Shown here piece after piece: positions 1-45,139 of a stretch of 45,139 nucleotides of DNA. The notes under the pieces were generated by a model, which ran no database searches, was not told the DNA's origin, and worked only from the letters and a program-made list of their open reading frames with translations. The position numbers were made by a program, and so were the translations under genes. The stretch comes from an uncultured bacterium. GTDB taxonomy: Bacteria > Desulfobacterota > B13-G15. How positions within the stretch are numbered: the stretch's first letter is position 1; every line of letters starts with the position of its first letter. Location: positions 1-45,139 of the forward strand of contig CBEVRB010000001.1 in NCBI GenBank assembly GCA_965552155.1, in the 5' to 3' direction.

Positions 1-111
1 CTAAAAGACGGGATATCCTCCCCGAAAAGTGTTCAGTATCTCCATACCTATCTACGAGGCCTCTGGGCCGCCTCCTTGCTCGAGAGCGAGGTGATATGAT
101 ATACAGAATTT

Positions 112-804
112 ATGTATCTTTCGGAGGAAGAGGCCACAGAGTCGATCATCCGATTTTTTTCCGTCACCAAGATATATCCGGGAGGGATCGAGGCCATAAA
201 GGGGGCGAGTTTCTCCATAAAGAAGGGAGAGTTCGTCTTCGTCACCGGCCCAAGTGGCGCCGGGAAGACCACCCTCTTAAAGCTGATGATCCTCGCGGAG
301 AAGCCCGAAAGGGGGGAGATCCTCGTGGACGGCACCAACATCACCAGGCTCCGAAGGTCGCAGATCTATCGCCTCCGCCGGAAGGTGGGCTTTGTCTTTC
401 AGGACTTCAAGCTGCTTAAAGACCGGACGGTCTTTGAGAACATCTGCCTCCCCCTGGAGGTGATAGGGTACCCCTTGACGAAGATGGAGAAAAGGGTGAG
501 GAGGCTCCTTAAGCTCGTCTCCCTGGACGAGAAGGTCCTGGACTTGCCGCCCCTTTACCTCTCCGGAGGGGAGCAACAGAGGGTAGCCATAGCTCGGGCC
601 CTCATAAACAACCCCTCCATCCTGCTTGCCGACGAGCCCACGGGTAACCTCGACCCCGCTCTCACCATCGAGATCATGGACCTCCTGGTGAAGGTCAATC
701 AGGTGGGCACCACGGTGGTGGTGGCCACCCATGACGATTCCTTAGTGGATCGTTATGGCAGGAGGGCCATCGTATTGAGGAGAGGTGAGATAGTGGCCCA
801 ATGA
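112..804 (+). CDS. ftsE: Cell division ABC ATPase FtsE
   Basis: Walker [13 protein letters not shown] signature LSGGEQQR and Walker [13 protein letters not shown]. An ATGA overlap joins it to the downstream FtsX-like permease. The exact start is uncertain; the first ATG is used. Confidence 0.9.
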
Positions 805-1691
805 GCCCGAGGCTTACCTCTCACCTGAGGCGAGCTCTGAGAAACGTCAAAGGGGAGGCGGTGGGGGTCGCTCTGAGTACCGGTACCATCGCCCTCATAT
901 TTTTTATCTTCTCCACTTTCCTCCTGGGGGTGGAGAACCTCGAAGGAATGTTAAAATTTTGGAGCAAAAAGATACAGATAATATGTTATCTTGAATCGGG
1001 GTTAAGCGAGGGGGAGATCAAGCGCATTGAGAAAAGGCTCCTCGGGATCGGTGGGATCAAGGAGATCCGATACGTATCCTCTGCAGAGTCAAAGAAGATG
1101 CTGGTGCGCGACCTCGGGGATCTGATGAGGGGTATGGAGCGGCTGGAGGATAAGCTCTTCCCCGCCACCCTGGAGCTGGGCCTAGAGGGTGACGCCTCCT
1201 ACGAAGAGATAGAGGCGATAGCGAGAAAGATCGAGCGGATAAAGGGGATAACGGAGGTACAGCATGGGGGAGTTTGGCTGAAGAAGCTCACTCTGTTTTT
1301 AAAGGTCATGAAGGCAGCGGCCCTGGTGTTCGGGGCCGTGCTGGCAGGGATAACCATCTCCATCACGGCCACAACGGTCCACCTCACCTTCTACCATCGG
1401 CTCGAAGAGGTGGAGATCATGCGCCTGATAGGGGCGACAGAAGACTTTATCCGTTTCCCCTTTTATCTTGAAGGTGGGTTGCAGGGCCTATCAGGAGCCG
1501 GCCTTTCCCTCATCGTCCTCTTCCTGACCCATTGGGTCTTCTCCCAGAATTGGGCCCCCCAGATCAGGTTCTATTTTGGCGGGGTGAGGTTTGAGTTCCT
1601 CTCCCCTCTGGCTGTCTTGATCGTGTTGACCTTGGGGTTCTTTTCTGGTTTCATGGGTGGGGTGATATCGTTGGCCAGATCACGGGTCTGA
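801..1691 (+). CDS. ftsX: Cell division permease-like protein FtsX
   Basis: FtsX topology: an N-terminal TM helix, a periplasmic domain, then three C-terminal TM helices. It lies immediately downstream of ftsE and is translationally coupled to it. Confidence 0.85.
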   Translation: MSPRLTSHLRRALRNVKGEAVGVALSTGTIALIFFIFSTFLLGVENLEGMLKFWSKKIQIICYLESGLSEGEIKRIEKRLLGIGGIKEIRYVSSAESKKMLVRDLGDLMRGMERLEDKLFPATLELGLEGDASYEEIEAIARKIERIKGITEVQHGGVWLKKLTLFLKVMKAAALVFGAVLAGITISITATTVHLTFYHRLEEVEIMRLIGATEDFIRFPFYLEGGLQGLSGAGLSLIVLFLTHWVFSQNWAPQIRFYFGGVRFEFLSPLAVLIVLTLGFFSGFMGGVISLARSRV

Positions 1692-1692
1692 A

Positions 1693-2823
1693 ATGAAACG
1701 AAAGGCGATCTTCCTCCTCTTGCCCTTTCTTTTTTTGATCCCTTGCTGGGGAAAGGAGGCGAGGGTCATCCTTCAAAAGGAGAAGGCCCTAAAGGAGATA
1801 CGCAGGAAGCTTCGGGAGAAGAAGAGGGCCGAAAGGGAAAAAAGGAAGGAAGAGAAGAGCGTGCTCGCCTCCCTGGATAAGGTGGAAAGGGAGATAAATC
1901 GCTGCAAGAAAGAGCTCCGCTCCCTCGAGGAGGAGCGGCAAAGGATAAACGGCGAGATTCACCGAGCCCAAAGGGAGGTGGCCCGCATCGAGAGGGAGAA
2001 GGAGAGGCTCCGGAAAATCATAAGGAAGAGGCTGGAGGGGATCTACGGGTTGTATCGGTACGGGGCCGCTCGCTTCATCCTCTCCAGCAGCACTTACGGT
2101 GACATGGTCCGCCGGTGGAGGGTCCTCAACCTCCTCCTGCAGGAAGATGTGGAACTTTTGCGCCGATACGGAGAGTTGGCAGAACAGAAGGACAGGGAAT
2201 GGCAGAGGCTTCGCGACAAACAGCGGCTTCTCCTGGACAAGGAACAGGAGATTGAGGATAAGAGGAAAGCCTTAGAGAAGGAAAGGCGGAAGAGGAAGGA
2301 GATCCTCCTGGCCATCAAGGCGGAGAGGAAGAGGTATCGGGAGGCGATCGTAGAACTGCGGAAGAGGGAAAGAGCGTTAAAAGGGCTGATAGAGGAATTG
2401 CGCAAAAAGAGGGGCAGGGTCAAGGGGAAGGGCTTTGGGGCGATGAAGGGGAGGCTTCCCCTTCCGGTGAAGGGGAAGATCTTCCACCTGCACGGGCGGA
2501 GAAAGGGGATAGGGTTTAGAGCCAAGGAGGGGACCGAGATAAGGGCAGTCTACGACGGAACCGTAGTTTATGCCTCATGGTTCATGGGCTACGGCAACCT
2601 GATGATCATCGACCATGGAGACGGGTATCATACCCTCTTCGCCCATGCGTCTCGTCTCCTCAAGAAGGTGGGCGAGAGGGTCAAGGCCGGCGAGGTCATA
2701 GCCCTGGTGGGCAATACCGGTTCCTTCGAGGGACCTATGCTTTACTTTGAGATAAGGCACAAGGGAAGGTGTGAGAACCCCTTGGTGTGGCTTGCCCTTC
2801 CCAAGGAAAGGAGGAGGAGATGA
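1693..2823 (+). CDS. envC: EnvC-like murein hydrolase activator (coiled coil plus degenerate LytM/M23 domain)
   Basis: Signal peptide, a long K/E/R-rich coiled coil and a C-terminal M23-like domain (IIDHGDGYHTLFAH). The HxxxD and HxH zinc ligands appear replaced (GIGFRA; GPMLYFEI), as in non-catalytic EnvC. It follows ftsEX. Confidence 0.8.
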   Translation: MKRKAIFLLLPFLFLIPCWGKEARVILQKEKALKEIRRKLREKKRAEREKRKEEKSVLASLDKVEREINRCKKELRSLEEERQRINGEIHRAQREVARIEREKERLRKIIRKRLEGIYGLYRYGAARFILSSSTYGDMVRRWRVLNLLLQEDVELLRRYGELAEQKDREWQRLRDKQRLLLDKEQEIEDKRKALEKERRKRKEILLAIKAERKRYREAIVELRKRERALKGLIEELRKKRGRVKGKGFGAMKGRLPLPVKGKIFHLHGRRKGIGFRAKEGTEIRAVYDGTVVYASWFMGYGNLMIIDHGDGYHTLFAHASRLLKKVGERVKAGEVIALVGNTGSFEGPMLYFEIRHKGRCENPLVWLALPKERRRR

Positions 2824-4058
2824 AGCTGAGCAAGAGGACAGGAGGTTTGGTTCTTCTCTGGTTCGTCCTCGGCCTCCTGCTGGGAGGCCTTTGCGTCCAC
2901 AGGGGGCTTGCCCGTTCTGACGAGGTCTATGAGAGGCTGAAGATATTTACCGAAGTCATCGCCCTCATCAAGAAAAATTATGTGGAGGAGGTCAAGACCA
3001 AGGACCTGATAGAAGGGGCGATCGAGGGGATGCTCAACAGCCTCGATCCCCACTCGGCTTATCTCACCCCGGACATGTTCAAGGAGCTGCAGGTGGAGAC
3101 TAAGGGTAGTTTTGGCGGGTTGGGAATCGAGATAGGGATCCGGGATGGGGTCCTCACCGTTATCTCCCCCATCGAGGACACACCGGCCTGGAGGGCAGGG
3201 ATAAAGGCGGGGGACAGGATAATAAAGATAAACGGAGAACCGACAAAGGGACTGAGCCTCATGGAGTGCGTTAAGAGGCTGAGGGGGCCGAAGGGGACGA
3301 AGGTCACCGTAACCATCATGAGGAAGGAATTTACCGAACCAAAGGATTTCACCATCGTGAGGGACATCATAAAGATAAAGAGCGTGAAGTATAAGACGCT
3401 GGAGAAGGGATACATATATGTGAAGATCCTCCAGTTCCAGGAGAACACCTCCAAGGAATTCGCCGCAGCCATAGATAAGCTGAAGGAGGAGAACTCCGAA
3501 GGGATAAAAGGGATGGTCCTCGATCTGCGCAACAACCCCGGGGGGCTCCTGGATCAGGCGGTGGAGATAGCCGACTTCTTCCTCGACCACGGGGTGATCG
3601 TCTCGGTCAAGGGGCGCAAGGCCGAGAAGATGGAGTTCCGGGCAAAGGAAGAAGGGACCCTCCCCCTCTGGCCTCTGGTGGTACTGGTGAATCATGGAAG
3701 CGCCAGCGCCTCTGAGATAGTGGCCGGTGCCATCCAGGATTACGGCAGGGGGATAATCTTGGGGAGAAAGACCTTTGGGAAGGGGTCGGTCCAGACCATC
3801 ATCCCCCTGGAGGACGGTTCTGGGCTGCGTCTGACCACAGCCCGTTACTACACCCCGAAGGGACGCTCCATCCAGGACCACGGGGTGGAACCGGACATCG
3901 TCCTGAAGGAGAAAAGGGGGCCGAGGAGGGAGGAAAAAGAGGAGAAAGAGGACATAGCCCTGCAGAAGGCCTTGGAGCTCTTGAAGGGGATGCACATCTT
4001 CAAGGGTTATCTCACCTCCGAGAGGTCTTTCGGTGCCCCCCCGAAAGAGGAGCAGTAA
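2820..4058 (+). CDS. ctpA: Carboxy-terminal processing protease (S41 family) with PDZ domain
   Basis: GGLGIEIG PDZ region, catalytic-Ser context NHGSASASEI and Lys context TFGKGSVQT. I place the start at ATG 2820, which follows AGGAGGAGGAG and overlaps the envC stop. The track start at 2787 is a GTG extension. Confidence 0.88.
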   Translation: MKLSKRTGGLVLLWFVLGLLLGGLCVHRGLARSDEVYERLKIFTEVIALIKKNYVEEVKTKDLIEGAIEGMLNSLDPHSAYLTPDMFKELQVETKGSFGGLGIEIGIRDGVLTVISPIEDTPAWRAGIKAGDRIIKINGEPTKGLSLMECVKRLRGPKGTKVTVTIMRKEFTEPKDFTIVRDIIKIKSVKYKTLEKGYIYVKILQFQENTSKEFAAAIDKLKEENSEGIKGMVLDLRNNPGGLLDQAVEIADFFLDHGVIVSVKGRKAEKMEFRAKEEGTLPLWPLVVLVNHGSASASEIVAGAIQDYGRGIILGRKTFGKGSVQTIIPLEDGSGLRLTTARYYTPKGRSIQDHGVEPDIVLKEKRGPRREEKEEKEDIALQKALELLKGMHIFKGYLTSERSFGAPPKEEQ

Positions 4059-5118
4059 GAGGCGGACGAGCACCAAGAAGACGGCAAGGTCCCTGTCCCG
4101 CTGGAGGACGGCAGCCCTACTCTTTGCTCTCTCCTCCGGTGTCCTGCTTTACCTCCTCCTCTTTCCTCCCAAGCTCCCCAAGAGAAGGCCCTTGAAACCA
4201 CTTATAGAGGCCTCCCTCTTTCGAGCCGGTCTTGGGAGGGAGTACGCCGTCATCACAGAGAACCGTGCGGAGATAAGGCTCCCTTCGAAGGTGAGCAAGG
4301 AGAGGGTGCTTAGGGAGATCGCCAGGGGCATAAGGGAATATTATCCCGAGGCCCTCTTGGTAAGGAGGGAAAAGAAGGCAGAGATACAGGAGAGGGGGGA
4401 GGTAATATATTCCCTCATCTTCCATCCCCCACCACTGAAGAAAAAGGAGGCGAAGCCCCGGTGTCGGGTGGCCATCGTGGTAGATGACCTGGGAGGGGAT
4501 TGGGGAGTGGCCAGAGAGGTAATGGGGATAAGCAGATCCCTGACCCTCGCCATCCTCCCTTATGAGCGTTATTCGCGGAAGATAGCCGAAGAGGCCCACA
4601 GGAGGGGCTTTGAAATCCTGCTCCACCTCCCGATGGAACCCAAGGGGTATCCGCTCAAGGACCCAGGCAAAGGGGCTCTCTTCGTTTCCATGGACGAGGA
4701 CGAGCTGAGGAGGCGGATCGCTGAGGCCCTGGAGGCCCTCCCCCACATCAAGGGGGTGAACAACCATATGGGATCTCGCTTTATGGAACACGAGAAGAAG
4801 GTCTTCGTGGTGATGGACGAACTGAGAAGCCGGGGGCTCTTCTTCCTCGACAGCCTCACCACCCCCAAGAGCCGCGGATATGTGGTGGCGAAGAAGATGG
4901 GTCTTAAGGCCGCCCAAAGGGATGTCTTCCTCGATAATTCGCAAAGCGAAGAGGAGTTCAGGAAACAGTGGGCCTCCTTCATGAGGAGGGTCCATCGATA
5001 TGGGAAGGCCATCGCCATCTGTCATCCCTACCCGAGCACCCTGAGGGGGTTAAAGGAGGCGGTACAGGGGATGGGAGGAGAGGTGGAAGTGGTTCCCCTC
5101 TCGAAGGTCCTCGATTAG
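4033..5118 (+). CDS. Divergent polysaccharide deacetylase family protein (YibQ-like)
   Basis: Basic N-terminus plus a TM anchor. The core VAIVVDDLGG...LAILPY...LLHLPMEP...NHMGS matches the YibQ family. The envC-(ctpA)-yibQ neighbourhood is a known conserved arrangement. Confidence 0.8.
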   Translation: MPPRKRSSKRRTSTKKTARSLSRWRTAALLFALSSGVLLYLLLFPPKLPKRRPLKPLIEASLFRAGLGREYAVITENRAEIRLPSKVSKERVLREIARGIREYYPEALLVRREKKAEIQERGEVIYSLIFHPPPLKKKEAKPRCRVAIVVDDLGGDWGVAREVMGISRSLTLAILPYERYSRKIAEEAHRRGFEILLHLPMEPKGYPLKDPGKGALFVSMDEDELRRRIAEALEALPHIKGVNNHMGSRFMEHEKKVFVVMDELRSRGLFFLDSLTTPKSRGYVVAKKMGLKAAQRDVFLDNSQSEEEFRKQWASFMRRVHRYGKAIAICHPYPSTLRGLKEAVQGMGGEVEVVPLSKVLD

Positions 5119-5127
5119 GGGGAAGGT

Positions 5128-6414
5128 TTGGCAAGGTATTCGATATTGACGAAGGAGGGACACAAAGAAGAGGGGAAGTTGCCCAAGGGGTGGCACCTCC
5201 TCTCTCCCTCTCCAGCCAGGCCTCCCCGTCCCCGGCCCCTGGGTGTGATGCTGGAGGAGGCCCTGCGGCGGCCCATAGGGACTCCCCCTTTAGAGGAGAT
5301 GCTTCCCCCTGCGGGGAGGATAGCCCTTCTGGTGGACGACCTTACCCGTCCGACCCCGAAGAGGGAAATCCTCCCCCTTCTGCTGGAGAGGCTTCAGCGA
5401 AGGGGTGTCGGTCCTGAAAGGGTGGAGATAGTCGTGGCCCTGGGGACCCATCGTCAACCCTCCTCCGAAGAACTGAAGGAGGCCTTGGGAGATGGGATCG
5501 TGAAGCGTTATCCGATCGTAAACCATGACCCCTTCTCCCAGGACCTCTGTCCTGTGGGGCGCCTCTCGATGGGGAGTACCGTGAAGATCAACAGGGCGGT
5601 CCATGAGGCCGCTCTGCGCATATCCCTCGGCTCCATCCTCCCCCATCCCATGGCGGGCTTTGGAGGAGGGGGAAAGGGGCTCTTTCCCGGGGTGGCGGAT
5701 TTCGATTCGATAAAGGACCATCACCTCCTCTACACCTTTCAGCCGGGGACATCCCTTGGTAACCTGCAGGGGAATCCTTTCTACGAGGAGATCGTCAGGA
5801 TAGCCAGGAAAGGACGCCTTGATTTTATCATCAATGTCCTGTATGACCTTCGGCAAAATCCCGTGGGGATAGTGGCAGGGGGGCTCGAAGCCCATTGGCA
5901 CGGAGCAGCGGTTGTAAGGAGGGCCTGTGCGTACGGCTTCTCAGAGAAGGCGGACGTCACCCTCATATCCTCTCATCCCCATTCGGAGGGACCGCAGGCC
6001 CTCAAGGCCCTCGCTGCTGGGACCCTCCTGACCCGGGAAGGCGGATGGATCGTCCTGGTGGGGGGATCAGACACCTCCTTCCCCGAGGAAATGGTGGAGG
6101 CGGCAGCCTCCCTGCTCAAGAGGCACCCGAGGGATGAGCTGGGGGAGGTGGTCAGAGAGAGGTTCATGAAGGGGGAGACGCTTTTCGGAGGGAGCATCGA
6201 ACTGAACATGGCCCTTGCGGTTGCCCTCTTCTATTTTTCCATGTATAAGATATGTCTCGTCACCGGGGCGAGGGAGGAGTCGGCGGAGGCGATGGGAATC
6301 TTACAAGCTCCAACGGTGGAGGAGGTCTTAGAGGGGTTGTCTCGTTCGCTGCCCGAGGCGAGGGTACATGTGGTGCCTGCAGGGGGACTCGTCGTCCCCT
6401 GCAGGGAGGGATGA
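5128..6414 (+). CDS. LarA-like nickel-pincer-dependent 2-hydroxyacid racemase/epimerase family protein (DUF2088)
   Basis: DDLTRPTP, ALGTHR and ILPHPMAGFGGGGKG...DHH align with the LarA motifs that hold the catalytic His residues and the cofactor-binding Lys. The TTG start follows GGGGGAAGG. Confidence 0.8.
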   Translation: MARYSILTKEGHKEEGKLPKGWHLLSPSPARPPRPRPLGVMLEEALRRPIGTPPLEEMLPPAGRIALLVDDLTRPTPKREILPLLLERLQRRGVGPERVEIVVALGTHRQPSSEELKEALGDGIVKRYPIVNHDPFSQDLCPVGRLSMGSTVKINRAVHEAALRISLGSILPHPMAGFGGGGKGLFPGVADFDSIKDHHLLYTFQPGTSLGNLQGNPFYEEIVRIARKGRLDFIINVLYDLRQNPVGIVAGGLEAHWHGAAVVRRACAYGFSEKADVTLISSHPHSEGPQALKALAAGTLLTREGGWIVLVGGSDTSFPEEMVEAAASLLKRHPRDELGEVVRERFMKGETLFGGSIELNMALAVALFYFSMYKICLVTGAREESAEAMGILQAPTVEEVLEGLSRSLPEARVHVVPAGGLVVPCREG

Positions 6415-6415
6415 G

Positions 6416-6730
6416 GTGAAGGAGAGGCCTAACTTCGAAGAGATAGACGCGGCCCGCAAGCTCCTCGGCCTCGGGGAGGAGGCCACCTTGGAGGAGATCA
6501 AGGGGAGCTATCGGCGGCTCTCGCGCAAATATCATCCTGACCTCTGCCAGGAGGAGAAAAAGGTTTGTGAGGAGATGATGCGAAAGATCAACCGGGCCTA
6601 TGAGACGCTGATGTCCTATGTCCGAAACTACCGCTTCTCCTTTCGCGAGGAGGACGTTCGAAGGAGCGATCCAGAGGAGCCCCTTCGGAGGTTCTACCGC
6701 GATTGGATGTGGGGAAAGGAGGCGAAGTGA
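6416..6730 (+). CDS. Small J-domain-only protein (DnaJ-like)
   Basis: J-domain helices II and III with an HPD motif (YRRLSRKYHPD...MRKINRAYETL). There is no Zn-finger or C-terminal client domain. I prefer GTG 6416, directly after the larA-like stop and behind GGGAGGGA. The track start at ATG 6368 would overlap the larA-like gene by 47 nt. Confidence 0.7.
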   Translation: MKERPNFEEIDAARKLLGLGEEATLEEIKGSYRRLSRKYHPDLCQEEKKVCEEMMRKINRAYETLMSYVRNYRFSFREEDVRRSDPEEPLRRFYRDWMWGKEAK

Positions 6731-6731
6731 G

Positions 6732-7100
6732 ATGCCGGGATGGGGCAGGAGGGGCTCCGAAGGGAAATGGGGAAGGGCGACCTCCTTCTCCCCGGAGTTG
6801 AGTCGGGAGGAGAAGATAGCCCTTCTCAAGGAGAGGATAGAGGCGATAAAGGAGGAGCTGCAATGGCTCGACAGGAGGATCTCCTGGCTCACCGAGCTGG
6901 GGAAGACACAGCCGGCCTCCTTTCGGGTCGCCGTCCAGCAGGAGAGGTGTCGGGGATGTGGCATCTGTGAGGAGGTCTGCCCCCAGGGGGCGATCCGCGT
7001 GAGGGAGGTCGCGGTGATTGACCAGAGCAGGTGTGTAGGGTGCGGCATCTGTGTGGAGGAATGCCCCCACGGCGCCCTTTACCTTAAGGCTTACCGGTAA
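6732..7100 (+). CDS. 2x[4Fe-4S] ferredoxin with an N-terminal Gly/Arg-rich and coiled-coil extension
   Basis: CRGCGICEEVCP and CVGCGICVEECP motifs. The N-terminal part, MPGWGRRG...EEKIALLKERIEAIKEELQWLDRRISWL, is reminiscent of DUF5320. ATG 6732 sits 1 nt after the J-domain stop. The track start at 6618 overlaps the J-domain gene. Confidence 0.75.
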   Translation: MPGWGRRGSEGKWGRATSFSPELSREEKIALLKERIEAIKEELQWLDRRISWLTELGKTQPASFRVAVQQERCRGCGICEEVCPQGAIRVREVAVIDQSRCVGCGICVEECPHGALYLKAYR

Positions 7101-7101
7101 A

Positions 7102-8064
7102 ATGGGGAGGGAGCACGTACCCAAGGGACTCCTGCTGTTGAAGGACATCATCCTTGAGCGGGGAGGACTCTTTACCCCGAGGATCCGTTCCTCCTGGGCC
7201 GAAGGGCTGGATCTGCCCAGGGAGGGGGAGAGGCTCCTCTTTGCAGGTTGCGGGTACCAGCTCCTCGGGGAGACCTCGCTCCTTCTCTCCGCGGCCTCCC
7301 GGGGGGAGGAGGTGGGGATGGAGTGGGAAAGGGCGTTAGATCTGTTTTCCCCATTGGTGGGGGTGGGGATGAGGGCCGCGGAGTTGCTTCTGGCCTTCCG
7401 AGGGGATAACACCTCTCCCCTGCGGGCAGCTGTTCGGGTCCTGGAAGGGATGGGATATGAGGTCGCCTATCTGGGGGAGGAGGAACCCTGCTGTGGGGGT
7501 CCCCTCTACTTTGCGGGTTTCAGGAGGGAATTCGAGGGGGTGAAGGAGAGGTTGAGAGAGGCCCTCCTTCGGAGTGGCTCCAGGGAGGTGATCGGGGCGG
7601 TACCCTCCTGCACCTACGCGATAAAGGAGCTCGCTCAGGTGCCTTTGGAGGTGAAACACCTCGTGGAGGTCTACGCCGAAGGGATGGGAGGGGGGAGGTG
7701 GCGTCTGCCTGAACCGAAGAAGGTGGTCTATCATGATCCCTGTATCCTCGCCCGCTACCTGGGGGTGGTGGAGGAGCCGAGGAGGGTGCTCGAGGCGATA
7801 GAGGGGGTGGAGCTTGTGGAGGCCCCCTTGAGTCGTGAATGGGCCACCTGTTGTGGAGGCGGAGGGGGGTTCGAGTTCGTCTTCCCTCAGGTGAGCCTCC
7901 TTCTGGCCAAAAAGAGGGCGGAGGAGCTCCTGGGGACAGGGGCGGAGGTGATCGTGACCGCCTGCCCCGGCTGCCTGATCCAGTTGAGGAAGGGGGTCAA
8001 GGCCCTGGGCAGCAGTGCAGAGGTCCTCGATATGAGCGAGATCCTGCTCGAGGCGCAGGCATAA
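7102..8064 (+). CDS. (Fe-S)-binding CCG-domain protein, LutA/HdrD/GlcF-like
   Basis: Two cysteine-rich CCG domains (EEPCCGGP...; YHDPC...ATCCGGGGGF...TACPGC). ATG 7102 lies 1 nt after the ferredoxin stop. Confidence 0.8.
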   Translation: MGREHVPKGLLLLKDIILERGGLFTPRIRSSWAEGLDLPREGERLLFAGCGYQLLGETSLLLSAASRGEEVGMEWERALDLFSPLVGVGMRAAELLLAFRGDNTSPLRAAVRVLEGMGYEVAYLGEEEPCCGGPLYFAGFRREFEGVKERLREALLRSGSREVIGAVPSCTYAIKELAQVPLEVKHLVEVYAEGMGGGRWRLPEPKKVVYHDPCILARYLGVVEEPRRVLEAIEGVELVEAPLSREWATCCGGGGGFEFVFPQVSLLLAKKRAEELLGTGAEVIVTACPGCLIQLRKGVKALGSSAEVLDMSEILLEAQA

Positions 8065-9257
8065 TGGAGTTCAGGGAGTACAAAAAGAGGCTCAACAGGG
8101 TGGCCAAGGAGGGGAGGGTAGCCCTGGCCATAGGAAGGGCCCAGAGCAGCTACCGGAGGAACCTCCAGGAGGCCTTCCGTCGCTTCCCCCACACCCCGGA
8201 GCTCGCCAGGGAGGTCCGGAGGATAAAGGAGGAGTCCATCTTGAGGATGGAGGAGCTGGTGGCTTCGGCCAGGGAGGCGATGGAGTCAAACAGTGTGAAG
8301 ACCTTCCTCGCCCGGGATGCGGAGGAGGCCCGGAGGATAATCGGGGAGATCTGCGGCACGGGGAAGACAATCGTGAAGGGAAAGAGCATGACCTCCGAGG
8401 AGATAGACCTGAGGGAGTTCCTGGAAGGGGAGGGAAACGAGGTTTACGAGACGGACCTCGGGGAGTTCCTGGTACAGCTCCTGGGTATAAAGCCGATGCA
8501 CCTTTTGGCTCCGGCGGTCCACCTGACCCGGGAGGAAGTGGCCGAGCTCTTGAGCCGCCACCTCGGCAGGAAGATCCCGCCCCGGATAGAGGAGGAGGTG
8601 GAGGCGGTAAGGGGCTTCCTCAGGGAGAAGTTCATCTCGGCGGATGTGGGGATCACGGGGACGAACGTGATAGCGGCGGACACCGGGGCGATGGTCCAGA
8701 TAGAGAACGAGGGGAACGTGCGTCTGGCAAGCTCCCTGCCTCCCGTTCACATAGTGCTGGTGGGCATAGAGAAGGTGGTCCCCACCTTCCAGGACGCGAT
8801 GAAGGTGGCGGAGGTGACCTGGCGTTACGCCAACTATACGGTACCCGCCTACGTGAACGTGGTCTCAAGCCCCAGCAAGACGGGAGACATAGAGAAGGTG
8901 ACCACCTATGGGGCCCACGGCCCAAGGGAGCTTTACTGCATCTTCCTCGACGGGGGCAGGAGTCGCCTCGCCCAGATGCCCCGCTTCCGGGAGGCCCTCT
9001 ATTGCCTGAGGTGCGGCGGCTGCCTCTACGAGTGTCCCCTCTTCAGCCTGGTGGCGGGGAACTTCGGGGATCGCTACCTCGGGGGAATAGGGGCGATCTG
9101 GACGGCCTTCGTTACGGGAGGGCTGAAGGAGGCAGCCCCCCTGATCTACAGTTGCCTTGCTTGCGGCAGGTGCAAGCTCCGCTGCCCCATGGAGATAGAC
9201 ACCCCGGGCATGTGCCTTGAACTTCGCAGGATCATCGCCGAAGGAGAAGAGGAATAA
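8064..9257 (+). CDS. LUD-domain iron-sulfur protein, LutB-like
   Basis: The N-terminal two-thirds resembles the LUD/DUF162 fold. The C-terminus has CLRCGGCLYECP and CLACGRCKLRCP cluster motifs. ATG 8064 overlaps the upstream TAA (TAATG). The track start at 7839 is an out-of-frame overlap extension. Confidence 0.78.
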   Translation: MEFREYKKRLNRVAKEGRVALAIGRAQSSYRRNLQEAFRRFPHTPELAREVRRIKEESILRMEELVASAREAMESNSVKTFLARDAEEARRIIGEICGTGKTIVKGKSMTSEEIDLREFLEGEGNEVYETDLGEFLVQLLGIKPMHLLAPAVHLTREEVAELLSRHLGRKIPPRIEEEVEAVRGFLREKFISADVGITGTNVIAADTGAMVQIENEGNVRLASSLPPVHIVLVGIEKVVPTFQDAMKVAEVTWRYANYTVPAYVNVVSSPSKTGDIEKVTTYGAHGPRELYCIFLDGGRSRLAQMPRFREALYCLRCGGCLYECPLFSLVAGNFGDRYLGGIGAIWTAFVTGGLKEAAPLIYSCLACGRCKLRCPMEIDTPGMCLELRRIIAEGEEE

Positions 9258-9936
9258 GGAGCGATTCGTAAAGGAGGCCTTCTCCTCTATCGCCAAGCGT
9301 TACGATCTGGCCAATACCCTCCTATCCTTAGGGATAGACTCCTGGTGGAGAAAGCGGGCAAGGGATGCCCTGGGGGAACGTTCCTTGGTGCTCGATCTCT
9401 GCGCCGGCACCCTCTCCATGACCAGAAGCTACCTTGATCGGTGGAGGGGGGGGAGGGTTATCGCCCTCGACTTCTCTCTCGATATGCTCCTTCTGGGACG
9501 AAAGAGGCTGAAGAGGAGGGAGGGACGCTGCTCCCTTGTGCTGGGAGACGCCCTCGCCCTCCCCTTCCCTGCAGGGACCTTCTCCGGGGTGATGATGGCC
9601 TTTGGCCTGCGCAATCTCGTCGATCTGCAGGCGGGGCTTGCTGAGATCTTCAGGGTCTTGGGTGAGGGGGGAAAGGCGGTGATCCTCGAGTTTGGCCACC
9701 CCACCCTCCCCCTCTTCCGTCAGCTTTACAGACTCTACCTCTCGAGGGTGATCCCTTCCCTCGGGGGATGGATCACGGGCAGGAGGGAGGTCCACCATTA
9801 TCTCTTCCGCTCCATCGACTCCTTCCCCTCCCGGGAGGAGATCCTGGGGATGATGCAGAAGGTGGGCTTTAAGGGGCTTAGGGCTTCATCCCTGACCTTG
9901 GGGATCTGCGTCCTTTATCAGGGGGAGAAGGTTTGA
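9217..9936 (+). CDS. menG: Demethylmenaquinone/ubiquinone C-methyltransferase
   Basis: N-terminal FxxIAxRYDLxN...SLG motif typical of UbiE/MenG, and a SAM-binding VLDLCAGT. It overlaps the lutB-like gene by 41 nt. Confidence 0.85.
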   Translation: MNFAGSSPKEKRNKERFVKEAFSSIAKRYDLANTLLSLGIDSWWRKRARDALGERSLVLDLCAGTLSMTRSYLDRWRGGRVIALDFSLDMLLLGRKRLKRREGRCSLVLGDALALPFPAGTFSGVMMAFGLRNLVDLQAGLAEIFRVLGEGGKAVILEFGHPTLPLFRQLYRLYLSRVIPSLGGWITGRREVHHYLFRSIDSFPSREEILGMMQKVGFKGLRASSLTLGICVLYQGEKV

Positions 9937-9973
9937 CTTTGACCAGAGGCTCTGTTAACTTTATGGCGATCAG

Positions 9974-10612
9974 ATGTACTCTACCTTGCAACAGATCACG
10001 GTAATGGTGGTGCCGGTCCTCGGGGCCGTCACCTTCCACGAGTTGGCCCACGGGTGGGTGGCCGATCGCCTGGGGGACCCCACCCCTCGGCTCTCAGGCA
10101 GGCTTACCATAAACCCCCTGAAGCACCTCGATCTGGTGGGAACCCTGGTCTTCTTCCTCACCCGGATGATCGGATGGGCAAAGCCCGTTCCCATAAATCC
10201 CCTCCACTTCCGTGACCCCCGCAAGGGGATGGTGTGGGTGGCCCTGGCAGGCCCTTCGGCCAACCTGCTCCTGGCCACAGGCTGCGCCTTCCTCTTTCGA
10301 GCCCTCACTTCCCTCCCCATCAGTGCCTCCTCTTTTCTGGCCAAGGTCTTCGTGCCCCTTCTCCTCATGCTCAAGATAGGGGTGGTAATCAACCTGGGGC
10401 TTGCCTTCTTCAACATCATCCCCGTCCCCCCCCTCGATGGGGGAAGGGTGCTGGTGGGGATCCTCCCCAGGGAGAAGGCGCTCAGTGTGGCCCGGGTGGA
10501 GCCTTATGGCTTCCTGATCCTCATCCTTCTGATCGTGGCAGGGGTGGTAGAGGTGGTCATCTATCCCCTGATCCGTTTAGGGGTCAGGATCCTTCTTGGA
10601 GGCCTCTGGTAA
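9974..10612 (+). CDS. Site-2 protease family (M50) membrane zinc metalloprotease
   Basis: HELAHG zinc motif in a TM helix, several further TM helices, and a distal NxxPxxPLDGG motif. Confidence 0.8.
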   Translation: MYSTLQQITVMVVPVLGAVTFHELAHGWVADRLGDPTPRLSGRLTINPLKHLDLVGTLVFFLTRMIGWAKPVPINPLHFRDPRKGMVWVALAGPSANLLLATGCAFLFRALTSLPISASSFLAKVFVPLLLMLKIGVVINLGLAFFNIIPVPPLDGGRVLVGILPREKALSVARVEPYGFLILILLIVAGVVEVVIYPLIRLGVRILLGGLW

Positions 10613-10623
10613 AGGAGGAGAGG

Positions 10624-11607
10624 ATGGAGAGGAAGGTCCTTAGCGGAATGAGACCCACAGGAAAGACCCACCTGGGGCATCTTCACGGTATATTGGAGAA
10701 CTGGCGCAGGCTGCAGGACGAGTACACCTGCTTTTACTTCGCCGCCGACTGGCACGCCCTCACCTCGGAGTACAAGGACCCCACGGTGATCAAGGAGAGC
10801 CTCGTGGAGATGTTCGTGGATTGGCTGAGCGTGGGGCTTGACCCCCAGAAGTCCACTCTCTTCGTCCAGTCCTGGGTGAAGGAGCACGCGGAGCTGCATC
10901 TCCTGCTTTCCATGATCACTCCCCTGGGCTGGTTGGAGAGGAACCCCACCTATAAGGAACAGCAGGAGGAGCTCAAGGGGAAGGACCTCGGCACCTACGG
11001 GTTCCTCGGATATCCGGTCCTTCAGGCGGCCGACATACTCATGTACAAGGCCCACTTCGTCCCCGTGGGAAAGGACCAGCTTCCTCACTTGGAGATAACC
11101 AGGGAGATCGCCCGGCGCTTCGCCTATCTCTACAGGGAGATCTTCCCCCTTCCCCAAGCCCTCCTCACCGAGGTGCCGATCCTGCCGGGCATAGACGGCC
11201 GCAAGATGAGCAAGAGCTACAACAACGCCATCTACCTCTCAGATCCACCCGAGGTGATCGCCTCCAAGGTCTCCCAGATGGTCACCGATCCCCAGCGGGG
11301 CAGGAGGCACGACCCCGGTGACCCTGAAGTGTGCAGCGTCTTTGCCTACCACCGCCTTTACACCGAGGGGGAGCGGGTCGAGGAGATCGCCAGGGAGTGT
11401 CGCAGGGCAGGGATCGGCTGCGTTGACTGCAAGAAGATCCTCGCTGCGAACCTTAAGGCCTACCTCGCCCCCATCCAGGAGAGGAGGGCCCACCATTTGA
11501 CCCACCTCTCGGAGGTCCGCGAGATCATGGAGGAGGGCACCGCGAGGGCGAGGGAGGTGGCCCGGGCGACGATGGAGGAGGTGAGGGAGGCGATAGAGCT
11601 TGCCTGA
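10624..11607 (+). CDS. trpS: Tryptophan--tRNA ligase
   Basis: SGMRPTGKTHLGHLHG (HIGH-type motif), KMSKS, and overall TrpRS-like sequence. The start is ATG 10624. The track extension to 10234 overlaps the M50 gene out of frame. Confidence 0.92.
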   Translation: MERKVLSGMRPTGKTHLGHLHGILENWRRLQDEYTCFYFAADWHALTSEYKDPTVIKESLVEMFVDWLSVGLDPQKSTLFVQSWVKEHAELHLLLSMITPLGWLERNPTYKEQQEELKGKDLGTYGFLGYPVLQAADILMYKAHFVPVGKDQLPHLEITREIARRFAYLYREIFPLPQALLTEVPILPGIDGRKMSKSYNNAIYLSDPPEVIASKVSQMVTDPQRGRRHDPGDPEVCSVFAYHRLYTEGERVEEIARECRRAGIGCVDCKKILAANLKAYLAPIQERRAHHLTHLSEVREIMEEGTARAREVARATMEEVREAIELA

Positions 11608-11608
11608 G

Positions 11609-12316
11609 ATGGAACCCTATCAGGTAAAAATCCAGGTCTTTGAGGGCCCCCTCGATCTTCTGCTCCACTTGGTAAGGAAGAACAAGATAGACATCATGGA
11701 CATACCCATCGCCCTGATCACCGAGCAGTACCTGGAGTACATTCGCCTGATGAGGGCCCTGGACATAAACGTGGCTGGGGAATATCTTCTTATGGCCGCC
11801 ACCCTAATGTACATAAAGTCGAGGACCCTCCTCCCCCGTCATGAGGCAGAGGAGGAAGAAGACCCCAGGGCAGAGCTCTCCCGCAGGCTCCTCCTCTATG
11901 AGGCCTTCAAGGAGGCCGCAAGCGCCCTGGGAGAGAGGCCCCTCTTAGAGAGGGACGTCTTCATCAGGGAGGTTCTCGATGAGGGTGGAGAGGGGGAGAT
12001 AGAGGCGGACCTTCCTTCCCTCCTTCAAGCCTTGCGGACCCTTTCCCAGAAGGCCGGAGGGCGGGAGGAGATCCAGCGGATCACCCCCGATACCATAACC
12101 GTTCGCCAGAAGATGGGGGAGATCCTGAAGCTCCTTGAGGAAGTGGACCTTCTTGCCCTTCAGTCCTTCGCCTCGGGGAAGGAAGAGCTAATCGTCTCCT
12201 TTCTGGCTCTGCTCGAGCTTGCCAAGGAGGGGTTGATACACCTTTGGCAAACTGAGGACTTCGGCCCCCTGTGGGCGAGCAAGTTCCCCGGGAAGAACGG
12301 GATCTGCTATGGGTAA
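11609..12316 (+). CDS. scpA: Segregation and condensation protein A
   Basis: FEGPLDLLLHLVRKNKIDIMDIPIALITEQYLEYI is the ScpA kleisin N-terminal signature. Confidence 0.88.
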   Translation: MEPYQVKIQVFEGPLDLLLHLVRKNKIDIMDIPIALITEQYLEYIRLMRALDINVAGEYLLMAATLMYIKSRTLLPRHEAEEEEDPRAELSRRLLLYEAFKEAASALGERPLLERDVFIREVLDEGGEGEIEADLPSLLQALRTLSQKAGGREEIQRITPDTITVRQKMGEILKLLEEVDLLALQSFASGKEELIVSFLALLELAKEGLIHLWQTEDFGPLWASKFPGKNGICYG

Positions 12317-12959
12317 ACCTTTCCCCTTCCTGCTCATCCTTTCCCTATTCCTATTGCCCCTGAGCGCTTACGGCGGACATTACCAGGTCAAGGTGGTGGA
12401 GGGGCTAATGGAGAAGCGACCTCACCTTCCCTCCCCTTCGTGGCGAGACGTGCTTCAGGAGGCGCTGGAGAGGGCGGTAAAGGAGGTGGCCAGGGAGATG
12501 GCCCAGGGATGGGAGGAGGTCCTGGAGGAAGGGATAGGGGGGCGGGCGGCCGATTTCGTGATGAGCTACCGGATCCTGCAGAGGGTCGATTCCCCATGGG
12601 CGAGGAGGATGGTCGTGGAGGTAACGGTGGACCGGGAAGCCCTGAGGGAGGCCCTTCAGGCCTTGGGGCTGGTTAAGGAGGAAAGGGCAAAGGACTATTC
12701 CCTTGTCCTGGTCGGGATAAGGAAATATGAGGATCTGATGAAGCTGGAAAGGGAATTGCAGAAAGGCGAGAAGGTGCAAGATATACAACTGCAGCAGGCG
12801 GAGAGGGGAAGGTTCGTCTTCAGGGTAACCTTCTCCGGCCCGAAGGGGGAGCTGGAGAGGGTCCTGAGCTCCCTTAAGATCAACGGGTCCTCCCTCAAGG
12901 TGAAGGGGAGGCTGGGGAAGGTGATAGAGGCAGAGTTTTACGAGGAGGTCACAAGATGA
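12309..12959 (+). CDS. Hypothetical secreted protein or lipoprotein
   Basis: Clear signal peptide (MGKPFPFLLILSLFLLPLSAYG). Coding-like composition. Coupled to scpA (8-nt overlap) and to sppA (ATGA overlap). I recognise no family. Confidence 0.6.
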   Translation: MGKPFPFLLILSLFLLPLSAYGGHYQVKVVEGLMEKRPHLPSPSWRDVLQEALERAVKEVAREMAQGWEEVLEEGIGGRAADFVMSYRILQRVDSPWARRMVVEVTVDREALREALQALGLVKEERAKDYSLVLVGIRKYEDLMKLERELQKGEKVQDIQLQQAERGRFVFRVTFSGPKGELERVLSSLKINGSSLKVKGRLGKVIEAEFYEEVTR

Positions 12960-13837
12960 AGAGGCAACCCATCTTGGTTGGCCTTTTGATCCTGGGGGTG
13001 ATCCTGATCGTCTTCATCGGGTCCATCGTCCTGATAAGCTATCTCTTCCGCCGCGAACCCCCTCCTCTGGCTTTTGGGGACAAGATAGGGGTGGTGGAGA
13101 TAATGGGAGTGATCACCGATCCCAAAGAGACGATCCACTGGATCAAGACCTTCAGGGAGGATAAGGGGATAAAGGCGATAGTCCTGCGGATCGACTCCCC
13201 TGGCGGTTCGGTGGGGGCCTCCCAGGAGATATACCGGGAGGTGATGAAGACGAGGAAGTTCAAGAAGGTGATCGCCTCCATGGGCAACGTGGCCGCCTCT
13301 GGGGGTTATTACATCGCCTCGGCAGCTCACAAGATAGTGGCAAATCCCGGAACCATCACGGGCAGTATAGGCGTGGTGATGCAGTTCACCAACGTGGAGG
13401 AGCTGCTGAGGAAGATAGGCCTTAGGGGATACGTGATAAAGAGCGCCCCCCATAAGGACATCGGCTCACCCTTCAGGGAGATGACCAAACAGGAGAAGGC
13501 CCTGCTGCAGGAGGTAATAGACAACGTCCACCAGCAGTTCGTCAAGGCGGTGGCGGAAGGAAGGGGGCTGCCCCTCAAGAAGGTGGAGGAGATTGCCGAC
13601 GGGAGGATATTCTCAGGGGAGCAGGCCCTGGAGCTCGGGCTGGTCGATCGGCTGGGGTCTTTCGAGGATGCGGTAAGCTGGGCTGCAGAGCTGGCAGGGA
13701 TAAAGGGAAAGCCCCATCTGGTTTACGGCAGGAAGAGATACAGAGTCCTGGACTATCTGATTGAAGGGGCGGTCAGGATCTGGAAGAGGGAGATCTTGGA
13801 GAGGTTCCCACAGCTCGCTTATCTCTGGGTCCCATGA
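12956..13837 (+). CDS. sppA: Signal peptide peptidase SppA, 36K type (S49)
   Basis: N-terminal TM anchor, RIDSPGGSV and the catalytic-Ser context GNVAASGGYYIA. Confidence 0.88.
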   Translation: MKRQPILVGLLILGVILIVFIGSIVLISYLFRREPPPLAFGDKIGVVEIMGVITDPKETIHWIKTFREDKGIKAIVLRIDSPGGSVGASQEIYREVMKTRKFKKVIASMGNVAASGGYYIASAAHKIVANPGTITGSIGVVMQFTNVEELLRKIGLRGYVIKSAPHKDIGSPFREMTKQEKALLQEVIDNVHQQFVKAVAEGRGLPLKKVEEIADGRIFSGEQALELGLVDRLGSFEDAVSWAAELAGIKGKPHLVYGRKRYRVLDYLIEGAVRIWKREILERFPQLAYLWVP

Positions 13838-14661
13838 TCCCCCTCCCCCTTTCTGGCCAGGACGATGAATCCGGTGTGCCCGACCATCCGATGATAAGGC
13901 CGCACGCTCAGACCCTCCACGTTCCAGTTTCTCAGGAGTACCTCGAGGATCTCGATGGAATAGAAGAAGGGATTCCCCCGCAGGGTCTCCACCAGGGAGT
14001 TGACCTGAAGCACGGTGGGGAGGTAGCTGAGCATAAGCCCCCCCTGGCGCAGACTTCGAGCGGCATGCTCCACCACCTTCCAGGGCTCAGGCACGTCGAG
14101 GATGATCCGATCGAGATCCCCCTCCTCTATTCCCTCGTAGACGTCCTTCAGCTTGATGACGTGGTTAGGAGGAGGGCCCATGTAGAGCTCCACGTTCCTC
14201 TTCGCCCTCTTCACGAATTCCTCCCTCACCTCATAGGAAATCACCTTTCCCCTCTCCCCCACGGCCCTCAGCAGGGCGAGGGTGAGGGCACCGGAACCGA
14301 TCCCCGCCTCCAGGACCGTCGAGCCGGGGTAGATGTCGGCATAAAAGAGGATTATCGAGAGGTCCTTCGGGTAGATTATCTGGGTATCCCTCCTCATGTG
14401 CATGATGAACTGGCGGAGGGTAGGGCGGAAGACCACGAAGGGGGCTCCCAGAGAGGTGCGGATCACCGATCCGTCCTCCTTGCCGACGATATCGTCGAGG
14501 AGGATCCTCCCCTTGTGGAGGTTCACCTGCACGCCCCTCTTCAGCCGGTAACAGAACTCCTTATCGTCCTCGGGATCGAGGAGGATCACCATCTCCCCCT
14601 CGGAGAAGGGAAGCCTCTTCGTCCCCGCCTCTGGGGTGAGAAGCCCGTGCCACCAAACCAT
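13819..14661 (-). CDS. trmI: tRNA (adenine58-N1)-methyltransferase TrmI/GCD14 family
   Basis: RDTQIIYPKD, the SAM motif VLEAGIGSGALT and DRIILDVPEPW. The SD AAGGGA lies 5 nt before the ATG. Confidence 0.85.
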   Translation of the reverse strand: MVWWHGLLTPEAGTKRLPFSEGEMVILLDPEDDKEFCYRLKRGVQVNLHKGRILLDDIVGKEDGSVIRTSLGAPFVVFRPTLRQFIMHMRRDTQIIYPKDLSIILFYADIYPGSTVLEAGIGSGALTLALLRAVGERGKVISYEVREEFVKRAKRNVELYMGPPPNHVIKLKDVYEGIEEGDLDRIILDVPEPWKVVEHAARSLRQGGLMLSYLPTVLQVNSLVETLRGNPFFYSIEILEVLLRNWNVEGLSVRPYHRMVGHTGFIVLARKGEGDHGTQR

Positions 14662-14709
14662 CTCTGTCCCTTAACCTATCCCATCTCAGGGGAGGTGTCA
14701 AACTGAGGG

Positions 14710-15714
14710 ATGGGCCTGATCCTTTATCACATTCTCACCTTTTCCCTTGCCTTCCTCCTTTCCCTCTACTTCACCCCCATCATGAGGAGGGGGGCCCTGC
14801 GCTTTGGCATCCTGGATCGGCCCGACGGAAGGCTCAAGCGCCATCCCCAGCCGGTCCCCTATTTGGGAGGGGTGGCGGTCTACTTCTCCTTTCTGCTCAC
14901 CGTGAGCTTCTCCTTTCCCTTCACGGAGGAGGCCCTCGGCCTCACCCTCTCAGGGACTATCCTGCTACTGGTTGGCCTGCTCGATGACCTGGGTTCCCTC
15001 CCCCCTGCGGTGAAGCTCGCTGCCCAGACCTTTGCGATATTTGTGCTCGCAAGGGCGGGGGTATATATAAAGCTCGTCTTCCTCCCCCCCTGGGCCAACC
15101 TATCCCTCACCTTCCTCTGGCTCCTGGCCATAACCAATGCCTTCAACATCCTGGATGTGATGGACGGCCTGGCTGCAGGGGTAGGGGGGATCGCTGCCAT
15201 AGGGTTTGCCATCGTGTCCACCCTGAATGGCAGGATAGAGGTCGCCACCATGGCCGTGGCCCTGGGGGGAAGTCTCTGGGGCTTTATGCGCTACAACTTC
15301 GCCCCGGCGAAGATCTTCCTCGGGGATGCTGGAAGCATGTTCATCGGCTTCCTCCTGGGAGGGTTAGCCGTGGTGGGGAGTTACAGCTGGAAGAACCCCC
15401 TCGGGTTCCTCGCCCCCGCGGTCGTCCTGGGAGTCCCCATATTCGACACGCTGCTGGTCATATACAGCAGGCTCAAGAAGGGGATCTCCCCCTTCAGGGG
15501 GAGCCCTGACCATTTTGCCATAAAGCTTCAGGGGTTGGGCCTTTCGCCCCGAAAGGTGGCCCTTCTGAGCTATGGAGTGGGAGGGGGACTCGCCGGGCTG
15601 GGGATAGGGATGATGGAGATGGGGTCATGGAGGGCGGTCCTCGTGATATCTCTGCTCCTCCTCATCCTCGCGATCTGGGGCATCCTCATAATCGATCGGA
15701 TGGAGGGGAGATGA
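14710..15714 (+). CDS. Glycosyltransferase family 4 polyprenyl-phosphate sugar-1-phosphate transferase (WecA/MraY-like)
   Basis: Polytopic membrane protein with NAFNILDVMDGLAAG (NxxNxxDGxDGL) and FLGDAGSMFIG motifs. Confidence 0.85.
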   Translation: MGLILYHILTFSLAFLLSLYFTPIMRRGALRFGILDRPDGRLKRHPQPVPYLGGVAVYFSFLLTVSFSFPFTEEALGLTLSGTILLLVGLLDDLGSLPPAVKLAAQTFAIFVLARAGVYIKLVFLPPWANLSLTFLWLLAITNAFNILDVMDGLAAGVGGIAAIGFAIVSTLNGRIEVATMAVALGGSLWGFMRYNFAPAKIFLGDAGSMFIGFLLGGLAVVGSYSWKNPLGFLAPAVVLGVPIFDTLLVIYSRLKKGISPFRGSPDHFAIKLQGLGLSPRKVALLSYGVGGGLAGLGIGMMEMGSWRAVLVISLLLLILAIWGILIIDRMEGR

Positions 15715-16973
15715 TCCTGGTGGTAGGAGCGGGCCTTTCCGGAATGAGCTTCTCCCTTCACGCAAGGGAGGATGACGTCCTCCTGGTGGAGAAGGAAAGG
15801 GAAGTGGGAGGGCTTTGCCGATCCATCAGGGTGGAAGGCTTCACCTTCGATTACACCGGACACCTGCTTCACCTGAGGGACCCCTCGATGGAGGGGTGGG
15901 TTAAGGAGATCCTCCCGGACTGGAGGCTTCACCACCGCAGGGCGGCCATCCACCTGGACAGGACCCTCATCCCCTACCCCTTCCAGGCCAACCTCTGGGC
16001 CCTTCCCCCATCCCTTAAGAGGGAATGTCTCGAGGGTTACAGAAGGAGGGAGGCGAAAGGTGAGGGGTTCGTCTCCTGGGTGAAGGGGAACTTCGGGGAA
16101 GGGATGGCCCATCACTTCTTCCTCCCCTACAACAGGAAGCTCTGGCTCTACCCCCTGGAGGAGATGGCCCCGGAATGGGCGGAGAGGTTCATCCCCATAC
16201 CTGACCCCTCTCAGGTAGAGGAAGGGGCAAAGGCCCCCCCGAATAGGAACTACGGTTACCACCATCGGTTCCTCTACCCTTCCTCAGGGGGAATAGGGGC
16301 CTTCTCCGAGGCACTGGGCAAGGGGATAAAGAACCTCCTTCTGGGAAAGGAACTGGTGGCCCTCAGGATCGCTCCCAAAGAGGCTGTTTTCTCCGATGGG
16401 GAAATAATCCGGTATGATCGGCTTATCGCCACCCTCCCCCTGGTGGAGCTCCTAAGGCGGATCGAGGACCTCCCCGAGGAGGGGGAGGAATGGTTAAGGA
16501 GACTCAGATACGTCTCTGTTACGGCCCTCCATCTGGGGATAGAGGGGAAGGTCAACTTCCCCTATCACTGGATATATTTCCCCGAGCCCGAGTACCCCTT
16601 CTACAGGGTGGGATTCCCCTCCTCCCTCTCTCCTTCCATGGCTCCCCAGGGGATGAGGTCTATGACCGTCGAGGTGGCCCACCTCCCCGATGAATCTCTC
16701 GACAGGGAGTCCTTTAAGGATGGCTGCCTCAGGGGCCTTCGCCGATCAGGGCTCCTTGAAGAGGGAGAGAGGGTAGTGGTCATGAGGTTCTCGGAGATAA
16801 GGCATGCCTACGTCTTTTTCGACCGATGGAGGGGGGAGAACCTGTCCAGAATAATGGCGTTTCTCCGTAAACACGGGATATATCCCCTAGGCCGATATGC
16901 CCGGTGGGAGTACTCCACCATGGAGGACGCCCTTCGGGAGGGAAGGGCCTTGGCGAGGGAACTTGCAGGATGA
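15711..16973 (+). CDS. FAD/NAD(P)-binding oxidoreductase (amine-oxidase / UDP-galactopyranose-mutase-like fold)
   Basis: N-terminal dinucleotide fold MILVVGAGLSGMS...LLVEKEREVGGL. ATGA overlaps on both sides place it inside the glycan cluster. The substrate is unknown. Confidence 0.7.
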   Translation: MILVVGAGLSGMSFSLHAREDDVLLVEKEREVGGLCRSIRVEGFTFDYTGHLLHLRDPSMEGWVKEILPDWRLHHRRAAIHLDRTLIPYPFQANLWALPPSLKRECLEGYRRREAKGEGFVSWVKGNFGEGMAHHFFLPYNRKLWLYPLEEMAPEWAERFIPIPDPSQVEEGAKAPPNRNYGYHHRFLYPSSGGIGAFSEALGKGIKNLLLGKELVALRIAPKEAVFSDGEIIRYDRLIATLPLVELLRRIEDLPEEGEEWLRRLRYVSVTALHLGIEGKVNFPYHWIYFPEPEYPFYRVGFPSSLSPSMAPQGMRSMTVEVAHLPDESLDRESFKDGCLRGLRRSGLLEEGERVVVMRFSEIRHAYVFFDRWRGENLSRIMAFLRKHGIYPLGRYARWEYSTMEDALREGRALARELAG

Positions 16974-18136
16974 GGGCGAAGGTGGTCCACATCATAACGA
17001 AGCTGGAGCTCGGGGGTGCGCAGCAGAACACCCTCTACACCGTGAGCCACCTCGATCGGGAACTTTTCCGCCCCTATCTGATCACCGGCACTGAAGGCCC
17101 CCTCGTCCCTGAGGCGAAGGGGATGAGGGGGGTAAAGGTCTACTTTATCCCTGAGCTCATAAGGGAGATAAATCCCCTGAAGGACCTCAGGGCCCTCCTC
17201 AAGATAAGGAAGATATTGAAGGGGATAAAGGCCTCCGACGAGCTCCCCCTCATCGTCCACACCCATTCTTCCAAGGCGGGGGTGGTGGGAAGGTGGGCGG
17301 GTTATCTGGCAGGGGCGGAGATCATCATCCACTCGATCCACGGCTTCGGCTTTAACGACTATCAACCTCTCCCCTTTCGCCGCTTCCTGATCGCCTTAGA
17401 GAAGCTCACGGGCCGAATTACCCACCACTTCGTCCCGGTAAGCTGGGCGAACCTCGAGAAGGGGGTATCCCTGGGGATATTCCCGCGGGGGCGAGCTACG
17501 ATGATAAGGAGCGGGATCGACCTGGAACTCTTCTCATCTTGCAAGGTCGATCGGCAGGCCAAAAGGAGGGAACTGGGCCTTAAGGAGGACCTCCCGGTGG
17601 TGGTGATGATCGCCTGCCTTAAGCCCCAGAAGGCCCCCCTGGACTTCGTGGAGGTGGCAAGGAGGGTGCTCAGCAGGAAGGAGGCGAACTTTCTCCTGGT
17701 AGGGGATGGGGTGCTGCGTCCCAAGGTGCTTGAGGCCGTGAGGAGGGCGGGGATCTCTGCTCACTTCCACCTTCTGGGATGGAGGTGGGATGTGGCCGAG
17801 ATCCTCGCCTCCTCGGACGTCCTCGTCCTCACCTCCCTGTGGGAGGGGCTCCCCCGGGTGATCCCTCAGGCCATGGCCTCAGGGGTGCCGGTGGTGGCCA
17901 CGGCGGTGGACGGCACCCCTGAGGCGGTCGTTCACGGGGTGAGCGGTTTCTTGACCCGCCCCCACGAGGTGGAGGAGATGGCCTCCCGGGTCCTCTACCT
18001 CCTGGAAAACCCCCAGGTGGCGAAACGGATGGGAAGGGAGGCCCGGGGGATGGTAGAGGAGTTTGACGAAAGGGAGATGCTGCGGAGGCAGCAGGAGCTG
18101 TACTTACGGTTGCTCAAGGAGGCAGGTCATGGATGA
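16970..18136 (+). CDS. GT-B fold glycosyltransferase (family 4 / group 1)
   Basis: N-terminal VVHIITKLELGGAQ and a C-terminal EGLPRVIPQAMASGVPVVAT...G motif typical of the group 1 EX7E region. Confidence 0.82.
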   Translation: MRAKVVHIITKLELGGAQQNTLYTVSHLDRELFRPYLITGTEGPLVPEAKGMRGVKVYFIPELIREINPLKDLRALLKIRKILKGIKASDELPLIVHTHSSKAGVVGRWAGYLAGAEIIIHSIHGFGFNDYQPLPFRRFLIALEKLTGRITHHFVPVSWANLEKGVSLGIFPRGRATMIRSGIDLELFSSCKVDRQAKRRELGLKEDLPVVVMIACLKPQKAPLDFVEVARRVLSRKEANFLLVGDGVLRPKVLEAVRRAGISAHFHLLGWRWDVAEILASSDVLVLTSLWEGLPRVIPQAMASGVPVVATAVDGTPEAVVHGVSGFLTRPHEVEEMASRVLYLLENPQVAKRMGREARGMVEEFDEREMLRRQQELYLRLLKEAGHG

Positions 18137-18902
18137 GCTGTACCTCCTCTTCTCCTTTGCCTTCGGATCGGTGGTGGGCAGCTTCCTCAACGTCTGCATA
18201 TACCGCCTGCCGCGGGGGGAATCCATCATCCGCCCAGGGAGCCACTGCCCCCACTGCCGCAGCCCCATCGCCTTTTACGATAACGTCCCCATCCTCAGCT
18301 ATCTGATCCTGAGGGGCAGGTGCAGGAGCTGCGGAGGGAGGGTCTCCCCCCGCTATCCCTTGGTGGAGGCGATGGGGGGAGCGGGAGCGGTGGCCGCGGC
18401 GATCAAATTCGGACTCTCGCCTCAGGCTCTCATATATTTTGCCCTTCTCTGCTCCCTGATCGTCGTGAGCTTCATAGACCTGGATCACATGATAATTCCC
18501 GACGAGATAAGCTTGGGGGGACTCGCGGTCGGTCTGGCCCTTTCCTTCCTCCATCTCTTGCATGGACCCAAGGAGGCCTTGGGAGGGGCCTTAGTGGGAG
18601 GGGGGACTCTCTGGGTGGTGGCCGAGGGGCATCACCTCCTTACCAAGAGGGAGGGGATGGGAGGCGGAGACATAAAATTGATGGCCATGGTGGGGTGCTT
18701 CCTGGGCTGGAAGGGGGTGATCTTTTCCATTTTCAGCGGCTCCCTCTTTGGTTCCATCGTGGGGCTGATCCTGATGAGGGCGAAAGGAGCGGACTCAAAG
18801 TACGCCATCCCCTTCGGCCCGTTCCTCTCTCTGGGGGCCGTCTGCTACATCTTCTTTGGGAAAGAGCTCATGGCATGGTATAAAACCCTCTTGGTTCACT
18901 GA
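18129..18902 (+). CDS. pilD: Prepilin peptidase / N-methyltransferase (A24 family)
   Basis: FLNVCIYRLP, two CxxC pairs (HCPHC, CRSCG), and catalytic Asp contexts IDLDHMIIPDE and GGGDIKLMA. Confidence 0.88.
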   Translation: MDELYLLFSFAFGSVVGSFLNVCIYRLPRGESIIRPGSHCPHCRSPIAFYDNVPILSYLILRGRCRSCGGRVSPRYPLVEAMGGAGAVAAAIKFGLSPQALIYFALLCSLIVVSFIDLDHMIIPDEISLGGLAVGLALSFLHLLHGPKEALGGALVGGGTLWVVAEGHHLLTKREGMGGGDIKLMAMVGCFLGWKGVIFSIFSGSLFGSIVGLILMRAKGADSKYAIPFGPFLSLGAVCYIFFGKELMAWYKTLLVH

Positions 18903-18909
18903 GGAAGGG

Positions 18910-20265
18910 ATGGGACAGCGGAGGATCACCTTTTTCATCTCCCCCGAGAGGTTAATGGTGGGCAGCTTCCTCCTTATGATTCTGGTAGGCACCCTCCTTT
19001 TGATGTTCCCCTTTGCCACAAAGAGGGGATACATCAGCCCCATCGATGCCCTCTTCACCTCGACCTCCGCTGTATGCGTGACAGGGCTCGTAGTCGTTGA
19101 CACCGGCAAATACTTTACTTTCTGGGGACAGCTCATAGTCCTTCTGCTGATTCAGGTGGGAGGGCTTGGAATCGTTACCTTTTCGGTCTTTTTCTATCGC
19201 CTCCTGGGATGGGATGTGCCCCTGCGGGAGAAGATGGCGATAGAGGAGACCTTCGCCTACACCCCAGTGAAGGACGTCTTCAGGGTGGTAAAGGCGGTCT
19301 TCATCTACACGGTGGTCATAGAGTCGCTGGGGGCAGGGGCCCTCTTTCTGAGGTGGATCCACGGCTTCCCCCCGAAAGAGGCCGCCTTCCTCTCCCTCTT
19401 TCACACCATCTCGGCCTTCTGCAACGCTGGCTTCTCCCCCTTCAGCGACTCCCTCGCCAGGTTTCGGGGAGATATGGCCACAAACCTCATCTTTGCGGCC
19501 CTTATCGTGAGCGGGGGGATCGGTTTTGTGGTGCTTCAGGAGGTCCGCAATAAGGGGCTCAGGCCCCGCAGGCTCTCCCTGCACACCAAGGTGGTCATCG
19601 TCACCTCGGCAGCTCTCATCGTGGCTGGAGCGCTGCTCTTCTTCCTTACCGAGATAAGGTACCTCTTGCAGGGGATGACGTGGAAGGAGAGGATCCTGGT
19701 CCCCTTCTTCCAATCGGTGACGGCCAGGACGGCGGGGTTCAGCACAGTGGAGATAGCGTCCCTGCACCCCTCCACCCTCTTCTTCCTCATACTGCTCATG
19801 TTCATCGGGGCCTCCCCTGGGTCCTGCGGCGGCGGGGTGAAGACCACTAACCTGGCCCTGCTCTTCGCTTTGGCCTTTGGTCGCCTTCGGGGGAGGGAGG
19901 AAGCCGTCTTGTTCAAAAGGGCCCTGCCCCGGGAGACGGTGGCTCGCTCCATTTCCATCCTGCTGGCGGCGATGACCTTCATCGTCTTTTCTCTCATCGC
20001 CCTCCTGCTCCTTGAGGAGAGGAACCTCACCGCTACCTTAGGGGATGAGGTGTTCCTCCGGTCGCTCTTTGACCTGGTCTCTGCCTTTGGCACAGTGGGG
20101 CTCTCCACGGGTGTGGTCCCCCATCTCTCGGTGGCGGGGAAGGCCCTCTTTATCGTCACCATGTTCACCGGGAGGTTGGGGCCTCTCACCCTTGCCTGCG
20201 CCCTGGCCCGCAGGGGTGCCGAGGCGGAGTTCCACTACATGGAAGAGAAGATAATGGTGGGATAA
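18910..20265 (+). CDS. trkH: Trk/Ktr-type potassium uptake membrane subunit
   Basis: Repeated M1-P-M2 units with selectivity-filter-like TGL, VGGLG, NAGFS, TAGFS and TVGLSTG segments. Followed by trkA. Confidence 0.85.
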   Translation: MGQRRITFFISPERLMVGSFLLMILVGTLLLMFPFATKRGYISPIDALFTSTSAVCVTGLVVVDTGKYFTFWGQLIVLLLIQVGGLGIVTFSVFFYRLLGWDVPLREKMAIEETFAYTPVKDVFRVVKAVFIYTVVIESLGAGALFLRWIHGFPPKEAAFLSLFHTISAFCNAGFSPFSDSLARFRGDMATNLIFAALIVSGGIGFVVLQEVRNKGLRPRRLSLHTKVVIVTSAALIVAGALLFFLTEIRYLLQGMTWKERILVPFFQSVTARTAGFSTVEIASLHPSTLFFLILLMFIGASPGSCGGGVKTTNLALLFALAFGRLRGREEAVLFKRALPRETVARSISILLAAMTFIVFSLIALLLLEERNLTATLGDEVFLRSLFDLVSAFGTVGLSTGVVPHLSVAGKALFIVTMFTGRLGPLTLACALARRGAEAEFHYMEEKIMVG

Positions 20266-20278
20266 AGGGAGGTTAGGG

Positions 20279-20926
20279 ATGGGCAAGTTTGCGGTGATAG
20301 GATTGGGGAACTTCGGACACACGGTAGCCCGAACCCTCTTTGAGGCCGGCCACGAAGTCCTGGCCATAGACAAGGAGAAGGAGAGGGTCCAGGCCCTGCA
20401 GAACTACACCACCCAGGGGGTGGTGGCCGATGCCACCAACAAGAAGGTCCTGGAGCAGCTGGGATTGGGGGAGATGGACGCGGTGGTGGTCAACCTGGGG
20501 GAGGATTTGGGGGCGGCGGTCCTCGTAACCCTCTTCCTTCGGGAGCTGAAGGTGAAAAAGGTCATAGTAAAGATCATGAACGAGGATCACCGCCGGGTCC
20601 TGGAGAAGGTAGGGGCCTCAGAGATCGTCTTCCCGGAGAAGGACACGGCCATAAAAGTGGCAAAGGGGCTCATATCCCCCAACGTCCTCGACTATCTCCC
20701 CCTCTCTCCCGATTACTCCATCGCTGAATGGGCGCCCCCGAAGGAGTTCGTTGGCAAGACCCTTTCCGAGCTGAGGTTGAGAACCCGCTTCGGCATAAAC
20801 GTCATAGCCATAAGGGAGATCGTTCCTGAGAGGATGGTGATAAATCCCCCTGCTGACTTCGTCATAAAGGACAGCGATCTGCTCATCATCCTGGGACATC
20901 GCTCCGAGGTCGAAAAGCTGAAATAA
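20279..20926 (+). CDS. trkA: Trk/Ktr potassium uptake NAD-binding (RCK) subunit
   Basis: VIGLGNFG Rossmann motif plus a C-terminal TrkA_C-like domain. Confidence 0.85.
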   Translation: MGKFAVIGLGNFGHTVARTLFEAGHEVLAIDKEKERVQALQNYTTQGVVADATNKKVLEQLGLGEMDAVVVNLGEDLGAAVLVTLFLRELKVKKVIVKIMNEDHRRVLEKVGASEIVFPEKDTAIKVAKGLISPNVLDYLPLSPDYSIAEWAPPKEFVGKTLSELRLRTRFGINVIAIREIVPERMVINPPADFVIKDSDLLIILGHRSEVEKLK

Positions 20927-20947
20927 AAAAGCGCCCCTCGAGGGCGC
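20925..20947 (-). terminator. Rho-independent terminator for hsp20 (hairpin GCGCCC/GGGCGC followed by T6 on the - strand)
   Basis: The + strand reads AAAAAAGCGCCCctcgaGGGCGC. On the - strand the hairpin is followed by TTTTTT. It sits between the convergent trkA and hsp20 genes, and the A-run overlaps the trkA stop. Confidence 0.6.
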
Positions 20948-20970
20948 CTCACTGAGGGAGATGGGCTCCC

Positions 20971-21411
20971 TTACTGGACCTCGATCTTTACCGTCTTCTC
21001 CTTCGCCTTCTCGCTCTTGGGAAGCACCACCTTCAGGATTCCGTCCTTGTAAGTGGCCTTTATCTTCCCCTCGTCCACGTCGGATGGAAGCCTGATGGAG
21101 CGGCTGAAGGCCCCGTAGGACCTCTCCATCAGGTGGTAGTTCTCGCCCTTCTCCTCCTTCTCCTGCTTCTTCTCGCCCTTTATGGTGAGGACACCGTTGG
21201 CAATGGTGACCTCCACCTCTTTGGGATCTATCCCGGGGAGTTCGGCCTTCACGATCAGGTCGTTCTTCGTCTCGGACACATCGAGAGGAGGAACCCATTC
21301 ACCGCCCAGCCACTCCACAGGCCTCTCACCGAAGAACCTCTCCCAGAGCCTGTCCATCTCCCTCCTCAGGGAATCTATCTCCGCCAAAGGCCTCCAAGGT
21401 ACCAGCGCCAT
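20971..21411 (-). CDS. Small heat shock protein, Hsp20/alpha-crystallin family
   Basis: The N-terminus MALVPWRP... and the alpha-crystallin core (DLIVKAELPGI...GVLTIKGEK...ERSYGAFSRSIRLP...A.YKDGILKVVLPK). I prefer ATG 21411, which lies 6 nt after the AAAGGGGGG SD. ATG 21417 and the track start at 21492 are alternatives. Confidence 0.88.
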   Translation of the reverse strand: MALVPWRPLAEIDSLRREMDRLWERFFGERPVEWLGGEWVPPLDVSETKNDLIVKAELPGIDPKEVEVTIANGVLTIKGEKKQEKEEKGENYHLMERSYGAFSRSIRLPSDVDEGKIKATYKDGILKVVLPKSEKAKEKTVKIEVQ

Positions 21412-21448
21412 TTTCATCCCCCCTTTCTTTCTTTTTTCTTCCACTGCA

Positions 21449-21477
21449 AAACTAATCACCTTTTGCCCCCTTTCAAG
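21449..21477 (-). promoter_or_regulatory. Putative heat-shock promoter of hsp20 with a sigma32-type -35 element (CTTGAAA)
   Basis: The - strand reads CTTGAAA-gggggcaaaaggtg-ATTAGTTT. The -35 element is identical to the E. coli sigma32 consensus. The -10 element matches CCCCATNT poorly. It lies about 35-60 nt upstream of the hsp20 start. Confidence 0.35.
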
Positions 21478-21517
21478 TCTTGTAATTCCCAAGGCCGGGG
21501 ATTAACATGGAAGTGGA

Positions 21518-22480
21518 GTGAAGGGGAGAAGGAAAAGCAAAGTCGAGACATCCAGGGAGGAGAAGGTCTCACTGCCGGTCTTGGCTCCTGAGAAGGAGGA
21601 ACTCGCCCCTTATGATCCTCTCCAGAGGTACCTTCAGGAAATAAGAAACCTGCCCATCCTGAGCGAGGAAGAGGAGAGGGAGCTGGCCATAAGGTACAAG
21701 AAATACGGCGATAAGGAGGCGGCCTTCCGCCTGATCATCTCTAACCTGAGACTGGTGGTGAAGATAGCCCTTGAGTACCATCGTTACTGGACGACCAACC
21801 TCCTTGACCTGATCCAGGAGGGGAACGTCGGCCTCATGCAGGCGCTGCAGAAGTTTGATCCCTTCCGCGGCATCCGCTTCACCTCCTATGCCTCCTTCTG
21901 GATCAGGGCCTATATCCTGAAGTACATCATGGACAACTGGCGCCTGGTCAAGATTGGGACAACCCAGGCCCAGAGGAAGCTTTTCTACGATCTGAAGAAG
22001 GAGCGCCAGAGGCTCGAGCAGATGGGCTTCGATCCCACACCGAAGCTGATAGCCGAAAGCCTCAACGTGAGGGAGGAAGACGTGGTCTCCATGACCCAGC
22101 GGATGGAGGAGAGCGAGATATCCCTGGACACCCGTCTGGGAGAGGATTCCCGGGAGACGGTGGGCGATCTTCTGCCCGCGACTGAGTCCTCCCTGGAGGA
22201 TCAGGTGGGAAAGGAAGAAGCGAGGAAACTACTGCTCGAGAAGATAGAGGAGTTCCGCCAGACCCTTCAGGGGAGGGAAAGGGATATCTTCGAGAACAGG
22301 ATGCTTTCCGAGCGCCCCCTCACCCTACGGGAGCTGGGGGAGAAGTACGGGATTTCCCCTGAGAGGGTGAGGCAGATCGAGGGGGAGATACTGAAGAAGA
22401 TCAGGGCATTCCTCAGGGAGGAGATCCCTGACTTCGAGAGCTACAAGGATTCGGACCTCTTGGAGATCTTCTCGGGATAA
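21518..22480 (+). CDS. rpoH: RNA polymerase sigma-32 (heat shock sigma factor RpoH)
   Basis: [27 protein letters not shown] matches the RpoH-specific segment (RpoH box QRKLFFNLR). Regions 2 and 4 are recognisable ([11 protein letters not shown]; [11 protein letters not shown]). The GTG start is uncertain and the SD is poor. Confidence 0.85.
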
Positions 22481-23538
22481 TGGGCGAGCGTCCTTTACGC
22501 CTGGAGCTTGAGGAGCTGGAGGAGAAGATCCTTTCTCCCTTTGCCCAGCTCAACTCAAAGACCCGGGGGAGGCCAAGACCTGAAGAGGAATGTGACCTCA
22601 GGCCCCCTTATCAGCGGGACCGGGACCGGATCATCCACTCCAAGGCCTTCCGGCGCTTGAAACACAAGACCCAGGTCTTCCTCTCCCCGAGCGGCGATCA
22701 CTACCGGACCCGCCTCACCCATACCTTAGAGGTGGCCCAGATCGCCCGCACCATGGCCAAGGCCCTCAGGCTAAATGAGGATCTGACCGAGGCGATCGCC
22801 CTGGCCCATGACCTGGGACACACCCCCTTTGGACACGCAGGGGAGGAGGTCCTGGACCAGATCTCCCCCGGGGGGTTCTCCCACACCACCCAGAGCTTGA
22901 GGGTGGTGGACCTGCTGGAAAGGGACGGGAGGGGACTCAACCTGACCCATGAGGTGAGGGACGGGATAGTGAAGCACTCCAAGGGCAGAGGGGACATCCT
23001 CCCCCGGCGCCCCGAGGAGGTCCCCCTGACCTTGGAGGCGGTGGTGGTGAGGGTGGCCGATGTGATCGCCTACGTAAATCACGACATCGACGATGCCATC
23101 CGGGCTGGGGTCCTCTTCCCGGAGGAGATACCGTCCCAGTGTCAGGAAACTTTGGGGAGGACCCATGGGGAGAGGATAGACCGGATGGTGAAGGACGTGG
23201 TGTACAGGACGCTGGAGGCCTTTGAGGAAGGCAAGGGGGAAGTGAGGATGAGTCAGGAGGTCCTCGAGGCCACCTCTTCGCTCAGGGACTTCCTTTACGA
23301 GAGGGTCTATGAGGCTGAGGTGGTCCATCGGGACTTCGTCAAGGCCTCAAAGATCCTCGTTGAGCTTTACGAAAAGTTCACCACCGACGTGGACCTCTTC
23401 CTCAGGGAGCTGGGGAAGGAGGAGCTCTATGACGGGCTGGAGAGGTGCGTATGTGACTTCCTCGCTGGGATGACCGATCGATATGCCTTCCAGCTCTACG
23501 AGCGGATCTTTCTCCCCAGGCCCTGGTTGATCCTTTAG
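22480..23538 (+). CDS. dgt: dGTPase-like HD-domain triphosphohydrolase
   Basis: [45 protein letters not shown] and DDA motifs of the Dgt-like family. TAATG overlap with rpoH. Confidence 0.85.
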
Positions 23539-23601
23539 GATGAAAACTCTATCTCCCCTTGCCCTTGTCCTCATAGAAGTCTCTATGATAAAGTTAAGGC
23601 C

Positions 23602-23847
23602 ATGAACGAGGAAGAGAGGAAAGGAGAAGGGAAGAAAAAGGGGAAAGGGCGGCAGAGGAGATATAGGATCGACGTCTTCCAGGCCTGGTGCAAGAGGTGT
23701 GGGATATGCGTTGCCTTCTGTCCCCAGGGGGTGCTGGAGAAGGACGAGATGGGCTATCCCGTGCCGGTGAGGATCGATGAGTGTGAGGGGTGCATGTGGT
23801 GCGAGTTGCGCTGCCCTGACTTCGCCATAAGCGTGCTGGAGGAATAG
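23602..23847 (+). CDS. korD: 2-oxoacid:ferredoxin oxidoreductase delta subunit (2x[4Fe-4S])
   Basis: CKRCGICVAFCP and CEGCMWCELRCP motifs. First gene of a four-subunit OFOR operon. Confidence 0.8.
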   Translation: MNEEERKGEGKKKGKGRQRRYRIDVFQAWCKRCGICVAFCPQGVLEKDEMGYPVPVRIDECEGCMWCELRCPDFAISVLEE

Positions 23848-23851
23848 ATAG

Positions 23852-24985
23852 ATGGAAGGGGAGGTTCTCCTTCAGGGAAACGAGGCGGTGGTGGAAGGGG
23901 CCCTGGCTGCGGGCTGCAGGTTTTACGCCGGCTACCCGATAACCCCATCCACGGAGATCGCCGAGGCGATGGCCAGGCGCCTTCCCCAGCTCGGGGGCGT
24001 CTTCATCCAGATGGAGGACGAGATCGCCAGCATCGCCGCGGTGATCGGGGCATCCCTGGCAGGGGCCAAGGCGATGACCGCCACCTCAGGTCCTGGATTC
24101 TCCCTCATGCAGGAGAACCTGGGGTTTGCCTGTGTGGCCGAGGTCCCCTGCGTGGTGGTGGACGTGATGAGGGGCGGCCCCTCCACCGGTTTACCCACCT
24201 CCCCCTCCCAGGGGGACGTAATGCAGGCTCGCTGGGGGACCCACGGGGATCATCCCATCATCGTCCTCTGCGCCTCTTCGGTGGCCGAATGCTTTCACCT
24301 AACGGTCCGGGCCTGCAATCTCTCGGAGAAGTACCGGACCCCGGTGATCCTGCTGCTGGATGAGGTGGTGGGCCACATGAGGGAGAAGATCCGCATCCCC
24401 CCCCCAGAGGAGATCGAGATCGTCAACCGTCCCCGTCCCACCATGCCCCCTGAATGGTACATCCCCTACGAGAACACCCCCTCAGGGGTTCCTCCCATGG
24501 CCCCCTTTGGGGAAGGGTACCGCTATCATGTGACGGGCCTGATCCACGACATAAGGGGGTTCCCCACCTCGAGGCCCGACGAGATAGGGCCTTTCTTCGA
24601 GAGGCTCTTCAGAAAGATAAGCCGAAACTTCGCCGACATCCATTCCTCCGAGGCCTTCCAGGTGGAGGATGCGGAGGTGGTGGTGATCGCCTATGGCTCT
24701 GTAGCTCGCTCGGCCAAGAGGGCGGTCTTAGAGGCTCGAAGGGAGGGGATCCGAGCGGGGCTCCTCAAGCTCCTCACCATATGGCCCTTCGAGAAACCGG
24801 CCGTGGAGAGGGTGGCTTCCAGCGCCCGGGTCCTCCTGGTGCCGGAGATGAACATGGGACAGATATCCCGGGAGGTGAAGAGGGTGAATCAAGGGCGGGC
24901 CAGAGTAGTGACCCTCAACAAGTTGGACGTCACGCTGATCACTCCCCAAGAGATCCTCGAAAAGATAAAGGAGGTGCTCGGATGA
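23852..24985 (+). CDS. korA: 2-oxoacid:ferredoxin oxidoreductase alpha subunit (2-oxoglutarate type by subunit sizes)
   Basis: GNEAVVEGALAAGCRFYAGYPITPSTEI signature and the transketolase-like domain II. Substrate specificity is not determinable from the sequence. Confidence 0.85.
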   Translation: MEGEVLLQGNEAVVEGALAAGCRFYAGYPITPSTEIAEAMARRLPQLGGVFIQMEDEIASIAAVIGASLAGAKAMTATSGPGFSLMQENLGFACVAEVPCVVVDVMRGGPSTGLPTSPSQGDVMQARWGTHGDHPIIVLCASSVAECFHLTVRACNLSEKYRTPVILLLDEVVGHMREKIRIPPPEEIEIVNRPRPTMPPEWYIPYENTPSGVPPMAPFGEGYRYHVTGLIHDIRGFPTSRPDEIGPFFERLFRKISRNFADIHSSEAFQVEDAEVVVIAYGSVARSAKRAVLEARREGIRAGLLKLLTIWPFEKPAVERVASSARVLLVPEMNMGQISREVKRVNQGRARVVTLNKLDVTLITPQEILEKIKEVLG

Positions 24986-25821
24986 AGGAGGTCACCAAGC
25001 TCATCCACAAATATCTCCGGCACGACAAGAAGTTTCCCCATGTCTGGTGTCCGGGCTGCGGCATAGGGATCGTGCTCGGTGCCCTGATAAGGGCGATAGA
25101 TCGGCTCGGGCTGAGCAAGGACGAGATAGTCCTCGTGTCCGGCATAGGCTGCTCGGGGAGGATGCCCGCGTACGTCGACTTCAACACCCTGCACACCACT
25201 CACGGTCGCGCCCTCGCCTTCGCCACGGGGATAAAGCTGGTGAAGCCCAACCTCAAGGTGATAGTAGTGATGGGCGATGGGGATGCCCTCGCCATAGGAG
25301 GGAACCACTTTATCCACGCCGCCCGCAGAAACGTGGACCTCACCGCCATCATCATCAACAATCACATCTACGGGATGACCGGAGGGCAGTTCTCCCCCAC
25401 TACCCCTTACGGGATGAGGGCGACCACCTCTCCTTACAAGAACATAGAGCACGCCTTCAGGATAGCGGAGCTGGCGGTCACCGCCGGGGCGGTCTTCGTG
25501 GGGAGAGGAACGGTCTATCACGCCCGGATGCTCGATTCCCTGATAGAGAAGGCGATCAAGAAGCAGGGGTTTGGGGTGGTGGAGGTGATGAGTCCCTGCC
25601 CTGTTCAGTACGGGAGGATAAACCGGCTGGGCGATGCGGTCCAGATGATGAAGTGGCAGAAGGAGAACGCCGTCACAGTGGAGCGGGCGAAAAGGCTTCC
25701 GCCCGAGGAGCTGGAGGGGAAGTTCGTGATCGGGGTCCTCGTGGACAGGGAGCTTCCCATCTATCAAGAGGAGTACGAGAAGGTGATCGCCATAGCTCAG
25801 GGGAGGGGTGATGGTGGATAG
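24982..25821 (+). CDS. korB: 2-oxoacid:ferredoxin oxidoreductase beta subunit (TPP-binding)
   Basis: WCPGCG, SGIGCSG and GDGDALAIGGNH TPP/Mg motifs. ATG 24982 overlaps the korA stop (ATGA). The track start at 24454 is an out-of-frame overlap extension. Confidence 0.88.
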   Translation: MKEVTKLIHKYLRHDKKFPHVWCPGCGIGIVLGALIRAIDRLGLSKDEIVLVSGIGCSGRMPAYVDFNTLHTTHGRALAFATGIKLVKPNLKVIVVMGDGDALAIGGNHFIHAARRNVDLTAIIINNHIYGMTGGQFSPTTPYGMRATTSPYKNIEHAFRIAELAVTAGAVFVGRGTVYHARMLDSLIEKAIKKQGFGVVEVMSPCPVQYGRINRLGDAVQMMKWQKENAVTVERAKRLPPEELEGKFVIGVLVDRELPIYQEEYEKVIAIAQGRGDGG

Positions 25822-26407
25822 ATATGAGGTGAGGCTCAGCGGCTTCGGGGGCCAGGGGCTGATCCTGATAGGGATCATCCTGGCGGAGGCAGTGGGGCTC
25901 TATGAGGGAAAGAACGTGGTCCAGACCCAGAGCTACGGCCCTGAGGCAAGGGGTGGGGCGAGCCGTTCCGAGGTAGTGATAAGCGACGGGGAGATAGATT
26001 ACCCGAAGCCAATGAAGCTTGACCTCCTTTTGGCCATGAATCAGCAGTCCCTCGACCTCTACTCCAGGGATTTGAAGGAGGGGGGGATCGTGGTGGTGGA
26101 CTCCACCTATTGCCACCAGGTCACCATCCCCAGGGCCATAAAGATCCCCTTCACCAGAATAGCCAGGGAAAAGCTGGGCAGGGAGATCGTGGCCAATATC
26201 ATCGCCCTGGGAGCGATATGTGAGATCACGGGGTTGGTGAAGGAGGAGAACCTGAAGAAGGCGGTCCTTGATCGCATCCCCAAAGGGACGGAAGAGCTGA
26301 ACGTGAAGGCCCTGGAGATCGGGATGAAGCTGGGGAAGAGGGCGAAGGAGGAACTGGTGAAGAAGGGGGAAGATGATTATATTGTGGTTGAGGCCACGGA
26401 GGTGTAG
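25811..26407 (+). CDS. korG: 2-oxoacid:ferredoxin oxidoreductase gamma subunit
   Basis: SGFGGQGLILIG...QSYGPEARGG signature of OFOR gamma domains. Confidence 0.85.
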   Translation: MVDRYEVRLSGFGGQGLILIGIILAEAVGLYEGKNVVQTQSYGPEARGGASRSEVVISDGEIDYPKPMKLDLLLAMNQQSLDLYSRDLKEGGIVVVDSTYCHQVTIPRAIKIPFTRIAREKLGREIVANIIALGAICEITGLVKEENLKKAVLDRIPKGTEELNVKALEIGMKLGKRAKEELVKKGEDDYIVVEATEV

Positions 26408-26409
26408 CG

Positions 26410-27502
26410 ATGGAGGAACTGAAGGAAAGGCTTGCAGCCCTCAGAGAGCGTCTATCCCTGCTGGGAGGGCGTCTTTGACGTAGAGGGAAAGAGGAAGCGT
26501 AAAGAGGAGATAGAGAAGAAGGAAGCCCTTCCCTCTTTCTGGCAGGACCCCCAGAAAGCCCGTTCCCTCCTCAAGGAAAAGGGAAGCATGGAGAAAGTGC
26601 TCGAGAGGTGGGATCACCTCCAGCAGGAGCTGGAGGAGGTGGAGATCCTCATAGAGATAGCCGAGGAGGAGGATGAGGGGGAGGGGGAGGAAGCCGCCCA
26701 GAGTCTCCAAAGGGTGGAAAAGGGGATAAGGGAGCTGGAGATTCAGGAACTCTTCGATAAGGAGAACGACCCCTCCAACGCCTTCGTGAGCATAAACGCC
26801 GGGGCAGGGGGCACCGAGGCCCAGGACTGGGCCGAGATGCTCCTGAGGATGTACCTGAGGTGGGCGGAGCGAAAGGGTTACCGTACCGATGTGGTGGATA
26901 TCTTGCCCGGGGAGGAGGCGGGGATAAAGAACGTCACCTTCCTGGTGGAGGGAGATTATGCTTACGGATACCTTAAGGCGGAGGCAGGGGTCCATCGCCT
27001 GGTGAGGATCTCCCCCTTCGATACGGGAAGGAGGCGCCATACCTCTTTTGCCTCAGTGGCGGTATTTCCTGAAACGCCGGAAGAGGTTCAAATAGAGATC
27101 AAGGAGTCAGACTTGAGGATTGACACCTTCAGGGCCTCAGGTCCTGGGGGACAGCACGTGAACAAGACCGACTCGGCAGTCCGCATCACCCATCTCCCCA
27201 CCGGGATCGTGGTTCAGTGTCAGAGCGAGCGCTCCCAGCACAAGAACAAGGCGATGGCCCTCAAGGTGCTCAAGGCTCGACTCTATGAGCTGGAGATGCA
27301 GAAGAGGGCCCAGAAGATGGAGGAGATCTACAAAAGCCAGAAGGAGATCGCCTGGGGGAGCCAGATCCGCTCCTACATCCTCCATCCCTACAAGTTGGTG
27401 AAGGACCACCGCACAGGCCTCGAGAGGGGGGATGCGGAGAGGGTCCTGGACGGAGATCTGGACCCCTTCATCGAGGCTTACATATTTCAGGCGAAGGGAT
27501 AA
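26410..27502 (+). CDS. prfB: Peptide chain release factor 2, expressed through a programmed +1 frameshift (26410..26475 joined to 26477..27502)
   Basis: Frame 0 reads MEELKERLAALRERLSLLGGRL and then an in-frame TGA. The +1 frame continues DVEGKRKR... and carries the RF2-specific SPF motif (RISPFD) and GGQ (GPGGQHVN). The track ORF at 26432 lacks the true N-terminus. Confidence 0.9.
26463..26479 (+). other. RF2 autoregulatory +1 frameshift site (SD-like GGGAGGG, 3-nt spacer, CTT TGA C)
   Basis: The sequence GGGAGGG-CGT-CTT-TGA-C has the same architecture as the E. coli prfB site (AGGGGG-TAT-CTT-TGA-C). Confidence 0.85.
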
Positions 27503-27504
27503 AG

Positions 27505-27532
27505 TTGCACCTTCCCGGGGGGATGATATAAT
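27505..27532 (+). promoter_or_regulatory. Sigma70-type promoter (TTGCAC, 16-nt spacer, TATAAT)
   Basis: Near-consensus hexamers at a 16-nt spacing in the 58-nt gap after prfB, about 30 nt upstream of the ATG at 27561. Confidence 0.6.
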
Positions 27533-27560
27533 TTAAGTTAGAAAGGCGGGTGGAACCGAG

Positions 27561-28115
27561 ATGGAGGTCAGGAGGTCCACCCAGAAGCTACAGAAGCTTA
27601 AGGAGTTCTTCGACTGGGCCACTCGCAGGAGTTTCTGGGACCTTAATATCCGCAACAGGAAGGTCATAGAGTACATCTCCGATCTCCTCACCTTCTTTGC
27701 CTCCACGGAGAACCTTTACCGGATAAGGAACCAGAAAGGGGAACGGCTCTTCACCATCGTGGAGATGCTCCTTGAGGCCAACGAGGTGGCCCTTAAGGGA
27801 GGAAGTATCCTGCGGGAGAGGGAGATAAGGAAGCATGTGGGAGATTATGTCCTCTTCATGACCGGGATGTTCCGGGAGTACGTGAATCGCCTCTCCCTCA
27901 CCTCCTATTACCTCCATGAGGGGGCGCGGGCTTATTGGTCGGTGAGTCAGATCGACCACGCCCTCTTCCGCCCAGGGGCTGACCTCTTCCAAGAGCTCTC
28001 CTCTCGCTTCGAGTTCTACGTGGGGGCCCTCAACTACATGAGGACCCTCTTCTTCCGCGACAGGGAAGGGAAGGACCCGGAGAGCTTCCATTCCGAGCTT
28101 TACAGGATAATTTAG
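27561..28115 (+). CDS. Hypothetical protein (184 aa, predicted soluble, mainly helical)
   Basis: Coding-like composition, its own promoter, and the SD GAAAGGCGGGTGGA upstream. I recognise no family. Confidence 0.6.
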   Translation: MEVRRSTQKLQKLKEFFDWATRRSFWDLNIRNRKVIEYISDLLTFFASTENLYRIRNQKGERLFTIVEMLLEANEVALKGGSILREREIRKHVGDYVLFMTGMFREYVNRLSLTSYYLHEGARAYWSVSQIDHALFRPGADLFQELSSRFEFYVGALNYMRTLFFRDREGKDPESFHSELYRII

Positions 28116-28135
28116 GATAAAGGAGGTGATGGTAG

Positions 28136-28303
28136 ATGCCCACCTATGAGTTCTACTGTCCCAAATGCAAGGAGGAGTTCTCCCTTACCTTAAGCCTTAA
28201 GGAATATGAGACAAAGGATTACCGCTGCCCCAAGTGCGGGGAGAAGGAAGGGTTAAAACAGCAGGTGACCCCCTTCATGACGAAGACCTCCAAAAAAAGC
28301 TAA
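28136..28303 (+). CDS. FmdB-family zinc-ribbon protein (CxxC...CxxC), 55 aa
   Basis: MPTYEFYCPKCKEEF...YRCPKCGEKEG matches the N-terminal pattern of the FmdB/CxxC_CxxC_SSSS family. The AGGAGG SD lies 9 nt upstream. It is too short to appear in the ORF track. Confidence 0.7.
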   Translation: MPTYEFYCPKCKEEFSLTLSLKEYETKDYRCPKCGEKEGLKQQVTPFMTKTSKKS

Positions 28304-28332
28304 CAGAAGCCTCCCCTTTGCGCTCCCTTTAC

Positions 28333-28354
28333 GGGCCCAGAGAGGCCCTTTTTT
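28333..28354 (+). terminator. Rho-independent terminator (GGGCC-cagaga-GGCCC followed by T6)
   Basis: A 5-bp GC stem followed by TTTTTTA, 30 nt after the zinc-ribbon stop. The T-run overlaps the stop codon of the convergent tautomerase gene. Confidence 0.55.
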
Positions 28355-28541
28355 ATTCCCTTTCGCTCAGCAGCTGTCCTGCGGTAGCGAGGTTTTCCCT
28401 CGGATGATCTACTATGATTATCCGAACGTCCTCGGCCTTCACCCCGGCCACCCGCACCAGGGTATCGGTTATCTCCTGCGCGATCTTCCGTTTCTGCTCC
28501 ACAGTCCTGCCTTCGATCATGTCTATCCTGACGACGGACAT
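28353..28541 (-). CDS. 4-oxalocrotonate tautomerase family protein lacking the N-terminal Pro
   Basis: MSVVRIDMIEGRTVEQKRKIAQEITDTLVRVAGVKAEDVRIIIVDHP matches the 4-OT beta-alpha-beta unit (canonical MPxxxxxxxxGRTxEQK). The AAGGAGG SD lies 7 nt upstream of the ATG. Confidence 0.8.
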   Translation of the reverse strand: MSVVRIDMIEGRTVEQKRKIAQEITDTLVRVAGVKAEDVRIIIVDHPRENLATAGQLLSERE

Positions 28542-28555
28542 CCCCCAGCCTCCTT

Positions 28556-29254
28556 TCAGACGAGGAGATACTTCTTTCTCACCTCCTCGTTCTCCCTCAG
28601 GTCCTGGATGGTCCCGTGGTAGCGGATCTGTCCGTTATCGATGATGTATCCACGATCGCTGATCCTCAAGGCCGATCTCACGTTCTGCTCGGCCAGAAGG
28701 ACAGTCAGCCCCGCTTCCTTCAGCCTCAGGATCTGTTCCTCCAGGGCTTGCACCAAGACTGGGGCCAGCCCCTCCATAGGTTCATCAAGCAACAACAGCT
28801 CCGGATTTGTCATGAGGGCCCTGGCGATGGCCAGCATCTTCTGCTCGCCCCCACTCAGGCATCCTCCCCTCCGGTCCCTGATCTCCTTCAGGGCCGGAAA
28901 GAGTTCATAGACCCTTTCCCTGCTCCATCCATCGCCGTCCCTTCGGCGCTCGGCTATCTCCAGGTTCTCCTCCACCGTTAGGTCAGCGAAGATCCGCCGG
29001 TCATCAGGCACATAGCCTATCCCCTTCCGGGCTATCCGGTAGGGCTCAAGCCCCGTTATCTCCTCCCCCTTGAAGATGATCCGCCCCTCACGGGGCGGCA
29101 CCAGCCCCGCGATGCTCTTCATGGTGGTGGTCTTCCCCGCCCCGTTCCTCCCTAAGAGACAGACCACCTCCCCCCGCTCCACTTTAAGCGACACACCGAA
29201 AAGTATGTGGCTCAGCCCGTAATAGGTATGAATTCCATTCACCTCGAGCATCAC
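28556..29254 (-). CDS. livF: Branched-chain amino acid ABC transporter ATP-binding protein LivF-type
   Basis: GRNGAGKTT, LSGGEQKMLAIARAL and LLLLDEP motifs, with the characteristic LivF C-terminus. Confidence 0.88.
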   Translation of the reverse strand: MMLEVNGIHTYYGLSHILFGVSLKVERGEVVCLLGRNGAGKTTTMKSIAGLVPPREGRIIFKGEEITGLEPYRIARKGIGYVPDDRRIFADLTVEENLEIAERRRDGDGWSRERVYELFPALKEIRDRRGGCLSGGEQKMLAIARALMTNPELLLLDEPMEGLAPVLVQALEEQILRLKEAGLTVLLAEQNVRSALRISDRGYIIDNGQIRYHGTIQDLRENEEVRKKYLLV

Positions 29255-29985
29255 TCTTCTCCCAGGTAGGCCTCCTGAACCTCTTTGTTCGCCCGCACCT
29301 CCCCTGGAGGGGCCTGGATCAGGGTCCGCCCCTGGTGCATGACCATGATGCTGTTGGCTATAGAGAAAACTATCTCCATATCGTGTTCGCAGAAGAGGAT
29401 GGTCAGATCCCTGGTCTCTGCGAGGCGCCTTATCAGCTCGATGGTCGAGGCCGTCTCCTCTGGCGACATCCCCGCGGTGGGCTCGTCCAGGATCAGAAGC
29501 TCCGGCTCGTTCCCAAGAGCGATGGCGATCTCCAATACTTTCTGGTCCCCGTGAGAGAGGGTGCCGGCGATCTCCGAGGCCTTGTCCTCGAGGCCCACCG
29601 CTTCAAGGAGCTCCATCGTCTCCCTGACGGCCATCCTGCGGGCCGTCTCCAGCAACCGGGAGCTCTTGCCCCTGTGGGAGAGGACCGCCACTTGAACGTT
29701 CTCGAAGACGGTGAGACGATGAAAGATGTTCACGATCTGGAAGGATCGGGCGATCCCCTTCTTGCAGATCTTATAGGGGGGGAGGCCCGTAATATCCTCC
29801 CCCTTGAAGACGATCCGCCCTCCGTCGGGCTTAAGCTGCCCGGTGATCAGGTTGAACAGCGTGGTCTTCCCCGCACCATTGGGACCGATCACCGCCACGA
29901 TCTCTCCCCTCTCCACCACCAGGTTCGCCCTGTCCACCGCCTTGAAATCACCGAAGGATTTCTCCACCGCCTCGACCTTGAGCAT
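29251..29985 (-). CDS. livG: Branched-chain amino acid ABC transporter ATP-binding protein LivG-type
   Basis: GPNGAGKTTLFN, LSHGDQKVLEIAIAL and LLILDEPTAGM motifs. Confidence 0.88.
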   Translation of the reverse strand: MLKVEAVEKSFGDFKAVDRANLVVERGEIVAVIGPNGAGKTTLFNLITGQLKPDGGRIVFKGEDITGLPPYKICKKGIARSFQIVNIFHRLTVFENVQVAVLSHRGKSSRLLETARRMAVRETMELLEAVGLEDKASEIAGTLSHGDQKVLEIAIALGNEPELLILDEPTAGMSPEETASTIELIRRLAETRDLTILFCEHDMEIVFSIANSIMVMHQGRTLIQAPPGEVRANKEVQEAYLGEE

Positions 29986-30941
29986 TACCCTTCGCCTCCC
30001 CTTGCCAGTTCTCTCTTCCCTGGACCGAGTTTCTCCAAGACGAATCCCATCACCCCTTCAGGCAGGAAGAAGATGAGGAAGATCAGGATGACTCCGAGGA
30101 TGAGGGTCCAGTACTCGGTGTAGATGCCGACGAAGGTCCTCAGGGAGACGATGATGGCCGCCCCGAGGATGGGCCCCGCGAAGGTGAACCATCCCCCCAG
30201 CAGGCACATGATGAAGATCTCAAGAGACAGCACCCAGAAAAGAAGGTCGGGAAAGACGGAGCCCTCCAGTACCACGAAGAGCACCCCTGCCACCCCTGCG
30301 AAGAAGGTGGCGATGACGATGGCGGCCAACTGATGACGCCTCACGTTGACCCCCACCGCCTCACAGCGCTCAGGGTTATCCCTTATAGCCTGCAGGGTAC
30401 GCCCAAAGGGGGAGTTGACGATGCGGTAAAGCAGATAGAGGGAAACGATGAGCACCGCCAGGATGAAGTAATAGGAGCTCTTCAAAGAGGAGATGAAGTC
30501 CGGCATCGGGATCCCGTGGATGCCGTCATCCCCCCCTGTGAAGCTGTACCAGCGGAAGACGATGGCCCAGATCAGGGACCCCAGCGATATCTGGAGCATC
30601 CCGAAGTAGAGCCGTGTGAGCCTCACGCAGAATCCACCGATCAAAAGTCCCGTTATCGCCGCCGCCACAGGGCCCGCCGCGAAGGCCACCCAGGCCGGAA
30701 GCTTCGTCTTGGTGAGGATGAGGGCCACGGTGTAGGCGCTCACCCCGTAAAAGACCCCGTGGTGGAACTGGAACATTCCCCCGTAACCCACGGTGATGTT
30801 CAGGCTCATGGCGAGGAGGGCCGTCACGAAGATCAGGGCAATGATGTAGGTGTAAAAACGGGGCAGTACAAAGGGCAAAAGGAGCAGTACCCCAACGATT
30901 ACTGCCACCGAAGGCCATTGCCATTTACCTCTCCACTGCAA
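29985..30941 (-). CDS. livM: Branched-chain amino acid ABC transporter permease LivM-type
   Basis: Polytopic membrane protein of the LivH/LivM family, located between livH and livG. Confidence 0.85.
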   Translation of the reverse strand: MQWRGKWQWPSVAVIVGVLLLLPFVLPRFYTYIIALIFVTALLAMSLNITVGYGGMFQFHHGVFYGVSAYTVALILTKTKLPAWVAFAAGPVAAAITGLLIGGFCVRLTRLYFGMLQISLGSLIWAIVFRWYSFTGGDDGIHGIPMPDFISSLKSSYYFILAVLIVSLYLLYRIVNSPFGRTLQAIRDNPERCEAVGVNVRRHQLAAIVIATFFAGVAGVLFVVLEGSVFPDLLFWVLSLEIFIMCLLGGWFTFAGPILGAAIIVSLRTFVGIYTEYWTLILGVILIFLIFFLPEGVMGFVLEKLGPGKRELARGGEG

Positions 30942-30955
30942 GGCTCAGATACTCC

Positions 30956-31840
30956 TTACCAAACTGACTTGAGCAACCCTCTGGGCTTCAGCAGTAGCAC
31001 GGTCACCACCGCTGCGTAGGGGAAGACGATGGCGAACTGGGGCCAGAGGAGCACGCCGAAGGCCTGGGTCACCCCGAAGATCAGCGACCCCACCAGGGCC
31101 CCCCACATGTTGCCGAGGCCGCCAATGGTGACTATGAGGAATGCTTCGATGATGATGTCGTGGTCCATCCCCAGGGTGATGCTTACCGTGGGGGCGACCA
31201 GCGCCCCCCCAATCCCTGCGAGATAGCATCCCAGGACGAAGGCCGCCGCAAAGACCCAGCTCACATTGATCCCCAGGGCCCCCACCATCTCCCGATCCAC
31301 CGCCGCAGCGCGGCAGATCTTCCCCATTTTTGTCCGGTTGGTGAAGAGCCAGAGGAAGACCGCCACCAAAGGACCCACCACCAGGAGAAAGAGGTTGTAC
31401 TTTGGGAATGCCGAGCCAAAGATCGAGACCGAACCTTTGAGTCCGCCAGGGGGCATGATGGAGCTGTACTCCGGCCCCCAGACCATCTTTACCAGGTCCC
31501 CCAAAATCAGCATCAGGGCGAAGGTGAAGAGCAGGAGCATCAGGTGTTCCCTCTCGTAGAGGTGGCAGAAGAGGACCCTCTCGGCCACGAAGCCCACCAG
31601 GGCCACCACCAGAGGGGCCAGGAGCAACGCGAACCAGAAGCCTGTGGAGCCCATTCCAAAATAGGTATAGATGCTGAAGGCGGAGAAGGCCCCGATCATG
31701 TAAAGCGATCCATGGGCCACATTGGGTACCCGTAGCACCCCCAGGATGAAGCTCATGCCCGCCGAGACGATGAAGAGGATCATCGAACGGCTGAGGCCGA
31801 CCAGCAACTGGGTACATAAGGATGCTGCATCAAGGCTCAT
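30956..31840 (-). CDS. livH: Branched-chain amino acid ABC transporter permease LivH-type
   Basis: Polytopic permease of the LivH/LivM family. Its length and position are typical of LivH. Confidence 0.85.
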   Translation of the reverse strand: MSLDAASLCTQLLVGLSRSMILFIVSAGMSFILGVLRVPNVAHGSLYMIGAFSAFSIYTYFGMGSTGFWFALLLAPLVVALVGFVAERVLFCHLYEREHLMLLLFTFALMLILGDLVKMVWGPEYSSIMPPGGLKGSVSIFGSAFPKYNLFLLVVGPLVAVFLWLFTNRTKMGKICRAAAVDREMVGALGINVSWVFAAAFVLGCYLAGIGGALVAPTVSITLGMDHDIIIEAFLIVTIGGLGNMWGALVGSLIFGVTQAFGVLLWPQFAIVFPYAAVVTVLLLKPRGLLKSVW

Positions 31841-31873
31841 CGTCTTTCGTCTCCAGGTTCAGGACAAGGGAAA

Positions 31874-31902
31874 GGGGGCGGGAACCTTGGTTCCCACCCC
31901 CC
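31874..31902 (-). other. Intercistronic GC-rich stem-loop between livK and livH
   Basis: GGGGGCGGGAACC / GGTTCCCACCCCC form a 13-bp inverted repeat with one G-U position and a minimal loop, starting 12 nt after the livK stop. No U-tract follows. Confidence 0.6.
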
Positions 31903-31913
31903 TCAGCATCCTG

Positions 31914-33146
31914 CTACTTCTTTACCTTAGCCCTGAGGGCCATTATCTCTTCACAGGAGGGCATGATCTCAGGACCCGGAAGGGTCACGATGTCCGATGA
32001 GATCAGGAAGTTGTATTTAGGAGATTTCTTGGTCACGCCGAGGAACATGGGCTCCACCACCTGATGATCGCACGCCCGCATCTCGATCTCCCCCACCGGG
32101 CTCATGATTTTCAAACCCTCCATGGCGTCGATGAACTTCTCGATATCCACCTCCCCGGCCTTCCTGTAGGCGGCGGCGATGAAATGGGCGGTGTTCCAGC
32201 CATGGAAGGCGGGGAATCCAGGGGGTTCACCGTAGGCCGCCCTGAAGGCCTCCACAAAGGCCCTGTTCTCAGGGGTGTCGGGATAATAGAAATGGTAGTC
32301 CATGGTGCCCATCACCCCTTCGGGGGCCTCCGGTCCCAGGGGCTTGAGAGACGCGTGATCGGTGGCCGTGTGGATGCAGATGGCCACCTTCTTGGCCATA
32401 CCTGTGGCCTTTATGGCCTTGAGCACGTTGGTCATGCTTCGGCCGCCGGTGCAGAAGATCACCGCGTCGGGCTTGGCGGACATGATGGCTGTAAGGTAAG
32501 GAATCAGGTCGGGCTCGCCCACCTTCCACCAGGACTCGCCCACCTTCTTCACCTCGGGCTTGAGCTTCTTCAGGTTCCGCCAGGCGGCCCTGCCTATGGC
32601 GTGGCCGTACTCGTAGTCGTCACCGGCGATCCAGTACTTGACGTAGGGCTTCTTGGAAAGGCCGACCGCCATGGCCTTACCCGCCATGGCCGTATTCTCA
32701 CTGGTGCAGAAGACATACCGGTGACCCAGCTCCCCGGTGATCCTCTCGCTCTTGGAGATCCAGACGATGAAGGGGACCTTCTCCTTGCGGGCGAGGTCCG
32801 ACACCGCCAGGGCCACGGAGCTCGAGATGGTCCCGACCAGCAGGTCGACCCTCTCCCTCATTATCAGCTCCTTCGCCATGCTCAGACCGATGTCCACCTT
32901 GAACTTGGTGTCACGGGTGGTGAAGACGATCTTCCGCCCCAGGACCCCCTTCTTGTTGATCTCTTTTAAGGCCAGCTTGAAGCCATTAAGGGCATCCTTG
33001 GCGTAGACCGCCGGCGGACCACTGTAACAGTCGATGATCCCCACCTTGATCACCTTGCCCCCTGCCCAGGCAGCAGGGGCCAAGGCCAGAAGGGAAGCGA
33101 TAAGGACTGAAAAGACCAACAAAAAACCCCTCCCTCTGTACCTCAT
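31914..33146 (-). CDS. livK: ABC transporter periplasmic amino-acid-binding protein (LivK/LivJ family)
   Basis: Signal peptide ending AWAGG, then IKVGIIDCYSGP... type I periplasmic binding fold. First gene of the liv operon. Confidence 0.85.
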   Translation of the reverse strand: MRYRGRGFLLVFSVLIASLLALAPAAWAGGKVIKVGIIDCYSGPPAVYAKDALNGFKLALKEINKKGVLGRKIVFTTRDTKFKVDIGLSMAKELIMRERVDLLVGTISSSVALAVSDLARKEKVPFIVWISKSERITGELGHRYVFCTSENTAMAGKAMAVGLSKKPYVKYWIAGDDYEYGHAIGRAAWRNLKKLKPEVKKVGESWWKVGEPDLIPYLTAIMSAKPDAVIFCTGGRSMTNVLKAIKATGMAKKVAICIHTATDHASLKPLGPEAPEGVMGTMDYHFYYPDTPENRAFVEAFRAAYGEPPGFPAFHGWNTAHFIAAAYRKAGEVDIEKFIDAMEGLKIMSPVGEIEMRACDHQVVEPMFLGVTKKSPKYNFLISSDIVTLPGPEIMPSCEEIMALRAKVKK

Positions 33147-33171
33147 GGCTCACCTCCTAAAGGGAATATCT

Positions 33172-33198
33172 AAGGAGGGAACTCAGATCCCCCTCCTT
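33172..33198 (-). promoter_or_regulatory. 5'UTR hairpin pairing an SD-like element (AAGGAGGG) with an anti-SD-like element (CCCUCCUU) upstream of livK
   Basis: A perfect 8-bp inverted repeat with an 11-nt loop, between the predicted promoter and the true SD (UAGGAGGUG) of livK. Confidence 0.45.
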
Positions 33199-33212
33199 CA
33201 ATACCAAACCGT

Positions 33213-33241
33213 ATTTTATTTGATCCCACATCCTTTTGCAA
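33213..33241 (-). promoter_or_regulatory. Sigma70-type promoter of the liv operon (TTGCAA, 17-nt spacer, TAAAAT)
   Basis: The - strand reads TTGCAA-aaggatgtgggatcaaa-TAAAAT, about 65 nt upstream of the livK ATG, in an AT-rich gap. Confidence 0.55.
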
Positions 33242-33272
33242 CATCTTTCCTTCAGGGGAGGTGAAGGATTCA

Positions 33273-33794
33273 TCATCTGAAGGACGATATCCCCCTCTCT
33301 ATCGCCTTAAGGTTGACTTCCTTGAAGGCCGGAGGGCTCAGGGATGAAACGACCTCCTTCAGTTCCCCTTCCGAGAAGGGAAGGGCTCCTGCAGAGATAG
33401 CGAAGCCGAGCAGAGCCAGATTTGCCACCCGGGGATTATCGAGCTCTGAGGCGATCCTGTCGGAATCCACCCTGTACACCTTCACCCCTTCCAGAGGCGG
33501 CAACTCCCGGGCATTTATTACCGCCACTCCACCCTCCTTCAGCATGGAGAGGTTCCTGAGCCCTTCCTCCCTCTCGAGACCAAGGAGCAGATCGGCCCTT
33601 CCCCTTTTGACCAGGGGACTGTAGAATCGGCCGATCTTCAAATGGGCGAGGACTGATCCCCCCCTCTGGCTCATCCCGTGGGTCTCTGAGCCGAAGACCG
33701 CCTCGCCCCTCCGGTGGGCCATCTCGTAGATGACCCTCGAGGTGAAGAGGACCCCCTGACCTCCGACGCCGGCTATAACTATCTGTAGTTTCAT
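33273..33794 (-). CDS. iorB: Indolepyruvate:ferredoxin oxidoreductase beta subunit
   Basis: MKLQIVIAGVGGQGVLFTSRVI...ETHGMSQRGGSV is the IorB/OFOR-gamma signature. The ATG overlaps the iorA stop (ATGA). The track start at 34004 is an overlap extension. Confidence 0.85.
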   Translation of the reverse strand: MKLQIVIAGVGGQGVLFTSRVIYEMAHRRGEAVFGSETHGMSQRGGSVLAHLKIGRFYSPLVKRGRADLLLGLEREEGLRNLSMLKEGGVAVINARELPPLEGVKVYRVDSDRIASELDNPRVANLALLGFAISAGALPFSEGELKEVVSSLSPPAFKEVNLKAIERGISSFR

Positions 33795-36700
33795 CCCCTT
33801 ATCGCCCCCTGATGGCAGGCGTAAACGCATACGCCGCAGTCCACACAGGTCATCCTGTCTATCTCCACCTTCCCCTCGTTCATCACGAGGGAGGGACAGC
33901 CGAATTCCGAAAGGCAGTACCCGCACCCCACGCACCCCTCTGCAACGGGCATGGAGATGACGCTCCGGGGACAGGCCACAGCGCAGAGGCGGCAGAGGGT
34001 GCACCGCTCCCCATCCACCTGATAGGACCCATCGACTTTCCTTATCGCCCCTTCAGGGCAGGACAGGAGGCAGAAATCGCACCCGGTGCAGCTCCCGCAA
34101 TGGAAGCACCGCTCTCGTGCCTCCCTTATCGCCTCCTCCTCGGTGATCCCTCCCTGGATCTCCTGAAATCCCCTGGAGGCCTCCTCAGGGGACAGCCTGG
34201 GGGCTTCTGGCCTCCTCCCCTTGGAAAAGAAGCTCAACTCTATCGCCTCAAACGGGACCTCCTCCTCGATCCTCACCGAGGGACCCGCCACCTCCTCCCC
34301 GGAGAGGAATCTGTGGATGGCCAGGGCCCCCTCTCTTCCTGCCCCGATGGCATGGGCCACGCTCCTTGTAGAGGAGGTGAAGTCCCCCCCTGAAAAGACC
34401 TTTCCCTCCTCCGTAAACCCCTCAGGCAGAAGGGAGAAGTCTGCCTCCTCCCCCACGGCGACGATCACCCCGTCCACCTCAATGGAGAACTCGGAACCCT
34501 CAACGGGCTGGACCTCCCGGCGCCCTTCTCTGTCCTGCTTCCCGGGGGTCATCCGCACAAGCCTCACCTCCCTCACCCGCCCCTCCCCTATGAATTCCAC
34601 GGGGGAAAGGAGGAACTCCATCTTCACCCCTTCGGCCAAGGCCTCCTCGACCTCGCCCGGATGGGCGGGCATATCCTCCCTCCTCCTCCGGTAAAGGAGG
34701 AGAGGGTTTGCCCCCAACCTCAGAAGAGAACGAGCCACATCTATGGCGGTGTTCCCGCCTCCTATGACCGCCACCTTCCCCCTCACCTCCGGGGGATCGC
34801 CCTCATTCAGGGCCCTCAAGAAATTTATTCCCCGGTAAATCCCCGGGAGGTCCTCCCCCGGGATGCCCAGGGGGCGGGGACGCTGGGCTCCTGGGGCGAG
34901 GAAGACGGCATCGTAACCTCTCAGCTCCTCAAAGGGCATGTCCCTCCCCACCCTGACCCCTGTTCTTATCCTCACCCCCAGGGATTTGATCCTCTCTATC
35001 TCCTGCCTCAGGACCTCCTTGGGCAGGCGATAGGGGGGGATACCATAGCGGAGGAGTCCCCCTGGCTCGGGCATCGCCTCAAAGACCTCCACCTGATAAC
35101 CCAGAAGGGCCAGGTGGTAAGCACAGCTGAGCCCTGATGGCCCTGCTCCCACCACCGCCACCCTCCGGCCGTTCACCTCCCCCTTTTCGGGCACATACCC
35201 GATCGCCTTATCTCCCAGGAACCTCTCCACCTGGGAGATGGATATCGGTTCATCGAATTGCCCCCTGTTGCAGGAGGATTCGCAGGGGTGAAAGCAGACC
35301 CTTCCACACACCGCAGGGAAGGGATTGGTGAGGAGGAGACTCCTTGAGGCCTCCTCCGTCTTCCCCTCGGCCACAAGGGCCAGAAAGCCTTCTACGTCAT
35401 TTCCTGCGGGGCAGGCCTTGTTGCAGGGAGGGGTCTTCTTCTCATAAACGGGCAGAAGGGCCGTTCTTTCGAGGGGAGCCCTAAGGGGGTGGACCTCGAC
35501 CCTCCGCCTCTGCTCCACCCCCTTGGTCAACTGCACGCAGGGATGGCGGGCGATCACCACGGCCACCTTCCCTCTACTATGGCACGATCGGTAGGCCTCC
35601 CTCACCGCCCCTATCATCCGGGGGACATCGTAGGGGTCAACTACCTCAATATGGTCCACCCCGCACCCCTTAAGGGCCCTTTCCAAAGGGATCGGCTCCC
35701 CGGGTCTGCCGTCAGCCAGTTGGTCCACCGCTGGGGTCGGCTGCATCCCGGTCATGGCCGTGGTTCCGTTATCCAGGATCACCAGCACGAACCTCGCTCC
35801 TGTGTGCACCGCATTGAGGAGGGCGGGCAGCCCGGCGTGGAAGAAGGTGGAATCGCCTATGGAGGCGACGATGGGAACCTCTTCCCCGTCCTGGACGAAG
35901 GCCTCCCAGAGCCCTGCCGCCATGTTGATGGCCGCCCCCATATCGAGGACTATATCCACCGCCCCCTGGTTCAGCCCCAGGGTGTAGCAGCCGATGTCGC
36001 TGGTGAAGATCGCCTGGGGAAAGGCCCGCTTGATGGCATAGAAGGAGGCCCGGTGGGGACAACCCGGGCAGAGGGTGGGGGGCCTCTCGGTGTAGGAGGT
36101 GAGGGAGAGGGGCTCCTTCCTCGGAGGCCTCTTTCCCTCCCAGACTTGCAAGAAGGCCTCCTCGATCACCTCTGGGGTGAGTTCCCCCGCTGATGGAACG
36201 GTCCCGTCGAGTCTCCCCCTCACCCTCCCCTTTTCCGGGATCAGGAGCTCCAGGGCCGCATCCGGTTCCTCGAGTATCAGGATCTGATCGCAGCTGCGGA
36301 GAAAATCCAGGAGGAGTTCAAAGGGAAAGGGAAAGGGGGTGGCAACCTTAAAGAGGGGCACCTCCAGCTCCAGTTCCTCCAGTAACTCCTTCATCGTCCC
36401 GAAGCAGCTCCCTGCAGCTATCACCCCGAGGGGAAAAGGCCCTCGGGAGGGATCAAAGGGCCGCCCACCGATGAAGGCACCGTTGAAGGGGGCGTTGACG
36501 TACTCCCGCCTTATCGCCTCCAGCTTCCGGTTCAGTTCCTGATGGAGCCTGTACCTCCAGCGAGGGGTAGCGGCCCAGCGCCTCGGGTCCTTTTCGAAGC
36601 GGGCCTTCCTCTTGGGTCCCTTCACGGGGCCGAAGGTTATGGTCTGACGGGCATGACAGATACGGAGGGTGGGACGAAGGAGGACCGGGATCTCATATCT

Positions 36701-37165
36701 CTCCGAAAGGGCGAAGGCATAGGGAACCATTTCCTTCGCCTCCTGGGGGCTTGAGGGATCGAGCACCGGGACCTTGGCCATGGGCCCCCAGAGGCGGGAA
36801 TCCTGCTCGGTCTGGGAGGAGTGAGGGCCAGGATCGTCGGCGGCGATGATCAGGAACCCCCCCTTCACACCAGTGTATAGGGAGCTGAAGAGGGGGTCTG
36901 AAGCGACGTTAAGCCCCACCTGCTTCATGGCCACGGCCGCGCGCTTACCCGCATAGGCGGCCGCCAAGGCCACCTCAAAGGCGACCTTCTCGTTGGTAGA
37001 CCACTCGATGTATATCTGCGCACCTTCCTCTTCCCTGAAACGGACTAAGGCGGGCAAGATTTCCGTGGCAGGAGTTCCAGGGTAGGAAGCCATCACCTGA
37101 CAGCCTCCTTCGAGAAGACCTCTCGCTATCGCCTCGTTTCCCAGAAGGACCCTCTTTGTCGTCAT
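33791..37165 (-). CDS. iorA: Indolepyruvate:ferredoxin oxidoreductase alpha subunit with an internal GltD/NfnB-like FAD/NAD(P)H oxidoreductase module and extra [4Fe-4S] domains (1124 aa)
   Basis: - aa 1-560: IorA core (GNEAIARGLLEGG...SYPGTPATEI; TPP part CPGCPHR...GDSTFFH...LDNGTTAMTG).
- aa ~575-955: GltD-like module (CNKACPAGNDV, CGRVCFHPCESSCNRG, VAVVGAGPSGLSCA, GGLLRYGIPPYRLP, VAVIGGGNTAIDVA, GGDF).
- aa ~1020-1066: two additional CxxCxxCxxxCP motifs.
- aa ~1077-1120: IorA-type C-terminal ferredoxin (CVGCGYCLSEFGCP...CVDCGVCVYAC). Confidence 0.85.
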   Translation of the reverse strand: MTTKRVLLGNEAIARGLLEGGCQVMASYPGTPATEILPALVRFREEEGAQIYIEWSTNEKVAFEVALAAAYAGKRAAVAMKQVGLNVASDPLFSSLYTGVKGGFLIIAADDPGPHSSQTEQDSRLWGPMAKVPVLDPSSPQEAKEMVPYAFALSERYEIPVLLRPTLRICHARQTITFGPVKGPKRKARFEKDPRRWAATPRWRYRLHQELNRKLEAIRREYVNAPFNGAFIGGRPFDPSRGPFPLGVIAAGSCFGTMKELLEELELEVPLFKVATPFPFPFELLLDFLRSCDQILILEEPDAALELLIPEKGRVRGRLDGTVPSAGELTPEVIEEAFLQVWEGKRPPRKEPLSLTSYTERPPTLCPGCPHRASFYAIKRAFPQAIFTSDIGCYTLGLNQGAVDIVLDMGAAINMAAGLWEAFVQDGEEVPIVASIGDSTFFHAGLPALLNAVHTGARFVLVILDNGTTAMTGMQPTPAVDQLADGRPGEPIPLERALKGCGVDHIEVVDPYDVPRMIGAVREAYRSCHSRGKVAVVIARHPCVQLTKGVEQRRRVEVHPLRAPLERTALLPVYEKKTPPCNKACPAGNDVEGFLALVAEGKTEEASRSLLLTNPFPAVCGRVCFHPCESSCNRGQFDEPISISQVERFLGDKAIGYVPEKGEVNGRRVAVVGAGPSGLSCAYHLALLGYQVEVFEAMPEPGGLLRYGIPPYRLPKEVLRQEIERIKSLGVRIRTGVRVGRDMPFEELRGYDAVFLAPGAQRPRPLGIPGEDLPGIYRGINFLRALNEGDPPEVRGKVAVIGGGNTAIDVARSLLRLGANPLLLYRRRREDMPAHPGEVEEALAEGVKMEFLLSPVEFIGEGRVREVRLVRMTPGKQDREGRREVQPVEGSEFSIEVDGVIVAVGEEADFSLLPEGFTEEGKVFSGGDFTSSTRSVAHAIGAGREGALAIHRFLSGEEVAGPSVRIEEEVPFEAIELSFFSKGRRPEAPRLSPEEASRGFQEIQGGITEEEAIREARERCFHCGSCTGCDFCLLSCPEGAIRKVDGSYQVDGERCTLCRLCAVACPRSVISMPVAEGCVGCGYCLSEFGCPSLVMNEGKVEIDRMTCVDCGVCVYACHQGAIRG

Positions 37166-37893
37166 CCTCCCTCTCCTTTAGGCCGCCCCCAGGGGGGCGG
37201 CCAGAAGTGAAGGGCAGCTGTGATGCTCAGAAGAAGCCCCACCGTCTCTTCCTCCAGGAAGGGGACAATCCTCTCGCGCTCCCTCGCCAGAGGGGGTAGG
37301 AGGTCGAGGTAGCCCACAAAGGGAGGGGCCTCTGGCCGCTCCTTGAGGCGCCAGAAGCGCTTCCTGCCGTCCCGTTCCGCCTCCTCCTTCCTCCTCTCAA
37401 TCAACTTCTCGAGGGCCTCTCCCCCTTCCTTCAAGGCCAGGAAGGATTCCTTCACCTGGGGAAAGAAATCTACGGGCACGTATCCGCTTATCCTCAGGTG
37501 CCTGATCTCCTCAGCCTCGGGGACATCGGCCGCCCGCAGGACCCACGTGAGGAGGGGCTCCAAGGCATCAAACACTTCCCTCTCAAAACAGAGCAATGGG
37601 GCCGAATAACAGAGGGCCAAGGCCACCGATTCCAAAAGCCAAAGAGGGGAACCTTCAGCAAGGCCTTTCACTACGCCCTTTATCTCCTGGGAAGGATAGG
37701 CCAAGGGGACAAAGGGATGATCCTTGAACCGGGGATGAAGATCGGCCAGGCTCTCCCCGATCCCCACCTGTCTCCAGCGGTGCTTCTTCACGATCCACCC
37801 AATCGCCTCCTCCGCGGGGGGACTCTCGGGATCAAAGAGCAGGAGACAGCGGATGTTCTTGAAATGGGCAGCCCACTCCAGTATGCTCATCAC
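37162..37893 (-). CDS. Hypothetical protein (243 aa) translationally coupled to iorA
   Basis: The stop TGA overlaps the iorA ATG (ATGA). Coding-like composition. No Cys motifs, TM segments or family that I recognise. Confidence 0.6.
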   Translation of the reverse strand: MMSILEWAAHFKNIRCLLLFDPESPPAEEAIGWIVKKHRWRQVGIGESLADLHPRFKDHPFVPLAYPSQEIKGVVKGLAEGSPLWLLESVALALCYSAPLLCFEREVFDALEPLLTWVLRAADVPEAEEIRHLRISGYVPVDFFPQVKESFLALKEGGEALEKLIERRKEEAERDGRKRFWRLKERPEAPPFVGYLDLLPPLARERERIVPFLEEETVGLLLSITAALHFWPPPWGRPKGEGG

Positions 37894-37935
37894 TCCATTT
37901 TATATTGAAGGAAGTCGGGCAGTAAAGGGGAACGG

Positions 37936-38172
37936 TTGAACCTCCATCACCAAGGGATTATCATAAAAGGCGTGAGGGGAAAGGAAAAAGGCTACAGGGA
38001 CTTTGAGGCCACCTGCCTCTTCTGCCCCTTTTGCCGGGAGGCCACCCCGGTGAAGAAGCGCCTTCTGCTCATACTGCCGGAAGGGGAAAAGTTCGATTAT
38101 ATCTGTGCCCGGTGCGGACGCCCTATCGGAGATAAGCTGGAGAAGAAGGAGAGTACCCTCATCCTTCCTTAA
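37936..38172 (+). CDS. Hypothetical small zinc-ribbon protein (78 aa)
   Basis: CLFCPFC ... CARCG cysteine pairs. The TTG start lies 5 nt after AAAGGGG. Divergent from the 243-aa ORF/iorA operon. Both the start and whether the ORF is expressed are uncertain. Confidence 0.45.
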   Translation: MNLHHQGIIIKGVRGKEKGYRDFEATCLFCPFCREATPVKKRLLLILPEGEKFDYICARCGRPIGDKLEKKESTLILP

Positions 38173-38295
38173 GGCCTCTCAGGGGGACCTATCGCGTAGA
38201 GCCCAAGTTTATGTAAACATTGACAAGAAGAGGAGGGTATATTAGGCTTAATGTAAAAAAATATCTCACGGATTGAAGAATCCTTCTTTTGTGGT

Positions 38296-38526
38296 ATGAG
38301 GGAAGAGGAATTGATAAAATTTCTCTACGAACACGATGAGGAGTTCAAAAGGTTGAAGGAGGAACATGGGTGGCTTCACCGGAAGGTGGAGGAGCTGAAT
38401 GCAAAGCCTGTCCTCACCCCGGCGGAGAAGATAAAGCGGGAGGAATTGAAGAAGAGGAAGCTCCTCCTGAAGGACAGGATGGAGGAGATAATGGAAGAGT
38501 ACAGGAAGAGATTGGAGGAGAGATGA
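38296..38526 (+). CDS. DUF465 (YdcH-like) small coiled-coil protein
   Basis: [19 protein letters not shown]...[26 protein letters not shown] fits the DUF465 pattern. The stop overlaps the ilvB ATG (ATGA). Confidence 0.7.
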
Positions 38527-40217
38527 GAAAGACAGGAGCTCAGATTCTGCTGGAGTGCCTGAAGCGGGAGGGGGTGGAGGTGATCTTCGGCTACCCAGGA
38601 GGGGCGATCCTGCCTCTGGTGGACGAACTCCCCAACTGGGGTTTCAGGAACATCCTGGTGAGACATGAACAGGCCGCGGTCCATGCCGCCGACGGCTACG
38701 CCCGGGCCAGCGGCAAGGTGGGGGTCTGCTTAGTGACCTCGGGCCCGGGAGCCACCAACACAGTCACCGGGATAGCGACCGCCTACATGGACTCGATCCC
38801 GGTCGTGGTCTTCACAGGTCAGGTCCCCGTTCACCTGATAGGGAACGATGCCTTCCAGGAAGCGGACATCGTGGGGATCACCCGGCCCTGCACCAAGCAC
38901 AACTACCTGGTCACTGATGTGAAGAAACTCGCCCGGATAGTGAGGGAGGCCTTCTATATCGCCCGCTCCGGGAGGCCCGGGCCGGTGCTGGTGGACCTTC
39001 CCAAGAACGTCCTCACCGATACCACTGAGTTCCGCTACCCTGAGAAGGTGGAAATCAGGGGCTATCAGCCCACCCTCGACGGACACATCCCCCAGATAGA
39101 GCGGGCGGCTCGCCTGATCCTGAAGTCGAGGAGGCCCCTCATTTACGCGGGAGGAGGGGTGATATCCTCGGGGGCCTCAGAGGAATTGAGGGAGCTTGCC
39201 GAGTTCCTCCAGATCCCGGTGACGACCACCCTGATGGGCCTGGGGGGCTTTCCAGGGACCCATCCCCTCTTCTTGGGGATGCTGGGGATGCACGGGACCT
39301 ATCGGGCAAACATGGCCGTTACCCACTGCGATCTGCTTATCGCCATCGGTGCCCGGTTCGACGACAGGGTCACCGGGAAGGTGGACGAGTTCTCCCCCCA
39401 CTCCAAGAAGATCCATATAGACATAGATCCCACCTCCATAAGCAAAAACGTCCGGGTGGACATCCCTATAGTGGGGGATTGTAAAAGGGTGCTGACGAGG
39501 CTCCTTGAGGTCCTTAAGGAGGAAAAACCTGATAGGGAGGGCTACCGGGAGGGTCTTCTCCCCTGGTATGAAAAGATAGAGGAATGGAAGGAGAGAGATA
39601 AGCTCGCCTACAACCAGAACCTCCGGATAAAGCCCCAGTTCGTGGTGGAGAAGATCTACGAGTTGACCAAGGGGGAGGCGATCATAAGCTCCGAGGTGGG
39701 GCAGAACCAGATGTGGACCGCCCAGTACTACCGCTTCGATCGTCCCCGCACCTTCCTCACCTCAGGAGGGCTCGGGACCATGGGATATGGCTTCCCTGCT
39801 GCCATAGGGGCCCAGGTGGCCTTCCCCGATCGCCTGGTGATAGATATAGCCGGTGACGGGAGCATCCAGATGAACATCCAGGAGCTGGCCACGGCGGTCC
39901 AGCACCGTCTCCCCGTGAAGGTGGCAATCCTTAATAACGGCTACCTCGGTATGGTGAGGCAGTGGCAGGAGCTCTTCTACGAGAAGAAGTACGTGCTTAC
40001 GCAGATAGGTCAGTGGAACCCGGACTTCGTGAAGCTCGCCGAGGCCTATGGGGCGGTGGGCCTGAGGGCCACCAGGCCCGAGGAGGTGGAGCCCGTGATC
40101 AGGGAGGCCTTCCGCACCCCCCTTCCTGTCCTCATGGACTTCGTGGTCGAGCCCGAGGAGGACGTCTATCCCATGGTTCCCGCCGGGGAACCGATCAGCA
40201 AGATGCTCCTTGTCTGA
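38523..40217 (+). CDS. ilvB: Acetolactate synthase large (catalytic) subunit
   Basis: [32 protein letters not shown]-terminus and the TPP motif [14 protein letters not shown]...[12 protein letters not shown]. The track start at 38370 is an out-of-frame overlap extension over the DUF465 gene. Confidence 0.92.
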
Positions 40218-40227
40218 GGGAGGGAAG

Positions 40228-40701
40228 ATGCGCCATACGATAAATGTGCTGGTGGAGAACGAGTTCGGAGTCCTCGCCCGGGTGGCGGGCCTTTTCAGCG
40301 GCCGTGGCTTCAACATCGAGAGCCTCACCGTGGCCGAGACCCTTGATCCCACTGTATCGATCATGACCATCGTCACCGAAGGGGATGAGCTGATCCTGGA
40401 GCAGATAAAAAAGCAGCTCAACAAGCTCATCCCCGTCATAAAGGTGATGGACATGACGAGGAGGCCCTATGTGGAGAGGGAGCTGGTCCTGGTCAAGGTG
40501 GGGGCGAAGCAGGAGCACCGGGCAGAGATCCTGAGGATTGTGGACATCTTCAGGGCCAAGGTAGTGGACGTGAGTCCTAAAAACTATACCATCGAGGTCA
40601 CCGGGGATAGGGAGAAGATCAGGGCCTTCCTGGAGCTCCTGAAGCCGATGGGGATAAAGGAGATCGCCAGGACGGGGCGGGTGGCGATAATGAGGGGATG
40701 A
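40228..40701 (+). CDS. ilvN: Acetolactate synthase small (regulatory, ACT-domain) subunit
   Basis: [35 protein letters not shown] is the canonical IlvH/IlvN N-terminus. Confidence 0.9.
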
Positions 40702-40718
40702 GGAAAGGAGGAAGAAGG

Positions 40719-41717
40719 ATGGCAAAGATTTACTACGATCAGGACGCAGACCTCGGTCACCTTCAGGGGAAGAAGATCGCCATTGTGGGCTACGGCAGCC
40801 AGGGGCATGCCCAGGCCCAGAACTTGAGGGACAGCGGCCTCGAGGTGATAGTGGCCCAGAGACCCGGGGGTCCCAACTACGATCTGGCCAAAGAGCATGG
40901 CTTCTCCCCCATGAGCGCTCAGGAGGCCGCTGCAGAGGCGGACTTCATCCAGATGCTCGTGCCCGATACCCTGCAACCCCGGATATACCAGGAGGAGATC
41001 CTTCCACACCTGCGGGAGGGAAAGGTACTGGGGTTCTCCCATGGTTTCAACATCCACTACGGCCAGATCGTCCCCCCTCCCTATGTGGACGTGGTGATGG
41101 TGGCCCCCAAGGGCCCTGGACACCTCTTGAGGCGCCAATTTGAGGAGGGGAGGGGGGTGCCGGCCTTAGTGGCGGTGGAGCAGGACGCCTCGGGCAGGGC
41201 CCTTGAGATGGCCCTCGCCTATGCCAAGGGGATAGGGGCGACCCGGGCCGGGGTGATCGAGACGACCTTCAAGGAGGAGACCGAAACGGACCTCTTCGGG
41301 GAACAGGTGGTCCTCTGTGGAGGGGTGAGCGAACTGATCCGTGCCGCCTTCGACACCTTAGTGGAGGCGGGCTATCAGCCGGAGATCGCCTACTTTGAGT
41401 GCCTCCATGAGCTGAAGCTGATCGTTGACCTTATCTACGAGGGAGGGATCACCTTCATGCGCTACTCGGTAAGCGACACCGCCGAGTACGGGGACCTCAC
41501 CCGGGGGAAGAGGGTGATAAACCAGGAGACCCGGAAGATCATGAAGGAGATTCTCTCCGAGATCCAGAGCGGGAGCTTCGCCCGGGAGTGGATTCTGGAG
41601 AACCAGGCGGGAAGGCCAGTATATAACGCCCTGAAGAAGAGGGATGCCGAACACCTGATAGAGCAGGTGGGTCGGGAACTTAGGAAGATGATGAGCTGGA
41701 TAGGAAAGAAGGGATGA
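40719..41717 (+). CDS. ilvC: Ketol-acid reductoisomerase (class I)
   Basis: [12 protein letters not shown]...[21 protein letters not shown]... The length and motifs are typical of class I KARI. Confidence 0.93.
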
Positions 41718-42346
41718 GGGTACCGGTCTTAAGGGAAGGACTCCTCTTCTTGCTCCTTTTCGGTGGGGCAAGCCTCTTTTTCGGCTGGGAGGGAAAACTC
41801 ATACCCCTTCTTCCTTCCCTCCTCCTCTTCCTCTTCAGCGTGGTCTTCTTCCGCAACCCTCCTCGAGAGGCCCCTGAGGAGGAGGGAGTGATCGTCTCCC
41901 CAGCCGATGGGAGGGTGGTGGCCATAGAGGAGACGACCTATCCCTCGAGCCGGGAAAAGAGCAAGAAGGTGAGCGTCTTCATGTCGCTCTTTGACGTCCA
42001 CGTGAACAGGGTCCCGCTGGATGGAGAGGTGGAAGAGATAAGGTACAGCCCTGGCCGATTCCTCCCGGCCTTTCGTTCCGAGGCCTCCTCCCAAAACGAG
42101 CAGAACATGCTCTCCCTCAAGGGAAAGGAGGGGAGGGTGGTAGTGGTCCAGGTGGCAGGGGTCCTGGCCCGAAGGATCGTCTGTTATCTCAGAGCAGGGC
42201 AGGAGGTGAGAAAGGGAGATCTCCTGGGAGCGATCCTCCTCGGATCCCGGGTGGACCTCTATCTCCCTCCGGAGGTTACCCTCTCGGTCCGAGTGGGAGA
42301 AAGGGTGAAGGGAGGAATAAGCGTGGTGGGAAGGAGGGCGATGTGA
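41714..42346 (+). CDS. psd: Phosphatidylserine decarboxylase proenzyme (short, membrane-anchored type)
   Basis: [18 protein letters not shown] and the self-cleavage-site context LGSRV. Followed by pssA. Confidence 0.85.
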
Positions 42347-43092
42347 GGAGGAGATCGAAGAGGAGGGAGAAAAGGGGGGTATATCTCCTGCCCAATCTGC
42401 TGACAGCGGCGAGCTTGCTGTGCGGGTTTTACGCCCTGGTGGCTTCATGGAAGGGGGAGTTCGTCCATGCAGCGGTAGCCATACTTCTGGCTGGTCTCTT
42501 TGACGGGATAGACGGAAAGGTGGCGCGACTTACGCACTCGGCGAGCCGCTTCGGGACGGAGTTCGATTCCCTGGCGGACCTGGTATCCTTTGGGGTGGCC
42601 CCGGCGATGCTCGCCTACAGTTGGATCCTCCATCCTTACGGCAGGTGGGGGTGGCTTGCTGCCTTCCTTTACGTGATCTGCGGGGCCTTGAGGCTCGCCC
42701 GTTTCAACGTCCGAGCCACCGCCGCAGAGATGAGGCACTTCTCAGGGCTTCCCACCCCTGCTGCTGCCTACGGGATAGCCACCACGGTGCTCCTCTCCCA
42801 ACGGCTGGGCATACCGATAGAAGAGAAGGGGTTGTTCCTCTCGATCCTCCTCTATCTGTTGGCCTTCCTAATGGTGAGCAACTTTCCTTATCCCAGCTTC
42901 AAGGACCTGGAGCTCCTTCGCCGCCGTCCCTTCAGCACCCTCGTGACGGGGATCCTCATCATGGTGGTGGTCATCGCCGAGCCCCAGATCACCCTCTTTC
43001 TCTGTTCCTGGGCTTACGTGACCTTAGGTCCCCTCAAGAGGGTCAGGATCATGAGGCAGGAAAAGCTCGTAAAGGAGAGGGAACTGGGTTGA
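42343..43092 (+). CDS. pssA: CDP-diacylglycerol--serine O-phosphatidyltransferase
   Basis: CDP-alcohol phosphatidyltransferase motif DGIDGKVAR...G.EFDSLADLV. Polytopic membrane protein. The GTG start overlaps the psd stop. Confidence 0.87.
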   Translation: MRRRSKRREKRGVYLLPNLLTAASLLCGFYALVASWKGEFVHAAVAILLAGLFDGIDGKVARLTHSASRFGTEFDSLADLVSFGVAPAMLAYSWILHPYGRWGWLAAFLYVICGALRLARFNVRATAAEMRHFSGLPTPAAAYGIATTVLLSQRLGIPIEEKGLFLSILLYLLAFLMVSNFPYPSFKDLELLRRRPFSTLVTGILIMVVVIAEPQITLFLCSWAYVTLGPLKRVRIMRQEKLVKERELG

Positions 43093-43676
43093 AGGAGAAT
43101 CACCTGCGCCTTTTCGTCGCCGTCCCCCTCCCTCCCCTCCTGAAGGAGGAGATAGGGAAGGTGCTGGATCGCCTGCGGCAAGGGGCAGGGGGGGTGAGAT
43201 GGGTACGGGCTGAGAACGTCCACATCACCTTGAAGTTCCTCGGGAACGTCCCCGGGGAGAAGGTGAGAGAGGTGGCTCAAGCGATGAGGAGGGCAGCAGA
43301 GGGACATGCCCCCTTCGAGATAGAGATCAGGGGGGCGGGCGGGTTCCCCACGGATCGCTCTCCGAGGGTCCTCTGGATCGGAATAGGGGATGAGAGGGGG
43401 GGGTTGTTTGAGCTTTACCGAGATCTCCAGAAGGAGCTCTCCCCCTTGGGATTTCCTCCGGAGGAAAGGGAGTTTCGTCCCCATCTCACCCTCGGGAGGG
43501 TGAAGGCCGATAAGGATAAGAGGAGGGTCTCCCTGCTCCTTGAGGAGATCAAGGGGAGGGAGTTCGGGAGGATGGAGGTGAAGGAGCTCATCCTCTACGA
43601 GAGCCGCCTTAAACCTTCAGGCGCCGAATATCATGACCTCGAGAGGGCGGCCCTTGGAGGATCGAACCCCCATTGA
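43089..43676 (+). CDS. thpR: RNA 2',3'-cyclic phosphodiesterase (2H family, ThpR/LigT)
   Basis: Two HxT motifs (HITLKF, HLTLGR) and the LRLFVAV N-terminus. A TTG start at 43089 is inferred. The track start at 42621 overlaps pssA out of frame. Confidence 0.8.
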   Translation: MKENHLRLFVAVPLPPLLKEEIGKVLDRLRQGAGGVRWVRAENVHITLKFLGNVPGEKVREVAQAMRRAAEGHAPFEIEIRGAGGFPTDRSPRVLWIGIGDERGGLFELYRDLQKELSPLGFPPEEREFRPHLTLGRVKADKDKRRVSLLLEEIKGREFGRMEVKELILYESRLKPSGAEYHDLERAALGGSNPH

Positions 43677-43694
43677 GGGGGAGGGAGGTTTGAG

Positions 43695-44699
43695 ATGGAG
43701 GTCGAAAGGGAGAAGGCCTTGAATTTGGCGGTAAGCCAGATAGAGAGGCAGTTCGGCAAAGGGGCGATCATGCGCCTCGGGGCCGGGGTCTCTCCGGCGG
43801 AGATCCAGACCATCTCCACCGGTTCCATCGGCCTCGACCTGGCCTTAGGAGTCGGTGGGCTGCCCCGGGGAAGGGTGGTGGAGATCTTCGGGCCGGAGGC
43901 CTCGGGGAAGACCACCCTGGCCCTTCACGTGGTGGCCGAGGCCCAGAAGGCAGGGGGGGTGGCCGCTTACATAGATGCGGAACACGCCCTGGACCTGAAC
44001 TATGCCCGTTCCTTGGGGGTGAACGTGGACGATCTGCTGCTGTCTCAGCCTGACACCGGAGAGCAGGCCCTGGAGATCGCCGAGATCCTGGTCAGAAGCG
44101 GGGCGGTGGACGTGATCGTGATCGACTCGGTGGCGGCCCTCGTGCCGAGGGCGGAGATCGAGGGGGAGATGGGGGAACCCCATGTGGGCCTTCAGGCCAG
44201 GCTCATGTCCCAGGCCCTCCGAAAGCTCACCGCCACCATAAGCAAGTCCCAGGCGATCGTCATCTTCATCAACCAGATCAGGATGAAGATAGGGGTGATG
44301 TTCGGGAACCCGGAGACCACCCCCGGGGGAAATGCACTGAAGTTCTACTCCTCGGTGAGGATCGACATCCGGAAGATCGCCTCGATCAAGCGGGGACAGG
44401 AAGCGATCGGGAGCCGTACCAAGGTGAGGGTGGTGAAGAACAAGGTGGCCCCTCCCTTCAAGGAGGCGGAGTTCGACCTGATATACGGGGAAGGGATATC
44501 GAGGGAGGGGGAAATCCTCGACCTGGGCACGGACCTGAACATCGTCGAGAAGATAGGCACCTGGTATTCCTTTGGAGACCTGAGGCTGGGGCAGGGAAGG
44601 GAGAACGCCAAGGCCTTCCTAAGGGACAACCCCGAGGTGATGAGGGAGATAGAGGAGAAGATATTGAGCCATTATGGTCTCCTGAAGAAGGAGGGATAA
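43695..44699 (+). CDS. recA: Recombinase RecA
   Basis: [23 protein letters not shown], Walker [10 protein letters not shown] and [18 protein letters not shown]. Unmistakable RecA. Confidence 0.97.
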
Positions 44700-44702
44700 G
44701 CC

Positions 44703-45139
44703 ATGGAAGTGGAGCTCAACGAACTCCTGCTGGACGCCATAAACAGGAGGGCATCAGACGTTCACCTGAAGGTGGGACAGCCCCCGATCTTCCGGATAGA
44801 CGGGGAGCTGGTCTCCCTGGATCAGTACCCTCCCCTTAAGGCAAGTGAGGTGGCCAAGATAGCCTACCAGATTATGAGCGAGAGGCAAAGGGAGCACTTC
44901 CTGAAACACCGGGAGATAGATATGGGTTACGGAGTGATGGGGCTGGGGAGGTTCCGGGTGAACATCTTCCAGCAGAGGGGGACCATAGCCATCGCCTTCC
45001 GGATCGTGCCCTTTGAGATAAAGGGGTTCGAGGAGCTGAACCTGCCCGTGGAGCCTCTGGAACGCCTCTCCATGGAGCAGCGAGGGCTGATCCTGGTAAC
45101 CGGGACCACCGGCTCAGGCAAAAGCACCACCCTGGCAGC
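44703..45139 (+). CDS. pilT: Type IV pilus retraction ATPase PilT (5' part, truncated by the window end)
   Basis: LLLDAINRRASDVHLKVGQPP.FRIDGEL...RFRVNIFQQRG...LILVTGTTGSGKSTTLA. The frame stays open to the end of the window. Absent from the ORF track because no stop is reached. Confidence 0.85.
   Translation, partial: MEVELNELLLDAINRRASDVHLKVGQPPIFRIDGELVSLDQYPPLKASEVAKIAYQIMSERQREHFLKHREIDMGYGVMGLGRFRVNIFQQRGTIAIAFRIVPFEIKGFEELNLPVEPLERLSMEQRGLILVTGTTGSGKSTTLA

Follow-up and report, generated by a model that had tools for sequence, protein, structure and literature searches.

Genes at the locus

The window, a stretch of 45,139 nucleotides forming positions 1 to 45,139 of contig CBEVRB010000001.1 from an uncultured bacterium of the Desulfobacterota, carries on its minus strand a fused iorA gene flanked by iorB, a Liv-type ABC uptake system and an upstream reading frame (Table 1). 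The ORF listing and translation of the fused gene give one frame from an ATG start with no internal break, as the first-pass annotation had described without naming the strand.

Table 1. Features of the fused iorA locus
Feature	Position (nt)	Strand	Basis or remark
Upstream ORF, 242/243 aa, no assigned function	37162..37893	minus	ORF translation
Fused iorA ORF	33791..37165	minus	1124 aa plus stop codon; ORF listing and translation
IorA core, aa 1-544	35534..37165	minus	Pfam; TIGR03336; alignment to canonical IorAs
Junction linker, aa 545-576	35438..35533	minus	Connects the TPP-proximal cluster (fourth ligand) with the inserted module
Fer4_20-type Fe-S segment, aa 577-654	35204..35437	minus	Pfam Fer4_20 5e-19
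FAD and NAD(P) Rossmann domains, aa 668-957	34295..35164	minus	Pfam Pyr_redox_2; PDB sequence matches; Foldseek
Linker, aa 958-1019	34109..34294	minus	Ends in the helix preceding the relocated CxxC
Relocated CxxC (C1020, C1023) and ferredoxin unit Fd1	33950..34108	minus	Invariant Cys; PRK12771 match
IorA-type C-terminal ferredoxin unit Fd2, aa 1073-1124	33794..33949	minus	TIGR03336 match; canonical IorA alignment
iorB, 173 aa, POR gamma-like	33273..33794	minus	Pfam POR 5.9e-33
Liv-type ABC uptake system, downstream	28556..33146	minus	Peripla_BP_6 2.7e-76; ORF translations
Liv-type substrate-binding protein	31914-33146	minus	
Liv-type permeases	30956-31840 and 29985-30941	minus	
Liv-type ATPases	29251-29985 and 28556-29254	minus	

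The stop of the fused gene overlaps the start of iorB by 4 nt. The best NCBIfam matches of iorB are IOR beta models, every one under its cut-off, and 13 of the 15 fused loci examined have a homologue of it immediately downstream. On the other side, the start of the fused gene is overlapped by 4 nt by the stop of the 242/243-residue ORF, which gave no match in Pfam or NCBIfam profile searches and which, among 92 loci, occurs only in contigs of this species; a promoter-like site, a consensus match only, spans minus-strand positions 37926-37897. In the closest fused relative, permease and ATPase genes likewise follow iorB, and on gene order the uptake system may be linked to the enzyme.

The same 1124-residue protein, identical in sequence, is called on three contigs of different assemblies, and its 90% cluster holds at least 8 copies of 1122-1124 residues. 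Each of the 120 best-scoring homologue clusters (90% identity) is close to full length, with 98-100% query coverage and 1103-1204 residues. One MAG record has the gene in pieces of 332 and 766 residues on a 4.3-kb contig, which we read, judged against the other copies, as an error in that record. Although this split gene might suggest that the frame is an artefact, whether a chimeric assembly or separate genes read through, we reject that explanation as having a negligible chance of being correct, given the independent assemblies with an identical protein, the identical junction in more than 120 full-length homologue clusters, and the IorA-type sequence on either side of the insert, which also bears out the earlier judgement that read-through of two adjacent genes was unlikely. 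We conclude that the fused iorA is genuine and conserved, and that it encodes an anaerobic enzyme that oxidises 2-oxoacids.

A redox module inserted within IorA

The first-pass annotation had described an IorA joined to a FAD/NAD(P)H module resembling GltD/NfnB and to additional ferredoxin units, and had proposed a profile-HMM assignment, which agrees with that description: in Pfam, POR_N (5.7e-12), TPP_enzyme_C (8.5e-13), Fer4_20, Pyr_redox_2 (1.7e-23) and Fer4 dicluster models all match well above chance level, and so do two NCBIfam models. Of these, TIGR03336 (IOR_alpha) spans aa 4-556 (6e-193), while PRK12771 ('NAD(P)-binding protein') covers aa 570-1073 with profile positions 39-563 of 566 (1.7e-159), at a score exceeding that model's curated cut-off. 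The core comprises POR_N (aa 16-198), domain II and the TPP-binding domain (aa 405-530, with GDS...DN at 437-466); taken alone it reaches 596.6 bits against positions 2-544 of TIGR03336, and canonical IorAs are 48-57% identical to it.

About 70 canonical IorAs align in one frame to aa 1-544/558 and to about aa 1070-1122, with only about 15 residues between the two parts. Alignment to these proteins defines the insertion as aa 545-1069 (about 525 residues, nt 33959..35533); the inserted stretch noted earlier is thus present, with boundaries other than the roughly nt 34120..35443 first given. It lies inside IorA rather than at an end, as had been claimed, for the last 59 residues have IOR_alpha positions 550-595 of 595 as their best family match and the Fd1 unit ahead of them has PRK12771 positions 506-556. 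On its profile match the insertion is a whole PRK12771-type module, in which two GltD/NfnB-type [4Fe-4S] clusters and a 2x[4Fe-4S] ferredoxin domain accompany FAD and a site for NAD(P). In the AF2 model of the protein (mean pLDDT 87, pTM 0.75) the insert is mostly above 90, with values of 61-69 across the junction linker, whose length and sequence vary among homologues (P572 and P580 are invariant), and with a helix at aa 1009-1019 before the relocated CxxC.

All motifs quoted in the first-pass annotation are found in the translation: CNKACPAGNDV (aa 581-591), CGRVCFHPCESSCNRG (620-635), VVGAGPSGLS (669-678, with GAGPSG at 671-676), VIGGGNTAIDV (799-809, with GGGNTA at 801-806), GGDF (926-929, with GGD at 926-928), two CxxCxxCxxxCP motifs (1026-1037 and 1055-1066) and CVGCGYCLSEFGCP...CVDCGVCVYAC (1078-1117). 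A YRR motif, Y825-R826-R827, is followed by two further Arg residues. Across 120 full-length homologues, the 27 cysteines among the candidate ligands and R713, the equivalent of NfnB R201 and StnC R239, vary hardly or not at all. The cysteines of the TPP-proximal [4Fe-4S] cluster (C366, C369, C393, C543) are invariant in all 120, those of Fd2 (C1078, 1081, 1084, 1090; C1107, 1110, 1113, 1117) are kept in 119-120, and those of Fd1 (C1026, 1029, 1032, 1036; C1055, 1058, 1061, 1065) form with C1020 and C1023 a set of ten invariant cysteines. Alignment-based mapping of the ligands within aa 577-654, whose cysteines are invariant, onto the published ligands of T. maritima NfnB (PMC7596348) places C585, C624, C628 and E647 at the proximal cluster and C581 and C632 at the distal GltD-type cluster, to which the relocated C1020 and C1023 probably also belong. 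We count seven putative [4Fe-4S] clusters in addition to TPP and FAD, rather than the up to about six first proposed, to which the TPP-proximal cluster has to be added.

Circular permutation and relatives

The Rossmann part matches NfnA, StnC, NfnL, NfnB, GltD and DPD in PDB sequence searches, and by both sequence and fold the nearest solved relatives are NfnA (9bov, 9n5u) and StnC (8oh5), with E values of 1e-92 to 1e-104 by sequence and about 1e-47 in a Foldseek search with the AF2 model. Relative to GltD and NfnB the module is circularly permuted, a feature absent from the first-pass annotation and shared with StnC and NfnA of NfnABC. The GltD-like Fe-S segment reported earlier is present, but it is not simply an N-terminal GltD segment, as its first CxxC (C1020, C1023) follows the flavin domain. 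A weak alignment (domain i-Evalue 0.67) pairs the linker before this CxxC with N-terminal residues 2-43 of T. maritima NfnB, and StnC and NfnA have a corresponding segment behind the flavin domain to which the linker also aligns; this local match, the invariance of the two cysteines and the StnC/NfnA analogy suggest that they belong to the distal cluster.

The survey for the same insertion proposed earlier shows that the fused architecture recurs across many lineages. The enzyme class is widespread, and a literature search found no biochemical description of it. With NfnB the window protein shares the Glu ligand and the YRR motif; residue 647 is Glu in 73 of the 120 homologues and, in a sister clade of 47, the Lys of the Stn/NfnA type. 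In four of five loci the sister-clade gene directly follows NuoE-like, NuoF-like and HoxU-like/GcvH genes, which make up a Bfu-type bifurcating core. TrpB-like enzyme and aminotransferase genes accompany many relatives.

The module also exists free-standing, as a 'flavo-delta' subunit of four-gene OFOR operons, a form that the first-pass annotation had not mentioned. Inspection of 22 stand-alone PRK12771-type proteins showed that 21 of them share the six-Cys motif C..C..C..C..C...CP with the window protein. Since the stand-alone versions share the N-terminal arm found in OFOR delta subunits and occupy the delta position of gamma-delta-alpha-beta operons (3 of 3 loci), we regard the module as an OFOR-dedicated adaptor.

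Predicted electron path and alternatives

We consider it reasonably probable that the protein is the large subunit of an NADP+-reducing, TPP-dependent, CoA-acylating 2-oxoacid oxidoreductase of the IOR type, its linear wire extended by a complete 'flavo-delta' module; electrons would probably pass to NADP+ rather than ferredoxin. The cofactor sites are present and conserved, and from them we infer the following order and functions. A 2-oxoacid, probably an arylpyruvate, would be decarboxylated on TPP, and two electrons would leave singly via the TPP-proximal cluster, then pass through both clusters of Fd2, both clusters of Fd1, the distal cluster and the Glu-ligated proximal cluster. Two residues separate C1023 from C1026 and twelve separate C1065 from C1078; this contiguity of ligands from neighbouring clusters must bring those clusters close together and gives the wire a natural order, from Fd2 through Fd1 to the distal cluster. 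The FAD would gather both electrons and reduce NADP+ by hydride transfer, acting without bifurcation as the one-electron/two-electron converter that ends a linear chain, as in GltD, DPD, StnC and NfnA of NfnABC. The translationally coupled IorB would supply the gamma-like domain, as in ordinary IOR. The net reaction, arylpyruvate + CoA + NADP+ -> arylacetyl-CoA + CO2 + NADPH, would be strongly exergonic and would not need soluble ferredoxin.

Direct NAD(P)+ reduction is consistent with the cofactor sites present, with the retention of YRR and with how the nearest solved relatives behave: in them the homologous FAD binds NADPH and heads a single cluster chain (PMC10482914, PMC11829005, PMC12018979). 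The choice of NADP over NAD is predicted from one motif, YRR 825-827, which in NfnB holds the 2'-phosphate of NADP and predicts NADP(H) use in DsrL-2 (PMC7596348).

Against this reading, the kept IorA ferredoxin domain, with all eight cysteines at the normal exit to ferredoxin, could serve free ferredoxin, and NADP+ is perhaps not the sole or main acceptor. The flavin module might then be a built-in ferredoxin:NADP+ oxidoreductase; alternatively, if a partner is encoded at another locus, it might take part in bifurcation or confurcation that involves 2-oxoacid, ferredoxin and NAD(P). The NfnB-type Glu, the conserved R713 and the Bfu-type genes adjoining the sister clade are in keeping with such an enzyme, which we nevertheless consider rather unlikely: the FAD, at the end of a single cluster chain, has one evident electron path, residue 647 of the window protein is Glu instead of the Bfu-associated Lys, and no NfnS-like, NfnA-type or NuoEF-like partner was seen among the window ORFs scanned or called. 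The authors of the StnC and NfnABC studies explicitly describe the equivalent FAD as non-bifurcating (PMC10482914, PMC11829005, PMC12018979), and the electron splitting between ferredoxin and NAD(P)+ raised in the first-pass annotation is therefore disfavoured.

It is improbable that the enzyme runs anabolically, with NADPH entering at the FAD and arylacetyl-CoA reductively carboxylated to arylpyruvate for aromatic amino acid synthesis. The module is the NADPH entry port in all characterised homologues (GltD, DPD, StnC, NfnA), anabolic IOR roles are known in methanogens, and many relatives adjoin the TrpB-like and aminotransferase genes; however, these genes are absent from the window, where the adjoining genes encode an uptake system, and with the acyl-CoA + CO2/2-oxoacid couple at about -500 mV and NADPH at -320 mV the reaction would run roughly 35 kJ/mol uphill at a locus lacking a coupling device. 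Still more doubtful is a flavin module that reduces polysulfide, disulfide or oxygen, or that senses redox state and regulates the IOR: the homologue SudA/NfnI was originally described as a sulfide dehydrogenase (PMC8097209) and DsrL-type relatives feed other acceptors (PMC7596348), but the protein retains an intact, conserved second Rossmann fold complete with GGGNTA and YRR, at which every solved relative binds NAD(P)H.

For the NADP+-reducing oxidoreductase that we favour, placing electrons of about -500 mV on a carrier at -320 mV would waste energy, which is unexpected for an energy-limited anaerobe; the loss would make sense if irreversibility or NADPH supply is its purpose.

The fused gene and the extent of its insertion

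On the minus strand of the window, at 33791..37165, the ORF listing and translation give a single ATG-initiated frame of 1124 codons, here called iorA*, in which all of the motifs quoted by the first-pass annotation were found at the residues it had named. As that annotation anticipated, Pfam assigned POR_N, TPP_enzyme_C, Fer4_20, Pyr_redox_2 and 4Fe-4S dicluster units to the protein (see the table). Among NCBIfam models, IOR_alpha (TIGR03336) matches aa 4-556 (E 6e-193) and PRK12771, an 'NAD(P)-binding protein', matches aa 570-1073 over profile positions 39-563 of 566, with 532-534 bits against a cut-off of 516. The whole protein stays below the TIGR03336 equivalog cut-off of 650.9 (642.4 bits; the IorA core scanned alone scores 596.6), a shortfall that we ascribe to the insertion splitting the match. 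Across 120 homologues there is no variation in the Mg-TPP motif (G437, D438, D465) or in the cysteines C366, C369, C393 and C543. Searched on their own against NCBIfam, the last 59 residues are best matched by positions 550-595 of TIGR03336, and the ferredoxin unit before them by positions 506-556 of PRK12771; we refer to this inserted unit as Fd1 and to the IorA-type terminal unit as Fd2.

As insertion controls we fetched about 70 canonical IorA genes of about 610 aa each from genomes, a scan with IorA-wide peptides having yielded mostly canonical forms and only nine new fused loci. The canonical proteins align in one frame with aa 1-544/558 and with about aa 1070-1122 of iorA*, with some 15 residues between the two parts; aa 545-1069 (nt 33959..35533) are therefore extra. 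This stretch follows immediately on C543, which is the last of the four TPP-proximal cluster ligands, and both profile scans and canonical alignment place IorA-type sequence on either side of it, which bears out the earlier claim that the module lies inside IorA and not at an end. Canonical IorAB (TIGR03336/TIGR03334; archaeal indolepyruvate:ferredoxin oxidoreductases are cited in PMC13285125) share with iorA* the POR_N domain, domain II, the TPP domain and the four TPP-proximal cysteines, with 48-57% identity between the bacterial IorAs and aa 1-544, and they likewise have a C-terminal 2x[4Fe-4S] domain and an adjoining iorB; they differ in lacking the flavo-Fe-S insertion of about 525 aa between the TPP and ferredoxin domains. 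We predict that the electron acceptor of iorA* is NADP+, and not ferredoxin as in canonical IorAB.

That the frame is an artefact can be dismissed: the identical 1124-aa protein was called on contigs of three different assemblies, and at least eight copies (1122-1124 aa) fall in its 90% cluster, so misassembly was rejected. The same cluster contains one record in which the gene appears as two hypothetical proteins (RLA85660.1, 332 aa, and RLA85659.1, 766 aa, partial; P0269 and P0270 in our set), from a 4.3-kb contig of an NCBI MAG named 'Deltaproteobacteria bacterium' (tags DRG40_04115/04120); this split is probably due to a frameshift or to faulty assembly there.

Coordinates of features in the fused protein, in the window and at the compared loci (L numbers)
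Feature	Sequence	Position	Strand	Basis or remark
POR_N	iorA*	aa 16-198		Pfam
TPP_enzyme_C	iorA*	aa 405-530		Pfam
Fer4_20	iorA*	aa 577-654		Pfam, 68.6 bits (gathering score 25.8)
Pyr_redox_2	iorA*	aa 668-913		Pfam, 83.9 bits (gathering score 26.1)
Two 4Fe-4S dicluster units	iorA*	aa ~1025-1070 and 1076-1117		Pfam
TPP-proximal cluster	iorA*	C366, C369, C393, C543		conserved candidate ligands
FAD-proximal cluster	iorA*	C585, C624, C628, E647		mapped from NfnB ligands by alignment
Distal GltD-type cluster	iorA*	C1020, C1023, C581, C632		mapped from NfnB ligands by alignment
Fd1	iorA*	C1026, C1029, C1032, C1036 and C1055, C1058, C1061, C1065		candidate ligands
Fd2, IorA-type	iorA*	C1078, C1081, C1084, C1090 and C1107, C1110, C1113, C1117		candidate ligands
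Deletion removing RR of YRR	alignment of homologues (A1)	query aa 822-836		e.g. P0032, P0044, P0076
Upstream 243-aa ORF	window	37162-37893	-	
LarA-, LutA- and LutB-like genes	window	5128-9257	+	Lar_N; CCG domain; LUD + Fer4_8
Second OFOR gene set	window	23602-26407	+	
OFOR delta	window	23602-23847	+	81 aa, 2x[4Fe-4S]
OFOR alpha	window	23852-24985	+	POR_N/PFOR_II
Presumed OFOR beta	window	25047-25808	+	
OFOR gamma	window	25808-26407	+	POR
TrpB-like gene	L004, L009, L012, L015	8541-9911, 6313-7674, 6546-7922, 2644-3999		also many canonical-IorA loci (e.g. L019, L037, L040)
Mo enzyme/CoA-transferase set	L004, L005	120-5397, 1-4957		also upstream regions of L010 and L013
707-aa flavin/Fe-S protein	L008	3074-5194	-	
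Methylene-THF reductase C-terminal domain gene	L008	2488-3129	-	
Flavo-delta loci	L090, L091, L092	4438-8820, 4338-8844, 4435-8784		gamma-delta-alpha-beta, after phosphotransacylase gene
Bfu-linked loci	L011, L014, L087, L089	3171-6774, 4238-7967, 4222-8011, 4286-7994		
Two-unit IorAs	L068, L074, L083, L016, L021	8001-10046, 8001-10040, 8001-10031, 210-2282, 1599-3638		

A permuted GltD-type module and its cofactor sites

Among PDB sequences the insert is closest to Tsi NfnA (9n5u, E 1e-104), Csac NfnA (9bov, 1e-103) and Sporomusa StnC (8oh5, 3e-92), followed by NfnB/NfnL (4ylf, 5jca), GltD and DPD. An AF2 model of the protein (mean pLDDT 87.1, pTM 0.75; insert mostly >90) retrieved the same relatives with Foldseek in nearly the same order, with target-normalised TM-scores of 0.73-0.76 to NfnL, NfnB and GltD. 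The GltD/NfnB-like character that the first-pass annotation gave the module thus holds in the Fer4_20 and Pyr_redox_2 scores, above their gathering scores, and in the match to the NfnL/GltD fold, which NfnB/NfnL, GltD (2vdc, 6s6s) and DPD (1h7w) share with the insert. The insert shares with the NfnB type a set of seven cysteines plus one glutamate as candidate cluster ligands, the predicted FAD and the predicted NADPH site with its YRR motif. In T. maritima NfnB the distal cluster is held by C39, C42, C47 and C100 and the proximal one by C51, C90, C96 and E117 (PMC7596348); E117 is equivalent to E647 of iorA* in the alignment. All 27 candidate ligand cysteines of iorA* are either invariant or present in 119 of 120 aligned sequences. 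From the predicted sites we count seven [4Fe-4S] clusters together with TPP and FAD, so that the estimate of 'up to about six' clusters has to be raised by one.

The linear order of the module differs from that of GltD, however. The first-pass annotation described its start as the N-terminal Fe-S segment typical of GltD, yet the translated protein has no CxxC ahead of C581. Residues 2-43 of NfnB (...EEALEEAQRCLQCP) align instead with aa ~982-1024 (...EEEAIREARERCFHCG), after the flavin domain; taken alone this alignment is weak (i-Evalue 0.67). An 'RCxxCG' motif follows the flavin domain also in aligned StnC, Csac NfnA and Tsi NfnA, and among 22 stand-alone PRK12771-type proteins an N-terminal CxxC is absent throughout and the C..C..C..C..C...CP motif is present in 21. 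The module is therefore circularly permuted, with the distal CxxC after the flavin domain, in the order of PRK12771, StnC and NfnA and not in that of NfnB/NfnL, GltD and DPD, where the first CxxC is N-terminal. By this alignment, C1020 and C1023 would be ligands of the distal cluster. Since C1023 and C1026 are only two residues apart, the permutation makes the distal GltD-type cluster contiguous in sequence with Fd1, which is itself contiguous with Fd2; from these adjacencies we infer a putative in-line order of clusters along the wire, from FAD to the TPP-proximal cluster.

NfnA, from the Bfu-type NfnABC, and StnC, from StnABC, resemble the insert in running from PPCxxxCP through the FAD/NADPH domains and a linker to RCxxCG and a ferredoxin-like domain. 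Both also have the module inside a larger Fe-S protein, whose host part is NuoG/FdhF-like there and that of a 2-oxoacid oxidoreductase (OFOR) in iorA*. Their FAD binds NADPH, ends one linear cluster chain and is non-bifurcating (PMC10482914, PMC11829005, PMC12018979). They differ from iorA* in an N-terminal [2Fe-2S] domain before the module (Pfam finds no Fer2 domain in iorA*), in a lysine where iorA* has E647 as proximal-cluster ligand, and in working with a NuoEF-like bifurcating core; NfnB, for its part, bifurcates only with its NfnA/NfnS subunit. DsrL (PMC7596348), which serves Dsr systems as an NAD(P)H:acceptor oxidoreductase, is similar in that a body like that of GltD/NfnB is joined by a linker of about 100 aa to a C-terminal 2x[4Fe-4S] domain, but it is a free protein partnering DsrAB, and its positions matching NfnB C39/C42 are N-terminal and partly non-Cys. 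Its authors noted, and left out, DsrL-like genes beside pyruvate/ketoisovalerate oxidoreductase genes (PMC7596348).

In NfnB, Y310-R311-R312 holds the 2'-phosphate of NADP, and YRR separates NADP(H)- from NAD(H)-using forms of DsrL (PMC7596348); iorA* has Y825-R826-R827, followed by two further arginines. Among the 120 best homologues three types can be distinguished. E647 with YRR occurs in 19, which comprise the window clade and a Deferrisomatales type; E647 with the four-residue deletion 'VYY----D' occurs in 54, from Betaproteobacteria; and K647 occurs in 47, of a Syntrophaceae type. The Asp of the betaproteobacterial form likely marks a preference for NAD, which would be a lineage-specific switch. 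All NfnABC/Stn enzymes keep the lysine at the position equivalent to 647, where NfnL has glutamate (PMC10482914, PMC12018979). Bifurcating NfnAB/NfnSL has an arginine hydrogen-bonded to FAD N5. Its counterpart R713 is conserved in 119 of the 120, but the same arginine is also kept in the non-bifurcating StnC and NfnA, where its distance to N5 is too long (PMC10482914, PMC12018979); by sequence, R713 is compatible with either role.

Relatives, partner genes and genomic context

A survey of relatives, as the first-pass annotation had advised, showed that the insertion architecture recurs in many lineages. The best 120 database clusters, of 1103-1204 aa and 44-70% identity, all extend over 98-100% of the query. 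Their sources are Thermodesulfobacteriota, Syntrophales, Deferrisoma/Deferrisomatales, Sulfuritalea, Rhodocyclaceae, Comamonadaceae and Rhodoferax, and the names they carry are 'FAD-dependent oxidoreductase' or 'indolepyruvate ferredoxin oxidoreductase alpha subunit'. Further layouts of IorA with a GltD-like module occur in a 50%-identity library. About 35 representatives (35-43% identity; in P0122-P0168, 1050-1190 aa) have the IorA core and the module with only one terminal ferredoxin unit. In one abundant type, P0136 (1005 aa; 113 members in its 90% cluster), a complete IorA is followed by a C-terminal flavin module. Some IorAs of ~677-690 aa carry two tandem ferredoxin-type units and no flavin domain, and that of L016 groups within a fused clade of an approximate NJ tree; the fusion could have arisen from such forms, or they could derive from it by deletion. 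In the NJ tree of the IorA core the fused sequences form three groups, interleaved with a few canonical forms; because it has no support values, we draw no conclusion on one versus several origins.

The stand-alone PRK12771-type proteins, many of which JGI annotates as '2-oxoacid:acceptor oxidoreductase delta subunit', connect the module to four-gene OFOR operons. Their first ~45 residues (NKTGSWRxxRPxY) are best matched by the N-terminal arm of OFOR delta subunits (VorD PRK09623 positions 9-51, PorD_Arch and PorD_KorD; E 1e-6 to 1e-4 in five proteins), and in all three OFOR loci examined a protein of 581-596 aa is encoded between the gamma and the alpha/beta genes, in the delta slot. These flavo-delta proteins resemble the insert in the permuted module, the six-cysteine motif and their PRK12771 family membership; they differ as separate polypeptides of POR/VOR-type enzymes with one ferredoxin unit, where iorA* has two. 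The delta arm was not found in iorA*: for its junction peptide (aa 545-600), PRK12771 positions 38-68 are the only match, and delta models gave none. Given that flavo-delta proteins fill the delta slot and carry a delta arm, we conclude that the module is an OFOR adaptor and that the protein described here represents a wider design as it occurs in the indolepyruvate-type enzyme (IOR), which already combines the alpha, beta and delta parts in one polypeptide. Four-subunit OFORs of this flavo-delta form are apparently unstudied.

In the K647 clade, four of five loci have genes for a NuoE-like [2Fe-2S] protein, a NuoF-like FMN/NADH protein and a 427-438-aa protein directly before the fused gene; the fifth, L088, has no NuoEF genes. 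The third protein combines a HoxU/NuoG-like N-terminus ([2Fe-2S] plus 2x[4Fe-4S]) with a GcvH-like domain, and together the three genes resemble a Bfu-type bifurcating core joined to an IOR. Upstream of this set are genes for a glyoxalase, a TrpB-like protein and an aminotransferase. This clade thus has both the lysine and the NuoEF genes of the NfnA/StnC type. No NuoE/F homologue is present in the window and iorA* has glutamate at 647, for which reasons the Bfu link does not extend to it; nor is there, among the window ORFs scanned or called, a gene for the small NfnA/NfnS subunit, which in NfnAB/NfnSL gives the FAD a second electron path of high potential. The suggestion that iorA* splits electrons is disfavoured for the protein itself but may hold for its K647 relatives, by way of a separate FMN site.

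For neighbourhood gene content we relied on tblastn between loci, on Pfam and on supplied gene calls. Overlaps of 4 nt couple the gene translationally on both sides, to a 243-aa ORF upstream and, at its stop, to iorB, a 173-aa POR-domain ORF; an iorB homologue lies directly downstream in 13 of 15 fused loci. The 243-aa ORF has no Pfam or NCBIfam match and no homologue at any other compared locus, including the 66-67% identical relatives L007 and L008, and was rejected as a dedicated partner of the family for that reason. A Liv-type ABC uptake system follows iorB, an arrangement repeated in the closest fused relative, L007. Canonical and fused IorA alike often have a TrpB-like PLP enzyme (PRK12391, 725 bits) encoded beside them, and an aminotransferase gene accompanies the Syntrophaceae-type fused loci and some others; the TrpB-like proteins have ~455-463 aa (PRK12391/TIGR01415, above cut-off in L014). 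Neither gene is present in the window, and the TrpB-like neighbour was set aside as a substrate clue for iorA* on that account. Betaproteobacterial and Deferrisoma fused loci encode a three-subunit molybdenum enzyme of the xanthine-dehydrogenase family with a family III CoA-transferase, and the betaproteobacterial ones additionally an IOR-family protein of 1162-1186 aa (DUF6537); the set resembles clusters for anaerobic degradation of aromatic compounds or N-heterocycles. Overall, the gene context fits a putative substrate in aromatic or heteroaromatic amino acid metabolism.

Three further observations concern other genes. Near the fused gene of L008 a separate 707-aa protein (Fer4_20, Pyr_redox_2, Fer4 and FlpD/MvhD-like), 38% identical to the insert, is encoded beside a gene for a methylene-THF reductase C-terminal domain. 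A second OFOR gene set in the window is of the ordinary kind; its presumed beta ORF has no Pfam match in the frame tested. LarA-, LutA- and LutB-like genes in the window suggest a lactate-utilisation cluster unrelated to iorA*.

Proposed electron path and its implications

We consider it probable that iorA* encodes an NADP+-reducing IOR in which a linear wire of seven clusters leads to a non-bifurcating FAD. The main rival, to which we give a distinctly smaller chance, is a branched enzyme that would still serve ferredoxin, the acceptor in canonical IorAB, or would work with an unlinked partner. An anabolic, NADPH-driven direction would have precedent in GltD and DPD, whose electrons pass from NADPH to a second catalytic site, opposite to the direction proposed for iorA*. 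We regard it as improbable: the potentials of the 2-oxoacid couple (about -500 mV) and of NADP (-320 mV) strongly favour oxidation of the 2-oxoacid, not its formation. A role unconnected with nicotinamide is about as improbable, the protein having the YRR motif. The proposal of NADP+ reduction is directly testable.

For the family as a whole we advance, more tentatively, a large unrecognised class of OFORs in which the delta/ferredoxin element carries a permuted GltD-like FAD/NAD(P) module that would bypass ferredoxin. Its coenzyme would be lineage-specific (NADP with YRR, probably NAD with 'YY-D'), and in the subclade with Lys and NuoE-, NuoF- and HoxU-like-GcvH proteins the IOR would act as the low-potential arm in a bifurcating or confurcating complex of Bfu type. 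Pyridine-nucleotide-linked OFORs are already known as functional precedents. In pyruvate:NADP+ oxidoreductase (PNO) of Euglena and Cryptosporidium an OFOR-type unit with a flavoprotein reduces pyridine nucleotide, through a C-terminal cytochrome-P450-reductase-like FMN/FAD module unrelated to GltD; in phenylglyoxylate:NAD+ oxidoreductase (PadEFGHI) of Azoarcus/Aromatoleum the OFOR-type unit and the flavoprotein are separate subunits. We found no description of an IorA/OFOR-GltD fusion or a flavo-delta subunit in the full-text literature searched, although absence there is no proof; in the Vanoni review, the proteins listed with GltD-like modules are GltS, DPD, Nfn and AegA only.

Because the module replaces the OFOR delta subunit and, in one clade, adjoins a Bfu core, it suggests a design principle that runs through the family, and possibly a flavin-based bifurcating enzyme of a new type; in the Lys subclade, if this is true, a 2-oxoacid would replace ferredoxin in an Nfn/Stn-like reaction. 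Pipeline labels such as 'IorA' or 'FAD-dependent oxidoreductase' hide the coupling in the fused proteins. Textbooks and reconstructions of uncultured anaerobes treat OFORs and IORs as ferredoxin-reducing. An NADP+-wired IOR, if real, would supply neither Rnf nor hydrogenases nor bifurcating systems with reduced ferredoxin and would change the electron and energy bookkeeping; it would instead make the decarboxylation irreversible and supply NADPH directly.
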